The notes under the pieces were generated by a model. That model did not search any database. It saw only the letters and a program-made list of their open reading frames with translations, and was not told the DNA's origin. A DNA stretch of 64,000 nucleotides. It comes from Octopus vulgaris (Eukaryota). Positions within the stretch are counted from its first letter, which is position 1. Every line of letters starts with the position of its first letter. The stretch lies in the NCBI GenBank assembly GCA_951406725.2, contig OX597835.1, positions 37,014,001-37,078,000 on the forward strand, written 5' to 3'. Positions 1 to 64,000 of the stretch are shown piece by piece. The position numbers were made by a program, and so were the translations under genes.

Positions 1-242
1 CTTACAGCCGGATGCCCTTCTTGTTGCCAACCCATATCTGTTTCCAAACAGTATATTTCCCATGGTCAGACTTATAACAACGAGCTTCTATGCAGTTTCC
101 GTCTACCAAATTCAACCCACAAGGCATTGACCGGCCCGGATGAGGCTATAATAGAAGACACTTGCTCAAGGTGTCACTCAGTAGCAAAGAACCAGAAACT
201 AACATGGTTGCAAAGCAGTGAAATCTTACGATACATATATAT

Positions 243-650
243 ATTTCTTTACTGCCCTCAAGGGGCTAAACAAGGATAGACAAACGGATTAAGTCGATTA
301 CATCGCCTCCAGTGCGTAACTGGTACTTTATTTATCGACCCCGACCAGCCAAAGGGATGAAAGGCGAAGTCGATCTTGGCAGAATTTGAACTCTAAACCT
401 AAACAACAGGAAGAAATACCTATTTCTTTACTACCCACAAGGGGCTAAACACAGAGAGGACAAACAAAGACAGACAAAGGGATTAAGTCGATTATATCGA
501 CCCCAGTGCATAACTGGTACTTATTTAATCGACCCCGAAAGGATGAAAGGCAAAGTCGACCTCGGCGGAATTTGAACTCAGAACGTACCGGCAGACGAAA
601 TACGGCTACGCATTTCGCCTGGCGTGCTAACGTTTCTGCCAGCTCGCCGC
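243..650 (-). mobile_element. Two tandem copies of a tRNA-derived SINE (family B)
   Basis: Minus strand reads GGCGAGCTGGCAGAAACGTTAGCAC...GAGTTCAAATTCCGCCGAGGTCGACTTTGCCTTTCATCCTTTCGGGGTCG. Near-identical copies recur at ~8420, ~11560, ~17290 and ~38243. Confidence 0.8.
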
Positions 651-1229
651 ATAACGATACATATATATATATATGTATAATATATCCGGCGAAGAGGTAG
701 GCTCGAAACATCAGACTCTTTCTTTTTTCCGAGCGTCAAGCTAATACATTCCTTGTGCATGTCTTTTTGTTAATTTTATTATTATTATTATTATTATTTA
801 GAATTCACTCTCTCTCTCTCTCTGTGTATACACACACACACACACACACACACACATATTATGCAGATCACTCGCTCGCTTGGTATTTTTCTCCTACCCT
901 AGTTTAGATATTAACACACCCAGGCCAAGTTATTTAATCATTTGTCTCTTTTTTTCTGTTGACGGAAAGCTGTGAAAAAATAATAATAATAATAATAATA
1001 GTAAAGAAAAAAGGCGTGGCCGTTGTAATGGTAGTGATGTGTCCGTGTGCTTGCTTGTGGGAGGGACTGTGTGTATAGTGGAGGATCGTAGTACAAGTTT
1101 TATGAATGACTTGTTTTTGATGTGGTTACAATGTTAGTCTTGTGGTTGCTGTTGCTGGACAATTCCAACACTCTGGATTCCATTGTTACCTGGAATGCTC
1201 GTTCCAGGTCGATTTTTTTTCGAACTTTG

Positions 1230-1848
1230 TGTGTGGCTGTGTGGTAAGAATTTTGTTTCCCCACCACATAGTTCCGGGTTCAGTTCCACTACGTGGCACC
1301 TTAGGCATGCGTCTTCTACTATAGCTTCGAGCTGACCAAAGCCTTGTGGAGTAGATTTGGTAGACGGAAACAGAAAGAAACCCGTCGCATGCGTGTGTGT
1401 ATGTGTTTGTCCGCTCCCCCTTCATCGGCTGACAACCGGTTGAAGTGTTTACGTCCCCGTAAGTTAACGGTTCGACAAAGAAGAAAAACTAGGAGTGGCT
1501 GTGTGGTAAGTAGTTTGCTTACCAACCACATGGTTCCGGGTTCATTCCCACTGCGTGGCACCTTAGGCAAGTAAGTGTCTTCAACTATAGCCTCGGGCCG
1601 ACCAAAGCCTTGTGAGTGGATTTGGTAGACGGAAACTGAAAGAAGCCTGTCGTATATGTGCGTATGTTTGTCCCCTCAACATCGCTTGATAACCGATGCT
1701 GGTGTGTTTACGTCCCCGTAACTTAGCGGTTCGGCTAAAGAGACCGATAAAATAAGTACCAGACTTACAAAGAATAAGAACTGGGGGTCGATTTGCTCGA
1801 TTAAAGGCGGTGCTCCATCATGGCCGCAGTCAAATGCGAGCGTAAAGA

Positions 1849-1850
<2 letters not shown>
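1230..1850 (+). mobile_element. Two adjacent copies of tRNA-derived SINE family A
   Basis: Head GTGGCTGTGTGGTAAG...GGTTCAGTCCCACTGCGTGGCACCTT with A/B-box-like motifs; more than 15 copies in the window. Confidence 0.8.
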
Positions 1851-1896
<46 letters not shown>

Positions 1897-1899
<3 letters not shown>

Positions 1900-2045
1900 C
1901 GTTAGGAAGGGCATCCAGCCGTAGAAACACTGCCAGATCTGACTGGGCCTGATGAAGCCTTCCAGCTTCACAGACCCCAGTTGAACCGTCCAACCCATGC
2001 TAGCATGGAGAACGGACGCTAAATGATGATGATGATGATGATGAT
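1897..2045 (+). mobile_element. SINE 3' part with (GAT)n tail (family D)
   Basis: GGCGTTAGGAAGGGCATCCAG...CCCATGCTAGCATGG...AAATGATGATGATG. Recurs at ~23101, ~24725, ~28350 and ~52985. Confidence 0.7.
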
Positions 2046-2051
2046 ATATAC

Positions 2052-2415
2052 AGGCGCAGAAGTGGCTGTGTGGTAAGTAGCTTGCTTACCAACCACATGG
2101 TTCCAGGTTCAGTCCCACTGCGTGGCACCTTGGGCAAGTGTCTTCTACTATAGCCTCTGGCCGAATAAAGCCTTGTGAGTGGATTTGGTATATATATATA
2201 TATGTGCGTGTATGTTTGTGTGTCTGTGTTTGTCCCCCTAGCATTGCTTGACAACCGATACTGGTGTGTTTATGTCCCCGTCACTTAGCGGTTCGGCAAA
2301 AGAGACCGATAGAATAAGTACTGGGCTTACAAAGAATAAGTCCCGGGGTCGAGTTGCTCGACTAAAGGCAGTGCTCCAGCATGACCTCAGTCAACTGACT
2401 GAAACGAGTAAAAGA

Positions 2416-2417
<2 letters not shown>
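2052..2417 (+). mobile_element. SINE family A copy
   Basis: Runs from the head to the ACTGAAACGAGTAAAAGAG tail, with an internal deletion. Confidence 0.8.
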
Positions 2418-2464
<47 letters not shown>

Positions 2465-2798
2465 CGTGCATATTTTTGTGTCTGTGTTATTCCACCTACC
2501 TCTTGGCAATCTATGTTAGTTTGTCTACGTCGTAACATAGCGGTTTGACAAAAGGGATCGGTGGAATAAGTACAAGGCTTAAAATATAAATACTGTGGGG
2601 GGACAGACACACAAACATACACACAAACATTTATACATACGACGGGCTTCTTTCAGTTTCCGTCTACTAAATCTACTCACAAGGCTTTGCCGAGGCTATA
2701 GTAGGAGACACTTGCCCAAGGTGCCATGCAGTGGGACTGAACCCGGAACCATGTGGTTGGTAAGCAAGCTACTTACCACACAGCCACTCCTGCGCCTA

Positions 2799-2833
<35 letters not shown>

Positions 2834-3114
2834 GCGAGAATGAAGCAACAAGAATGGATAGGTTTTTAGTACAATCGTTTCATACAAGGACAGGTTTTAT
2901 TAAAAGTTGCAAAAATTACAGCATATAAACGTGTCCCGTACTCATCAGCTAAAATACATGTGAGTTCTTTAGACATCAGAGAACTCACATGTATTTTAGC
3001 TGATGAGTACGGGACACGTTTATATGCTGTAATTTTTGCAACTTTTAATAAAACCTGTCCTTGTATGAAACGATTGTACTAAAAACCTATCCATTCTTGT
3101 TGCTTCATTCTCGC
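2834..3114. repeat. Perfect fold-back palindrome, 135-bp arms with 11-nt spacer, inserted in (TA)n
   Basis: 2834-2968 is the reverse complement of 2980-3114. The non-duplicated part continues to ~3233. Confidence 0.9.
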
Positions 3115-3231
3115 TTATAATCACCCCACATTACTGTATTGTTAAATCAGTATAGTTTTTTTTGGTGCATCTAAGTTAGGTACCATATTCAAGTAAATTC
3201 ATTTAAATTAACTTGAATCTTTATTGCTTTT

Positions 3232-3283
<52 letters not shown>

Positions 3284-3969
3284 TATATAAGTACTTGGTT
3301 TACAAAGAATAAGTCCTGGAGTCGATTGCTCGACTAAAGACGGTGCTCCGTCATGGCCGCAGCCAAATGACTGAAACAAGTAAAAGAGCGAGCGTAAAGA
3401 GTATATATATATATATATATATATAGGTTAGATAAAATTTGTTTGTGACATATTTCAACTGCAGTTACCATGGAGACAGTGTGCGGCGCAGCAGAACTGA
3501 ACTCGAAACCTTGAGCTTCTCAACTACACTGGCTTTTACCATTTTATTTTCAACTGGTGCAATTTATTTCATTTTGTCCGACCAACGAAAAACTGTCCTG
3601 GTTCCTCTCCACACACACAAACACAACATCGCTGCCCTGTCCTACAAAAGAATGCTTGGAAAGTTTTAAAACGTTTAATCTGAGACCTTCGCCGGATATT
3701 GTAGACGTATTAAGTTTCTGCTGTCGTCCTCCTATTAACACCCGTATGTATTGCTAGTGACGTATATACCCGGGCTATTTGTACTTTCATCACGTACTTG
3801 TGTGTCAGTATTTACTTGTGGGAAGTGTTGAATACCCTAAACTGGTTACAGCCGACTAAACGCATTCCGGGTGAACATCAACGCGTGTAAGAATATATGT
3901 CCGCTGTTTATATACATGTTATACACCCCACTTCTAAAGCAGATGGATATTGATATAGGTGAGAAAACA

Positions 3970-4035
<66 letters not shown>

Positions 4036-4673
4036 GTCATAATATACGGGTTCAAGTAATCCCAGTAATACAAAAATAAACTCCTTACCAACCACATGGT
4101 TCCAGGTTCAGTCCCACTGCGTGGCATTTTGGGCATGTGTCTTCTACTATAGCCCCGGGTCGACCAATGCCTTGTGAGTGGATTTGGTAGACAGAAACTG
4201 AAAGAAGCCTGTCGTATATATGTATGTGTGTCTGTGTTTGTCCCGCTAGCATTGCTTGACAACCGATGGTGGTGTGTTTACGTCTCCTTCACTTAGCGGT
4301 TCGGCAAAAGAAACCGTCAGAATAAGTACTGGGCTTACAAAGAATAAGTCCTGGGGTCGATTTGCTCGACTAAAGGCGGTGCTCCAGCATGGCCGCAGTC
4401 AAATGACTGAAACAAGTAAAAGAGTAAAGAGTAATGTATCATTCTACAAAACAAAATATATAGTCTGTGCTATGTAGTGGGACTGAACCCAGAACCGTGT
4501 GGTTGGGAACCAAGCTTCTTACCACACATTACACAAATATTCATATACACATGTCGAACTTCTATACAGTTTCTTCACCCTCAAAGTATTGGTCGGCCCT
4601 GAGCTGTAGTAGAAGGCGCTTGCCCAAGTATTTGGCAAAATATAGTTTGATGAAATTTTATGCAGCACGGATT

Positions 4674-4724
4674 TTTGTCAGTGATCAGGTCGCGGTCTTA
4701 AAGCGACGAAAATATTTTGACAAA
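4674..4724 (+). ncRNA. Type-I hammerhead-ribozyme-like motif with G3-C8 core variant
   Basis: TTTGTCA-GTGATCA-G-GTCGC(N9)GCGAC-GAA-AATATT-T-TGACAAA: 7-bp stem I, 5-bp stem II and palindromic stem III. Confidence 0.5.
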
Positions 4725-5020
4725 TTAAACTTAAATGTTAAAGTGTGTTTCTTAAATGGCTTACAAACACCTTCCACGCTGCAATTGAAATTTTATTTAT
4801 TTATTTTTTTTAATGTTACAGAGGTTTAAAGTTTGACTTTTTCTCCAGTCAGGAAACAAGATTTGGAAGCTATCATTTTGTGCGTGACATCACGTATTGT
4901 CAACATTTAAACAAATGAAATATTGGCAGGATTCTGCTTTACGCACGCTATATAACCCCCTCATAGCTTTTTTAGTTTGGGAATTTTCAGAAAATTTTTG
5001 TGCATTGGTATTCTGCATAG

Positions 5021-5426
5021 GGCGCAGGAGTGGCTGTGTGGTAAGTAGCTTGCTTACCAACCACACGGTTCCGGGTTCAGTCCCACTGCGTGGCATCTTG
5101 GGCAAGTGTCTTCTGCTATAGCCTCGGGCCGACCAATGCCTTATGAGTGGATTTGGTAGATGGAAACTGAAAGAAGCCTGTCGTATATATGTATATATAT
5201 ATGCATATGTGTGTGTGTGTGTATGTGTTTGTCCCCCCAACATCGCTTCACAACCGATGCTGGTGTGTTTACGTACCCGTCACTTAGCGGTTCGGCAAAA
5301 GAGACCGATAGAATAAGTACTGGGCTTACAAAGAGTAAGTCCCGGGGTCGATTTGCTCGACTAAAGGCGGTGCTCCAGCATGGCCGCAGTCAAATGACTG
5401 AAACAAGTAAAAGAGTAAAAAGAGTA
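5021..5426 (+). mobile_element. Full-length SINE family A (~400 bp)
   Basis: GGCGCAGGAGTGGCTGTGTGG head, internal (TA/TG)n, tail GACTGAAACAAGTAAAAGAGTAAAAAGAG. Confidence 0.85.
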
Positions 5427-5769
5427 TAGGGGAATTCATACGATTGTGAGAAAGCTTATATCGCATGTATTTTAGGCATTTAATAAGCGACAAAAAGAAC
5501 GCATGGAAAGAACTTGGTATCATCTTGGCTTGTTAGTATGGAAACAGGCACCTATATGTCTAGCTTTCCATTGGATAAATTTACCCAAACTTTGTAGACT
5601 TTAAGAGCTATTAACTCTTTATTGATTTACGGCGAACATGAATTTCATGTCAATGATTACTTTACGAAACTACACAAATACACCAAATATGAAATCAATT
5701 GGAACAAAAATTGAAGAAATTGAAAAATGGCAACCAAACAGACAAGATCCGCTGTTGTTGTGGTTAAGA

Positions 5770-6900
5770 GGCTCCTTTCAGTGTTCCTCGACGAGATCGT
5801 CAATGTCCCTATCAACCTCAAGGCCCATGGACTTGCCAAGAGATAATATCTCCTCGACTACAGATGTCTCAGACTCAAACTCCTAGAGGTCTCTTTCGGA
5901 TACGCAGCCAGGCCACAATTTCCTCCATGTAGAATTCTGCGTTCTCCTCATTACACTCTGTCGGGCTATGTCGATGATTTTCAGGCAGTTAACAATGTTG
6001 TGGTGCTCCTTCCAAAATTCACGAAAGGTTAAATTCATATTTTCTGTGACTTCAAAGCACCGACGAAACAGGTGCTTGGTGTACAATTTTTATCACCTGC
6101 TGGTCTATGGGTTGCAAGATAGGAGTGGTGTTGCGTGAAAGGTGCAGAACTTTTATGAATTTAAATTCGTCCAGAATATCATTTTCGAAATAATTAGAAG
6201 GGTGAGCAGGAGCATTGTCGAGGAGGGCCTTGGAAGGAAGATCTTTTCACTGCTGTTCCGAAAACAAGGTCGACCCACTCAGTAAAGAAATGTCTGGTGA
6301 CCCAGGCTTTAACGTTTGCCCTCCACATGACCTGCAGGCTTTCGGAACAAGGAGCGGCTTAATCCTTCAAGTCTCTACTCGCATTGACACAAAGGACGAG
6401 AGTTAACCTATATTTCACAGGCTTATGGCCTAGCATTTTCTTCTGCAGTTATGTAGCTTCTTTGGGGATTTTTTTTTTTAATAAATAGAGGCCAGTTTCA
6501 TCACATTTGAATACCTGTTGTGCGATGTACCCCTCGGCTGCGATGAGCTGACGGAATTCACGCACGAAATCCCCAGCTGCCTTCGTGTCGGAACTCGCTG
6601 CTTCTCCATACCTGACGATGCTATGAACACCTGTCCTCTTCTTGAAATTATCAAACCAGCTGCGACTGGCCTTAAATACGTCTGCTGAGGTGTCTCCTCT
6701 GTCGATGTTCCAGGGTTCTGCTTCAGAAGATCCACATCCAGCGCTCGTGCTTTCTCGCAGATGATGGGTCTCTGTAATCGTGTCCCCCTGTGAGTTACTT
6801 CACGTTGATCCACAGGAGAAGCAATTTTTCCATCTCTTCGTGGACAGATGTGCGTTACTTAGGGAGCTTGGAGACAACCTTTGCTGTTGTAACTGCCGTT
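5770..6900 (-). pseudogene. Degenerate pogo/Tigger-like (CENP-B/DDE_1) transposase
   Basis: Frame-shifted minus-strand peptides IICEKARAL, WFDNFKKR, QQVFKCDETGL, LLDNAPAHP, TTPILQPIDQQVI, LTFREFWK and WRKLWP. Confidence 0.85.
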
Positions 6901-6964
6901 CAAAAGGAAAAAGATCCACAATTAGACCCAGCTAATTGAAGAAATCCGCTCTTGAGCTATTCAG

Positions 6965-6995
<31 letters not shown>

Positions 6996-6996
<1 letters not shown>

Positions 6997-8260
6997 GAGG
7001 GGCGTTCAATAAGTAATGCCCCTGACCCACTTCCCATAGCAGTAGAGCAACGAAACTTGGCACAGTTATTAGTCTTTTTCTACATAGGAACCACCCAGAG
7101 TTACGCATTTCTCCCATCGTTTGATGCGGCTCTGGAGACCGTTTTTGTAGAAGAACCCAGCTTGGTCCTCCAACCTCAACGTGACTTCAGAAATCAAGGC
7201 TGCATCATCTGGGAAACGCTTTCCTTTCAAAAACAACTTCATGATTGGGAAGAGGTGAAAATCAGAGGGTGCAAGGAGTTCATAGCCATACGCATGTGCT
7301 TCTGATCTGGCGACAAGCGAGTTGTGGACCGGAGCGTTGTCCTGCAGGAGGAGGATGCCTTTGCTGATCTTGCCCCGCCTCTTGATTTTGATAACTTCTC
7401 TTAATTTCCTCAAAAGTGAAGCATAATAGGCTCCTGCAATTGTGGTACCCTTTGCCAGGAAATCTGTCATCACTACTCCGTCCTGGTCCCAGAAGACTGT
7501 GAGCATGACCTTGCCAGCGGAGGGCTGCACCCTTGCCTTCTTTGGAGGGGGTGAGTCACGGTGCTTCCACTGCATTGACTGGGATTTGGTCTCTGGATCA
7601 TCGTGATGGACCCAGGTTTCATCCTGTGTAATCAGTCTTTTGAAAAATTTTGACTCATCTTCTTGGCACATCTCCAAATTCACCCTCGAGCACTGGACGC
7701 GTTCTTGCTTCTGGAAAGGCGTGAGCAACCTGGGAATCCATCTGGCAGACACCTTTTGCATATGCAAATGGTCATGAATGATAGTTTCCACGGACCCGGT
7801 ACTAATCTTGACCTCATGGGCTATTTGGCGAATAATTATGCGTCGATCTTCCAAAATGGCAGCCTCAGCTTGACGGACAGATGCCTCATCAATGGCAGAA
7901 GGGGGCGACCAGATCTGGGAGCTGTTTCCACAGAGTTCCGACCATGTTTGAATTCACGATGCCAGCGTTTTACAAGGTCATATGATGGGGCATCATCACC
8001 ATAAGTTACTTTCATTTCATCAAAAGTCTCCCGTGGTGTGCGTCCTTTCAAATACAAAAACCGGATCACCGCTCGACACTCAACAGGCTCCATTTCACAC
8101 TTGACTCGGTTCAAACACCTGTAAATCAGAAACCACAATTAATTCAGAGCTGTAATTTGCCACTTACTCTATAGAGATATAAATGATTGCACATGCAAAA
8201 TTTCAGCTAGATCAAACAACTGCAAGTGGGTCAGAGGCATTACTTATTGAACGTCCCTCG
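6996..8260 (-). mobile_element. Full-length mariner transposon (irritans-like), TA-flanked, ~37-bp TIRs
   Basis: TIR CGAGGGGCGTTCAATAAGTAATGCCCCTGACCCACTT at both ends with 2 mismatches, embedded in (TA)n; 1265 bp. Confidence 0.92.
7069..8093 (-). pseudogene. Mariner transposase with frameshift (~7900) and deletion of the YSPDL motif
   Basis: MEPVECRAVIRFL...RSGRP then WIPRLL, ITQDETW, LLQDNAP, APSDFHLF. The usual PHPPYSPDL segment is missing before APSD. Confidence 0.9.
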
Positions 8261-9859
8261 TATATATATATATATTATATACACTATTCGGGTAAATCCA
8301 TTCTGCCAACTGAAATACTAGCAGAATCACTGTAAATGTTTCTGCTCTGTAGATTTAAACTATGTTAAATCATTCTGAATGTCCCTTATTTTGAAATTCA
8401 TGAATTCGTCTGATACTGTTATTTATCGACCCCGAAAGGATGAAATGCAAAGTTGACCTCGGCGGAATTTGAACTCAGAACGTAACTACAGACGAAATAC
8501 CTATTTCTTTACTACCTACATGGGGCTAAACACAGAGAGGACAAACGGATTAAGTAACTGGTACTTATTTAATCAACCTCGAAAGGATGGAAGGCAAAGT
8601 CGACCTCGGCGGAATGGACGTCATTGATTGGTTGAAATTGAAGAAAAAAAAACAACAAATATCTTACAAACTATAGAATTTTCTCAATAAAGCCAAGAGA
8701 AAAAGATGTTTTATAAACACATTCTAACAGTATACGAAGTTTAAAAGTGTTTAATTACCTAGAAATTATGTTAAAAACTGCCGTTCAAACCGAAAAGATC
8801 CAAGATGCGAACACACAATTGCCCATTGTGTCGCTCAGTGATACTGAACTGGAACCCACGTGGTTTTTAAACGAGCTTCTTAAACACAGAAGCCGACGGG
8901 CCGTACCTGAGACAGAACACCCGTTCTCAATTTATTTGCAATAAATATACGGAAAACTCTTCCTTCTCTTCGCCATTATTATTATTATTACATATCCCGC
9001 ATTCTATACAGACAATACACAATATGTATGTGACATGCAGACGAGAAAGTGCGCTGCCGACCCACATTACACAGACAGACGAGCAGGCAGCAGCCAGGAA
9101 AGACAAGGCATGGCCTATTTGGTCATTTAAATGGCGGTAGTAATATATACACACACATATATATATATATATGTATGTGTGTGTTTATCACTAAACCGGG
9201 GTGTTGCTGACTGTTTGTAATTATTGAGACTAAACCCACTACCACCCTTCACTTTCTGTCGCTAAGAGATATATGTTATGTGCCGTAGTATATTATAAAA
9301 GCCGTAACAGACTCGGAATAAGTAAAACTGGGTCATCTGTCCCTTGTTAAGTTAAAAAGTTTTTGTGTTTAATAAAGAAGCACTCTGCGGTGACGGAGGA
9401 GGTGTGGAAGGCGGGCTTGGTCACACAGATATGTTCTTTCTTTCTTTCTTTTTCTCTCTTTCTTTCTCTCTCTCTCTTTCTCTAGTAAACCACTCACGCG
9501 CTCGCGCACTCACACATTTAAGCACGTATATTTCATGCATGAAATGTATGTTACGTATGGGTAAACGCTTTCATGCCTTGCTGTGCCATCTGCAGATTTT
9601 CGGAGAAGTTATGTGTGTGTGTGTTTTCCCTTTTATTTGTGTTTCCGTCATTTGACTGCGACCATGCTGGAGCATCATCACCTCAAGGGTGGGGGGTTTA
9701 GTCGAAGAAATCGACCTCCAGGACTTATTCTTTGTAAGCTTAGTACTTATTCCATCGCCGTCTGTTTTCCGAACTACTAAGTTACGGGGACATAAAGACA
9801 CTAACATCGGTTGTCAAACGACGGCGGGAGTACAAACACAGAAACACGCACACAAATGT

Positions 9860-10730
<871 letters not shown>

Positions 10731-10813
10731 AATTGCAGCGTGGAAGATGTTTGTAAGCCATTTAAGAACACTCAAAAACCGTTAATTTCACTTCAACATT
10801 TAAATTTTATTTG

Positions 10814-10860
10814 TGTCAAAATACTTTCATCGCTTTGAAACCGCGACCTGTTCATTGACA
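10814..10860 (-). ncRNA. Degenerate hammerhead motif, same repeat family as 4674-4724
   Basis: TGTCA-ATGAACA-G-GTCGC...GCGAT-GAAAGTATTT-TGACA. The flank GCAGCGTGGAAG is shared with the ~4780 copy. Confidence 0.35.
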
Positions 10861-12079
10861 AAACTTCCTTATGCACGACGAGCTTCTTTCAGTTTCCGCT
10901 TACTAAATCCACTCGCAAAGCTTTGGTCGGCCTGAGGCTATAGCAGAGCACATTTGCCCAAGGTGCCCCGCAGTAGTGTAACTGCCCGGAACCATGTGGG
11001 AAGCAAGCTTCTTACCACCACACCGCTACGCCTTGGCAAAAAAAATTCTGCTTATTTTCATTTCATATTACCTTTTCTATGAATTTTGGACGCTTTCATT
11101 ATTGGATTAAACATACCCTCTGTCTTTCTCTCTCTCTCTGGAATGGGTCTTGGTATTCAGTTTTTCTTTCCTCATGTTCGAAACGTTGGAGCTTTCCCGT
11201 TCCGAACAGACGTACCCAACTTATATAATTTTACCCCAAAATAATATTATAGCTGAGAAGCAACATTTGTGACTCGCGGACGGAGTTTTCGTGCAAAATT
11301 CAGTTTGATTTGTGCATTTTGTACGAAATTTGGTCCTCAAGTCGCTCCTGTAACTTCTCACCTATAATAATTGTTCCAAATTTTGACAGCAATTTTAGGG
11401 GTAGAAGGTAAGTTGATTACATCGAACAACCACCCCTGAACTCCACTTTATCAACTCCGAAAGGACTAAAGCATATATAATAATAATAATTCTTTCTGCA
11501 ATATGCACAAGGTCTGAAATTTTGGGAGATGGAGCTGGTCAGTTGTATTGACTCTAATGTTCGACTGGTTGTTATTTCGGCGATCCCGAAAGGATGAAAG
11601 TTAAAATGGACCCGAACGGAATTTGAACCCAGAACGTAAAGACACATGAAATAGCGCCAAGCATTTTGTTCGGCGTGCTAACGATTCTGCCAGTTCGCCG
11701 CTTAACAACCAAACACGCTCATTTGTAATAAACAGTTCTCTCCTCCCTTTAACACACACACACACGCACCGGTTTGGTATGACAGAAAAAATAGTACTCA
11801 ATACATGACTGTATGTATGTATGTATTCGAAACACGCATTTAGTCGAAACAGGGGCAGCTGATGTAGGGGAATGTTCCTTGTATTGTTTGTCTTGTACTC
11901 TGTTTTTTCGTTGTTAAAAAAAAAAAGTCCGTTTCCTTGTTTGATTTTATGGTTTCGTTTCTCGTTGTCTTCTACGTTTATTTGTGGTGTCCTGTACTCA
12001 TATATGCATGTATATATACATATAGATGTAGGTATGTATGCATATGTTTTATTTTATTAAATTGTTAGTATATATATAT

Positions 12080-12142
<63 letters not shown>

Positions 12143-13302
12143 CATACACACATACAAACCTTAAGCATTGACACAGTTTTAACATAGACAGAATGCCAAA
12201 CATCGTCTCCTTGTTTCCCCTCCTATTTTTCCCCCGGTAGCTTAAATGACATAACCCCCCACTCACTCACTCTCTCTCTTTCTTTCTTTCTCTCTCTCTT
12301 TTTCTTTCTCTCTCTCTCCGCTCTCATTTGTATTTTATCGCCCTCTCACTTTCCCTCCTACCGTTTCCTTCCACTTCTACACTGCTCTCTATCACTCCAC
12401 CCTCTCTCTCTCTTTCTTTCTTTCTTTCTATCTCTCTCTCTCTCAGACCCTTCGCTCATATTTCCCTCCCACCCTCATAACCACATCTCCTCCTCCTCTT
12501 CCTCTCTCTACGGTTCTCCTTCTCTTTCTCACACATGTCTATGTCTTATTACATGAAATTTACCAAAATTCTGTCACTTGGCAATTCCGGTATGGCTTTC
12601 TTTAAACATGTTTTCTGGACTACTTTGAAAGTTTTTTCTCTCTCCCCTTCCATCTATATTTGTCCCCCCGCTTTGTTGATCGTTCTATTGTCTAGATTTT
12701 GTAAGGTAAAGTTCCGTTGAGGATGGAACCTGTCCGGCCTTGCACTCTTAGTCTACAACATATCTTGCTTTTTTTCTGTGATCGACTCCAGTTCTTTGTC
12801 CTAAACTGGGGTTCTATGTTCATTGTCATCATTCCACTTACTGTGTCTGTCTATCTGTTTGTCTTTGTGTGTGTGTGTGTATGCATAGACATATTTATAT
12901 ATATATAAACATGTTTTATTCGAATTGACATTATTATAAGTTTAACCGACGCTAAAAGCACGTCCGATCGCACTTAAAGGACATCATATATACCCACATG
13001 CATATATATATATATATATATAATTAGGGTTCAGCAAAATTAAAAAAAAAAATACTTTACCACACACCGAACTGTTAGAAATAGCAGCCAAAGAATTTAG
13101 CAATTTCCTCTACTATAAGAAGAGTCTCCCAGACAATGTGTGTGTATATATATACATATACACAAATTGAGATAGGGGTTGTAAATGCAACCCTCTATGG
13201 GATAACATATATCCAATATACTGCTAGTGAATTACCCAACAAAGTTAATACATAAATGTTAATGATTGCGATGCAATCAATTCATTTACTGTATTATATG
13301 GG

Positions 13303-13359
<57 letters not shown>

Positions 13360-14046
13360 GCGCGCCCTCATATAAAACACGTTTTGACTGTATTGTTAAT
13401 CTTTCTGTTGTACACTTCGTTCATATTCAAATGCTGTATTTTTTTGTTTCTCGATTTGTAAACACACTAACACACACACATATATATACACATACACGAG
13501 CCGACGAGAGCGCGCCAACTACGACGTTCGAATTGCTAGAAACAACAGCCCAAATCCCTTTCAGCTAACAAGCATACACAAACACACACATCCTCCCTTC
13601 CCCCCTCTACCATCTTCAAACCGGAATAATAAGGATAACGACCCCTATAGATACCCACTAAAGACAAAACACGAATGATCAACCATTCTACTGGAATGCC
13701 TTCGGCTATAGATTTCCACAATCGGAATTGGCCTTGGGCTTAAACACAGATAACATATTTAGACATATTGTTTATAGATGGTTCGGCTCGGTTTGGTCTG
13801 GAAGAAGGGATCTTCGGCGTCCTTGACCTTCGCAGCCCCCTTTTTAAAGCCGGCGCGACAGACACGGTGTAATACTCCAAATCAGTTGTATTGGGGATTT
13901 GGTTGCAGAAAAAAAGGTGTGCACGAAACGGTTCTTGCAGCCTGACCTTCTTGGGGAGAAAGAACCAGAATAATAATGTATCTGTATATCTATCTGTATA
14001 TTTATGTTTCTGTGTATATTTGTTTTTGTATGTATTTATGTATGTA

Positions 14047-14089
<43 letters not shown>

Positions 14090-14140
14090 GGTAAGATAAC
14101 AAAAGAATGAAAGAGACCTCAATATATTGTAAATAGAGGA

Positions 14141-14177
<37 letters not shown>

Positions 14178-14902
14178 TCCCGCGCTTGTTAGCCCAAGTA
14201 TATATTGATCGAACGGTGTGTATATTTTTGCTATACTGTAAACTTATATTCGGTTACACACAGACGCACACACACACACGCACATACACACACACGCGCA
14301 CACGCATCCGCGCGCACTTTACCTCTCGCACACACGCATGCACTTCTAAAGAACACTTGAACTTGTCACGTGACCGTGTTATGAAACTGTGTTTTGGAAA
14401 AAAAACAAAAAACCGTTCGTAACATAATTAGTTGCGTATTTGCATGTTTGCGCTTGTTTTTGCCTGTGACTGTGCTTAACCCGAGAAGGTCTGCGATGCT
14501 GTTTAACTCTGAGTCAACCTCTACCGAGCAGGCCTGGCTATGTATGATCAAAAGCTGTCTATCCCGATCATATTTTGTCTTTTATTCGAGGGCGATTTGG
14601 TTGCTATTTTTAGCGATCTCATCACAGACTGCCTCGTTGGATCCTGTACCTTGGTTTTTGTTTGTACATGCATTATATCTTATTTAAGTAAACATTAGTA
14701 TCTGTCTCCTCATCTCTCTCTCATGCTTGTTTGTTGTATTTGTATCTTTCTGCTGGTTCCTGTCATTGACCTACAGCTAAAAGTACTATAAATCGATCAT
14801 ATCGACTCCATTTGATAGATTATTCCAGTCTGCTATTGATTTTACCGGTGTGTAGTTAGAGAATACCCTCATTATCTTTCGAAATCACACACTGAATTGC
14901 AA

Positions 14903-14961
<59 letters not shown>

Positions 14962-15078
14962 TTATGTTCCGTTATTATAAAAACAATTTTACTTTTATTT
15001 TGATGGGTTACTCTATACTTTTGTGGAGTACAAATTTATTATTCTTAAACATGAATATTATTGATAGTGACTTCGAAA

Positions 15079-15390
15079 TTTCCGCCAGTTAAGCAATCAT
15101 CGGTCTCTCCCTCCCCCTCTCTTCCTCCACACACACACATATGTATATATAAACACCCACTTGACCTTCCGCTGTCCACAATCCCAGATGAACCTATATC
15201 TGAAATTACGGCGGCAATATCAAACTCTGTTATTCTTCCAAAGCCAGCCACATAAGAATGGTTCATCTGGGATTGTGGACAGCGGGAAAGTCAATTGTGT
15301 ATTTATATATACACATATATATGTATGTTTGTGTGTGTGTTGAGGAAGAGAAAGGGAGGGAGAAACCGACGATTGCTTAACTGGCGGAAA
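15079..15390. mobile_element. MITE-like inverted-repeat element
   Basis: Imperfect arms of ~115-130 bp, TTTCCGCCAGTTAAGCAATC... and ...GATTGCTTAACTGGCGGAAA, around a ~65-bp spacer. Confidence 0.65.
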
Positions 15391-15663
15391 AGGCAATGAA
15401 AATGGTGGTGCCCCAGCTTGGCCGTATTTTTGGGGCTGGAACACGTGAAGGAGAATAGATATAAAATATATTTCACACACACGTTATGTGGACACCCTTA
15501 TGCTAGAAATAGATCCGCTATGGTCTTACCCCTAAGAAATGTTCTCAGGAAAAATTTAGCAAAACAACCAAAACGTAATCGAGCAAGACAAAAGGAAAAG
15601 CAATAAAAATATTGATTATCGATGTTAATTAAATTAATATCTAATTTCTCACCCTCATTTTAA

Positions 15664-15701
<38 letters not shown>

Positions 15702-16074
15702 TATATAATGAAATTGTGTATAGTGCTCAAATGCACAACACATACATATGTATGTATATAAAATGAATGTATGTATACATATAATTTTGTTTCATATACT
15801 GTAGTAAAAGATACCCTAAACGCGCGCTCACACACACACAATGTCGGTTGTGTGTTTTGTTGTTAGTGAAGGTCTTTGTTTTGAGTGAGTTGTGTGTTTG
15901 TGTGTTGGAACTTTTAGTGTTTGTTTAGTGTTTCGTTGCTCTGAGTTCAAGTTCTGCCGGTTATTGGTATCGATTATCTCCTTGGTGGTACTGGGATGGA
16001 TGGAGGAAGGCAGCTGTTTATGAGATGGTCAGATAGAAAGTGCAGAGCAGATGTTGGAAGACAACCAGACAATT

Positions 16075-16820
16075 AGAGAGAATGATGGACGAAGTTGTGA
16101 AGTAAGGAGGAGGAGGAGGGAAAAGGTGGAGAGAGAGAGGGGGAGAGAAGAAAATATAGAGGTGACAGACATGGGTGGAGGAGTGTGAGATGGTGATGAG
16201 GCAGTGAAAGCTTGAGAGAGGGGGAGATGTAAAAGGCAGATGTAGACATCAGAGAGGAGTTATATGAACTGATGTTGTGGGGAAGTATGGATATATATAG
16301 AGAGGGAGGGAGTAAAGACAGTGATAAAGAGAGAGTAAAGACATTGCTAGAGAGGGAAAGATAGAATAAAAGCATTGAGGAAGAAAGTAAAGATATTGAT
16401 GGGAAAAGAGAGAGACAGAGAGAAAGAAAGAAGTTGATGGAGAGAGGTGATAGTAAAGAAGCTGATGATAGTAAGATATTGATGATGGTGGTATAGAGAG
16501 AGACAGTAAAGATGTTGAGAGAGAGAGAGAGAGTGTGTGTAAAGATATTGAGAGGGAGAGAGAGAGTGTGTGTAAAGCTATTGAGAGAGAAAGAGTAAAG
16601 ATATTGAGAGAGAGAGAGAGAGTAACGGTTGCTAGAGAGAGAGAGAATAAAAACATTGAAGAAGAGAGTAAAGATAGAGATGGGAAGAGAGAGAGAGAGA
16701 CAAAGAAAGTAAAGACATTGCTAGGGAGAAAGAAAGTGATTGAAGGAGAGAGAGTAAAGGTACTGATGATGAGAAAAAAGTAAAGATATTGATGAGGGGA
16801 GAGAGAGAGAGAGAGAGATT
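16075..16820. repeat. Purine-rich (GA)n minisatellite-like tract
   Basis: Repeated AGAGTAAAGATATTGAGAGAG-type units. Confidence 0.85.
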
Positions 16821-17289
16821 GATGGATGGATGGCCATGGAGAGAAAATAAATATGCTTGCAGTGGCAGATGATTGAAGAAACGAGGAAAAAAACCCTGGT
16901 TGGAGAGTATGAGTGAAGTATCCGTTTGTCTGTCTGTCTGTCTGTCTTCCTCCTTTCTTGTTCTGTCTGTGCATGCACATCACATTAGCCGCCTCTTCTC
17001 CCATTAATATCATTAAAGGAGAGATAAAAAAGAAAAGGAAAGGAAATATATCAATATCAATAATTGGCAGGACTTGAACTCAAAACAATGAGCATTGAAG
17101 AAGCGAACAACAAACCTAATCAAATGAATATTATAGACTGTGAAAGTTGCTTCTTTTGATCACTTTTAACAGAGCCATTTAGATAATAACATTACTATTG
17201 CTACTGCTACTACTACTACTACAAATGATAACTTATGCTGGTTTCAAATTTTGGTAGATGGCCAGTGATTTGGTGGGAAGGGAGTAAGT

Positions 17290-17810
17290 CAATTGCATCC
17301 ACCCCAGTAATCAACTGGTACTTATTTTATCAACCCCGAAAGTGATGAAAAGCAAAGTCGACCTCGGCGGATTTTGCATTCAGAACATAAAGGCAGACGA
17401 AATACCTATTTCTTTACAACCCTCAAGGGGCTAAACACAGGGAGGACAAACAAGGACAGACAAACAGATTAAGTTGATTACATCGACCCCAGTGCGTAAC
17501 TGGTACTTAATTTATTGACCCCAAAAGGATGAAAGGCAAAGCCGACCTCGGCAGATTTTGAATTCAGAACGTAAAGAGAGACAAAATACCTATTTCTTTA
17601 CTACCCACAAGGGATTGGGACAAACAAAGACAGACAAACGGATTAAGTCGATTACATCGATCCCAGTGTGTAACTGGTACTTAATTTATCGACCCCGAGA
17701 GGATGAAAGGCAAAGTTGACCTCGGCGAAATTTGAACTCAGAACGTAACGGCAGACGAAATACGGCTACGCATTTCGCCCAGCGTGCTAACGTTTCTGCC
17801 AGCTCGCCAG
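17290..17810 (-). mobile_element. Head-to-tail array of three SINE family B bodies
   Basis: Three ~180-bp iterations of CCCAGT..AACTGGTACTT..GATGAAA..CAAAG..GACCTCGG; the head is at ~17800. Confidence 0.8.
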
Positions 17811-18611
17811 CATTTTGCCTGGCATGTTAACAATTCTTTTCTACTCTAGTCACAAGGCTCGAAATTTTGGGGGAGTGGGGGGCGGCCAGTCGATGAGATC
17901 GACTCCAGTACACAACTGGTACTTAATCTATTGACCCCGAAAGGATGAAAGGCAAAGTTGAACTCGGAGCGTAAAGACAGACGAAGCACCGCTAAGCATT
18001 TTGCCTGGTGTGCTAACAATTCTGCCAGCTCACCACCTTAATAATAATAATAATAATAATTCTTTTTACTGTAGGCACAAGGCCTGAAATTTTTCTAGTG
18101 GATGAAGCTAGTTGATTATATCGACCCACCCCACCCTCAATCCCAGTAGTCAACTGCTACTTTTTTCATCAACCCCCAAAAGGATAAAAGGCAAAGTTGA
18201 CCTTGGTGGAATTTGAACTTAGAAGCATTTTGTCCGACATGATAATGATTCTGCCAGTTCATCGCCTTAGTATAAATAATAATAATAATCATAATAATGA
18301 TTAATTCTTTTATTGGCCACAAGGGCTGACAACAATTAATTATAACATAAAGGGACAAAACACAGGACGAAATTTACAAAGGATTTTGTGGGCTACAGCA
18401 AATATTGTGCTCAATACCACAGATTTTCTTGTCATTTGTTTGACAATAACCAGTTGAGCATGTCCCTTAGTACTTATTCTATCAGTCTTTTTTGCCAAAC
18501 TGCTAAGTTAGAGATGTAGACACACCAACACTAGTTGTCAAGTGGTGATGGGACAAGCACACACATACACACATGTATATATATGTGTGTGTGTATATAT
18601 ATGAATATATA

Positions 18612-18655
<44 letters not shown>

Positions 18656-18811
18656 AGATAAGAAAATGGAGAAATACATCTAAATCAAACATCAATTACC
18701 AGATAATACTCAATCACATACTTTATTAAACCACCACATAAGAGACTGTAGGGTTAAATATAAACAGGTAGAAGATTTGGGTCCAGACATGGCCAGTTTA
18801 AATACTAAAGG

Positions 18812-19247
18812 GTTGAACTGGCCATCTGTGCATCATACATCATGTATATACATTGTTGATTGGCCAGTTACTGCAATATCTGTCCAGAAATAACATCTTA
18901 TTGACTTGCTATGTTAAATACACAAGTACCAGAGACGGAGATCCATCTCAGCAGTGACCAGTGAGTGTTCTAGATGTATTTTGGCCCTTTTCAATGGCAC
19001 ATACTTGCAACCAATTACATGCTTGGACGAGAATTCATTTCTGATTTTGGAACAACAGTATAAAACATTGAAAAGACCACAGAAGGCGAAAGTGCATCTG
19101 GTGCCATTTTTGTTGGCCACAATGGGAAGAATTCTTGTCTGGTATTTATTGCATTTTTAACACAGCAAGTCCGTAAGTGATGTTATTTTAGGACAGATAC
19201 TGCAGTATTTGGCCTATCAACTGTGATACATAGATGGCTATTTCAAT
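18812..19247. mobile_element. MITE with imperfect terminal inverted repeats
   Basis: TTGAACTGGCCATCTGTGCATCA versus TGATACATAGATGGCTATTTCAA, plus an inner IR TACTGCAATATCTGTCC / GGACAGATACTGCAGTA. Confidence 0.55.
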
Positions 19248-19817
19248 TAAATACTATCTCAGTTATGTATACTAGACTTTTACTATTTGTTTTGTTTGGT
19301 TGTTTTACTATAATCTTTCTGAGGAATGGTTCTGTGGAATGAAGATGCCATTTTTAGCTTAGCATTGGATAGTAGAAATAAATGGGGGATTAAAAAACAC
19401 AGAGACAGATCTTTTTGTTTAACCCCAGGAGATGGTTAGGAAATATAATAAGGGTCCCTGCTTGAAATATATTTAAAAAAATGGAAGCAATTTTTTCAGA
19501 TTTATCACAGAATTTGGGAGTATCTGAACAAATGAGCAGCAGATGTTGATGATGATGATGATGATCCTATCTAGTATAGGCACAACGTCTGAAATTTGAA
19601 TGGGGGGAAGCAGATAGCCGGTTACATCGATCCCCAGCATTCAACTGGTACTTACCTTATCAACACCAGAAAGGATGAAAGACAACCAACTCTTTGAACT
19701 CAAAGCATGAAGTTGGAAGAAGCGCCACCTACACATTTTGTGTGGTGTACTGGTGATTCTCCTGGGTCGCCACCTTTAGAAGCAATAATAATGGATAAGG
19801 ACTGATAACATTAAACA

Positions 19818-20040
19818 GAGGCGCAATGGCCCAGTGGTTAGGGCAGCGGACTCGCAGTCATAGGATCGCGGTTTCGATTCCTGGACTGGGCGTTGTGAGT
19901 GTTTATTGAGTAAAAACACCTAAAAGCTCCACAAAACTCTGGCAGGGGATGGTGGCAACCCCTGCTGTACTCTTTCACCACAACTTTCTCTAATGGCAGT
20001 GCCCCAGCATGGCCACAGCTCGTGAGCTGAAACTAGATTT
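19818..20040 (+). mobile_element. tRNA-derived SINE family C head with family-A-like tail
   Basis: GAGGCGCAATGGCCCAGTGGTTAGGGCAGCGGACTCGC...GGTTTCGATTCC followed by GTGCCCCAGCATGGCC. Confidence 0.7.
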
Positions 20041-20569
20041 AAAAAAAAAAGAGAGAATATAACAATGACTTGAACTTTAGGATGCACAAAGTTTGATAAC
20101 AATAACTGATTACAGGATCTGTGATTGTCATATTCTGCTTTCACTGTTTGTACGTGTGTGTGTGTATACCTACACATTTATGCATGGTGGACTCTCCTGT
20201 CATACATGGCAGATAAGGATCCCATTCATTCTTGCTGCTGAAGAGCCTGCACAAGTGATTTGTTTATAGTGATCAAATGTGTGTGCTGCACATTATCTCA
20301 CTCACTCTATCAAAACGGCATTACCTGTGCAGGTGCACGGTGTAGCACATGTCAATCTTATTTCTTTATTGCCCACAAGAGGCATAAATTGAATATTAAT
20401 TTAATTAACATCAATTTAAAACCAGTGGCCTAGCATGTAGAAAAATCTGAAAATTCAGAAAAATTGTATTACATGCGTATAAGAGGGAAGACCACCAAGT
20501 GGACATCCAATATGCTAGAAATAGATCACCTATCCCTGTGTTACTAGAGCCATGTGTAATTGTGCAGAG

Positions 20570-21280
20570 TCTTACTGAAACCATATGGCCTTCCATTACT
20601 TACACTGTCTATCCAGGGCTTAACAATTAATTCCAGGACCTCAATGTAGGCATCAGAGTTAACTCTAAGGCATCACATATCCTTCATTGCTGACAGCCCC
20701 TAAAACCATTGCAGTTGCAGGAAATTTTGTATGCATAACACTTGAAACTTCAGATGGGTCTGCACATAACCATCTGTCATTTCTTCTGTTAATTTTTTGA
20801 TCTTGGTCAGAGTTTTTCTCGTTTGAGAAAAACCAAATCAAATCTTCTTCTCCTCGATTTTTCAGTTTGTTTAAGAGTCTTTTAGATCGGATGTGATTTT
20901 CTTTTGCTTTTTCTGACAAATAGACCTTTCTTCATCATATAAGACTTATATCTGATGTCTTCGTGGACAACATTTCTGACTGGTCCTTCTGACACATGGA
21001 GATCTTTTGCAATTGACCTCATGGATGTTCTGGGATTGTAATCAATGGTCTGTTGAACTGGTTGGATAAATTCAGGTGTTCTGATGATTTCAGAGAATTT
21101 AGAAAGCTTTTTATGCTTTGATACTGGTGATACAAACCACGATAACAGCATGTCTCTTCGTTTCTTGATTAAGCTGAGGGTCTGCCATTAGTATTTTCTG
21201 AAACAAAGATTATACAAAGTTAACAAAAAATGCAGGAGTGACCCCAAAAAAGTATGTCCCCAAATACCTTACACACCCTG
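20570..21280 (-). mobile_element. 3'-truncated maT/Bmmar1-like (DD37D) Tc1-mariner relic
   Basis: WFFSNEKN..QDQKINRRNDRWL..VMHTKFPATAMVLGAVSNEG, RVNSDAYIEVLELIVKPW; terminal TA|CAGGGTG at 21280. Confidence 0.75.
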
Positions 21281-21286
21281 TATATG

Positions 21287-21754
21287 TAGGTGCAGAAGTG
21301 GCTGTGTGGTAAGACGCTTGCTTCCCAATCACATAGTTCCGGGTTAAGTCCCACTGCGTGGCACCTTTGGAAAGTGTCTTCTGTTAATCCACGGGCTGAC
21401 CAAAGCCATTTGGTTGATGGAAACTGAAAGAAGCCTGTGGTATATATGTATATGTTTGTGTCTGTGTTTGTCCTCCCACCATCACTTGACAACCAATGTT
21501 GGTGTGTTTACATACCCTTAACTTAGCAGTTCGGCAAAAGAGACCAATGGAATAAGTACTAGGCTTGCAAAGAATAAGTCCTGGGGTCGATTTGTTCGAC
21601 TAATGGTGGTGCTCCAGCATGGCTGCAATCAAATGAGTGGAACAAACAAACAAATAAGACTAGACTATATATATACATACACACACAGACACATGAAATG
21701 ATGTATATATGTCTATGTATGCAAGTATGTGTGTGATGGGTACACACACACATT

Positions 21755-21807
<53 letters not shown>

Positions 21808-22208
21808 CACCCTTTTACTTTTTTCAGTCATGTGACTGTGGCCATGCTGGAGCACCGCCTTTGGTCGAGCAAATCGACCCCAGGACTTTTTCTTTGTAAG
21901 CCTAGTACTTATTATATCGGTCTCTTTTGCCAAACCGCTAAGTTACGGGGAGGTAAACACATCAGCATCGGTTGTCAAGCAATGTTGGAGGGGACAAACA
22001 CAGACACACAAACATATACATACACATATATATATATATATACATATATACGACAGGCTTCTTTAAGTTTCCGTCTACCAAATCCACTCACAAGGCTTTG
22101 GTCGGCCCGAGGCTATAGTAGAAGACATTTGCCCAAGATGCCATGCAGTGGGACTGAACCCGGAACCATGTGGTTGGTTAGCAAGCTACTTACCACACAG
22201 CCACTCCT
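21287..22208. mobile_element. Two SINE A copies in inverted (tail-to-tail) orientation
   Basis: Plus copy at ~21287-21655 and minus copy at ~21812-22208. Confidence 0.8.
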
Positions 22209-22749
22209 ATATATATATAAACTAAACAGGGAGATGTAAGAAAGCTACACACCTAAGCTCAGTGAAAGAAAGGTAGGCTTCTATTGAATAGTGAGGGTGG
22301 AGTGATAATATGGGGGTAGGGTGGAGGAGGAGAGGGATAATATAAGTAAACAGGTAGGTAGGTGGTGGGGAAAGTGGGGCGGGGGGGCGAGTAGATAGTG
22401 AGAGGAGTTAAACAAATAGCACAGGTGGTAGTCATGGTGGTTGAAAGTTATATTTAATTGCTCAGGTAATGGAGACAAGCTGCGTTCCAAATTACTTTAC
22501 CTGTGTGTGTGTGTGTCTTATTCTCTTCTCTCTCTACCTCAGTCTTCTAACATTTTGTTGCATATCATTCAAAAATATGAGATACCTGTTACCTGAAGCC
22601 ATTGTAAAAGATGCTTGCTCAAGGTACTGTGCGCTAGGACTAAAGCTGAAACCACATAACCGGGAAATGAGCTTCTTAACCACATAGTCACACCTGTAAC
22701 CATTCATAATTCCATGCAGCAAGTAGTGTTTATATATATATGTGTGTAT

Positions 22750-23051
22750 ATCACTGTGACCGACCAGGCTATCAGATGTTGCTACACATCGCTGGTCACA
22801 ATGCGCTTCGTATTGTCTTAGCCTTCAAGTGACGCCACCCCGCTGGCTAAGCGAGCAGGCCAACAGAAGAAAGAGTGAGAGAAAGTTATGGCGAAAGAGT
22901 ACAGCAGGGATTGCCACCACCCTCTGCCGGAGCCTCGTGGAGCTTTAGATGTTTTCGCTCAATAAACACTCACAACGCCCAGTCTGGGAATCGAAACCGC
23001 AATCCTACGACCGCGAGTCCGCTGCTCTAACCACTAGGCCATTGCGCCTCC
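22750..23051 (-). mobile_element. SINE family C, full copy
   Basis: tRNA-like head at 23051; tail shared with 36455-36761. Confidence 0.8.
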
Positions 23052-23054
23052 ACC

Positions 23055-23100
<46 letters not shown>

Positions 23101-23102
<2 letters not shown>

Positions 23103-23545
23103 TCATCATCATCATCGTTTAACATCCGCTTTCCATGCTAGCATGGGTTGGGCGGTTCGACTGGGGTCTGGGAAGCCAGAAGGCTGCACCAGGCTCCAGT
23201 CTGATCTGGCAGTGTTTCTACAGCTGTATGCCCTTCCTAACGCCAACCACTCCGTGAGTGTAGTGGGTGCTTTTTATGTGTCACCAGCAAAGGTGCCAAG
23301 GGAGGCTGGCAACGGCCACGATCGGTTGGTGCTTTTTACGTGCCACCATCATCATCATCATCATCGTCGTCGTTTAACGTCCGTTCTCCATGCTAGCATG
23401 GGTTGGGCGGTTCGACCGGGGTCTGGGAAGCCAGAAGGCTGCACCAGGCTCCAGTCTGATCTGGCAGTGTTTCTACAGCTGGATGCCCTTCCTAACGCCA
23501 ACCACTCCGTGAGTGTAGTGGGTGCTTTTTACGTGCCACCTGCAC
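23101..23545 (-). mobile_element. Two tandem family D SINE copies with (GAT)n tails
   Basis: Duplicated CATCATCGTTTAAC..CCATGCTAGCATGGGTTGG..GCCCTTCCTAACGCC. Confidence 0.75.
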
Positions 23546-23825
23546 CATATATATAGGTATGTATGTATATAAAGGTGCAGGAGTGGCTGTGTGGTAAGTA
23601 TTTGCTTACCAACCACATAGTTCCAGGTTCATTCCTATTGTGTGGCACCTTGGGCAAGTTATTTCTACTATAGCCTCGGGCCGACCAAAGCCCTGTGAGT
23701 GGATTTGGTAGACGGAAACCTAAAGAAGCCCGTCGTATGTATATATATATATATATATGTTGATTCGTTAGCTACTGCACGCATTTTTTTCTCTCCTTCT
23801 TTCTGTGTTTTTCTCTCTCTGTGTA

Positions 23826-23863
23826 TCTTTCTGTTGAAGAGCGTAGGCTCGAAACGTTAAAGA
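23826..23863 (+). ncRNA. Minimal hammerhead-like motif (non-canonical position 6)
   Basis: TCTTT-CTGTTGA-A-GAGC(GTAG)GCTC-GAAACGTT-AAAGA. A related fragment lies at ~690-712. Confidence 0.4.
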
Positions 23864-23960
23864 CTTGTTTTATTTATATTTCCTGAGCGCCATACTAATA
23901 CAATTGTTCGTTTGTTTTCCACCTGCCTTCGTCTTTTGTTTATTTTCATAAAGCTTCCCG

Positions 23961-24009
<49 letters not shown>

Positions 24010-26052
24010 TGTGTGTCTGTATTTGTCCCCCCAACATTGCTTGACAACTGATGTTGGAGAGTTTACTTCTCCATAGCTTAGTGGTTCGGCAAAAGAGACC
24101 AATAGATTAAGTACCAGGCTTCCAAAGAATAAGTCCTGGAGTCCATTTGCTCGACTAAAGGCGGTACTCCAGCATGGCTGCGGTCAAATGACTGAAACAA
24201 GTAAAAGAGAGTAAAGAATATATGTATGTATTTATTGTATTCTATCTTGTTTCAGTCATTAGACCGCAGCCATGCTGGAGCACCACCTTTATTCGAGCAA
24301 ATGGACCTCAGGACTTATTCTTTGGAAGCCTGGTACTTATTCTATCGGTCTCTTTTGCCGACCATGAGGAATGTTATGTCATATGTATCAACCCCAATAC
24401 TTACTTTTTGAAAGCCTGGCACTTATTGTATCAGTCTCTTTTGCTGTGCTGCTAAGTTATGAGGACATAAACACACCAACACCAGTTGCCGAGTGGTAAT
24501 GGGGAGATGAACATGCATAGATATATGCACATATAGCCCCGTGTGGGCAATAAAGAAATATATATAAACAGTGGGCTTCTTTCTGTTTCCGTCTACCAAA
24601 TCCACTCACAAGGCTTTGGTTGGCCCAAGGATATAGTTGAAAACATTTGCCCAAGATGCTATGAACCTGGAACCATGTGGTTTGGAAGCAAGCTTCTTAC
24701 CACACATCCACACCTGCACCTATATATGACTGGCTTCCGTGGTGGTGGCCATTGCCAGCCTTCCCTGGCACCTGTGCTGGTGGCATGTAAAAAGCACCAT
24801 CTGTACGTGGTCGATGCCAGCACCACCTTGACCGGCTTCCGTGCCGGTGGCACGTAAAAAGCACCCACTACACTCACGGAGTGGTTGGCATTAGGAAGGG
24901 CATCCAGCTGTAGAAACACTGTCAGATCAGACTGGAGCCTCGTGCAGCCTCTTGGCTTCCCAGATCCCGGTCAAACTGTCCAACCCATGCCAGCATGGAA
25001 AGCAGACGTTCAACGATGATGATGATATATTATCTTTTTTTTATTTTTATTTTACCTGTTTCAGTCATTAGACTGCAGCCCATGCTTTGGCACCGCTTTG
25101 AAGAAAATTTAGTTTTCCCAAATAACTGGGAAGTACACAGCCATGCCTGCGGCACCGATAAGCTGAAGTTGGTAACTTCAGTCACCTAAGTGTCCTAATT
25201 AGCTGTAGTTATTTACGGCTGTTGTGAAAATGGTGTAACCGGAGTAAGAGTGGAATAGGAAACGGCAAGAGTGCTGTTACTTCTTGTGGAAACCAAGAGC
25301 TGCTTGCATGGGTAAAGCCCTGACTTTCTGCTGCTAGTGTACAAAAGTGTTAGGTTACATGGTAAGTAAATATGAATACAGGCGTGCGCAGGCATCGCTG
25401 TGTGGTAAGAAGCCTGCTTCCCAACCACATTGTTCCAGGTTCAGTCCCACTGTATGGCACCTTCAGCAAGTGTGTTCTGCTATAGCCTTAGGCTGACCAA
25501 AGCCTTGTGAGTGGACTTGGTAGTTGTGGAAACTGAGAGAAGACCATCGTATATATATATATATATATTGTGTGTGTGTGTGTTTGTTCCCACCACCGTC
25601 ACCATCACTTGACAACCGATGTTGGTGTGATTATGTTCCTGTAACATTAGCGGTTCAGCAAAAGAGACCGATAGAATAAGTACTGAGGGTTGGCTTGTTC
25701 GACTAAAGGCGGTGCTCCAGCATGGCCGCAGTCAACTGAGTGAAACAAATAACAGAATGAAGGAATATTGAATGCTATAGACATGCAGAGACAGGAAACC
25801 AGTGAGGTGCAAACGCTTCGCTGGATAATGTTAGCGAGTATCAACAACAAGGAGCAAGAATTTTTTAGCGAAAAACTAGGAATGACAGAGTGGTTGTATA
25901 CTGTCAACTTAACGTGACAGTCCCGTAAAGGGAATTACACCACTGCTATTTAGCCCTAGGAAGCATCGTCGCTTCCTGTCGGCTTTGATACATTACCTGT
26001 GTCCTTATATTTGTGAAGGGGAGACAAGCACCCCCACCAGCTAGGCCTGCAT

Positions 26053-26092
26053 CTAGAGACTAGTTTCTGAGTCTTGCTCGTCATCAGTCTGG
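26053..26092 (-). ncRNA. Type-I hammerhead ribozyme (copy 1)
   Basis: CCAGA-CTGATGA-CGAG(CAAGA)CTCA-GAAAC-TA-GTC-TCTAG; predicted cleavage after C at 26058. Confidence 0.7.
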
Positions 26093-26402
26093 CGCAGCAA
26101 GACCTGCTAGCTGCAGATGTTTGCCAAGCCTTTGCAATTATATATATTTTCAGTGAAATCTAATCACTGATCACCAAAATTAGAAATATTAAATTTCTAA
26201 ATATCTCAGAGAGATATGAGTAGTGGTGGGGGGGATAGTGTACTTGTATACTGTTGACTTAATGTGACAGTCCCGTAAAGGGAATCACACCGCTGCTATT
26301 TAACCCTAGGAAGCATTGTTGCTTCCTGTCGGCTTTGATACATTACCTGTGTCCTTATATTTGCAAAGGGGAGACAAGCACCCCCACCAGCTAGGGCCTG
26401 CA

Positions 26403-26448
26403 CCTAGAGACATGCATGTTTCTGAGTCTCGCTCGTCATCAGTCTAGG
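26403..26448 (-). ncRNA. Type-I hammerhead ribozyme (copy 2, intact core)
   Basis: CCTAGA-CTGATGA-CGAG(CGAGA)CTCA-GAAAC-ATGCAT-GTC-TCTAGG: 6-bp stem I, palindromic stem III, GUC site at 26409. Confidence 0.85.
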
Positions 26449-26470
26449 GTAGCAAGGCCTGCTAGCTGAG

Positions 26471-27127
26471 TGTATCTTTATTATGATCATGGTGATCTTA
26501 TATAGAATGGGATAATACAGGACAAACAAAAGACAAAGATGTTACATGAGTTCGCATGATATAAATGTTAAAAATTTACTTAAATAATATGTATTTTATA
26601 TATCGTTTGAATTTTCCTTTAAATAGAACTTTGATTTAAACTGAAACTAAATCAAAGAAAGACACAAACGAAACATTATGGGTCACACCCGGCAGCCTGT
26701 AAGGCCCAGCAACGAACTTTTCCTTTCCTCAATGATTAAGCTGGGTTACTAACACCCACCATTTTCCTCACATCCTTCCATCGTTTCTTGAATACTCTCG
26801 GTGGCAGGGTCCTCCTCTCCAGCCCCATCTTGCTCTTCAGATGGTATCTGAAGTAGGTTAGCAAACCGGGGCCTGAGATGAAAGACCCTTTCACCGCACC
26901 TTCCATTCTCGTTCTCCAGATGCACTCTTTCAATATTGCAGCCGTACAGTAAAAACATGCCTTACCTTCCTCTGTGAGTCCAGCTGGCGGTATCATCTTT
27001 ATCATAGATTCAGCTGACAGCTGTACTCACCCCAAATGCGACAACACGTGTTCGACGTAACTTATCAAGCTAGTTAGCTCCTGACATTGTACAATAGCGT
27101 GCTGGACAGTTTCCTTGTCACGTCGGC
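26471..27127 (-). mobile_element. 5'-truncated L1/Tx1-like LINE 3' end with 16-bp TSD
   Basis: Peptide CRRDKETVQHAIVQC (end of a zf-RVT-like CCHC) then KECIWRTR..FRYHLK..ER..FKKRW. The 3' UTR ends AATAAAGATACA. AGGCCTGCTAGCTGAG is duplicated at 26455-26470 and 27128-27143. Confidence 0.8.
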
Positions 27128-27949
27128 AGGCCTGCTAGCTGAGATGTTTGCCAAGCCTTCGCAAATATATGTATATTTTCAGTGAAATCTATTCACTGAT
27201 CACCAAAATAAGAAATATTAAATTACTAAATATCTCAGAGAGATATGAGTGGTGGTGGAGTGATAGAGTGCTTGTATACTGTTAACTTAATGTGACAGGA
27301 AGTGTCGATGCTTCCTAGGGCTAAATAGCAGTGGTGTGATTCCCTTTACGGGACTGTCATGTTAAGTTGACAGTATACAACCGCTCTATCGCTCCACCAC
27401 CGCTCATATCTCTCCGAGATATTTAGAAATTTAATATTTCTAATATAGGAATGATATTTTGCACCAATATTTTTTATTCCTGTAATGTATTGTATTCCTC
27501 AGCATCCAAGTTGACATAGTATGTAGTGTAAACATGAGGTGCTGTGGTCTTCAACCATTTTTTGCCTGTGAACCTCTTTGATTCCTATTTTACTCTGCTG
27601 CAGGGGTTACCCTTTACTCTTTCTCTTTTACTTGTTTCAGTCATTTGACTGTGGCCATGCTGGAGAACCGCCTTTCAGTCGAGCAAATCGACCCCCAGGA
27701 CTTATTCTTTGTAAGCCTAGTACTTATTCTATCGGTCTCTTTCATCGAACCGCTAAGTTATGGGGACGTAAACACACCAGCATCGGTTGTCAAGTGATGT
27801 TGGGGGAACAAACACAGACACATGAACACGTACACATACACATATATATATACATATATACGGCGGGCTTTTTTCAGTTTTTGTCTACCAAATTCACTCA
27901 CAAGGCTTTAGTACTTAGGAATGAGAACCCAGGTTTGAAATTTCCCCAA

Positions 27950-27992
27950 GACACCTGATGAAGGCTGGAGGGTATATCAGCCAAAACATGTC
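27950..27992 (+). ncRNA. Degenerate hammerhead motif
   Basis: CTGATGA-A-GGCTG(N10)CAGCC-AAAAC; G12 is mutated and stem III is broken. Confidence 0.3.
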
Positions 27993-29087
27993 AACAACAA
28001 ACAATATGAGGACAAATATCCATCAAATGTAAATAACGTTAGGTGAATAATTTATTTTTTATTAAGCGTGAGTAAGTGTGGGAACCTTTTGATACCACCT
28101 CATACATCTGAACCTAATTTTTGGTTGGCGAGTGTGTCCTTAAAATACCTTTGTGGATCTCCAGTTTACTATTTAGTTGCATGGACCCCCAAAATCTTAT
28201 ATGGACCCTCAGAGGCCATATGGGCCCCGGTTGAGAAACCTACTGGACCCTCATAGCTAATGTTTAAAAATATCCTTTTGTATTTTTATAATTAAATATT
28301 AGGATTTGTATTAAAAATATTGTTAGAATATTTTGTGTATTGTATTTACCAACGTCGCCTTACTGGCACCTGTGCCGGTGGCATGTGTAAAAAGATTTGA
28401 GCGAGGTCATTGCCAGTACCGCCTGACTGACCCCGTGCCGGTGGCACATAAAAAGTACCCACTACACTCTTGGAGTGGTTGGCATTAGGAAGGGTATCCA
28501 GCTGTAGAAACTCTGCCAGATCAAGATTGGAGCCTGGTGCGGCCGTCTGATTCGCCAGTCCTCAGTCAAAATCGTCCAACCCATGCTAGCATGGGTTGGA
28601 CGTTAAACGATGATGATGATATTGTATTTTGTGTATTGTAGAAGCATAACCATTTTAACAGCAAAATCTTATACAGACCCCCACCCAAGGGTCATATGGA
28701 CCCTGGTTGGGAATCACTGATGTTCTGTAAACATTCAAACAGCATCACTATCTTTACAAATCTTGCTGCATTTCACATGGAATTTCTTTTGGTCCTCCAA
28801 AGTCATTTTTGTTTATAAGTTGATCTACTTTTTTTTTTTTTTTTGGCTGTTAATTTTGGTCAGAAAATACTGTAAATTTTTCATGTTACATCATCACCAT
28901 TGTTATCATCATCCTTTAACGTCCATTTTCCACAATGGCATGGTTTGGACAGTTTGACCAGAGCTGGCAAGCAGCAGAGTTGCACCAGGTTTCAGTCTTA
29001 TTTGATGTGGTTTCTATGGCTGGATGCGCTTCCTGACACCAACCACTTTATAGTGTGTGATGGGTACTTTTTACATAGCAAACTTTT

Positions 29088-29625
29088 AGGTGCAGGAGTG
29101 GCTGTTTGGTAAGTAGCATGCTTACCAACCACATGGTTCCAGGTTCAGTCCCACAGTGTGGCACTTTGGGCAAGTGTCTTCTACTATAGCCTCAGGCCGA
29201 CCAAAGGTTTGTGAGTGCATTTGGTAGATGGAAACTGAAAGAAGCCCATCGTATGTATATATATATATAGCTTGCTTACCAACCACATGGTTCCAGGTTC
29301 AGTCCCACTGTGTGGCACCTTGGGCAAGTGTCTTCTACTATAGCCTTGGGCTGACCAAAGCCTTGGGAGGATTTGGTAGACGGAAACTGAAAGAAGCCCA
29401 TTGTATATATGTGTGTGTGTTTGTCCCCCCAACATCGCTTGACAACAGATGCTGGTGTGTTTACGTCCCCGTAACTTAGCGGTTTGGCAAAAGAGACCGA
29501 TAGAATAAGTACTAGGCTTACAAAGAATAAGTCCTGGGGTTGATTTGCTCGACTAAAGGCGGTGCTCCAGCATGGCCGCAGTCAAATGTCTGAAACAAGT
29601 AAAAGAGAGAGAGAGAAAAGAGTAT
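29088..29625 (+). mobile_element. SINE A with duplicated 5' half
   Basis: Two head/core segments followed by one tail. Confidence 0.75.
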
Positions 29626-29875
29626 TCAAACAATCTTTTAATGGAGGGTTATTAGATATCTAATTGAGAATATTTCTTTTAAAATGGCCATTTACGTTGC
29701 TTTAAATGTTCAGTCTTTTAGTTTTAACTGGGACGTACTTCGGCTTTTTGAAATGGTAAGCAAAGACACTTGCGCAAGGTGCCACGCAGTGGGACTGAAC
29801 CTGATTCTCTTTTACAGTACTTTTTATAGTTTCTTTTGTACACATCTACTTCATAACACTTTGATAAGACAAGCC

Positions 29876-29914
<39 letters not shown>

Positions 29915-30155
29915 CTGATTGGTCAAACAGTATGCCTTTGCAAGTCCAATGTATTTCCATAAGTTTGTCCTCAATGTCCATGCTTCCTCTCTGATGAAAC
30001 ATAGCCAGTGTGTGTGTGTCTCTCTTCATTATTGGCATAATGAACCTCCCAGAATACAACAAAATAGCTTTCAACATGTGAATTCTCATCAATAATCTTG
30101 TAACAACCTTGATAACCTTTAATGTGTATGTGTGCATGTATATATGTAATATATA

Positions 30156-30229
30156 TATAAGTAAATAAATGGAGTTGAATGAAGATGTTATTAATAACAT
30201 CTTCATTCAACTCTATTTATTTACTTATA
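30156..30229. repeat. 74-bp spacerless palindrome
   Basis: TATAAGTAAATAAATGGAGTTGAATGAAGATGTTATT|AATAACATCTTCATTCAACTCTATTTATTTACTTATA, one mismatch. Confidence 0.9.
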
Positions 30230-31102
30230 CTACACAAATTACTACACATTAATCCGGAGTTTCTACCTTTGAATAGGTCGCTTCATCCGTGTTACTTGCG
30301 TGAATTTTGCTACCCTGGTAACTGTTTATTGAATTTTCCATGTTAACGGTAAACAAAGGATAATTCATTCATCCATTTATATATATATTTATTTATTTAA
30401 AAGAGTAAAGGACCCCCTTCAATCATGAATAACCATGGGATAGCACCTAGGAAGTTACCCTCCGGGGCACAAGCCCATGCACGGTTGTTTACGGAAGTTC
30501 AGCAATCGCTCATGCATACTAGCTTCCCCTCTCCACACCATTATATGTACATAGGGTAGAGACCCTTGATTATGAATGACCATGGAACTGCACCTAGAAA
30601 GTTCTCCTCCAAGATGCAAGACCAGGCAAGGTATCCAAGGGAAAGACAAAGGCTGATGCAGCTTGGCACCAGTGACGTTGCAACACATTTCTACGGCTGA
30701 GTGAACTGGAGCAACGTGAAATAAAGTGTCTTGCTCAAGAACACAACACACAACCCTGTCCAGGAATCAAATTCACTACCTCATGATTTTGAGCCTGACA
30801 CTCTAACCACTGAGCCATGTGCTGTAACCAGCTATACTGGTTTGATGGAATTTTGATTTAGCATTTGGTGGTGAGTTACCTGTTGCTTAGGAAGCACAAA
30901 TTGTACTGAAATCAAATGATGCAACAGTCCCGTTTGTTGGTGATGACAAAGTTTCGTCTACTGATATAATCTCTACTTTTTAGCACTTGATACCTATGCA
31001 AGATGACTTCCTAGGACAAATACTACAGCTTATGGCATTTAAAACAACACATCCAAGTTGGATGTAAATATTTACTACAAAGGTTGTTTCTATCATTAAT
31101 AG

Positions 31103-31161
<59 letters not shown>

Positions 31162-31345
31162 GAATGTATTTTTGCCTTGTTAACCATTAACACGGAAAAA
31201 ATAGTCACCAGGGCAGCAAAAAATCTCACAAGAGGTTGTAACTCCTTGTTTATAAAGGTAGAAACTTTCTTGTTTACGTGGAATTTTTTGTATAATATAT
31301 GAATAAATAAATGGAGTTTAACACAGGTATAAATCAAATATTTTT

Positions 31346-31429
31346 ACTTTTGACACGTTTCAAAAATTCCACATGTATTATTCAAAAGAATAAATGGTAT
31401 AAACAATGCAATCTTCTCTTCAGGAAAGT
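31346..31429 (-). ncRNA. Hammerhead motif with long stem II
   Basis: ACTTTC-CTGAAGA-(GAAGATT..~55 nt..AATTTTT)-GAAAC-GT-GTC-AAAAGT. Confidence 0.5.
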
Positions 31430-31484
31430 GAAAAAACGAAATTCCGTCAATAAGACATTTTAGCATATATGTATGTATATATAT

Positions 31485-32060
31485 TTTGGGTCATCCCATA
31501 AATAATGTGGTTTTTCATACTTCTTTTATTTTTCAAAATTAAGATAAACAAAGTTCTTTTTTAATTTAAAATCTACTCTCCTTCATTTATATAGTGCCTT
31601 TCCATCTATCTGGTAGATTTGAAAGGCCCCTCTTCCAAAATTTACTTGTCCATGATGAAAAATACTCCTCCAGTGCTGTTCTGACCTTGTCTACAGAATT
31701 CATATTTTTTCCATCCACATAATTTTGAAGAATGCGCAATAAATGATAATCAGATGGGGCAATGTCTGGGGAATATGGTGGGTGGGGCATCGTTTCTCAT
31801 TCAAACTGCTCCAGCCTTTGGAATGTCATCTTTGCTGTATGTGGCCGAGCATTATCCTGATGGAAGAACACCTTTTGTCTTGAAACCAAAGATGGTTGGT
31901 TTTTTTTCTAGTGCTGACTTAAGCCATTCAAGCTGCTCGCAGTAGATCTCCTTTGTTATTGTTTGGTTTGGGTTTAAAAGTTCAAAATGGACTAAACTTT
32001 TTTCATAACACTTTATGTGGGTGAAAACCTTCTTTAACCTGTATCAGCCTTTGCCTTGGA
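31485..32060 (-). mobile_element. Mariner 3' fragment
   Basis: FHQDNARPH, PHPPYSPDIAPSDYHL and LPDRW peptides; TIR-like TTGGGTCATCCCATAAATAATG at the left end. Confidence 0.85.
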
Positions 32061-32457
32061 TAACTTCACTGGAGCAGAGGGGGGAAGCAGGTATGCATGG
32101 GTGACTGCTGGTCTTCCATAAACAACCTCGCCCATTCTTGTCTTGGAGGGGAACTTTGTAAGTGCAATCCCATGGCCATTTCATGACCAAAGGGGTCTTT
32201 ACTCTTTTTTATTTTTTATCTATATAGTAATAACTGATGGTTAAATAAAATCCAGGCAATCTCTTCAAAAGCACTTCATGCTGAAACCTGGCTAGCAAAG
32301 TGTAAAAGTTACAACTTTTTGATTAACCAAAGAATTATTGGTCAAGTGTTAAAGGAGAACTTTGCCAACCGAAGGCAGGTATATCAAATATGATTGTTAT
32401 GGTCCTCACAAAGTGGATAACAATAATTTGAATTGAAGAAAAGAGCAGTCAAATTAA

Positions 32458-32717
32458 CCCTTTAGTGTTTGCATTGTTCTACCAAAATTAATGCTTTTTC
32501 ATCCACATTGTTTTGAACTAATCATGCATTATCTTGTAGCTATGAGATTTTGATGAGGTAGCTGTTAATTTTTAAAACGATATTGTAGGTTTGGTGTGAG
32601 ACCAGATCTGGCCAGTTTGAACATAAAACAGGCAGAATACTTTTGGCCGGGTATGGCCAGTTATGTTACATATGTGTTGGTGAATGAACATCATTTATTT
32701 CATATTACATATAAAGG
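32458..32717. mobile_element. piggyBac-type MITE
   Basis: TTAA|CCCTTTAG...TAAAGG|TTAA. Related copies lie at ~18710-18812, ~34905 and 35540-35839. Confidence 0.55.
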
Positions 32718-33114
32718 TTAAACAATTCATTCAGTAAATTTAGAGTTCATTCACTTCATCAGGCATTGTAATTTGATTCACAGTCAAGTTTTATGTATTT
32801 GATAAATATATTTGATGCCTCACTCTCCATGTCTCTATTTCTGTGTCTCTTTGGCTATCTCTCCCACCCTCTCTCTACCTTCTATCTCTTTCTCCTCTCT
32901 ACTCTTTCTCTCTCTCTCTCTCATCCTCTTATCTCTTCTTTGTCTCTCCTTCATATCTTCCTCTCCTCTGTCTTCAATGCTGTCTCTCTCTCTCTCTCCT
33001 TGTCCTTTCCTCTTTCTCTGTCCGTCTATCCACTGTCCCTTTCTCGATGCTTCCTCTCCCTTCCCCACCCAGTTCCATTGACCAATTGACCAAACTTTCT
33101 ATTATCTCTGACAG

Positions 33115-33204
33115 AGTGGCTAGCCCAGAATGGATATCTGGACAAGATATGGTATTTGAAAGTCCACATCCTCAGTTAAACACTCGCTCTAGGAAAACAC
33201 TCAG
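33115..33204 (+). CDS. Probable internal coding exon of the CaaX-protein gene (phase 2-2)
   Basis: Pyrimidine tract plus TCTCTGACAG acceptor and CAG|GTGAGA donor. 90 nt open (VASPEWISGQDMVFESPHPQLNTRSRKTL); splices in frame (AG+T = Ser) to 38596. Confidence 0.6.
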
Positions 33205-33242
33205 GTGAGATATGCACAGGCGACGAGGAGGTGATGTTGTCA

Positions 33243-33264
33243 TATCTCTCTCTCTTTCTCTCTG

Positions 33265-33295
<31 letters not shown>

Positions 33296-33560
33296 GTCAC
33301 TCTGCTTTTCTCTCTCTTTCTCTCTATCACTGTTTTTCTCTCTCTCTATCACTGTTTTTCTCTCTCTCTCTTTCTCTGTCACTCTGTTTTTCTCTCTCTC
33401 TCTCTGTCACTCTGCTTTTCTCTCTCTCTTTTCCTGTCACTCTGTTTCTCTCTCTCTCTCTCTTTCTCTCTATCACTGTTTCTCTCTCTGTCACTCTGTT
33501 TTCTCTCTCTCTCTCTCTCTCTCTGTCATTCTCTCTCTTCTCTCTCTTTTTTCTATTTAT
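33243..33560. repeat. (TC)n / TCACTCTGTTTT minisatellite
   Basis: Direct inspection. Confidence 0.9.
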
Positions 33561-34004
33561 TCTTTTATAATTCCATTTCCTTTTACTCTGTCTGTCTGTT
33601 TGCCTGCCTGCCTGTTTGTCTCTTTCTCTCTCTCCCTCTCGTCTTTATTCTTTCATCTCTACTCCTTTTCTTTTCCTTTCTCCTATTCTTTAACTGTTTC
33701 TTGCTTTGAAATGAAAACCCCAGTTGATTGTCTCAAATTGTTGATGATGACAACAACAGTGGCAATGGGTGCTGCCCCTTCCTTCCAGTTTTCAACACCA
33801 TTTCCAGTACCTTGATTTTGGCATTGTTTTTCATTCATCATCATCATCATCATCATCAGCAGCAATAAAGTTTAGTTGGTTCCGTTTTCTTTTCTTTTTC
33901 TTTTCTTGTCAGGCAATTTGACCAAATAAGGATTCTCTTTCGAGATCCTTGTTCTAGTATTAGTTGTTATGGGAATTAGGGGTGGGAATTAGATGTTGTC
34001 ATTG

Positions 34005-34240
34005 CAGTTGTTGTTGTTGTTTGTTACAGCTGTAGTCATTGTTATTACAGTAGTAGTAGTAGTAAAAGTAGTAGTAAATGTAGTGGTAGTTGTAGCAGTA
34101 GTAGTAGTAAAAGTAGTAGTAAATGTAGTGGTAGTTGTAGCAGTAGTAGTAGTAAATGTAGTGGTAGTTGTAGCAGTAGTAATAGCAGCAGCAGTAGTAG
34201 TTGTAGCAGTCATAAAAATAGTTGTAGTAGTAGTAATAGT
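34005..34240. repeat. (GTA/GTT/GCA)n trinucleotide tract
   Basis: Direct inspection; it resumes after the SINE at ~34549. Confidence 0.9.
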
Positions 34241-34242
34241 GT

Positions 34243-34548
34243 GGAGACGCAATGGCCCAGTGGTTAGGGCAGCGGACTCGTGGTCGGAGGATCGCAGTTT
34301 CAATTCCCAGACCGGACGTTGAGTGTGTTTATTGAGCGAAAACACCTAAAGCTCCACGAGGCTTCGGCAGGGGTTGGTGGCGACCCCTGTTGTACTTTTT
34401 CGACCCAAATTTCTGTCACTCTTTCTTCCTGTTTCTTGAGTAACGCTGCAATGGACTGGCGTCTCGTCCAGCTGGGAGGAACACATATGCCATAGAAACC
34501 GGGCCCATGAGCCTGGCTAGGCTTGAAAAGGGTGCATAAATAAATAAA
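34243..34548 (+). mobile_element. SINE family C with alternative body/tail
   Basis: Same head as 22750-23051 but continues CTGCAATGGACTGGCGTCTCGTCCAGC; second copy at 61927-62200. Confidence 0.75.
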
Positions 34549-34993
34549 GTAGTAATAGTAAAAGTGCTAGTAGTAGTAGTTGTTGTTACAGTGATAATTG
34601 TTATTACAGTTGCTTCTTATTGATTTAATTTCAGTCATATTTGTGTTGTTGCTACTGAAGTAGTTATTGTCATCAAATGTTATCAGAAGTGTGTGTGTGT
34701 GTGTGTGTGTGTGTGTCTCCTTGTCTTGATATTGTGTGGTGGTCATTCATTTCTAATATTCTGTGAGAACATACCAGGCCATGGAAGAAATATTACCTTG
34801 CTTGGAAACAGGTGAGGGTTAGCAACAGGAAGGGCATCCAGCTGTAGAAAGTCTGCCCCAAATAAAACTCAAGCCGACCCATGCAAGCATGGAACCGTGA
34901 CATTATCCCTTTAGCTTTCAGATTACTCTTGCCAAACTGTTTTAAATTAATCAGGCATTACTTTGTAACTTAGAGATTCCTATTATGGGATTA

Positions 34994-35224
34994 CTCTTTT
35001 ACTTGTTTCAGTCATGTGACTGTGGCCATGCTGGAGCACCATCTTTAGTTGAGCAAATTGAACCCAGGACTTATTCTTTGTAAGCCTAGTACTTATTCTA
35101 TCGGTCTCTTTTGCCAAACCGCTAAGTTACGGGGGACACACCAGCATCAGTTGTCAAGCAATGTTGGGGGACAAACACACACAAACATATACACACACAC
35201 ACAAACATATACACACACAAACAT

Positions 35225-35260
<36 letters not shown>

Positions 35261-35425
35261 TCGACGGGCTTCTTTCAGTTTCCGTCTACCAAATCCACTC
35301 ACAAGGCTTTGGTCGGCTTGAGGCTATAGTAGAAGACACTTGCCCAAGGTGCCACGCAGTGGGACTGAACCCAGAACCATGTGGTTGGTAAGCAAGCTAC
35401 TTACCACACAGCCACTCAGGCACCT
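34994..35425 (-). mobile_element. Full-length SINE A
   Basis: Reverse complement of 5021-5426. Confidence 0.85.
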
Positions 35426-35449
35426 AAAAGAAATGTGCCAACCACTGGA

Positions 35450-35522
35450 TGCTGAAACCTGGGATCGAACCAGGGACCTTTAGATCTCCAGTCTAACGCT
35501 CTCCCGACTGAGCTATTTAGGC
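35450..35522 (-). tRNA. tRNA-Phe-derived gene with anticodon GGA; probable pseudogene
   Basis: GCCTAAATAGCTCAGTCGGGAGAGCGTTAGACT-GGA-GATCTAAAGGTCCCTGGTTCGATCCCAGGTTTCAGCA, 73 nt. It has 5 substitutions versus the metazoan tRNA-Phe(GAA) sequence, including two acceptor-stem mismatches. Confidence 0.85.
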
Positions 35523-36413
35523 TGGATTGATTACTTTTGGAATGACATTGTGTAGGTGTGAGAGGCAGGATCTGGCTAGTTTGAACAGGAAACAAATAGA
35601 ATGTTTGGGCTGGATATAGGCGGTTTAAATGCTAAACAGTTAACGCTTTAACGTTCAGATTACCCTGTTAAATGTTAAGCACATTTCTTCGTATCATATA
35701 GCTTTGAGGTTTCAGTGATGTGATTGTTTAGTTTCAGAATGACATTGTAGGATAGGTGTGAGAGGCAGGATCTGGCCAGTTTGAATGTAAAACAAGTAGA
35801 ATATTGGGGCCAGATATGGATGGTTTAAGTGCTAAAAGGTTAAAAAGGATGATGTGACTAAAAAAAAAAAATATCTGCGAAAGAAGTTTGCTTCCCCACA
35901 ACATAGTTCTGTGTTCAGCCCCCAAAGTCCATCCCCTCCTCACCGTGGTGGGGACACTGGTAACGGGTAGTGTCAGAGCTATGCCGTTGGGAACTTTGGT
36001 TCCTGGTAGGGCCACCCGAGGTGGATTGGTCTGACACCGAGTGGTATTAGGGCCACAGCTCGGCAGACGGGGCTCTGGTGAAAATCCTCGGAGTGTCTGT
36101 TTCAGCAACCGGAGGCTCCTTGGTCGTTCTGTCCCTGCATCTGCAGACAATCTGCGGCAAACAGGATGTCTCTACATGCGGGTTTGTTGGGGACCACTTG
36201 TGAAATTCATATTCCCATGAAACTTCTTCCACTGCCATGGTTTGAGATGCCTCGAGGGTGGCAGAAGAAGCCGACTCAACCTGCCCAGGGTAAATGTCGC
36301 CACAAGTACAGGTACAAGTAAGTATGGCACATTGGGCGAGTGTGCTCTACTACAGCCTCAGGCTGACCAAAGCCTTGTGAGTGCATTTGGTAAATAGAAA
36401 CTGAAAGAAGCCT

Positions 36414-36454
<41 letters not shown>

Positions 36455-36462
<8 letters not shown>

Positions 36463-36761
36463 ATCACTTGACCGACCAGACCATCAGATGTTGTTACACA
36501 TCGCTGGTCACAATGCGTTCACATTGTTTTAGCCTTCGAATGACGCCACCCCGCTGGCTAAGCGAGCAGGCCAACAGAAGAAAGAGTGAAAGAAAGTTGT
36601 GGTGAAAGAGTACAGCTGGGATCACCACCCCCTGCCGGAGCCTCGTGGAGCTTTTTAGGTGTTTTCGCTCAATAAACACTCACAACACCCGGTCTGGGAA
36701 TCGAAACTGTGATCCTACGACCGCGAGTCCGCTGCCCTAACCACTGGGCCATTGCGTCTCC
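36455..36761 (-). mobile_element. SINE family C, full copy
   Basis: Near-identical to 22750-23051. Confidence 0.8.
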
Positions 36762-38242
36762 ACACACATATATATATATTCAATCCAGGGCAAGTTGTCT
36801 TGTCTGGTCTATGGTTTACAGGTGTTTTAATGCCCAGCGTTATTAGGGAGTCTCCCTAAATGCTGTCCTGCAGTGAATTTGCCGAATAAAGAAACCACAT
36901 ACATTGTGTATATGCGATCGATAATGTTTTTGCTTCCCAACCACATGGTTACAGGTTCAGTCCCACTGTGTGGCACCTTGGGCAAGTGTCTTCTACTATA
37001 GCCGCGGGCCGACCAAGGCTTTGTGAGTGGATTTGGTACACGGGAACTGAAATAAGCCTGTCGTATATATGTATGTATATATCTGTGTGTGTGTGTCTTT
37101 GTGGCTGCATTCCCCCTCTCCTCCATACTGGTTGACAACTGGTGTTGGTGTGTTTATGTCCCCATAGCTTAGCAGTTCAGCAAAAGAAACCAAGAGAATA
37201 AGTACCAGGCTTTAAAGGAAATTAGTCCTGAGGTCAATTTGTTTGACTAAAACGCTTCAAGCCACTGCTCCAGCTTGGCCAAAGTGAAATGACTGAAACA
37301 AGTAAAAGAATATATATATACATAGGTGTGTGTGTGTGTATTTGTCCCCAACAACTACTTAACAACTGGTGATGGTTTGTTTACATCCCCCATAAAAGAG
37401 AATGATAGAGTAAATTCCAGGCTTTACAAAAATTAAGTTGTGGGATTGATTTGCTTGACTAAAATTCTTCCAGGTAGTGCCCCAGCATGGCCGCAGTCTC
37501 ATGACTGAAACAAGTAAAAGGTAAAATGTAAACACAAGTCTGTATTCTGCAGATGAGGACTTAATAGGCTGGAACCTGTCCACAGGTGTCCCTTGCCAGC
37601 ACACAAACATGATGATGATGATGATAATGATGTTGAATACATAGGTGGTTGTCTGTGTTGTTATTGTTTGTTTTTAATGTTAATTCCAATCTTTTCCTTT
37701 TTTTTTTTTACATCCATTTTTCTTATTTTTCTAACTTCTTTAGAGATTTGACTACTAACAAAATATTGTTAATCTATTAATTTATTTGGAACGGTGAGCT
37801 GGCAGAATCAGCATGAGACAAATGTTTAGTGGGTTTTTTTGTCTGATTCATTACATTTGGAGTTCCAATTCCACCAATGTTGACTTTTTGAATACAGAAG
37901 TGATCAAAAAACCTCCAGCTCCTGGAGATCAGCAACACACATTGGTCAGTTATGACCCGGAGTCAGTTCAATTGGTGCTTTACCAGTCACTGGGCCCCCC
38001 CACTGGAAAAATGTTTAGCCTTCTACTTTTTTTGCTTTTACTTTAAGTTTTGATCAGTAATATTCTTTTCCCTGATTTCACTTCATGAAACAGTGGCCAT
38101 GCTGTGGCAACATCTTGTAAAGTGTAGTCAATTTCATCATCAAGCAAGTGTGTAATTTGAACTCCTGAATCCAAAATATAAAGAGGTTTAAGCCAATTGT
38201 CACACAGTATATGTATCTGATGCTCTACTGATTCTATCATTC

Positions 38243-38465
38243 ACCTATTTCTTTACTACCCACAAGGGGCTAAACACAGAGAGGACAGACAAACGGATTA
38301 AGTCGATTATATTGACCCCAGTGCGTAACTGGTACTTATTTAATCGACCCCGAAAGGATGAAAGGCAAAGTCGACCTCGGTGGAATTTGAACTCAGAGCG
38401 TAGCGGCAGACAAAATACTGCTAAGCATTTCGCCTGGCGTGCTAACGTTTCTGCCAGCTCGTCCC
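38243..38465 (-). mobile_element. SINE family B full copy with apparent TSD
   Basis: TGATTCTATCATTCACCT occurs on both sides (~38229 and ~38480). Confidence 0.75.
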
Positions 38466-38595
38466 CTCTATCTATCAATTGATTCTATCATTCACCTGCT
38501 AATTTTTTTATTTCTTTGTTGAGTTGTTTGTTTATTTCCAATACCTGTGTTACATAAAAATTAACAATGATATTTTTTTCTTTTTCTTCTTGCAG

Positions 38596-41500
38596 TATTG
38601 CTGCTGTGACCCGTTCTTCAACGAAAACTTCTCTCATCAAAGACAATTCCATTCCAGTCGCTGATTTTTACTCTGAACCGATATTTTCGCCGCCGGGTGT
38701 CAAGACCCGACTACGTCGTCAATCAATGTATGTGCAAAAGCAAGTCCCAAATGTCTCGTTTTCAGTCACAAAACAGGATGTGACATTTTCTGAAACGAGC
38801 TCGTTGACTTCTGCCACGGTGACCAGCGTCTCGAGTCGCACCGTAACAACTGTCGAGCAGACAAAGTCATCTTCGGAGATGTCTGCTTTGGTCGGCAATG
38901 ACCAGGCAGTTGATGGACTGGCAGGCGAGAAAGAGACAATCAGTGAAGAAATCAGCAACATCATCAATAACCTTCGCGACTCGAATCGCAAGCGCAAGTC
39001 TGATGTGCAGACAGTGGAGACTTCTGACGTAAAAGAAAAAGTGCTGAAACCCTCAAAGACACTGGAAGAAGAGAAATTGTCTCTGGTTAGGAGTTTGTCG
39101 TTGAAGGAGAGGTCCAAAGATGTTTCGACAGCGGAAAATGAAAACGTATCCGAATCAGTTACTGTGGATATTGTTTCCGAAGAAGCGGAAGACGTTGAAG
39201 TGGAAGACGCTGAAGTGGAAGACGCTGAAGTAGAAGACGTAGAAGAGGTCCCGCCTGAAGTACAAGATGATTCCAGTAAAGCTAAGAAAAGCGCACCACA
39301 GAAGAAGAAGCCGGGAAGAAAAAGCAAGTCTCCCGCTGCTAAGACAAAGACGACCAGGACACGGAAGACAAGTACTTCGAGGACCAAAAGTCAAGAAACT
39401 GATTCAGAAGAAGTAGCAACAGTTGAAGTGGTTGTAGATAGCAGCAAAACTACACCTTCAAAGAAGAAAAGGGGCGCGACACCAGTGAAAGCAAAAGCAA
39501 GCAGTAAAAAAGGGGCAAAGAAAAGTACCACTCCTAAAAGACAAGCAAGTGCACCGAACAAGGAATTGGTCGTGGAAGCCGTTACTCCAGTAAAGAAAGA
39601 AAGGAGATCACGGTCGTTGGGGCCGAAGAGTAAAAAGAAAGTAGAAGAGGTGGCGGCAGACAAACCAGACGAGGATGCCGCTTCAGTTGAAACGAAAGAA
39701 ACATCTAAAAAAGGCTCTCGTTCGCGTAAAGGTACTCCTCAAAAATCTTCTGTAAAAGGCCCACGTAAAAAATCCACTTCGAGGAAATCAACTCCAGTGA
39801 GAAAGGCAACCCCTACGAAAACGCGTACTCCGAGAAAGGGTACTCCATCTAGAGAAAGAAAGGCTACTCCCACAAGAAAGGCCACCCCCACAAGGAAGGC
39901 CACCCCCACAAGAAAGGCCACACCCACAAGAAAGGCCACACCCACAAGGAAGGCCACACCCACAAGAAAGGCAAAGAAAGCCACTCCGTCTAGGGAAGCA
40001 ACTCCTGCCAGAAAATCCAGTACTCCTGTCAGAGAGGCTACTCCTGCTAGAAAATCTGCCACCCCACTTCGAGAAAGTTCTCCTGCTACAAAATCTGCCT
40101 CTCCAGCTCGAGAAAGTACTCCTGCAAGAAAGGCCACTCCTTCTAGAGAAGCAACTCCTGCTAGAAAGGGTACTCCTGCTAGAAAGACTACTGCTACTAG
40201 AAAGGGTACTCCTGCTAGAAAGGGTACTCCTGCTAGAAAGGGTACTCCTACTAGAAAGGCCACACCTTCTCGAGAAACAAGCGTTTCGAGAAAATCGTCT
40301 CCAAAGAAGGTGACCCCTTCTAGGGAGGTTACACCTGCGAGAAAGAGTACTACTAGGAAAGCAACACCTTCTAGGAGAGGATCTCCATCCAAAGCAGTCA
40401 AAGAGAAGACATCACGACGGAAATCTAGTGGAAAGAAGTCACAGAAAACATCACGGTCTCGAAGCAAAACAAAGAGAGTCCACAAGCGTTCTTCTTCAAA
40501 GAAAGCCGACAAGAAGAAAACAGTGCTGGCCACGCAGGAAAAAGAAGAATCCTTGTCTACTGTTGATGGGGCTGAGGAAAAAACAGCACCGCCCCCACAA
40601 AAGACTGCCACCAGTAGCTCTTCTATGTCTACAATAATCACCGGTCTCTTTAAGCATTTCGTCCCAAGCCAGAAAAAGGCAAAAGTAGTTGAGTCCACCA
40701 CAAGCACGGATACCACCACCACCACAACAACAACAGTTGGTGGTTCCATGGCAGCTGAGTCTGAAGTTGATACAGGGGAAGAACTGAGAAGGAAGATACC
40801 GGAGGCAAGAAAACACGCACTGATTTCTTCACCTCTGGATTCCAGCACACCTGATGTTCCCCAGGTTCCTAAAGCATCTTTCGTTAGTAGACTGAGAGAG
40901 ACAGCTTCAAGCCTGTCCCCATTTGCCCTGAGCAGGTCGTTCGAGTATAAGCGTGCTGTTGTAGCATCAGCTAACAACAAGACTGTAGAGATTTCGGAGA
41001 CGATCACACATCCAGGAACGACTGCTGGCAAAGGATTTGATGAGGCTGACCAACCAATGTCAGCAGTTGAAATGACCGCCAATGAAGATACGGAGAGCTC
41101 CACTCCTGCAACAGTTGAAGAGGATGAAAGCGAGCAAAAGCAAGATGAAAAAGTTGTCGACACACGAGAAGTGCATTACGAGTCCCAGGAATCAGAAATG
41201 GATGACGGGTCGATCATTGATAAGCTGGTTCATTATGAGTCCCAGCAGTCTGAGATAGAGGAGGTAGAAGTTGATAATCAGAAAAGTGTTCACTATGAGT
41301 CCCAGCATGACACTGAGGAAGAGTCCCAGGTTGAGACAGAAGATGACTCCCAGGCTGAGGTGGAGAATGAGGTGGAAGAAGAGTCACATGTTGAAGAAGA
41401 AGAAGTGTCACTTGATGTGGTAGGGAAAAAGATCCATGTTGAAGAAGAAGTGTCACTTGATGTGGTAAAGAAAAAGACCCATGTTGAAGAAGAAGAGGAG

Positions 41501-42508
41501 GAAGAAGAAGAAGAAGAGGAGGAGGAAGAGTCACATGATGTGGTGGAGAAAAAGACCTATGTTGAGGAACAAGAGTCCCAAGCTGAGACAGAAGAAGAGT
41601 CCCAGGTCGAGACAGAAGAAGAGTCGCAGGTTGAAACAGAAGAGTCACATGATGTGGTGGAGAAAAAGACCTATATTGAGGAACAAGAGTCCCAGGGCGA
41701 GACAGAAGAGGAGTCCCAGGTCGAGACAGAAGAAGAGTCCCAGATTGAGACAGAGAATGACTCCCAAGTGGAGTCTCAGGTTGAGACAGAAGAAGAGTCT
41801 CAGGTTGAGTCTGGGCAGGAGTCCCAAATTGAAACAGAAAATGAATCCCTGCTTGAGATGGAAAACAAGATAGATGATGGTGCTGCTGAAATATCCAATA
41901 TCACTATGGATACAGAGGAGTTTGTTTCATCCAAAAGAAATGTAACCGTCCACTACGAGTCACAAGAGTCGGAATTGCTCACAGAGGAAGAAGACGATGG
42001 TTCCTGTGTAGTGAATGATGTCGAGGCCTCTGCTGCTATTGCTGATGGTGATAATGTGAAAAAAGTTGAAGAGTCAGATCTCACTGAAGAGGATGTAGAG
42101 AAAGGAAAAGAACATGGTGTTTGTGAATATGTCAAAGAACACCTTATCACAGTCAACAACAAAGGTGAAGAAGAAGAAGAGGAGGAGGAGGAGGAAGAAG
42201 AGGAAGATGTAGGGGGAAGGGTATTGACTAGAAGACAAGCAGCAGCGGCGGCAGCTGCAGCAATGACAGGAACGTCGTTGAGGACAAAAAGAACAACAAC
42301 GACGACGACAACGACAAGAAAATCAGTGCTGGGTAAGAGAGGAGCTGAGAAGCTGCTAGAAGCTACCGACTACGACTTGGAGCCGCCAAAGAAGATCTTC
42401 ACCGAGGTGATGGACGAGGATGAGGCGATGGCTGACAACGATGAGGAGGCGAAGGCCCTCTACGACTCATATTACTCTGGCTACGGATTACGCTGCACCA
42501 TCCTCTGA
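38596..42508 (+). CDS. Terminal exon (~1300 aa) of a disordered protein: basic TPxR/K repeat domain, Glu-rich domain, NLS-like motif and C-terminal CaaX (CTIL)
   Basis: Uninterrupted 3.9-kb ORF, higher GC and free of TEs. TTTTTTTCTTTTTCTTCTTGCAG acceptor at 38595, so the ORF-track Met at 38567 is probably intronic. Ends GYGLRCTIL-TGA. Confidence 0.9.
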
Positions 42509-43089
42509 GAACCCCGTTGCTCCCCTGCTGTTTTGCATCTCAGCTCCCCTAAAGACGCTGTTGGTAGAAACTGCCTTCCCCTCTCTCTCATCTGATGCCT
42601 TGTTTCTCAGAGGTACCAATTTCCATAAAATTCATTTTTATCCTTTTGTCCCTCTCACTTGACAGACCCAAGGCAGCTGCTGCATCATAAAGCTTCCTCT
42701 CCCTTTTCTTTATTGTAATTAAAAATTTTTATTTTTAGATGCAAGTGCGTGCACACATATGTAGGGTTTAATTTGTCATCATTCCTTACCCTTTCTCCAT
42801 GAAATGCCCTACGGCCACTACCATCGTGCACACGCTACACAAGCACATACTCATATGCACACATGGCCCGTGTATACAAATATGCACATGTGTGCATATA
42901 CAAATATTCATAATTTGACATGTTCATCGTGTGCTTGCTTGCATGGATGCACATATGCACTTAGGTGCACATACAAATATAGATATAGTTACACTCCAAC
43001 ATGCACACACATATACACGTTTGAATTAACATATACACCTATGGATACATTCATGCATATACAAGTTCTCATAGTTTGATACGTTTGTG

Positions 43090-43525
43090 AAAGCTCACTA
43101 ACATGCATGCACATGTGCACATATGCACTCATACAAATATAAATACAGCCACTCCTTAACATGTCCACACACACACACACACACATGCGTGTATTCTTTA
43201 AGATGTATACATACACATATGCATGCATACACAAACATGGATACTTCAACATGGTCACACCTCAACATGAACACACACACACATTCTTTAACACATGCTG
43301 TGCATTTAAACACCCATATAATTATATAGTCACATCTCAACATGTGCACATGCATGCATATACGAACATGCATACTTCAACATGAACACACACATTCTTT
43401 AACACATACATGCATGCTTGCTCGCATACAATTATAAATACACCCATACAATTATGAATACAGTCACATCTCAACATGTGCACACATGCATGCATGTACA
43501 AACATGCATACTCCAACATGGTCAA
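43090..43525. repeat. Degenerate CA-rich minisatellite (~125-bp iterations)
   Basis: Recurring CTCAACATGTGCACATGCATGCAT...ATACTTCAACATG. Confidence 0.65.
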
Positions 43526-44464
43526 GCATATTTGCTGACATGCACGCACTTAAGCGCACATACGATTATTATACAGTTACACCTCAACGTGTACGTACAG
43601 ACACGATGTACTCAGCCACGTAAATACATGCATTTTTTTAGACACAGAAACATTATACACACAGCAAGCTGTGTGTATACTTCACTATACTCATTATTCC
43701 TTCCTCAATTTACATTGCAGCATCCTTTAACAATAAACATCCCTGAGTGATGAGGGAGTTTTGAGGCCCCTCACCCCCCAGCCAGCTTTAGGGTCTGCCT
43801 GTTTTTTTTTTGTTTTTTTTTTTCGCCCTCCACCTCTCTCTGCTCGCCTTCTCATATCTCCTCTTGAAATGGTGCCTGCTGGCCATTTCGGCATTTCACA
43901 CACGTGTGGATATCATCAGAATGCGCCAGAAAGACATTTTTATGAAAAAAACTTTTTTTTTTTTTGGTGTTTCTTTCTTTTACTTTTTTTTTTCTCTCCC
44001 ATTTTTGCGGGGAGGGAGGGGGGAAGGAAGTATCCTGGACAACCGAAACAAAAACAAGGAACGGCTACGAGAAAGTTTTCATCATTGTTACCATTTATTC
44101 TCTTCCTTGCTGTTGTCATTACTAACACTACTACCACAACTACCACCAACCACCACCACTACTACTACTACTACTGATGCCACCACTATCATTGACAACA
44201 TTAACTACATTAATACCATTGACATGATCACTAAAGCAAATCATATATACACATATATATACACATACACTCACACATATATGTATTTGTATATATGTGT
44301 ATGTGTACATATATATATTTTTATATACGTGTGTGTGTGTACATATATGTATGTGAACATGTATACTTGTATATATATATATGTGTGTGTGTATGTGCAC
44401 ATGTGTATTTGCATATATGTGCACACACATACACATATATACATACATACATTCTTACATATAT

Positions 44465-45692
44465 GAGGTTGAGCCAAAATGTTAATCTGTCTTTTTTTGA
44501 GGGAAAATTTTTGACGTAAATTTTAAGCGTTAAGCAATATATTTAATCAGTGATATAATTTCTTCTGCTCGTTTGTGGGCGAGTCCATTGTTTGCTGCTC
44601 AAAGAGTTTCCTGTCTTTACTGGTCAAGAACTCTACTTGGGTGAAGTTTTTTAGATCCATGTCAGAGATGGAAGTCTGTCCATTCAGTAAATTTCAAAAA
44701 AACCGAAAAATGTGGAAATCTGAAGGTGCTAGGTTGGGCAAATATTGGCAAGTGTGAGAAAACTTCCAAGCCAAACCAGCCCTCAACGTCTGCAAAGAAG
44801 TGAGCCATCTGGCATTGTTGTGATGGAAGACAAATACCTTTATGATCAATAAATTCCGGATGCTTCTGGTGGATTGTTATGTTTAATTTGTGGCGCTGGT
44901 CACAGTACACATCTGAATTGATGGTCTGGTTTGTGGGAAGAAGATTGTAAAAGAGAACACCCATCCATTCCCACCAAATTGACAGCATAACGTTCTTTTC
45001 AGTCAAGTACTGCTTCGGAGGTTGTTCACCACGCTTTTACTTCACGTTGTTCTACACGATCCATTTTTCGTCCCTGAATGTCATTCTCTTCAAAAACGGG
45101 ATCGTTTATTTCATGCATCTGCTACAAATCACAGATGGCCATTTGTTGGGCTCCATCCTCCTCATCCAATGGGTGTGGAACTCAAACATCAAGCCCGCAG
45201 ACATAACCAAGTCAATGTAGATGGCTTTCAACACTTGATTTGAATATTTAGAGAATATCTGTGATGAACCTCGTCATAGAACAGGACTTGGTCTCGGGTA
45301 ACTTCTTTGTTGCTGTTAATCTTAGTTGGCCAGCCAGAATGATTTGCATTTTCAATGGAAAAATTTCCCCATCAAAATCTTGCAAACCATTTCCATCACA
45401 CGACATTCCATAACAGCATCCTCTCCTCTCTGTACACAGCACGTCTTCCTGAAGGTTCCCATTGATTTTGCGCATGACATATCGATCGTGTTTGCATGCT
45501 TGAGATCAACCTGGAAATGGAGAACCAAAGCAAAATACAGTCTGTCCTGTCGCGAGTTCGTGTTGAACTATGTTAGTGTGTCGGGTATCTCTTGAGTGTG
45601 CATGCCCATAAGGAAAGGAAAGCAAACAGCGTTGGGTATATTAAACGAGTACACATGCGCAAAGGGAAAACAGCAAACGTTTTGGCCAACCG
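44465..45692 (-). mobile_element. Old full-length mariner relic
   Basis: KNVMLSIWW, LLPTNQTINSDVYC and HHNNAR peptides; degenerate TIRs GGTTGAGCCAAAATGTT / AACGTTTTGGCCAACCG. Confidence 0.75.
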
Positions 45693-45809
45693 TATATGTA
45701 TATATATATGTGTGTGTGTGTGTATATATATATATATACACACATATATATATACATATACACACATATATATATATACATATACATGTATACATACATA
45801 TATATATAC

Positions 45810-45840
<31 letters not shown>

Positions 45841-45870
45841 TATATATATATATACATATATATACATACA

Positions 45871-46117
45871 TATATTAGAAGAAATGAGGTAAGAAGAAGA
45901 TCGGATGGTTTTTATTTATTTATATATTACATTTTTTATATATATATCATATCACTTAGATCATTAGCGCTTTCACCCATTCTAGTGGGGTTTTCAAATC
46001 AAACTGAATGGGAGAAAGCACTAATGATCTAAGTGATATGATATATATATAAAAAATGTAATATATAAATAAATAAAAACCATCCGATCTTCTTCTTACC
46101 TCATTTCTTCTAATATA
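45871..46117. repeat. Fold-back inverted repeat, ~112-bp arms, 23-nt spacer
   Basis: 45871-45982 versus 46006-46117, two mismatches. Confidence 0.9.
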
Positions 46118-46877
46118 TTATACCTGTACATCATCTCCAAACCTTCCAATACATACATATATATATACATGCATATATGTAACACACACATTTGCATACG
46201 CATACATGAATGTATATATGTACGTCTGTATGAGTTTGAATATGTATATATACACATATACCCCTACGCATTAATACCAATCTTTCTGCTTTGGTTAAAG
46301 CTTTTGAATTTGAATTTTTTTTTTATTGCTTATTTTGTCGTCTAATCCATGTGTTCCTTCCACTCGGTACTACTTTACCTCTACCACCACCACAACCACC
46401 ACCGCATACTTACATATAAAATACAGTGTATCATTCGCTCTGCTGAACACTTGGGGGCATGCGGTCAATAATACACTAAGTACGGCAGCCAAGATGTCTC
46501 TGCCATTCTTGGGTAAGGGACGTAACTCTGCTTGACTTACGACAACCGCTTTGCTTCATGTCTGTTATTCACGAAGTTAGTGTGTGTGTATGTATATATA
46601 TATATACATATAAAAGTATGTATATATATATGTATGTATATATACATATATAAAAGTATGTATATATATATGTATGTATATATACATATGTATATGTATG
46701 TATATACATATGTATAAAGTATGTATATACATATGTAAGTATGTATATACATATGTATGTATGTGTATATGTACATATGTATGTATGTGTATATGTACAT
46801 ATGTATGTATATACATACTCATAGACACATACATGCGTATATATTGGCAGATACATATGTAAATAGGCTCACAGAAA

Positions 46878-47675
46878 CGAGGGGGTATCCAAAAGAAACT
46901 GGAATTTTGCAGTATTATTTTGTCCATATCGTTTTACGTGTTTACACTTTTATCACCTTCAAAGTACTCTCCATGTGAAGCGGTGCATTGGGTCCGGACG
47001 CGCTTTCCACTGTTCCAAGCCGTGCTGGAACCTTTGCGAAGTGATGTCTTTTTATGCTTTGGTAATTTTTTTTTCTTACTTCACCTCTTCCACATCTACA
47101 AATTCCGTAGCACCAGTTTTCATCACCAGTAATGACCTTCAAAAAAAAGGTCTGGATCAATTTCCAACTGTTGTTTCACATGGACTAGTTTTGATTTCCC
47201 ATGAGCAAGCAAGGCACAAATTTTGCTGCAACTTTTTTCATTTGCAATTCCTCACTCAAAATTCGTTGGCAGGAACTCCGGGATACACCAGTCATATCAA
47301 CGAGTTTGTCTATGGTTTGGTGATGTTCCTCCAAGATCTGTTTGTGAATTTTCATTCTTTTGGGAGGTTGACACTCATCCTGAATGAGGTTGGTCTTCAA
47401 ATGGCAAATGACTATTCCTAAAGCCTGAAAACCACTCGTAAATTTTAAGCTGTTAGAGGCATGACAACTGTTTCGGCAGTCATTTTTTCCCAACAAGAAA
47501 CATAATTTCTTGGAAGCATGCTGTTCCTTCAATTCAGCCATCGCAGCAAAACAAAGACTCGCCCCATGACAATAGGTCCCCGCCCTATGACCGGTCGGCA
47601 GACTGATGCCTGAGAGTCACATAAAGTGGCTTATACTAGAGAGAATGTTTCCAGTTACTCTTGGGTACCTCCTCA
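46878..47675 (-). mobile_element. Internally deleted irritans-like mariner
   Basis: MAELKEQ..LCFLLGK, RILSEELQMKKVAAKFVP, KVITGDENWCYG; TIRs CGAGGGGGTATCCAAAAG / CTCTTGGGTACCTCCTCA. Confidence 0.8.
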
Positions 47676-48913
47676 TATACAGCATACAATGAACCAGCTA
47701 CTGCCATCCTTCTGTCTTACCATGTAGGCTAGCAAACAGCAGATAAGTGCCACATGAGTAGTTCAGTGAAACATACTTCTACTTAGAGCCAAGGTGAACT
47801 GTGCACAGTGTTACACCCGATTCTCCATTGATAACTAGAGCAATTGTATTCTGTACCCCATGGAAGCTATTTACACCTGAATGGGGTTGACAGGGTACGA
47901 AACTCTAGTATCCCTTCATGTAGGTATTGTTACGAAATGTACCTTTATAACAGTACTTTCATACTCTCATGGTACTTATATATGGTCACCAAATGCTGTG
48001 AGCAATCAGTGTTTCTGATAATAAACGTGGTCCTTCTGTATTTTGGGGATGTCACAAAATACAAATTTTGCTCCTTGAGGATGTAGTAAGTGTTTTGGGA
48101 TGTGAACAGAAAGTCTGAGTTGGCTTTGGTGTGTGGACATGATACGGTTTGTTATCTTAATACTGATGGAAAACTTTGTACCTGTGAAAGGGATACAGCT
48201 CTCATTTGGTTTTTCTTTCTTATATGATAGCACACATACACACACACGTTATATATATATATATATATATACATGTGTATATACATGCATAAATATATAT
48301 ATATAATGCGTATATACATGCATAAATATATATATATAATGCGTATATACATGCATAAATATATATATAATGCGTATATACATGCATAGACATATATATA
48401 TGATGCGTATATACATGCATAAATATATATATGCGTATATACATGCATAAATATATATATATATATATATATAATGTGTGTATACATACATACATAAATA
48501 TATACATGCATATATGTGTATATACATGCATAAATATATATATATATATAATGTGTATTTACATGCATAAATACATATATACATGATGTGTGTATATATA
48601 TCCATACACACACATATACATAAATGTGTATATATATGTGTGTGTGTGTGTGCATTTATGGATAAGTTATATTTTTTTTATTCAGAAACTTCATTGTTTG
48701 CATTTGTTTTTATTATTTAAAAATAATTTTTTTGCTTTCCACTTGGAGCTAGGAACTAAATATATACATTGATGTATGTGTGCATAATATATTTCTATAT
48801 ATATATATACACACACACACACACTCAAACATATCTATATATATGCATGTGCATATGTATTCATGCATATACACACATACACATGAACATTTGTATGTAT
48901 TATATATACATAT

Positions 48914-49284
48914 ACAACTTATAAATAAGGGCAAACGAAAAAAATTCTAATGCCAAATATGCCAAAAATTGGACATAATGTCCATAACCATATAATTTTT
49001 GTCCAGTACGCACGCTACTCGAAAAGGGTCAACAGAAATCTCTAAAAAATTCCATTGTTACCATATCGGACTGATTTCAGGGTTAGTTCAAAAAGAACCC
49101 TCCCTTCATGAGTGATACATATCGGTCCGATATGGTATTAATAGAATTTTTTAGACATTTCTGTCGACCTTTTTCGAGTAGCGTGCGTACTGGACAAAAA
49201 TTTTATGGTAAATGGACATTAGGTCCAATTTTCGGAAATATTTGGCATTAGAATGTTTTTCGTTTGCCCTTATTTATAAGTTGT
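48914..49284. mobile_element. MITE with ~160-bp TIRs
   Basis: ACAACTTATAAATAAGGGCAAACGAAAAA... versus ...TTTTTCGTTTGCCCTTATTTATAAGTTGT; ~45-bp spacer. Confidence 0.8.
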
Positions 49285-49741
49285 TTATAATTTAACCTTT
49301 AAAGGTATTTTTAATATGCTGATAAAATTGATAAAATTTTTTTCGAAAGATTTTTATCCTACATTAAATATATATATATGTATATATGTATGTATATGTA
49401 TGAACATGTACATGCACAAATGTTTAAAAGCAGACAAGTTCTTCACCTCATTCTTTTTATAACAACAAGACTAGGCGTTGTAGTGTTCATGTTTCTCACA
49501 GATTTATCACCCAAATTCAAAACCTCTTATTAATAACATCGGCAACAGTAATAAAATATTTTATCCAATATTGCCAGTTTGTCTTTTCTTTTTTTTCATC
49601 TATTTATGCATTTATTTTTATTTGTTGTTATTATCTTTATTCCTTTTGCTGTAATCATTCTACCAGAACACATTCTGCCATTTTTACTGCTCCCGCCTCC
49701 TGCAATCTCTCCAGTCACTTAGAAATAACTGATGACAACAT

Positions 49742-50125
49742 ACTCTTTACTTGCTTCAGTCATGTGACTGTGGCCATGCTTGAGCACCACCTTTAGTCGA
49801 TCAAATCGACCCCAGGACTTATTCTTTGTAAGCCCAGTACTTATTTTATTGGTCTCTTTTTTGCTGAACTGCTAAGTTACGGAGACATAAACACACAAGC
49901 ATCGGTTGTCAAGCGATGTTGGGGGGGACAAACAGGCACATACATATATATATATACATATATACGACGGGCTTCTTTCAGTTTCCGTCTACCAAATCCA
50001 CTCACAAGGCTTTGGTCGGCCCGAGGCTATAATAGAAGACACCCAAGGTGCCACACAGTGGGACTGAACCCGGAACTATGTGGTTCGTAAGCAAGCTACT
50101 TACCCCACACCCACTCCTACGCCTA
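49742..50125 (-). mobile_element. Full-length SINE A
   Basis: Reverse complement of 5021-5426. Confidence 0.85.
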
Positions 50126-50226
50126 TGCTTCATATTCCAGCAAACTGAAAGAATATTCCTTTTGTCTTGCAAAATCTTCAGAATTTGATAGCATTTTCAA
50201 GTTGGGAGATGGCTGTTCAATCCAGA

Positions 50227-50597
50227 TCTCTCTCTATATAAACGGCAGATTGTCTGTGTGTGTTTCTGTGTGTCTGGTTGTACCCTCACTCTGACCACGG
50301 CTTTCAACCGATTCTGATGAAACTTGGCACACACACATAGCCCAATGTCATAATTCAAAACTAACGCAGCGAAAATTTTGAAAAGTTCCCCCAGTTGTGA
50401 AAAAGATCGATAAATTCGACATGGGGTCGACAATCAGAAACACAAACCACAGATGGTCTAGGGGACGCAACTCGACCTTTTTAACTATCAAAAAAATTTA
50501 CCATAATTTTTTTCCCCATTTTTTGGCTATAACTCTCTAAAAATGTTTTATAGTTATTTCCCTTACAAACCCGAGCAACGCCGGGCGATACTGCTAG
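50227..50597 (+). mobile_element. Non-autonomous Helitron (371 bp)
   Basis: A|TC...CCCGAGCAACGCCGGG hairpin...CTAG|T termini, no TSD. Confidence 0.85.
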
Positions 50598-52142
50598 TTA
50601 ACAATAAGTCTTTGTAATTTGAGGACAATTTTTTATCAAGTATTTCGGAATCGCTTTAGTGGATCACATCGATGCCAGTACTATGCTGGTAGTTTATCTT
50701 ATCGATCTCCACTAAAAAAAAAACCGCTCTTTGCTTTGGTTGGATTTGAACTCAGGTATTTTATATCAACCGATACTACCAATCTTCCAACCTAATAGCA
50801 TGGCTTCCATTTATAGTTATGTCCCTTTATTGTCTCTAGGGGACGTAACTTAGCTCTGAAAAGGTCTCTTCAGAATGAAATAAATAAACTTGAAATTCTT
50901 AATTTACTTCGAGATTAACAGTTTCAGCCAGAGACTGGCCATGTGGGGGCACCGCCTTTGGTGTGTTTGGTTTTTATTTCATACTCACTTTCTGGAACTG
51001 TTCCTAGTGAAATAGTAGGATGGACAAAGCTGTTCTTTTATGTTTCCTACCGCGATTGTCGCTTCATCTGGTACCGCAGATAAACACTTGTTCAAAGGTT
51101 TTTGAAAACATCCAAATCTATAACCCGCAAGGCTCTGAGGTTGTTTGGCAGAGAATGGAAAACGTTTTAGGCTCTTAGAACCTAAGCTGTTACAGTACTG
51201 TATCTCTACTCTAGAAGGAGAGGATGGGCTTTATCAACCACCAAACTTGACGCCAAAGTACGAGGTGATGACTTTTACTTGTTTCAGTCATTTGACTGTG
51301 GCCATGCTGGAGCACCGCCTTTAGTCGAGCAAATCGACCTCAGGACTTACTCTTCGTAAGCCTAGTACTTATTCTATCAGCCTCTTTTGCCGAACTGCTA
51401 AGTTACAGAGACGTAGACACACTAACATCGGTTGTCAAGTGATGGTGGGGGGGACAAACACAGACACACAAACACACATATATGTATATTTATACGATGG
51501 GCTTCTTTCAGTTTCCATCTACCAAATCCACTCACAAGGCTTTGGTCAGCCCAAGGTTATAGTAGAAGACACTTGTCCGAGGTGCCATGCAGTGGAACTG
51601 AACCCGGAACCATGTTGGTAAGCATGCTACTTACCACACAGCCCTGCCTACACCTATGTATATATAAGTCATAGGAATTTAAAAATTCTTGTTTAGAAAA
51701 TTCAAGAAATATGAAATAAATGTTGTTTAATGGTGGAACACAAAGTTGATTACTTATAAATGAACAGCATGTGGAATATTAAAAAAAAAAAGGTGGGGGA
51801 GAAAACACACCTCAGTAGCCTTTGGCGTTTTTTACCTGCCTGCCTGCCTCTTGTTTTTTTTTTTTTCATCTTATAATATTCGTTTCAGATTTTGATACGA
51901 AGTCAGCACGTTTGAGGAAAGGAATAAATGGATTTCACAAGTACCATACATATATATATATATATACATTTATACATATATATACATGCACATATATAAA
52001 CATACATATATATATATACATATATACATATACATATATACATATATATATATACATATATAAACACATATATATACACACATATACATATATATATATA
52101 CACACATACACAAACACACACACACACATATATATATATATT

Positions 52143-54210
52143 TAAATTAGAAAAAAACCACCTTTTATCAATTCAATAATGAAAAATTAAATTATACCAT
52201 TTAGAAAAATTACATATTATAGAAAGATTAAATATAAGATAAAACATATAACGATGATTAAGTAATGTGCAAAATAATAAATAAAACGTATATATTTGGT
52301 AGAATAACGACGTGTTTCATGGCTATGTTTAAGAAATGATTATAGTAAAAATAATAGTAGTAGTAGTAGTAAAATCGCTTCAATATAAATTATAGCACTC
52401 TTCAGGTTAAAGATAACAACAATAATAAAATAATTAATTAGATAAATTAATAAATATACTTAAATAATCTTGTAAAATACGAAATATTTTAACAAACATA
52501 TTCTTGTTTAAAAAATAAGATACAATTACTTAAAATATTTAAAACAATATATATACACATACAAACACACACACACATGGGCAAGTGTCTTCTACTATAG
52601 CCTCAGCCCGACCAAAGCCTTGTGAGTGGATTTGGTAGACGGAAACTGAAAGAAGCTCGTCGTATATTTCTATATATATATGTGTGTGTTTCTGTGTCTG
52701 TGCTTGTTCCTCCAACATCGCTTGACAACTGATGCTGGTGTGTTTACGTCCCCGTAACTTAATGGTTCGGCAAAAAGAGACCGATACAATAAGTACTAGG
52801 CTTACAAAGAATAAGTCCTGGGGTCGTTTTGCTCGACTAAAGGTGGTGCTCCAGCATAGCCCATAGCCGCAGACTGAAACAAGTAAAAGAGTATATATAT
52901 ATGTATACCCATATATATATATATATGGAGATATTGTGTAACTGCGAAGAACCGACAAATGAAGTGAGTTCATGGCTCGCAGGATGGCCTGCTGTGCTAA
53001 CCTTGGATCTTAGAGTGACCCATTGTTCTTGAGGAAACCTATTGAGTCAAGTACATCAACATCAAAATAAAAATTCAAATGGAAATTGTAGTTAAGATAC
53101 CCATGCCAGTGACGTGTAAAAAGCACTGTCCGAAAGTGGCAGATGCCAGTGCCCCCTGGCTCGCGTCCATGTTGGTGACATGTAAAGTGGCCGTTTGCCA
53201 GGCTGCTCTGGCCCCTGTGCCAGTGGCATGTAACAAACACCCACTACACTCATGGAAGGGCATCCAGCTGTAGAAACACTGCCAAATCAGACTAGAGCCT
53301 GGTGCAGCCTCCATGGCTTTCAGACCCCAGTCGAACTGCCCAACCCATGCTAGCGTGAAAAACGGACGCTAAATGATGATGATGATATATATATATGAGA
53401 TACAAAATATAAATTAAGTGAAAACTAAATACTACAATTTAAACTATATACATTAAAACAAATTATTAATTAATTTATTTAATAAACATCCAAATAAAGT
53501 CTAATACCCATTAAGCAATTTATACTAAAAACCTTAATGTTAATTAATATACACAATGCTAGTACAAGCCATAAATACTGGAATCAAAAATAGGAAACGG
53601 TTCCAATATACACACACCCATTAGATAAACTAACTATATTATTAATATATATGTAGTATCTATAGATTTAATATTTCACTCGATAATTGACCAAAATATC
53701 AATTAATATAAAACTAATTTCCTTAAATGTAATACTACGTAATAAATATACCACCTAATTATTAAATAATATATTGTCTTACAAAACTAATTCTCAAATT
53801 AAATTATATGTAATAAGTTAAATCGCATTATGAAAATAATAATAAAGCATAATAAATAAATAGATATACATATCATAAAAAATAATTATCAAGAAGCTAT
53901 ATATAAAATTAATATTTCAACGACAATAATAATAACAATAATAAAAATAATAATAATCAAACCCAATACAATTCAAAAGCCAAATAATATTGTTAAATAA
54001 AATACGTTACTTAGCTTGTCGATGAATATAACATAACTGAATTTTAAACGTAAAAAAGAAGGTCTTCACGTTTATAAGAAATTAAACTCGTGAAGACATC
54101 GTTATATGTTTTATCTTATATTTAATCTTTCTATTATATGTAATTTTTCTAAATGGTATAATTTAATTTTTCATTATTGAATTGATAAAAGGTGGGTTTT
54201 TTCTAGTTTA
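52143..54210 (-). mobile_element. AT-rich Penelope-like non-autonomous element with inverted terminal duplication and nested SINEs
   Basis: 52143-52256 is the reverse complement of ~54098-54210. Hammerhead at 52305-52409; SINE A at ~52578-52892 and SINE D at ~52985-53385. The same terminus recurs at ~59450-59487. Confidence 0.6.
52305..52409 (-). ncRNA. Hammerhead motif with long stem II
   Basis: TAAC-CTGAAGA-GTGCTAT(..)ATAGCCAT-GAAAC-AC-GTC-GTTA. Confidence 0.6.
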
Positions 54211-54219
54211 TAATATATA

Positions 54220-55061
54220 CTAGCAGAATTGCCCGGCGTTGCTCGGGGCTGAATTGCTTGAAAGTACTGTTAATGATTGCACTGAATTATGATGATTATT
54301 CAGGCAAATATTGATATAAGTTTACGCTGGAAGATAAGGACTTAACGATCAAACATGTGCCACTGCATTGTTTTGGGGGAACCAAATTTCTGATGAGCAT
54401 TATAGGGGCACTAACTTTAAGTTTGAGAATGTGTGGCGGTAGTCCAGGGGGCTCAAAGGAATTGAGTACCTCTATTGGATAGTTGATGACGTCCTGTGGG
54501 TCAGGAGTTGTATTGATAGACTGATATACATAGACTTCCCCAGGAATGAGTTTTAGCATTTCATCATTAATATGGTGAACAGTTTTATTCCTCGGGACCA
54601 GTATAGCCTTTTGGCCAATCCATATTCTGATAATTAGCTTGTAGATCTGGGAACACTGCATCTCTGAGATCAGAAGGCGTCTTAACAATGGTACAAATGG
54701 AATCGATGGCAATATTACCATTTTCATCCCCTGGTATTTTGCCTTCGCCAAGTGCAAGGAGGGTGTGAGGAAATGCTGCTGATGTGATATTACGTCGCAT
54801 ATGAGCACGCATATTGGTGTGAAGTTTGAGGGTTACTTCCCTTTATTTAAAAAAATATGCATTAAAATGGGAGAAAATGATGGTAAATTATTTGTAAAAT
54901 CGTAGACTAATCGTAGACGCACGCTAATACCCAGAAGGGCTCGATATGAATCACGACTATAAGATACTCGGTTTTGGTTAAACTGCATCGCAAAATGTGG
55001 GAGTAGTTAGGAATCTAAATCGGAGTAGACAGACACACAACCTTTCTTTTATATATAAAGA
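54220..55061 (-). mobile_element. Non-autonomous Helitron (842 bp) carrying a Pif1-like helicase fragment
   Basis: A|TCTTTATATATAAAAG 5' end; CCCGAGCAACGCCGGG hairpin and CTAG|T 3' end. Peptide KAILVPRN..INDEML..LNSFEPPGLPPHILKLKVSAPIMLIRNL at ~54330-54790. Confidence 0.9.
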
Positions 55062-55064
55062 TTT

Positions 55065-57157
55065 TCGTCCTAAAAAACTTTGTATGGATTGAATGGTTAC
55101 CTCTATGGAAATATATACACACACATTATACATACATGTGTGTATAGATGAATATATAAATACATTTAAATATCTATATACACTTTTGGGCGATCTTTCT
55201 GCTACCTGGATATACTTTAGATCTTATATTCTTCCAATTCGTCCTAAATAACTTTGTATGGAGTGAATGGTTACCTTTATGGAAATATATACACACACAT
55301 TATACATACATGTGTGTATAGATGAATATATAAATACATTTAAATATCTATATACACTTTTGGGCGATCTTTCTGCTACTTGGATATACTTTAGATCTTA
55401 TATTCGTCCAATTCGTCCTAAATAACTTTGTATGGAGTGAATGGTTACCTCTATGGAAATATATACACACACATTATACATACATGTGTGTATAGATGAA
55501 TATATAAATACATTTAAATATCTATATACACTTTTGTGGGATCTTTCTGCTACTTGGATATACTTTAGATCTTATATTCTTCCAATTCGTCCTAAATAAC
55601 TTTGTATGGAGTGAATGGTTACCTTTATGGAAATATATACACACACATTATACATACATGTGTGTATAGATGAATATATAAATACATTTAAATATCTATA
55701 TACACTTTTGGGCAATCTTTCTGCTACCTGGATATACTTTAGATCTTATATTCGTCCAATTCGTCCTAAATAACTTTGTATGGAGTGAATGGTTACCTCT
55801 ATGGAAATAGATACACACACATTATACATACATGTGTGTATAGATGAATATATAAATACATTTAAATATCTATATACACTTTTGGGCGATCTTTCTGCTA
55901 CCTGGATATACTTTAGATCTTATATTTGTCCAATTCGTCCTAAATAACTTTGTATGGAGTGAATGGTTACCTTTATGGAAATATATACACACACATTATA
56001 CATACATGTGTGTATAGATGAATATATAAATACATTTAAATATCTATATACACTTTTGGGCGATCTTTCTGCTACTTGGATATACTTTAGATCTTATATT
56101 CGTCCAATTCGTCCTAAATAACTTTGTATGGAGTGAATGGTTACCTTTATGGAAATATATACACACACATTATACATACATGTGTGTATAGATGAATATA
56201 TAAATACATTTAAATATCTATATACACTTTTGGGCGATCTTTCTGCTACTTGGATATACTTTAGATCTTATATTCGTCCAATTCGTCCTAAATAACTTTG
56301 TATGGAGTGAATGGTTACCTCTATGGAAATATATACACACACATTATACATACATGTGTGTATAGATGAATATATAAATACATTTAAATATCTATATACA
56401 CTTTTGTGGGATCTTTCTGCTACTTGGATATACTTTAGATCTTATATTCTTCCAATTCGTCCTAAATAACTTTGTATGGAGTGAATGGTTACCTTTATGG
56501 AAATATATACACACACATTATACATACATGTGTGTATAGATGAATATATAAATACATTTAAATATCTATATACACTTTTGGGCGATCTTTCTGCTACCTG
56601 GATATACTTTAGATCTTATATTCGTCCAATTCGTCCTAAATAACTTTGTATGGAGTGAATGGTTACCTCTATGGAAATATATACACACACATTATACATA
56701 CATGTGTGTATAGATGAATATATAAATACATTTAAATATCTATATACACTTTTGGGCGATCTTTCTGCTACCTGGATATACTTTAGATCTTATATTTGTC
56801 CAATTCGTCCTAAATAACTTTGTATGGAGTGAATGGTTACCTTTATGGAAATATATACACACACATTATACATACATGTGTGTATAGATGAATATATAAA
56901 TACATTTAAATATCTATATACACTTTTGGGCGATCTTTCTGCTACTTGGATATACTTTAGATCTTATATTCGTCCTAAATAACTTTGTATGGAGTGAATG
57001 GTTACCTCTATGGAAATATATACACACACATTATACATACATGTGAGTATAGATGAATATATAAATACATTTAAATATCTATAAACACTTTTGGGCGATC
57101 TTTCTGCTACTTGGATATACTTTAGATCTTATATTCGTCGTAAATAACTTTGTATGA
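55065..57157. repeat. Satellite array: 10 x 174-bp plus 2 x 165-bp monomers
   Basis: Unit starts at 55065, 55239, 55413, 55587, 55761, 55935, 56109, 56283, 56457, 56631, 56805, 56970 and (partial) 57135. Confidence 0.95.
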
Positions 57158-57529
57158 ATTGAAAAAGAAAACGAATTGAAATTTTTAAGAAAGGAATTTG
57201 TTTACATACATGTGTGAAATGGCAAATGTTTGTGCAGTTGTCCGAAATGTAACCAGGGTAAATGTGTGGAACTGATGTATAATAATGAATAGTCCTTCTT
57301 GTTGTGAATATTAATTTGATGAATATGAACTGAAAACCAGTGGTGTAGCATAGGTGATCTTCTAGCAAAAAGGATGACCAGTCTGAATGGGTCATCCCTG
57401 TCACACACACACACACGCACACACACACACACACACACGCACACACGTTAGCTTACAATTTTATTTACATATTTGCGTGTCTATGTGTGTAAAGAGGAAG
57501 TGGGAGTAATGTGCAGAGTAAAGGCTTCG

Positions 57530-58133
57530 AAGTGAAATGTTAAAATATTGAGTTTTCTCGAATTTTGTCTTAATTGGGGGTGAAATTGAAAGAAATTTTG
57601 TATGGCATGACCGAATGGAAGTACTTTGAAAAATCATAGGTAAACTGTAATTGAACAAATTGTGTGAGGAGTAAATCGTTATGTATTTATTTGTTTCTGT
57701 TTGCTGGTTTTTTTTGTTTTTGAGTAGTGTTGTAAGGTACACTTGCAAAGAGAAAGTGGGAGAAATTATGGTGATAGCATGAGTGATCCGTTTTATATAA
57801 ATACTTTCACTTTAATCGTTGCACACTTGCAAAGAGAAAGGAGGAGAAATTAGGGTGATAGAATGAGTGAAGCATTTCGCTCCGTTTGTGTGTGTGTGTG
57901 TGTGTGTGTGCTGTAGCACACACTAAGAAAAGCACTTCGCTTACACACCACAATGTGAGTTTTCTTGAAATTTTGCTTAATTGGGGTTGAAATTTGAAAA
58001 ACTGTACCTGGCACGACCCGATGTATTCTACTCTTAAAAATGCTAGGTAAATTGTAATTGAAGAAATCCTATATTGTAGATTTCTATAAGAGACAAAGGG
58101 AGGCAGATAAAATCTGCCTTTTATAATAAGAGA
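57530..58133 (-). mobile_element. Helitron-like 5' portion
   Basis: A|TCTCTTATTATAAAAGGCAGATTT 5' end like the other Helitrons; internal diverged duplication (~57550-57660 versus ~57955-58070). Confidence 0.5.
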
Positions 58134-58365
58134 TATATATATATTATATTTTGTGAAATTTGATTTAGTATTTCTAAATTGAATTTTTCCCTGTAAGTTT
58201 GGAATAATATTCCCTCATATTATTATTATTATTATCATCATCATACATACATACACACACACACACACATACACACATGTATATACATATATACAAAAAT
58301 AATTTTTTCAGAATGAAATAAAATTCCAAGTCTGCGAAATATTTTAGAACATTTATAAATAGAAG

Positions 58366-58413
58366 GTCTCACAGCTGTTTCTGGGATATTTTATATATCC
58401 CTTCATCAGAGAC
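58366..58413 (-). ncRNA. Hammerhead motif with GUG (non-cleavable) triplet
   Basis: GTCT-CTGATGA-A-GGGATAT(..)ATATCCC-A-GAAAC-AGCT-GTG-AGAC. Confidence 0.6.
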
Positions 58414-58679
58414 AGTGTGAGAAAATGGTTATAGTTATTTTAGATAAGATATGAAACAGAGAATGAAGTGGAGGAATGTAAATAGACGTGAGAGGTGCAG
58501 GGATATTGCATATGTGGGTCCATTATTTAGACTTCTCATTTGCATAAACACCAAACCTAGAGCTTAACTATAGTCTATCCATAGCACTTACTCAGCATCA
58601 CCTGACACCTGTGAGTTTTATTGACACCATTACCTCTCATAACCTCTATACATATATACATACATTCATACATACATAT

Positions 58680-59035
58680 ATATATATAAATAGCAAAATG
58701 TCTGTGTGTCCTTTATACAAATCCATAATTTTTCAGTTAGAGAGCTCGCACTTTCTATGGTCACTCAAAACCGTCCAAGGGTGGTCATGCACATCTTTAC
58801 ATTTCCCCAGTCACCCCGTAAAGCCAGTAAAAAAATCAATAGAAGTGACTTTTTTGTGAATTTTCTATCTAAAACCCAATCAAAATGCTCGAAACTTGAT
58901 TCGCCAATTGAATGCCAGCTAGCTGTATGTGATTGGTCGGAGATTTCGACAGTACTCGCGTATATGTACGCATGCACGCAGCTGTATATGCATGCACTAG
59001 CACTATGATCCGGCAACACCGGGTCATAGTGCTAG
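58680..59035 (+). mobile_element. Non-autonomous Helitron-like element
   Basis: 5' TATATAAA..TGTCTGTGTGT like 50227; 3' CCGGCAACACCGGG hairpin and CTAG|T. Confidence 0.6.
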
Positions 59036-59713
59036 TGCATGCATATACAATATTTGGAATATTGCTGGTGAGAGCGAGTACATTTGAGTATGGTATGATA
59101 ATCCCTCAAAATGAATACTGTTGGAAAAATGGAGTTAATAAAGATGGACTAATCACTAAAGGATATACCAATACCAACTAAGGACACTTACTTTAAGGAA
59201 TTAATATGGTTGTCGTTTTGATAAATAAATAAGTTAACATTTTAATGTCCTGAAGTTGATGAACCAACTAATGTGCTTCTCCATTTTCTTATTTGCAATA
59301 TATATATAATAATTATTATTTGAGGGAATAAATTATATACGTTTTTATTATTATTTTTTTGCAATTTACTTAATCATTGACACTTTATTGTTATTTTAAT
59401 TTTAATTTATTATATGTAATTTTCTAGATGGTGTAATTTAATTGTTTCATTTTGAATTGATAAAAGGTGGGTTTTTTTTTCTAATTATATATACATATAT
59501 GAAAACAAAATGAGGCAAGAGAAGTAAAAGTGATATGTATTTGCATAACATTGTCCAGACAATGGACATGAGTTAGAATAATAAAATAAGAACAGTAATA
59601 AACACGAGAAGAAAAATATACAGTGTGTGTGTTTATGTGGTAAAAAAAAGAAAGAAATGACTGTCCCAAAATACAACATATATATAAATGCATACATATA
59701 TATATATACATAC

Positions 59714-59746
<33 letters not shown>

Positions 59747-59928
59747 CATACGTATATACATATATATATACATACATATATATATATATGTATATATATA
59801 TATGCATACATATACATGTATATGTGTATATATATATATGTGTGTGTATATATATGTGTATATATATATATGTATATATATATGTGTGTGTATATATATA
59901 TATATATATGTGTGTGTATATATAGATA

Positions 59929-59964
<36 letters not shown>

Positions 59965-59989
59965 CACACACATATATATATGTGTGATT

Positions 59990-60021
<32 letters not shown>

Positions 60022-60557
60022 GAGAGAGAGAAAGAAAGATGTGTTGAGGGGGAACAAACGAAGACGTATGAGAGAAGGGGAGATAAAGAGGGAGAGGGTA
60101 GAGGAATAGAGAGAGCGAAGAGCAAAGTGGTAACCAGCCATGGCAACCGCCGCAGCATGGTCACAATGGAGGCCTTAGCAACAAGTGGTTGACTTGTTAA
60201 GAGCAAGGCTGACTCATTGATGAATCACAGGGGTCCTTGTGGATTCAAGTGATCGTTGGGACTTTGAGGTAAGTAGGAGTGTTAATAGTGGTAATGGTGG
60301 TGGTGGTGGTGGTGATGGGGATCTTGTTGTGTGTTAGAAGCAGGAAGCGGTGTTGGAGGTGTTTAAGTATTGGCTTGCGTGTATGCATGGAGGCTAAATA
60401 ATTGATTATACTTGATATGCAACAATGAAGTCATGCATGCATGTACGTAAGTTGTATTTAAAGTTGAAATTAAGGTGTAGACACGAAACATTAAAATGCA
60501 TGTATGTATGTATACGTATATGTATATGTATGTATATGTATATGTATATGTATGTAT

Positions 60558-61460
60558 ATCATTATTCAGTTTTATTTCAAGGTTTCTTGCCAATAGAGAA
60601 AGAGCTGGTTTCTAACCCTAGATCCAAGGTTCCTTCATTGGAACTTCAACATGAACAACAGGGTATTTTTGTTTGTATGTATTTATGTATAGATGTATGT
60701 ATGTATACATGCAGATTTGCATTTTGTTTTAAGTCTGTATTTCTCATGCATATAGTTGCATGTCTAGACATGTATGTATGTATGTGTGTGTGTATGTATG
60801 TGTGTATATGTATGTATCTGTGTGTGTGTATGTATGTATGTGTGTGTATATGTTTGTATGTATGTATGTATGTATGTATGTGTGTGTGTATGTATGTATG
60901 TGTGTGTATATGTATGTATGTATGTATGTATGTGTGTATGTGTGTGTGTATGTACGTATGTGTGAGTGTGTGTGTGTGTATGTATGTCAGTTTTATTTCA
61001 AGGTTTCTTGCCAATAGAGAAAGAGCTGGTTTCGAATGTAGATCCAAGGCTCCTTTATTGGAATTTCAACAACATCAACAGCTTATTTTTATATGTATGT
61101 GTGTATGTATGTATATAGTTTCGTGACTAGACATGCATACATACATGTATGTATGTCATTATCCAGTTTTATTTCAAGATTTCTTACAAACAGAGAGAGA
61201 GAGAGAGAGAGAGAGAGTGAGAGAGAGAGAGAGAGAGAGATAGATAGAGAGAAAGCTGCTTTCTAATCTAGATCCAAGACTCTTTCCTTACAATTTCAAT
61301 AACATCAACTGGATATCTTTGTATGTGTGTATTTGTGCAGATTGCTATGTTTTTTTAATGCATTCTCATGCATATAGTTGCATGTCTAGACATGTATGTA
61401 TGTCTTCTGCTGTTAATTATTTAGATTCTTTTCCTGAACAAGGAACTGGTTTCTAACAGT
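60558..61460. repeat. Three to four degenerate ~110-bp repeats separated by microsatellites
   Basis: CAGTTTTATTTCAAG..TTCTT..AGAGAAAGAGCTGGTTTC..TAGATCCAAG at ~60567, ~60988 and ~61164. Confidence 0.65.
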
Positions 61461-61831
61461 GATACAAAGTTCTACCGTTACAGTGTAAATAACAAAAACA
61501 ATGTCACATTTTAAACTTGAGAAAACTCTTGCATATTTTTACTGTTCCACTTACAGATTATATTTGTGATGTGTGAATCAAATGTTTGATTTCTTTTTCT
61601 GAAGATGTATGTGTGTGTGTGTACAGTGGTCTAGCTTGTGTGTGTAAGGGGCAACCCTTACGTTTGTCATCTCCGCCTCTTATACAGGGTTAAATAACAG
61701 ACCCAAAAGCATTGCTTGGGCTGACTGCCCATCTCTTCTCCCCCCCCACAGTAGCTACGCCACTGCATGTGTATGTATCCATGCTTCTCTCTTTCTCTCT
61801 CTTCCCCCTCTCTCTGTATATGTATATATGC

Positions 61832-61863
<32 letters not shown>

Positions 61864-61865
61864 GC

Positions 61866-61899
<34 letters not shown>

Positions 61900-61926
61900 G
61901 TGTATATATATATATATTATATAGGT

Positions 61927-62200
61927 GGAGGCGCAATGGCCCAGTGGTTAGGGCAGCGAACTCCTGGTCGGAGGATCGCAGTTTCGATTCCCAGACTGGG
62001 TGTTGTGTGTGTTTATTGAGCAAAAACACCTAAAAGCTCCACGAGGCTCCAGCAGGGGGTGGTGGCCACAACTTTCTCTCACTCTATCTTCCCGTTTCTT
62101 GAGTAACGCTGCAATGGAGTGGCATCCCGTCCAGCTGGGGGGAATATATATGCCACAGGAACCAGGCCCATGAGCCTGGCTAGGCTTGAAAAGGGCGACG
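61927..62200 (+). mobile_element. SINE family C, alternative tail
   Basis: Matches 34243-34548. Confidence 0.75.
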
Positions 62201-62681
62201 TTTGTTGTTATATATATATATAAATATATATAGAGAGAGAGAGAGTGAGTGTTTTATTGAAGCTGGAAAACTTCAGAAACAGTTACTCAGGGTTTCCTGT
62301 AATCTTCACGCATGGGGACAACGGAGGATACTCCAGCATCAGTTCCAGCACAGTTTCTTGGCTGACTGCCCTTCCTAACACCAACCACTTTTACAGAGTG
62401 TGCTGGGTGCTTTTTGCCTGGCTCCAGCACTAGTGAAGTCAGCTTGCAACTTGCAAGACTAAGGGCTGAAACTGAACCCTATAAACAGAATGTGAATAGA
62501 AGAAAGAATGAGCCAAGATTCAACTTAAGGGGTCGAGGGAGAGCAAAGCACAGTGAGAGTAAAATATTTATAGTTGGGGAGAGGTTGATAGTGGGGAGAG
62601 TTATAGAGAGAACATTATTGAGAAGAGAGTATGGAAGGGACAGAAGAAGGGAATAGATTAATGTCAGGAGATTACAGGTAA

Positions 62682-62833
62682 GTTCACCGTCATCAATTCA
62701 TCGCAGGGGTGTTCACTGCCATCAATTCATCGCAGGGGTGTTCACTGCCATCAATTCATCGCAAGGGTGTTCACTGCCATCAATTCATCGCAGGGGTGTT
62801 CACTACCATCAATTCACCATGAAGAAAGTTCAC
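62682..62833. repeat. 29-bp minisatellite, about 5 copies
   Basis: GTTCACTGCCATCAATTCATCGCAGGGGT at 62682, 62711, 62740, 62769 and 62798. Confidence 0.9.
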
Positions 62834-62953
62834 TGTGAACTCTAGAGTTTGAAAATAAGGATTTCTAAAATTCTTTTACTGTGAACTTATCTCTCCGTAA
62901 ACTTTTCTTGTAGTGAACATTCCTTATGGTGAATTAATGATGCTGAATATTTC

Positions 62954-63396
62954 TCTTATATTATTATTATTATTATAATAATAATGGAGTGGTTGTATAC
63001 TGTCAACATAACGTGACAGTCCCGTAAGGGAATTACACCACCACAATTTAGCCCCTAGGACCATCGACGCTTCCTGTCGGCTTTGACACATTTCCCGTGT
63101 CCGTATATTTGCAAAGGGGAGGCAAGCACCCCCACCAGCTAGGACTAGCAACCTGAAGACATGCATGTTTCTGGGTCTTACCTGTCATCAGTCCAGGGTA
63201 GTGAGTCCTGCTAGTTGAGATAGCTGCCCAGCCTTCACAAATATATATATTTACAGTGAAATTTATTCACTGGTCAACATTCAGAATGGTCCTAGGGGCT
63301 AAATTGCGGTGGTGTAATTCCCTTACGGGACTGTCACGTTATGTTGACAGTATACAACCACTCCATTATTATTATTATAATAATAATAATATAAGA
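62954..63396 (-). mobile_element. Second locus of the ~350-bp hammerhead repeat family, with ~110-bp inverted termini
   Basis: Homologous to 25886-26200; 62954-63064 is the reverse complement of 63286-63396. Confidence 0.8.
63152..63197 (-). ncRNA. Type-I hammerhead ribozyme (copy 3)
   Basis: CCTGGA-CTGATGA-CAGGTAAGACCCA-GAAAC-ATGCAT-GTC-TTCAGG. Confidence 0.8.
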
Positions 63397-63650
63397 AAGC
63401 ATTCAAGGACCCTTAAATGACGTTTGTAAAGGGTCCATGTCTCACATAAGTAAAGGAGCAATGTCAGTACACATGCATGGTACACAGCAATTTTTGTTTG
63501 GTTTGTGATGCCATGCTGGGACCAGACACGAGACTGGAAGGAATCAGTTGCTCTCTGCAACCTGAAAGATATTTCATTATCCAGGGAGCAAGAATGGCTG
63601 AGCGTGCTGCCCAGGTAGAAAGACTTGTCTACCACTTTCAGAGGAACAAA
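63397..63650 (-). mobile_element. RTE-clade LINE ORF2 fragment
   Basis: YLGSTLS..DNEISFRL..VW..TKIAVYHACVLTLLLYLCETWTLYKRHL. Confidence 0.8.
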
Positions 63651-64000
63651 AGACAAAGACAGGTATACATACATACATGTATGTATGTATGTGTGTGTGT
63701 ATGTATATATATATATATATAAACAAAAATGAGCTAAGATAAATAAGTGAAAGTGGCATGTATTTGAATGACATAAACAGAGTACTTGTATTTCTTCAGA
63801 GAAGGACAGATGCGAGGGTATTTATGAGGCAAAGAAGCTGTAGGGAGAGGACAGTGAGAAGGAGAGAGGGGGGAGAGAGGGAAACGAGGTAAAGGAGGAG
63901 AGCAGCAAGGAGCTGGATGTGCTACAGTGGTGGCGGTGCAGAACCGAGTGTGAATGCAGTAAAGAAATGTTCAAGGTGGAGAGGCTGTGGTGAAAGGATG

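What the first reader, a model, noticed from the sequence alone, without database searches (positions are those of the whole stretch)
25886..27443. Tandem ~350-nt hammerhead repeat that could release a 351-nt circular RNA (candidate cephalopod retrozyme)
Seen: head-to-tail ~350-bp units on the minus strand, each with CUGAUGA/GAAAC/GUC. The cleavage sites at 26409 and 26058 are 351 nt apart, stem III is palindromic, stem I is extended with a bulge, and the unit has no coding capacity. Known: non-LTR retrozymes are tandem monomers with type-I hammerheads that yield small circRNAs (described in other metazoans, including a mussel), and Penelope pLTRs carry similar ribozymes. Inferred: this is a non-autonomous, PLE-mobilised retrozyme family, here antisense to the CaaX gene and upstream of its identified exons, possibly intronic. 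I cannot tell whether it has already been catalogued.
Basis: partly seen in the sequence, partly recalled or inferred. Interest (0 to 1): 0.82.

Follow-up and report, generated by a model that had tools for sequence, protein, structure and literature searches.

The report
Ageing retrozyme copy with nested LINE
This is an aged copy of a common non-coding repeat with hammerhead-type RNA motifs, likely pasted in by Penelope-type jumping genes and likely later hit by a fragment of a second jumping gene; the kind is known, and this copy is predicted to be too damaged to release the proposed RNA circle.

Summary
The two hammerhead motifs and their 351-nt spacing are real, but this is not a clean tandem array. 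The layout matches published Penelope-like insertions and no Penelope ORF is attached, so a Penelope-mobilised retrozyme-type repeat is the best reading. The family lies on thousands of contigs in four organisms' runs, with a fixed 3' end and compensatory stem changes. A 351-nt circle from this copy is doubtful: neighbouring units differ by 9%, hammerhead B has rare stem I changes and is predicted to misfold, and the stem III palindromes of A and B cannot pair as a dimer. Cleavage and circles are untested. The scan has already noted retrozymes and LINEs at this ribozyme position on other DNA of this genome. My contig data show this LINE 3' end also joined to other DNA, so strict targeting is not shown. 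New member of a known kind.

The parts
27446..27454 (-). Left copy of a 9-bp direct repeat (TCATTCCTA) bounding the whole element; read as target-site duplication
   Evidence: Longest exact match between the two flanks, at both boundaries; chance about 6e-4 allowing 11 x 11 positions
27294..27445 (+). Inverted 5' copy, unit positions 79-231; 27388-27445 (58 nt) run past the point where the direct arm ends (Penelope-type tail)
   Evidence: 5-nt overlap (CTGTC) with the direct arm at 27294-27298
27128..27298 (-). 5'-truncated direct unit (positions 139-309) with TATA-like stretch at about 27165-27175, ending in the 5' strand of hammerhead stem I
27128..27143 (-). Upstream copy of the 16-bp duplication around the LINE stub
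   Evidence: 16 of 16 identical to 26455-26470
26471..27127 (-). 657-nt 5'-truncated L1/Tx1-type LINE: ORF2 C-terminal remnant 26736-27125 with one in-frame stop, then AT-rich 3' UTR with AATAAA near the end
   Evidence: 102 relatives at E<=0.001; 7 of 9 relatives scanned carry zf-RVT and one also RVT_1; alignment; joints skipping 673 nt in 2 of 4 runs
26455..26470 (-). Downstream copy of the 16-bp duplication; also the outer 5' strand of hammerhead A stem I
26389..26470 (-). Hammerhead A: intact core, C.A at the base of stem II, 3-bp stem III (10-nt palindrome), predicted cleavage after 26409
   Evidence: constrained fold -30.8 vs free -36.6 kcal/mol
26058..26408 (-). The 351-nt unit between the two predicted cleavage sites, 43% GC
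   Evidence: circular fold -109.9 kcal/mol, z -4.6, 0 of 100 shuffles as low
26139..26146 (-). TATATATA about 18 nt upstream of an ACATCT that precedes hammerhead B; candidate promoter (inferred)
   Evidence: same kind of arrangement described for a rotifer Penelope pLTR (PMC3846280, passages)
26040..26113 (-). Hammerhead B: intact core, 6-nt stem III palindrome, weakened stem I; predicted to misfold; predicted cleavage after 26058
   Evidence: constrained -13.9 vs free -27.3 kcal/mol; letters at 26093 and 26095 differ from 97% and 96% of summed depth in X1
25886..26057 (-). Terminal partial unit (positions 1-172) ending just after a stem-loop at 25900-25921
   Evidence: loose ends at 25887 in 31, 42, 25 and 36 contigs of 4 of 4 runs, agreement 0.48-0.50
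25877..25885 (-). Right copy of the 9-bp direct repeat
62944..63405 (-). Second family copy: one hammerhead, same 3' end (unit position 172), inverted 5' copy including about 40 nt of AT-rich sequence at both ends
   Evidence: arms differ at 1 of 75 compared positions; no flanking duplication of 6 nt or more found

Best explanation
This is an aged insertion of a high-copy, non-coding hammerhead repeat (retrozyme type), likely copied in by a Penelope-like element's enzyme and likely hit afterwards by a truncated LINE, and it is predicted not to release the 351-nt circle efficiently. Shown: the anatomy (9-bp flanking repeat, inverted copy with 58-nt tail, about 2.1 direct units, two cores, LINE stub with 16-bp duplication), the family's abundance and its fixed 3' end. 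Inferred life cycle of the family: a TATA-type promoter just upstream of the ribozyme starts the RNA; successive hammerheads cut out monomers, which host ligase would circularise as in mussel and axolotl; a Penelope protein nicks AT-rich DNA on both strands and starts reverse transcription at two fixed sites (unit positions about 172 and 231), giving a long direct arm and a short inverted arm joined by microhomology. Inferred for this copy: the template held two hammerhead subtypes (linear or dimeric RNA, template switch, or later gene conversion), not one 351-nt circle; the LINE cut hammerhead A off from its promoter; B has decayed.
For: Anatomy matches Pen2a_Av: direct pLTRs plus inverted pLTR, 9-bp TSD, tail at one end, TATATATA (PMC3846280, passages) and the general PLE layout (PMC8557442, passages). 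Two RT start sites explain the tail in vitro (PMC11167929, parts 1-2 of 4). Both window copies end at unit position 172, and 25-42 contigs per run leave the stretch at 25887 into unlike flanks. The unit runs from that end into the next ribozyme with no ORF in three pieces of this locus. 5378, 5426, 2818 and 3658 contigs were laid on the 1.6-kb stretch, LINE part included, in 4 of 4 runs. Compensatory pairs: stem II A-U to G-C and stem I A-U to G-C in phase in the 63-kb copy; the two stem II changes stand at 31% and 43% (X1) and 43% and 54% (X2) of summed depth, phase not shown. Size and GC fit metazoan retrozymes, and a stem II base mismatch is tolerated in axolotl HHR_Amex2 (PMC7229834, sections 14-15).
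Against: No cleavage, transcript end or circle shown. Rfam does not score the motif. The base of stem II is C.A instead of G-C in all three window copies, with U-A in only 10-13% of depth. Free folds of all three motifs are not the hammerhead fold. Only 1 of 9 Xenopus genomic dimers cleaved in vitro (bioRxiv 10.64898/2026.07.22.740005, part 3), and an anole PLE hammerhead needs protein and is dispensable for insertion. No autonomous partner was identified; no genome is held. The tail is 58 nt against the 30-40 nt published. The order LINE-after-insertion is inferred only. Both direct units share three letters that are rare in the family, which fits a common template or local duplication and is not fully explained by a two-subtype template.
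Confidence: 0.72

Rival explanations
1. The unit is simply the pLTR of an autonomous Penelope-like element, and this locus is a truncated tandem-plus-inverted stump of it with no monomer life cycle.
For: Same insertion marks as autonomous PLEs; Xenopus retrozymes are homologous to pLTRs; an ATG lies in the hammerhead core, near where the anole PLE ORF starts; earlier scan notes read similar loci in other genomes this way (unchecked).
Against: The frame from that ATG stops after 42 codons in B and 12 in A; it found no longer relative (weak test); the unit is continuous from 3' end to next ribozyme with no ORF; the ribozyme has a full stem III, not the minimal PLE form.
Confidence: 0.15
2. This very locus is active: read-through from the LINE stub or upstream DNA is cut at A and B, and a 351-nt circle forms.
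For: Both cores intact, 351 nt apart; monomer folds far better than shuffles (z -4.6); B's 5' strand pairs better with A's 3' strand (constrained -20.7 kcal/mol) than with its own (-13.9).
Against: B is predicted to misfold by 13 kcal/mol; A x B stem III duplex is +0.4 kcal/mol against -13.3 for A x A and -4.8 for B x B; units differ at 16 of 173 positions; the promoter in front of A is displaced by the LINE.
Confidence: 0.12
3. The tandem arose locally (unequal crossover or gene conversion on a 1.1-unit insertion) and the family is now inert satellite-like debris.
For: Middle and terminal units share rare letters at unit positions 64, 70, 90; middle and left units share three letters at 146, 154, 166 that the terminal and inverted pieces lack, as a crossover would give.
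Against: A and B stem III types both occur in other copies, so simple duplication of one unit does not give both; the 63-kb copy is young (1 of 75 differences between arms).
Confidence: 0.2
4. The LINE belongs to a family that specifically targets the transcription start of these repeats to borrow their promoter.
For: Insertion sits in the same orientation about 20 nt behind the TATA-like stretch, with a 16-bp duplication; Tx1-clade LINEs often have fixed targets, including other transposons and U2 genes (PMC4494074, passages); 8 of 8 listed earlier notes on this genome report such insertions (unchecked).
Against: One insertion only in my data. In one search, 7 contigs of X2 and 1 of X12 carry this LINE 3' end joined to sequence that does not fit the repeat (agreement 0.52 in X2), and none of the 32 pieces shown (of 1192) bridges LINE end and ribozyme. 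Tx1 clade and start site were not tested here.
Confidence: 0.35

Closest known systems
Metazoan non-LTR retrozymes (Cervera and de la Pena 2020, PMC7229834; passages and sections 14-15 read; supplement unreadable)
   Same: Type I hammerhead in a 350-nt non-coding unit under 45% GC, tandem arrangement, palindromic stem III, mismatch at the base of stem II as in axolotl HHR_Amex2, target duplication longer than 4 bp.
   Different: C.A rather than U.U at stem II base; inverted 5' copy with tail (the word 'inverted' does not occur in that main text); nested LINE; cleavage and circles not shown here.
EN+ Penelope-like element insertions (PMC3846280 and PMC8557442, passages; PMC11167929, parts 1-2 of 4)
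   Same: 5' truncation, partial tandem, inverted 5' copy, tail at one end, 9-bp TSD, TATA-like motif, fixed 3' end beside a stem-loop, AT-rich flanks.
   Different: No RT or GIY-YIG ORF at this locus; tail 58 nt, not 30-40; full-length rather than minimal hammerhead.
Retrozymes as non-autonomous PLE derivatives (Li, Clavereau, Pollet 2026, bioRxiv 10.64898/2026.07.22.740005; parts 1 and 3 of 5 and passages read)
   Same: Proposes PLE origin and mobilisation of animal retrozymes.
   Different: Its evidence is co-occurrence and pLTR homology, mostly in vertebrates; here the evidence is insertion anatomy; 'octopus' and 'mollusc' do not occur in its main text.
Target-specific Tx1-clade LINEs: Tx1 in Tx1D, Keno in U2, Tx1-Mar in Mariner-N4 (PMC4494074, passages)
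   Same: L1/Tx1-type ORF2 end, long target duplication, insertion into a multicopy element.
   Different: Target is a hammerhead repeat; specificity not shown by my data; clade not tested by RT phylogeny.

Membership tests
Type I hammerhead ribozyme | Core CUGANGA, GAAA, NUH with three stems, stem I open | tested here: met
   A and 63-kb copy pass my descriptor, 0 hits in 30 shuffles; B has the core but fails on stem I/III
Type I hammerhead ribozyme | G10.1-C11.1 pair at the base of stem II | tested here: not met
   C.A in all three window copies, U-A in 10-13% of depth; can also be read as G-C with one extra base on each side; a U.U variant is active
Type I hammerhead ribozyme | Match to an Rfam hammerhead model | tested here: not met
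Type I hammerhead ribozyme | Self-cleavage | not testable with these tools
   needs run-off transcription
Non-LTR retrozyme | Short (170-400 nt) non-coding unit, low GC, one hammerhead per unit | tested here: met
   351 nt, 43% GC; no ORF over 67 codons overlapping the unit
Non-LTR retrozyme | Two consecutive units with complete hammerheads | tested here: inconclusive
   Two cores 351 nt apart, but B is degenerate
Non-LTR retrozyme | High copy number, dispersed | tested here: met
   611 and 526 contigs on the 241-nt ribozyme-plus-LINE-end stretch in X1 and X2; unlike flanks at 25887; second copy in the window
Non-LTR retrozyme | Monomeric linear and circular RNA in vivo | not testable with these tools
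   only contigs were served; they cannot show ends, strand or circles
EN+ Penelope-like insertion | Partial tandem, inverted 5' copy, tail, short TSD | tested here: met
   tail longer than published
Autonomous Penelope-like element | RT plus GIY-YIG ORF attached to the repeat | tested here: not met
   None at this locus; none among 14 of 53 window ORFs scanned; genome-wide not testable
L1/Tx1-type LINE | ORF2 C-terminus with zf-RVT, 5' truncation, TSD | tested here: met
   the stub itself gave no Pfam hit
Target-specific Tx1 | Tx1 clade by RT tree; over 20% of flanks in one target type | tested here: inconclusive
   No RT domain in the stub; flank data partial and partly against

The most novel reading that the evidence does not exclude
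A three-tier parasite system in cephalopods: Penelope enzymes copy a hammerhead RNA from two fixed start sites, leaving a readable record of retrozyme mobilisation, and an L1/Tx1 LINE lineage aims at the transcription start of these retrozymes to capture their promoter, a target type my searches did not find in print.
Probability: 0.3. Interest if true: 0.7.

Novelty: new member of a known kind. Interest (0 to 1): 0.4.

Why it matters
Which enzyme moves animal retrozymes has been argued from co-occurrence and homology. An ORF-less hammerhead repeat with the full Penelope insertion signature points to Penelope proteins and names two start sites that an existing in vitro system could test. The nested LINE, if part of a targeting family, would add ribozyme repeats to the list of LINE targets. 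This particular copy is old and a poor substrate; younger copies such as the one at 63 kb are better.

Tried and rejected
No genome is held, so no copy census or partner search. Sequencing runs: no RNA holder listed; two runs guessed to be RNA gave 16 and 33 contigs on the ribozyme stretch, which may be DNA and show nothing on cleavage or circles. One X15 contig leaves the repeat near the predicted cleavage site; a single contig, not counted. No substitution row falls in the catalytic core among 40 of 52 rows shown, but none falls in the neighbouring stem I 5' strand either, so this is not evidence of core conservation. Summed depth drops 6- to 8-fold between 26184-26237 and 26130-26183 in 4 of 4 runs: a weak hint of a second end near unit position 230, as depth is not copy number. 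Tandem Repeats Finder does not list the locus. A 20-nt family motif found 0 viral contigs and 1 metagenome contig, L001, a chance match with no further similarity. Word-index protein searches found nothing for the LINE stub or for the frame through hammerhead B; the ESM Atlas gave only a weak zinc-binding RT lead. The sigma-70 scan does not apply to an animal. An snRNA-type promoter, proposed in earlier notes and reported for newt satellite 2 (secondary citation in PMC2220036, passages; the primary paper is not held), could not be tested: no U1/U2 gene in the window. Literature searches for a cephalopod retrozyme or a LINE targeting hammerhead repeats listed none; an Octopus vulgaris repeat annotation has 0 occurrences of hammerhead, retrozyme or ribozyme in its main text (PMC13282606, passages). 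The supplement of PMC7229834 could not be read and may list cephalopods; subscription papers and Repbase were not searched.
Full report
Observation. On the minus strand two hammerhead cores start at 26442 (A) and 26087 (B), with predicted cleavage after 26409 and 26058, 351 nt apart. A third core of the same family lies at 63191. A descriptor asking for the core, stem II, stem III and 5 of 6 stem I pairs hit A and the 63-kb copy in the window and nothing in 30 shuffles; B failed. Rfam gives no hammerhead match, and Tandem Repeats Finder does not list the locus. All three motifs have C.A where hammerheads usually have G10.1-C11.1.

Anatomy. Numbering the unit from 26408, the element reads: 9-bp repeat (27454-27446); inverted piece, positions 231 to 79 (27445-27294); direct positions 139-309 (27298-27128); 657-nt insert; hammerhead A; full unit; hammerhead B; positions 1-172; 9-bp repeat (25885-25877). 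The 9-bp repeat sits at both boundaries (chance about 6e-4). The inverted and direct arms overlap by 5 nt. The inverted arm runs 58 nt beyond the point where the direct arm stops. The 63-kb copy ends at the same position 172 and also has an inverted 5' copy, with arms differing at 1 of 75 positions.

The insert. It is bounded by 16 identical bases (26455-26470, 27128-27143). Its frame, read with X at one stop, has 102 relatives at E<=0.001. Seven of 9 relatives scanned carry zf-RVT, one also RVT_1, and the stub aligns with their C-termini. It is the 3' end of an L1/Tx1-type LINE; 'L1/Tx1' rests on this domain layout and on recall, not on a tree. Contigs that skip 673 nt at this place exist in 2 of 4 runs (one each, side 29), and the usual upstream neighbour of hammerhead A's 5' strand is the TATA-bearing stretch (11 contigs each in X1 and X2 at 26470, more at 26465-26469). 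Whether these are an empty allele or other copies cannot be told.

The family. In 4 of 4 runs (four organism codes; three guessed DNA, one unlabelled) 2818-5426 contigs lie on the 1.6-kb stretch, and 31, 42, 25 and 36 contigs leave it at 25887 into unlike, mostly AT-rich sequence. The 3' end is therefore fixed, just after a stem-loop. Stem II and stem I show A-U to G-C changes in phase in the 63-kb copy, and the two stem II changes are both common in the family (phase not shown). The host is not given; earlier notes call the genome octopus-like, which agrees with my recall of its repeats and is not tested.

Mechanism. The layout matches published Penelope-like insertions: direct plus inverted repeats, tail at one end, 9-bp TSD and a TATATATA motif in rotifer Pen2a (PMC3846280, passages; PMC8557442, passages). 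An anole Penelope protein nicks both strands of AT-rich DNA and starts reverse transcription at two internal sites whose spacing is the tail (PMC11167929, parts 1-2 of 4). I infer the same here, with starts near positions 172 and 231. No Penelope ORF is attached: the unit runs on from its 3' end to the next ribozyme in three pieces of this locus, the frame from the ATG in the core is short, and none of 14 of 53 long window ORFs scanned is an RT or GIY-YIG protein. Size, GC and ribozyme form fit metazoan retrozymes, which give circles in mussel and axolotl (PMC7229834, sections 14-15 and passages). PLE mobilisation of retrozymes is already proposed there and in bioRxiv 10.64898/2026.07.22.740005 (parts 1 and 3 of 5).

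Would this copy give a circle? Probably not. Neighbouring units differ at 16 of 173 positions in both comparisons. B differs from A and the 63-kb copy at three stem I positions, two of which differ from 96-97% of summed depth in X1. Its hammerhead fold is 13 kcal/mol above a competing hairpin, against about 6 for A and 5 for the 63-kb copy. B's short stem III would need a dimer partner (PMC4209133, passages), but A x B pairing is +0.4 kcal/mol. In favour: the monomer folds well as a circle (z -4.6), and B's 5' strand pairs better with A's 3' strand than with its own. Base rates are low: 1 of 9 Xenopus dimers cleaved.

Template. A-type and B-type stem III both occur in other copies, so the long arm is not one 351-nt circle copied round. 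Yet the two direct units share three letters that are rare in the family, and the middle and left units share three more that the terminal and inverted pieces lack. A two-subtype template, a template switch or later crossover could each explain part; I leave this open.

LINE targeting. The stub lies in the repeat's orientation about 20 nt behind the TATA-like stretch, which could be the start site (inferred). Tx1-clade LINEs often have fixed targets (PMC4494074, passages). I saw the insertion before the look-up; 8 of 8 listed earlier notes on this genome report LINEs at such a site, several proposing promoter capture (unchecked). My own data do not show strict targeting: 7 contigs of X2 and 1 of X12 join this LINE 3' end to other sequence, and none of 32 pieces shown of 1192 bridges LINE end and ribozyme. 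The other targets might be sister repeats or snRNA genes; I could not identify them.

Context and literature. The CaaX-ending ORF is 11 kb away on the plus strand; an intronic position is untested. Searches listed no cephalopod retrozyme and no LINE that targets hammerhead repeats. PMC13282606 (passages) lists 30 recently active Penelope and 13 L1-Tx1 families in Octopus vulgaris and does not mention ribozymes. The supplement of PMC7229834 was unreadable. The scan has noted retrozyme families with Penelope marks, including 351- and 355-nt units, elsewhere in this genome.

Verdict. Real ribozyme motifs in a known class of element; the Penelope insertion marks and the nested LINE are the informative parts; the circle is unshown and unlikely from this copy. 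Interest 0.4.

Noticed in passing
window 62944-63405: Young single-ribozyme copy of the same family; about 40 nt of AT-rich sequence beyond the element end is present on both arms in inverted orientation, with no flanking duplication of 6 nt or more. Better substrate for cleavage tests.
   Followed up: partly
window 26088-26098: Hammerhead B's stem I 5' strand resembles the reverse complement of A's 3' strand more than A's own 5' strand does; a templated (strand-switch) change is possible but untested.
   Followed up: partly
window 25500-25760 and 27620-27910: Two copies of an abundant short repeat flank the element in inverted orientation; the repeat occurs many times in the window, so probably coincidental.
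   Followed up: no
window 55064-57139 and 54299-54832: Twelve copies of a 174-bp unit at 97% matches next to a Pif1 helicase 2B fragment; possibly a Helitron-linked minisatellite.
   Followed up: no
window 38558-42508: 1316-codon open frame with basic SPKK/TPxRK-like repeats, acidic repeats and a CTIL* end; no Pfam hit.
   Followed up: partly
window 35450-35522: tRNA match on the minus strand, 60.6 bits, with two non-standard pairs in the acceptor stem; likely a pseudogene.
   Followed up: no
window 7072-7953 and 44665-45036: Transposase_1 (mariner-type) fragments.
   Followed up: no
window 26687: Many related LINE contigs leave the stub here into a T-rich stretch (15, 4 and 7 contigs in X2, X3, X6): sister subfamilies share ORF2 but have other 3' UTRs.
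   Followed up: no

Follow-up and report, generated by a model that had tools for sequence, protein, structure and literature searches.

An octopus exon encodes a large disordered protein with Thr-Pro repeats, an acidic block and a terminal CTIL: a possible non-lamin tether at the nuclear envelope

Kugelkern of Drosophila, a farnesylated protein of 570 aa, combines a coiled coil with an NLS and a terminal CaaX box, and was described in 2010 as the only farnesylated non-lamin nuclear protein then known. The authors report no evidence that it binds chromatin directly; without its coiled coil Kugelkern remains nucleoplasmic, and the nuclear membrane is affected by a construct of GFP with NLS and CaaX (PMC2947476). 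B-type and invertebrate lamins also have an NLS, CDK sites and a terminal CaaX, for which the lamin consensus ends in Met. In cephalopods, every lamin of the 23 species examined lacks CaaX, with membrane attachment a stated open question (PMC10125929). An NLS together with CaaX, on which the original prediction for the locus described here relied, is a targeting route to the inner nuclear membrane with published precedent (PMC2947476; PMC10125929). In human OAS1 p46, an enzyme on the Golgi and endomembranes, geranylgeranylation requires the C-terminal CTIL, which is also sufficient for it, and endomembranes are the default destination of prenylated CaaX proteins (PMC8357416). In the OAS1 common+CTIL construct, CTIL did not confer a membrane location. 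Taken with the result for coiled-coil-less Kugelkern, this construct indicates that an NLS and a CaaX box together need not produce a tether. SPKK-type motifs, defined as SP(K/R)(K/R), attach to the minor groove of AT-rich DNA, an interaction that phosphorylation inhibits (PMC9903204).

Our analysis covered a window of 64,000 nt of Octopus vulgaris DNA (all coordinates are window positions on the plus strand). The interval 38596..42508 is the last coding exon of a genuine animal gene, which confirms the earlier observation. It spans 3,913 nt up to the stop and holds 1,303 open codons, with no stop in the coding frame versus 19–113 in the other five frames; when this DNA was modelled by an order-1 Markov null (300 runs), the longest open frame averaged 115 aa and reached at most 246. 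Antisense frames, which reach 478 aa, were regarded as shadows of this frame. A polypyrimidine tract and AG lie directly 5′ of 38596, so coding begins within residue 13 of the stop-to-stop frame (38558-42508, 1,316 aa) that is used here for residue numbering. The interval does not amount to the complete protein: a scan of the unmasked upstream DNA gave as its top candidate a phase-compatible probable exon of 132 nt (33073..33204, phase 2 at both ends, with a second acceptor at 33115 and an in-frame ATG at 33149), and the models of the protein comprise 1,310–1,354 aa. The candidate exon joins 38596 in frame, and its donor at 33204 (score 7.2) is the fifth best among 3,986 GT sites. A weak candidate for the first coding piece, one of several options, runs from an ATG to a phase-2 donor (16082..16101) in frame with the later exons; this donor at 16101 scores 3.5, 13th among the best 25 unmasked donors in 13–33 kb. 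Donor scoring revealed no strong internal donor able to skip CTIL: the best one inside the big exon scores 3.5, versus 7.2 at 33204. A possible donor at 42332 (score 3.5) precedes both KR-PPKK and CTIL. Approximate forms of the donor weight matrix and the hydropathy scales were used. The probable 3′ UTR (42509..43750) contains ATTAAA at 42718 and AATAAA at 43732, the latter followed by a T-rich stretch.

It is improbable that the exon is the tail of a longer known gene (e.g. for an intermediate-filament or scaffold protein) with its folded exons located before the window begins, or an alternative last exon of minor use. The interval opens at a splice acceptor and small exons are easily missed where 47% of the DNA is self-repeating, both of which would suit such a gene; the sharp onset of CpG depletion at 16 kb, which fits a nearby transcription start, and the lack of an intermediate-filament signature in the exon (Pfam) would not. 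Furthermore, the only strong upstream exon, 33073..33204, has no domain match (Pfam; PDB only at E > 0.5), and the other long unique open frames upstream are transposase remnants. That the frame is non-functional, arising by chance or from repeats and ending in CTIL by chance, is extremely unlikely. It lacks a homologue, is of low complexity, and CaaX-like ends occur in 0.2–1.2% of spurious frames, but its open length far exceeds the null maximum, it has a splice acceptor, a matching upstream exon and a polyA signal, and its internal repeats all keep frame (periods divisible by 3 in 17 of 17 tandem-repeat rows inside the frame versus 4 of 10 outside). The four copies of VHYESQ show a synonymous bias, with 19 synonymous versus 0 non-synonymous single changes, although such a test on repeat units picked by peptide pattern is circular. 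When repeat arrays were defined from the DNA (seven non-overlapping intervals, an eighth, 41755-41849, being left out of the count), 25 of 56 differences fell at third positions (P = 0.051, borderline), and codons gave 16 synonymous versus 28 non-synonymous changes. As the third-position excess is only borderline, the repeats appear to evolve fast.

No convincing homologue was found in the protein collections searched, which seem poor in relevant animals. Among candidate proteins of 723–2,303 aa, none matched residues 14–210 (0 of 1,733) or 1100–1316 (0 of 5,411), exact look-up found none of seven Met-started versions, and ESM Atlas gave no usable match for the whole protein or for residues 1225–1316; the Atlas does contain the sequence from Met57, possibly derived from the same genome. 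HMMER, run with the C-terminal 197 aa on a set of 1.84 billion representatives, returned a single match (E 3e-4, 48%) that spans Glu, Ala and Thr runs and stops short of PPKK and CTIL. Together, the three homologue searches covered residues 14–210 and 1100–1316, on either side of the basic block and residues 657–1099. A control with the window's mariner transposase gave 1,210 matches; among the 120 listed, three were from NCBI, one species name appeared (a moth), none was named as a cephalopod, and the best were at 88% and 95% identity. Animal transposases are thus present with no sign of cephalopod reference proteomes, which makes the control ambiguous and the homologue negatives weak. Pfam matched no family over the whole frame, and PDB searches gave only E > 0.5. 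DUF963, which gave the one match above cut-off when six pieces were searched against Pfam (on the repeat block, 21.9 bits versus a cut-off of 21), was rejected as low-complexity.

The prediction of a large disordered protein was borne out. Unfolded scores were obtained for 84% of 51-residue windows, the mean pLDDT of single-sequence AlphaFold2 models, which are weak without an alignment, was 39.5 for residues 690–1316 and 52.2 for residues 14–291, and the highest 19-residue hydropathy is 0.67, so there is no transmembrane segment. An amphipathic helix is predicted at residues 116–151 (38903..39010; core 128–141, an AlphaFold2 block with pLDDT 81–95). It has the highest hydrophobic moment of the protein (0.71), and residues 126–143, a window chosen after the scan, exceed 99.7% of shuffles in moment. 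The second amphipathic hydrophobic segment (residues 688–703, 40619..40666; moment 0.56) coincides with the most hydrophobic 19-mer and is a candidate for binding to membranes or partners; AlphaFold2 gave it no helix, in a fragment that started at residue 690. Regular expressions found no PP1-docking RVxF, KEN or D-box match in the protein.

Compared with Kugelkern, as described in PMC2947476, the octopus protein would likewise be a non-lamin with an N-terminal helical element (in Kugelkern an N-terminal coiled coil, here the predicted amphipathic helix at 116–151), an NLS and a terminal CaaX. It differs in its size (∼1,330 aa), in a Leu end of the geranylgeranyl type rather than a farnesylated one, and in its +106 Thr-Pro repeat block and −123 block. 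No sequence link to Kugelkern emerged from the Pfam and homologue searches, within the collections and residues that they covered. Putative NLSs, CDK sites and a terminal CaaX, with Leu rather than Met, are shared with lamins. Their coiled-coil rod was not found: the rod domain has no Pfam match in the big exon and the upstream candidate, and the longest predicted helix is 36 residues within the modelled residues 14–291 and 690–1316; residues 292–689 are Pro-rich and basic. Similarly, the Ig-like lamin tail domain has no Pfam or PDB match, and no strands are predicted.

Residues 241–656 (39278..40525) form a basic block with Lys/Arg/Ser-rich stretches and a net charge of +106 (133 K+R, 27 D+E; pI 11.9). 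Between residues 299 and 612 (39452..40393) it contains 34 [S/T]-P-x-[K/R] motifs, mostly of the six-residue repeat type RKATPT and underlain by 18-nt tandem arrays. About 30 had been predicted, and the count is far above that in 2,000 shuffles (mean 2.6, maximum 9 for the whole frame; mean 3.9, maximum 12 for the basic region); the motifs also provide the dense CDK-consensus sites that were proposed. The suggested likeness to H1, and that to SPKK sperm histones, holds for the loose motif repeated in a Lys/Arg-rich disordered block, but not for repeated SP(K/R)(K/R), as strict SP[KR][KR] occurs in 1 of the 34 motifs and [ST]P[KR][KR] in 3. The residue at the first position is Thr in 31 motifs, and 26 end in Arg. 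The large acidic block and CaaX are further differences, and the globular winged-helix or histone fold of those proteins was not found here (Pfam, PDB). Basic proline-directed repeats, RS-like or acidic tracts and CDK control are also known from the N-termini of lamin B receptor and nucleolin and from the tails of neurofilament-H and squid NF-220, whose defining folded or transmembrane domains were not seen in the octopus protein.

Putative nuclear localization signals are located mostly in the basic block. The monopartite consensus K-K/R-X-K/R (PMC10807245) matches at residues 302, 346 and 706, the first being KKKR (residues 302–305, 39455..39472), which adjoins the CDK site T299, and a pattern scan with the class I–VI consensus set (PMC9699179) gave one bipartite match, of class VI (residues 639–654, 40472..40519). 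Matches to K-K/R-X-K/R are expected in any Lys-rich sequence. The KR-x16-PPKK element predicted as an NLS near the C-terminus (42335..42394) is present, with KR at 1260 and PPKK at 1276, but the spacer is 14 residues, 16 being the distance to KK. Its proposed role was not upheld, as this non-canonical element matches none of the six published classes and better matches lie in the basic block. The second cluster reads KKIF, LGKR corresponds to only the first four letters of class V, and neither classical bipartite form, KR-X10-12-K(K/R)(K/R) or K(K/R)X(K/R), is matched. The spacer is not the problem, since bipartite linkers of 11–21 aa are tolerated (PMC10807245), and the element could still serve as a weak NLS.

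The predicted Glu-rich region of ∼370 aa corresponds to residues 851–1220 (41108..42217), a block of 370 aa with 32% Glu, 146 D+E versus 23 K+R, a net charge of −123 and a pI of 4.05. Charge is arranged in blocks along the protein (variance 0.057 versus ≤0.013 in 500 shuffles). The acidic block includes an SQ cluster (41168..41968) of 16 SQ sites, among them four VHYESQ copies and 11 [ED]SQ[VIA]E units, compared with 3.5 ± 1.7 SQ in 5,000 shuffles; since the sites are repeat copies, they are not independent. Up to 7 SQ fall in 50 aa, whereas three in 50 residues define an S/T-Q cluster domain, and such clusters also arise by chance (PMC3564818).

The protein ends, as predicted, in CTIL (CTIL-stop at 42494-42508), preceded by a Tyr-rich end with four Tyr in the last 15 residues (42458..42508) and with no polybasic stretch or second Cys near the C-terminus. 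CaaX-like ends were present in 17 of the 1,344 open frames of at least 30 aa in the window (the CTIL frame, 13 frames of one interspersed repeat family and three others), which puts a chance CaaX-like end at ∼0.2–1.2%. If this is the true C-terminus, it has the Cys-a-a-Leu form of GGTase-I substrates and should, as originally proposed, be a good geranylgeranylation signal, which is proven for CTIL in OAS1 (PMC8357416); the tetrapeptide is all that is common to the octopus protein and this unrelated enzyme.

These features would also allow a soluble nucleoplasmic or nucleolar polyampholyte, which we regard as rather unlikely, in which DNA or RNA would be the ligand of the basic block, the acidic block would serve as histone chaperone or auto-inhibitor, and the prenyl group would switch shuttling or give other proteins a handle to bind, instead of anchoring the protein to the lamina. 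The nucleolin N-terminus, Nopp140 and HMGA are models for this logic. The blocky charge pattern, NLS matches and SQ cluster are consistent with it, and a protein with CTIL alone can stay in the cytosol and nucleus, as in the OAS1 construct. Prenylation sets the membrane/nucleus balance in Rac1 and a plant calmodulin (PMC8393718), and in HMGA2 the acidic C-terminus is reported to inhibit DNA binding (PMC11773362). However, a geranylgeranyl group and the Tyr-rich end would favor membrane binding, and Pfam detected no RNA-binding or chaperone domain.

At 16.0 kb the CpG observed/expected ratio drops from 0.62–1.41 to 0.11, with depletion from there onward; the big exon itself is not depleted (0.78). 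Octopus gene-body methylation marks genes expressed across tissues (PMC9476566), and the CpG-depleted introns fit such methylation, which suggests a broadly expressed gene, probably active in most cell types, rather than a germline-specific one. The proposed 'germline/sperm or neuronal' expression is unsupported, the CpG pattern being mildly against it. Four peptide motifs were absent from 12 of the 22 supplementary files of PMC9476566 and part of file 16, which is uninformative. The suggestion of broad, not neuron-only, expression speaks against a cytoplasmic membrane-anchored cytoskeletal spacer, an unlikely reading in which the basic Thr-Pro repeats would bind microtubules or neurofilaments, the acidic block would project, the lipid would tie the protein to the ER, Golgi or axolemma, and CDK5 or CDK1 would regulate it. 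MAPs, neurofilament tails and paralemmin provide the analogy, and neurofilament tails and MAPs indeed have proline-directed basic repeats plus a Glu-rich block. The non-canonical form of KR-PPKK and the default location of prenylated CaaX proteins at endomembranes (PMC8357416) also agree with a spacer of this kind; the several NLS matches and the SQ cluster do not, and Pfam recognized neither a rod nor a MAP repeat or paralemmin domain.

We tentatively favor, at somewhat less than even confidence for the reading as a whole, a stand-alone protein of ∼1,310–1,350 aa with no folded domain, which would be prenylated, resemble Kugelkern in being a non-lamin protein of the inner nuclear membrane, and bind chromatin under CDK control. 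The original interpretation is partly supported; its nuclear-envelope location and chromatin binding are inferences. The protein ends in CTIL, and published work on this tetrapeptide suggests that it would be geranylgeranylated, clipped and methylated. The NLS motifs of the basic block would carry it into the nucleus, where the lipid, aided by the Tyr-rich end or an amphipathic helix, would insert into the inner nuclear membrane. A plasma-membrane location is disfavored by the acidic residues immediately preceding CaaX and by the absence of a polybasic tail. Beyond the long acidic spacer, the +106 block would bind DNA or chromatin electrostatically, and the spacer, by folding back, could also compete for this block. 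Phosphorylation by CDK at up to 34 Thr/Ser-Pro sites would cancel much of the charge and free chromatin at mitosis, and the SQ cluster may add ATM/ATR-type control. Overall, a Kugelkern-like arrangement (non-lamin, helix, NLS and CaaX) would be joined to an H1-tail-like binding block. We count against this reading that no orthologue was found to show that the CaaX or any motif is kept, that the same block composition fits cytoskeletal proteins, and the fast-evolving repeats, the possible donor at 42332 and the big exon without CpG depletion. The non-canonical C-terminal KR-PPKK, the single strict SPKK, and the OAS1 common+CTIL and coiled-coil-less Kugelkern results also weigh against it.

Prenyl-anchored nuclear proteins other than lamins are few in the literature, and a search for geranylgeranylated non-lamin inner-membrane proteins listed only reviews on Rho GTPases and lamins. 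Every part of the octopus protein is a common short motif, from which we infer its role, and this limits the significance of the finding. If the favored reading is true, chromatin would be tethered in a new manner, by a geranylgeranylated protein that brings an H1-like binding block of its own. This would matter more in a cephalopod because cephalopod lamins lack CaaX, and the protein would there be a concrete candidate for how such lamins reach the membrane. The octopus protein might even provide the lipid anchor that is missing from the nuclear lamina of cephalopods, which we consider very unlikely. Were this so, a broadly expressed geranylgeranylated non-filament protein would supply the membrane anchor of lamin in trans, its amphipathic helices would bind lamin and its Thr-Pro repeats chromatin, with both released under CDK1, and the jobs of lamin would be divided between two unrelated genes.

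The reading frame at 38558–42508 (plus strand; 1,316 aa, the numbering used here for residues) is the longest in the window by far, and the runner-up of 478 aa is its antisense shadow. The interval 38596–42508 opens at a splice acceptor and is therefore read as the last exon. It contains no stop across 1,303 codons, with 19–113 stops in the remaining five frames, and in 300 simulations under a Markov null no open frame exceeded 246 aa. Each of the 17 tandem-repeat rows within the frame has a period that is a multiple of three, compared with 4 of 10 outside. The four copies of the hexapeptide VHYESQ encode the same protein with all six third positions variable (19 synonymous and 0 non-synonymous single-base codon differences). 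The coding frame at 38596–42508 is real, and an artefact is extremely improbable. The surrounding animal DNA is repeat-rich (47% of the window masked by self-BLAST), and its interspersed repeats appear similar to those found in octopus genomes. In seven DNA-defined repeat arrays within the frame, third positions account for 25 of 56 mismatches (P = 0.051), and the change is non-synonymous in 28 of 44 altered codons, which argues against strong constraint on the repeats; these preserve charge and the Thr-Pro core rather than exact sequence.

The protein contains 34 [S/T]-P-x-[K/R] motifs (2.6–3.9 in shuffles), in agreement with the original prediction of about 30. The proposed likeness to H1/SPKK proteins is loose: Thr fills the first position in 31 of the 34, and a single motif is a strict SPKK. 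The basic block (residues 241–656) spans 416 aa with a net charge of +106, and the acidic block (residues 851–1220), predicted as a Glu-rich region of about 370 aa, measures 370 aa with a net charge of −123. In three of the four VHYESQ copies (41168–41968, plus strand), K or R lies two residues before the hexapeptide, which we take to resemble the PP1-docking motif with Tyr replacing Phe; in a pattern scan of the frame, no copy matched the strict docking pattern. The acidic block contains 16 SQ sites (3.5 expected), and their density, up to 7 in 50 residues, exceeds the cluster threshold in the accessible part of PMC3564818.

A helix is confidently predicted at residues 116–151, which carry the highest hydrophobic moment, and residues 688–703 form a hydrophobic amphipathic segment. 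Residues 703–707 (40664–40678, plus strand) spell PSQKK, a pentapeptide also present in two octopod lamin C-termini (Table 3 of PMC10125929). It follows aromatic residues here, whereas it precedes them in the lamins, and the sharing may be due to chance. The nuclear localization signal (NLS) predicted as KR-x16-PPKK is in fact KR-x14-PPKK, and in a sequence scan it matched none of the six NLS classes tabulated in the available portion of PMC9699179. Better matches (monopartite consensus from the accessible text of PMC10807245) are KKKR at 302, which adjoins the CDK site T299, two further monopartite elements and a class VI bipartite element at 639–654.

As predicted, CTIL closes the frame. Skipping of CTIL appears unlikely, because the best donor within the exon (42332) scores just 3.5. 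The motif is preceded by an acidic stretch with no polybasic tail or second Cys, and the last 15 residues contain four Tyr, compared with 2% aromatic residues overall. CTIL is necessary and sufficient for geranylgeranylation of human OAS1, according to the available part of PMC8357416, so prenylation is likely if CTIL is the true end. CaaX-like ends close 3 of the 1,343 other open frames in the window, or 16 when one interspersed repeat family is included. This family occurs at 13 sites, some on each strand (e.g. 2153, 5121 and 37001), with an open frame ending in a KCLLL-type CaaX-like motif; exonized copies could hand proteins a prenylation signal, and the family raises the false-positive rate of CaaX calls in this genome.

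The best candidate upstream exon, 33073–33204 (plus strand), is open and phase-matched, with an alternative acceptor at 33115, an in-frame ATG at 33149 and a donor that ranks fifth of 3,986 GT sites. A phase-2 donor with an ATG at 16101 is weak. Four gene models all read through, giving 1,310–1,354 aa. In unmasked DNA, CpG observed/expected is 0.82 at 1–14,700 (265 CpG in 7,888) and 0.35 at 14,701–38,595 (144 in 11,471), with GpC unchanged and a sharp drop at 16.0 kb. We infer a gene start near 14–16 kb, which would leave no space for a large folded domain; a longer known gene with this exon as its tail is quite improbable. Directly upstream of the drop, CpG-rich unique DNA at 14366–14445 contains a TCACGTGA palindrome and a ATTTGCAT octamer, which are possible promoter elements. 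In octopus, gene-body methylation is a mark of expression across tissues (PMC9476566, accessible text), so the CpG pattern mildly favors broad expression and disfavors the suggested sperm- or neuron-only role, a reading weakened by the exon itself, which is not depleted (0.78). A search for four of its peptide motifs in part of the PMC9476566 supplements gave no match.

Word-index searches with residues 14–210 and 1100–1316 found no usable relative, nor did an exact look-up, a pair of Atlas searches, Pfam or PDB. When the last 197 aa were run through HMMER in full, a single weak match came back, over homopolymer runs. The control query, the window's mariner-type transposase (two overlapping frames, 7069–8138, minus strand; relatives carry PF01359), returned 1,210 relatives with no cephalopod names among the 120 matches listed, so the negatives establish neither orphan status nor lost conservation.

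A second transposase-like remnant lies at about 6449–6858 (minus strand). The intron harbors a tRNA-like gene with anticodon GGA (35450–35522, minus strand; ARAGORN tRNA-Ser, Rfam 60.6 bits), whose body, we believe, resembles eukaryotic tRNA-Phe; it is perhaps a pseudogene with an altered anticodon. Donors at 60268 and 62677 (plus strand), two of the window's four best and both in unique DNA, together with a CpG fall to 0.37–0.51 across 58–64 kb that parallels the drop at 16 kb, probably mark the start of the next gene. A tandem array occupies 55064–57139 (174-nt unit, 12 copies, 97% matches). Near-perfect inverted repeats at 2829–3119 (140 nt at 99%), 45870–46118 (113 nt at 98%) and, nested, 48910–49288 (89 and 51 nt) are perhaps miniature inverted-repeat elements.

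SPKK-type motifs bind AT-rich DNA and phosphorylation switches the binding off (PMC9903204, available part). In the mechanism that we favor, the lipid would insert in the inner membrane, the acidic block would act as a spacer, the basic block would sit on chromatin, and CDK would release chromatin. Going beyond the sequence, this arrangement is possible and somewhat short of probable. Against it, shortened OAS1 with CTIL stayed cytosolic and nuclear (PMC8357416, accessible part), and Kugelkern, a Drosophila non-lamin NLS and CaaX protein, is nucleoplasmic without its coiled coil (available text of PMC2947476). A soluble nuclear polyampholyte switched by prenylation, for which Rac1 and plant calmodulin offer precedents (PMC8393718, in the part available), is rather unlikely, and a membrane-anchored cytoskeletal spacer is unlikely.

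Lamin, linker histone and SPKK histone identities were rejected, as none of the defining domains tested was found. By analogy, the tether that we favor may act similarly to Kugelkern, of whose family the protein is only a candidate member. It would be a new non-lamin NLS and CaaX protein, set apart by a CaaX of the unusual Leu type and by a basic repeat block of its own. The gene is real and odd, yet assembled from common short motifs. Among the titles and abstract starts listed, in coverage that leaves out most subscription journals, no paper described a cephalopod protein of this kind. In the 23 cephalopod species studied, no lamin carries a CaaX; the authors left the membrane attachment of these lamins open, favoring the lamins' own aromatic ends (PMC10125929). 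On these grounds, there is a slim chance that the protein could provide the membrane anchor of cephalopod lamins in trans.
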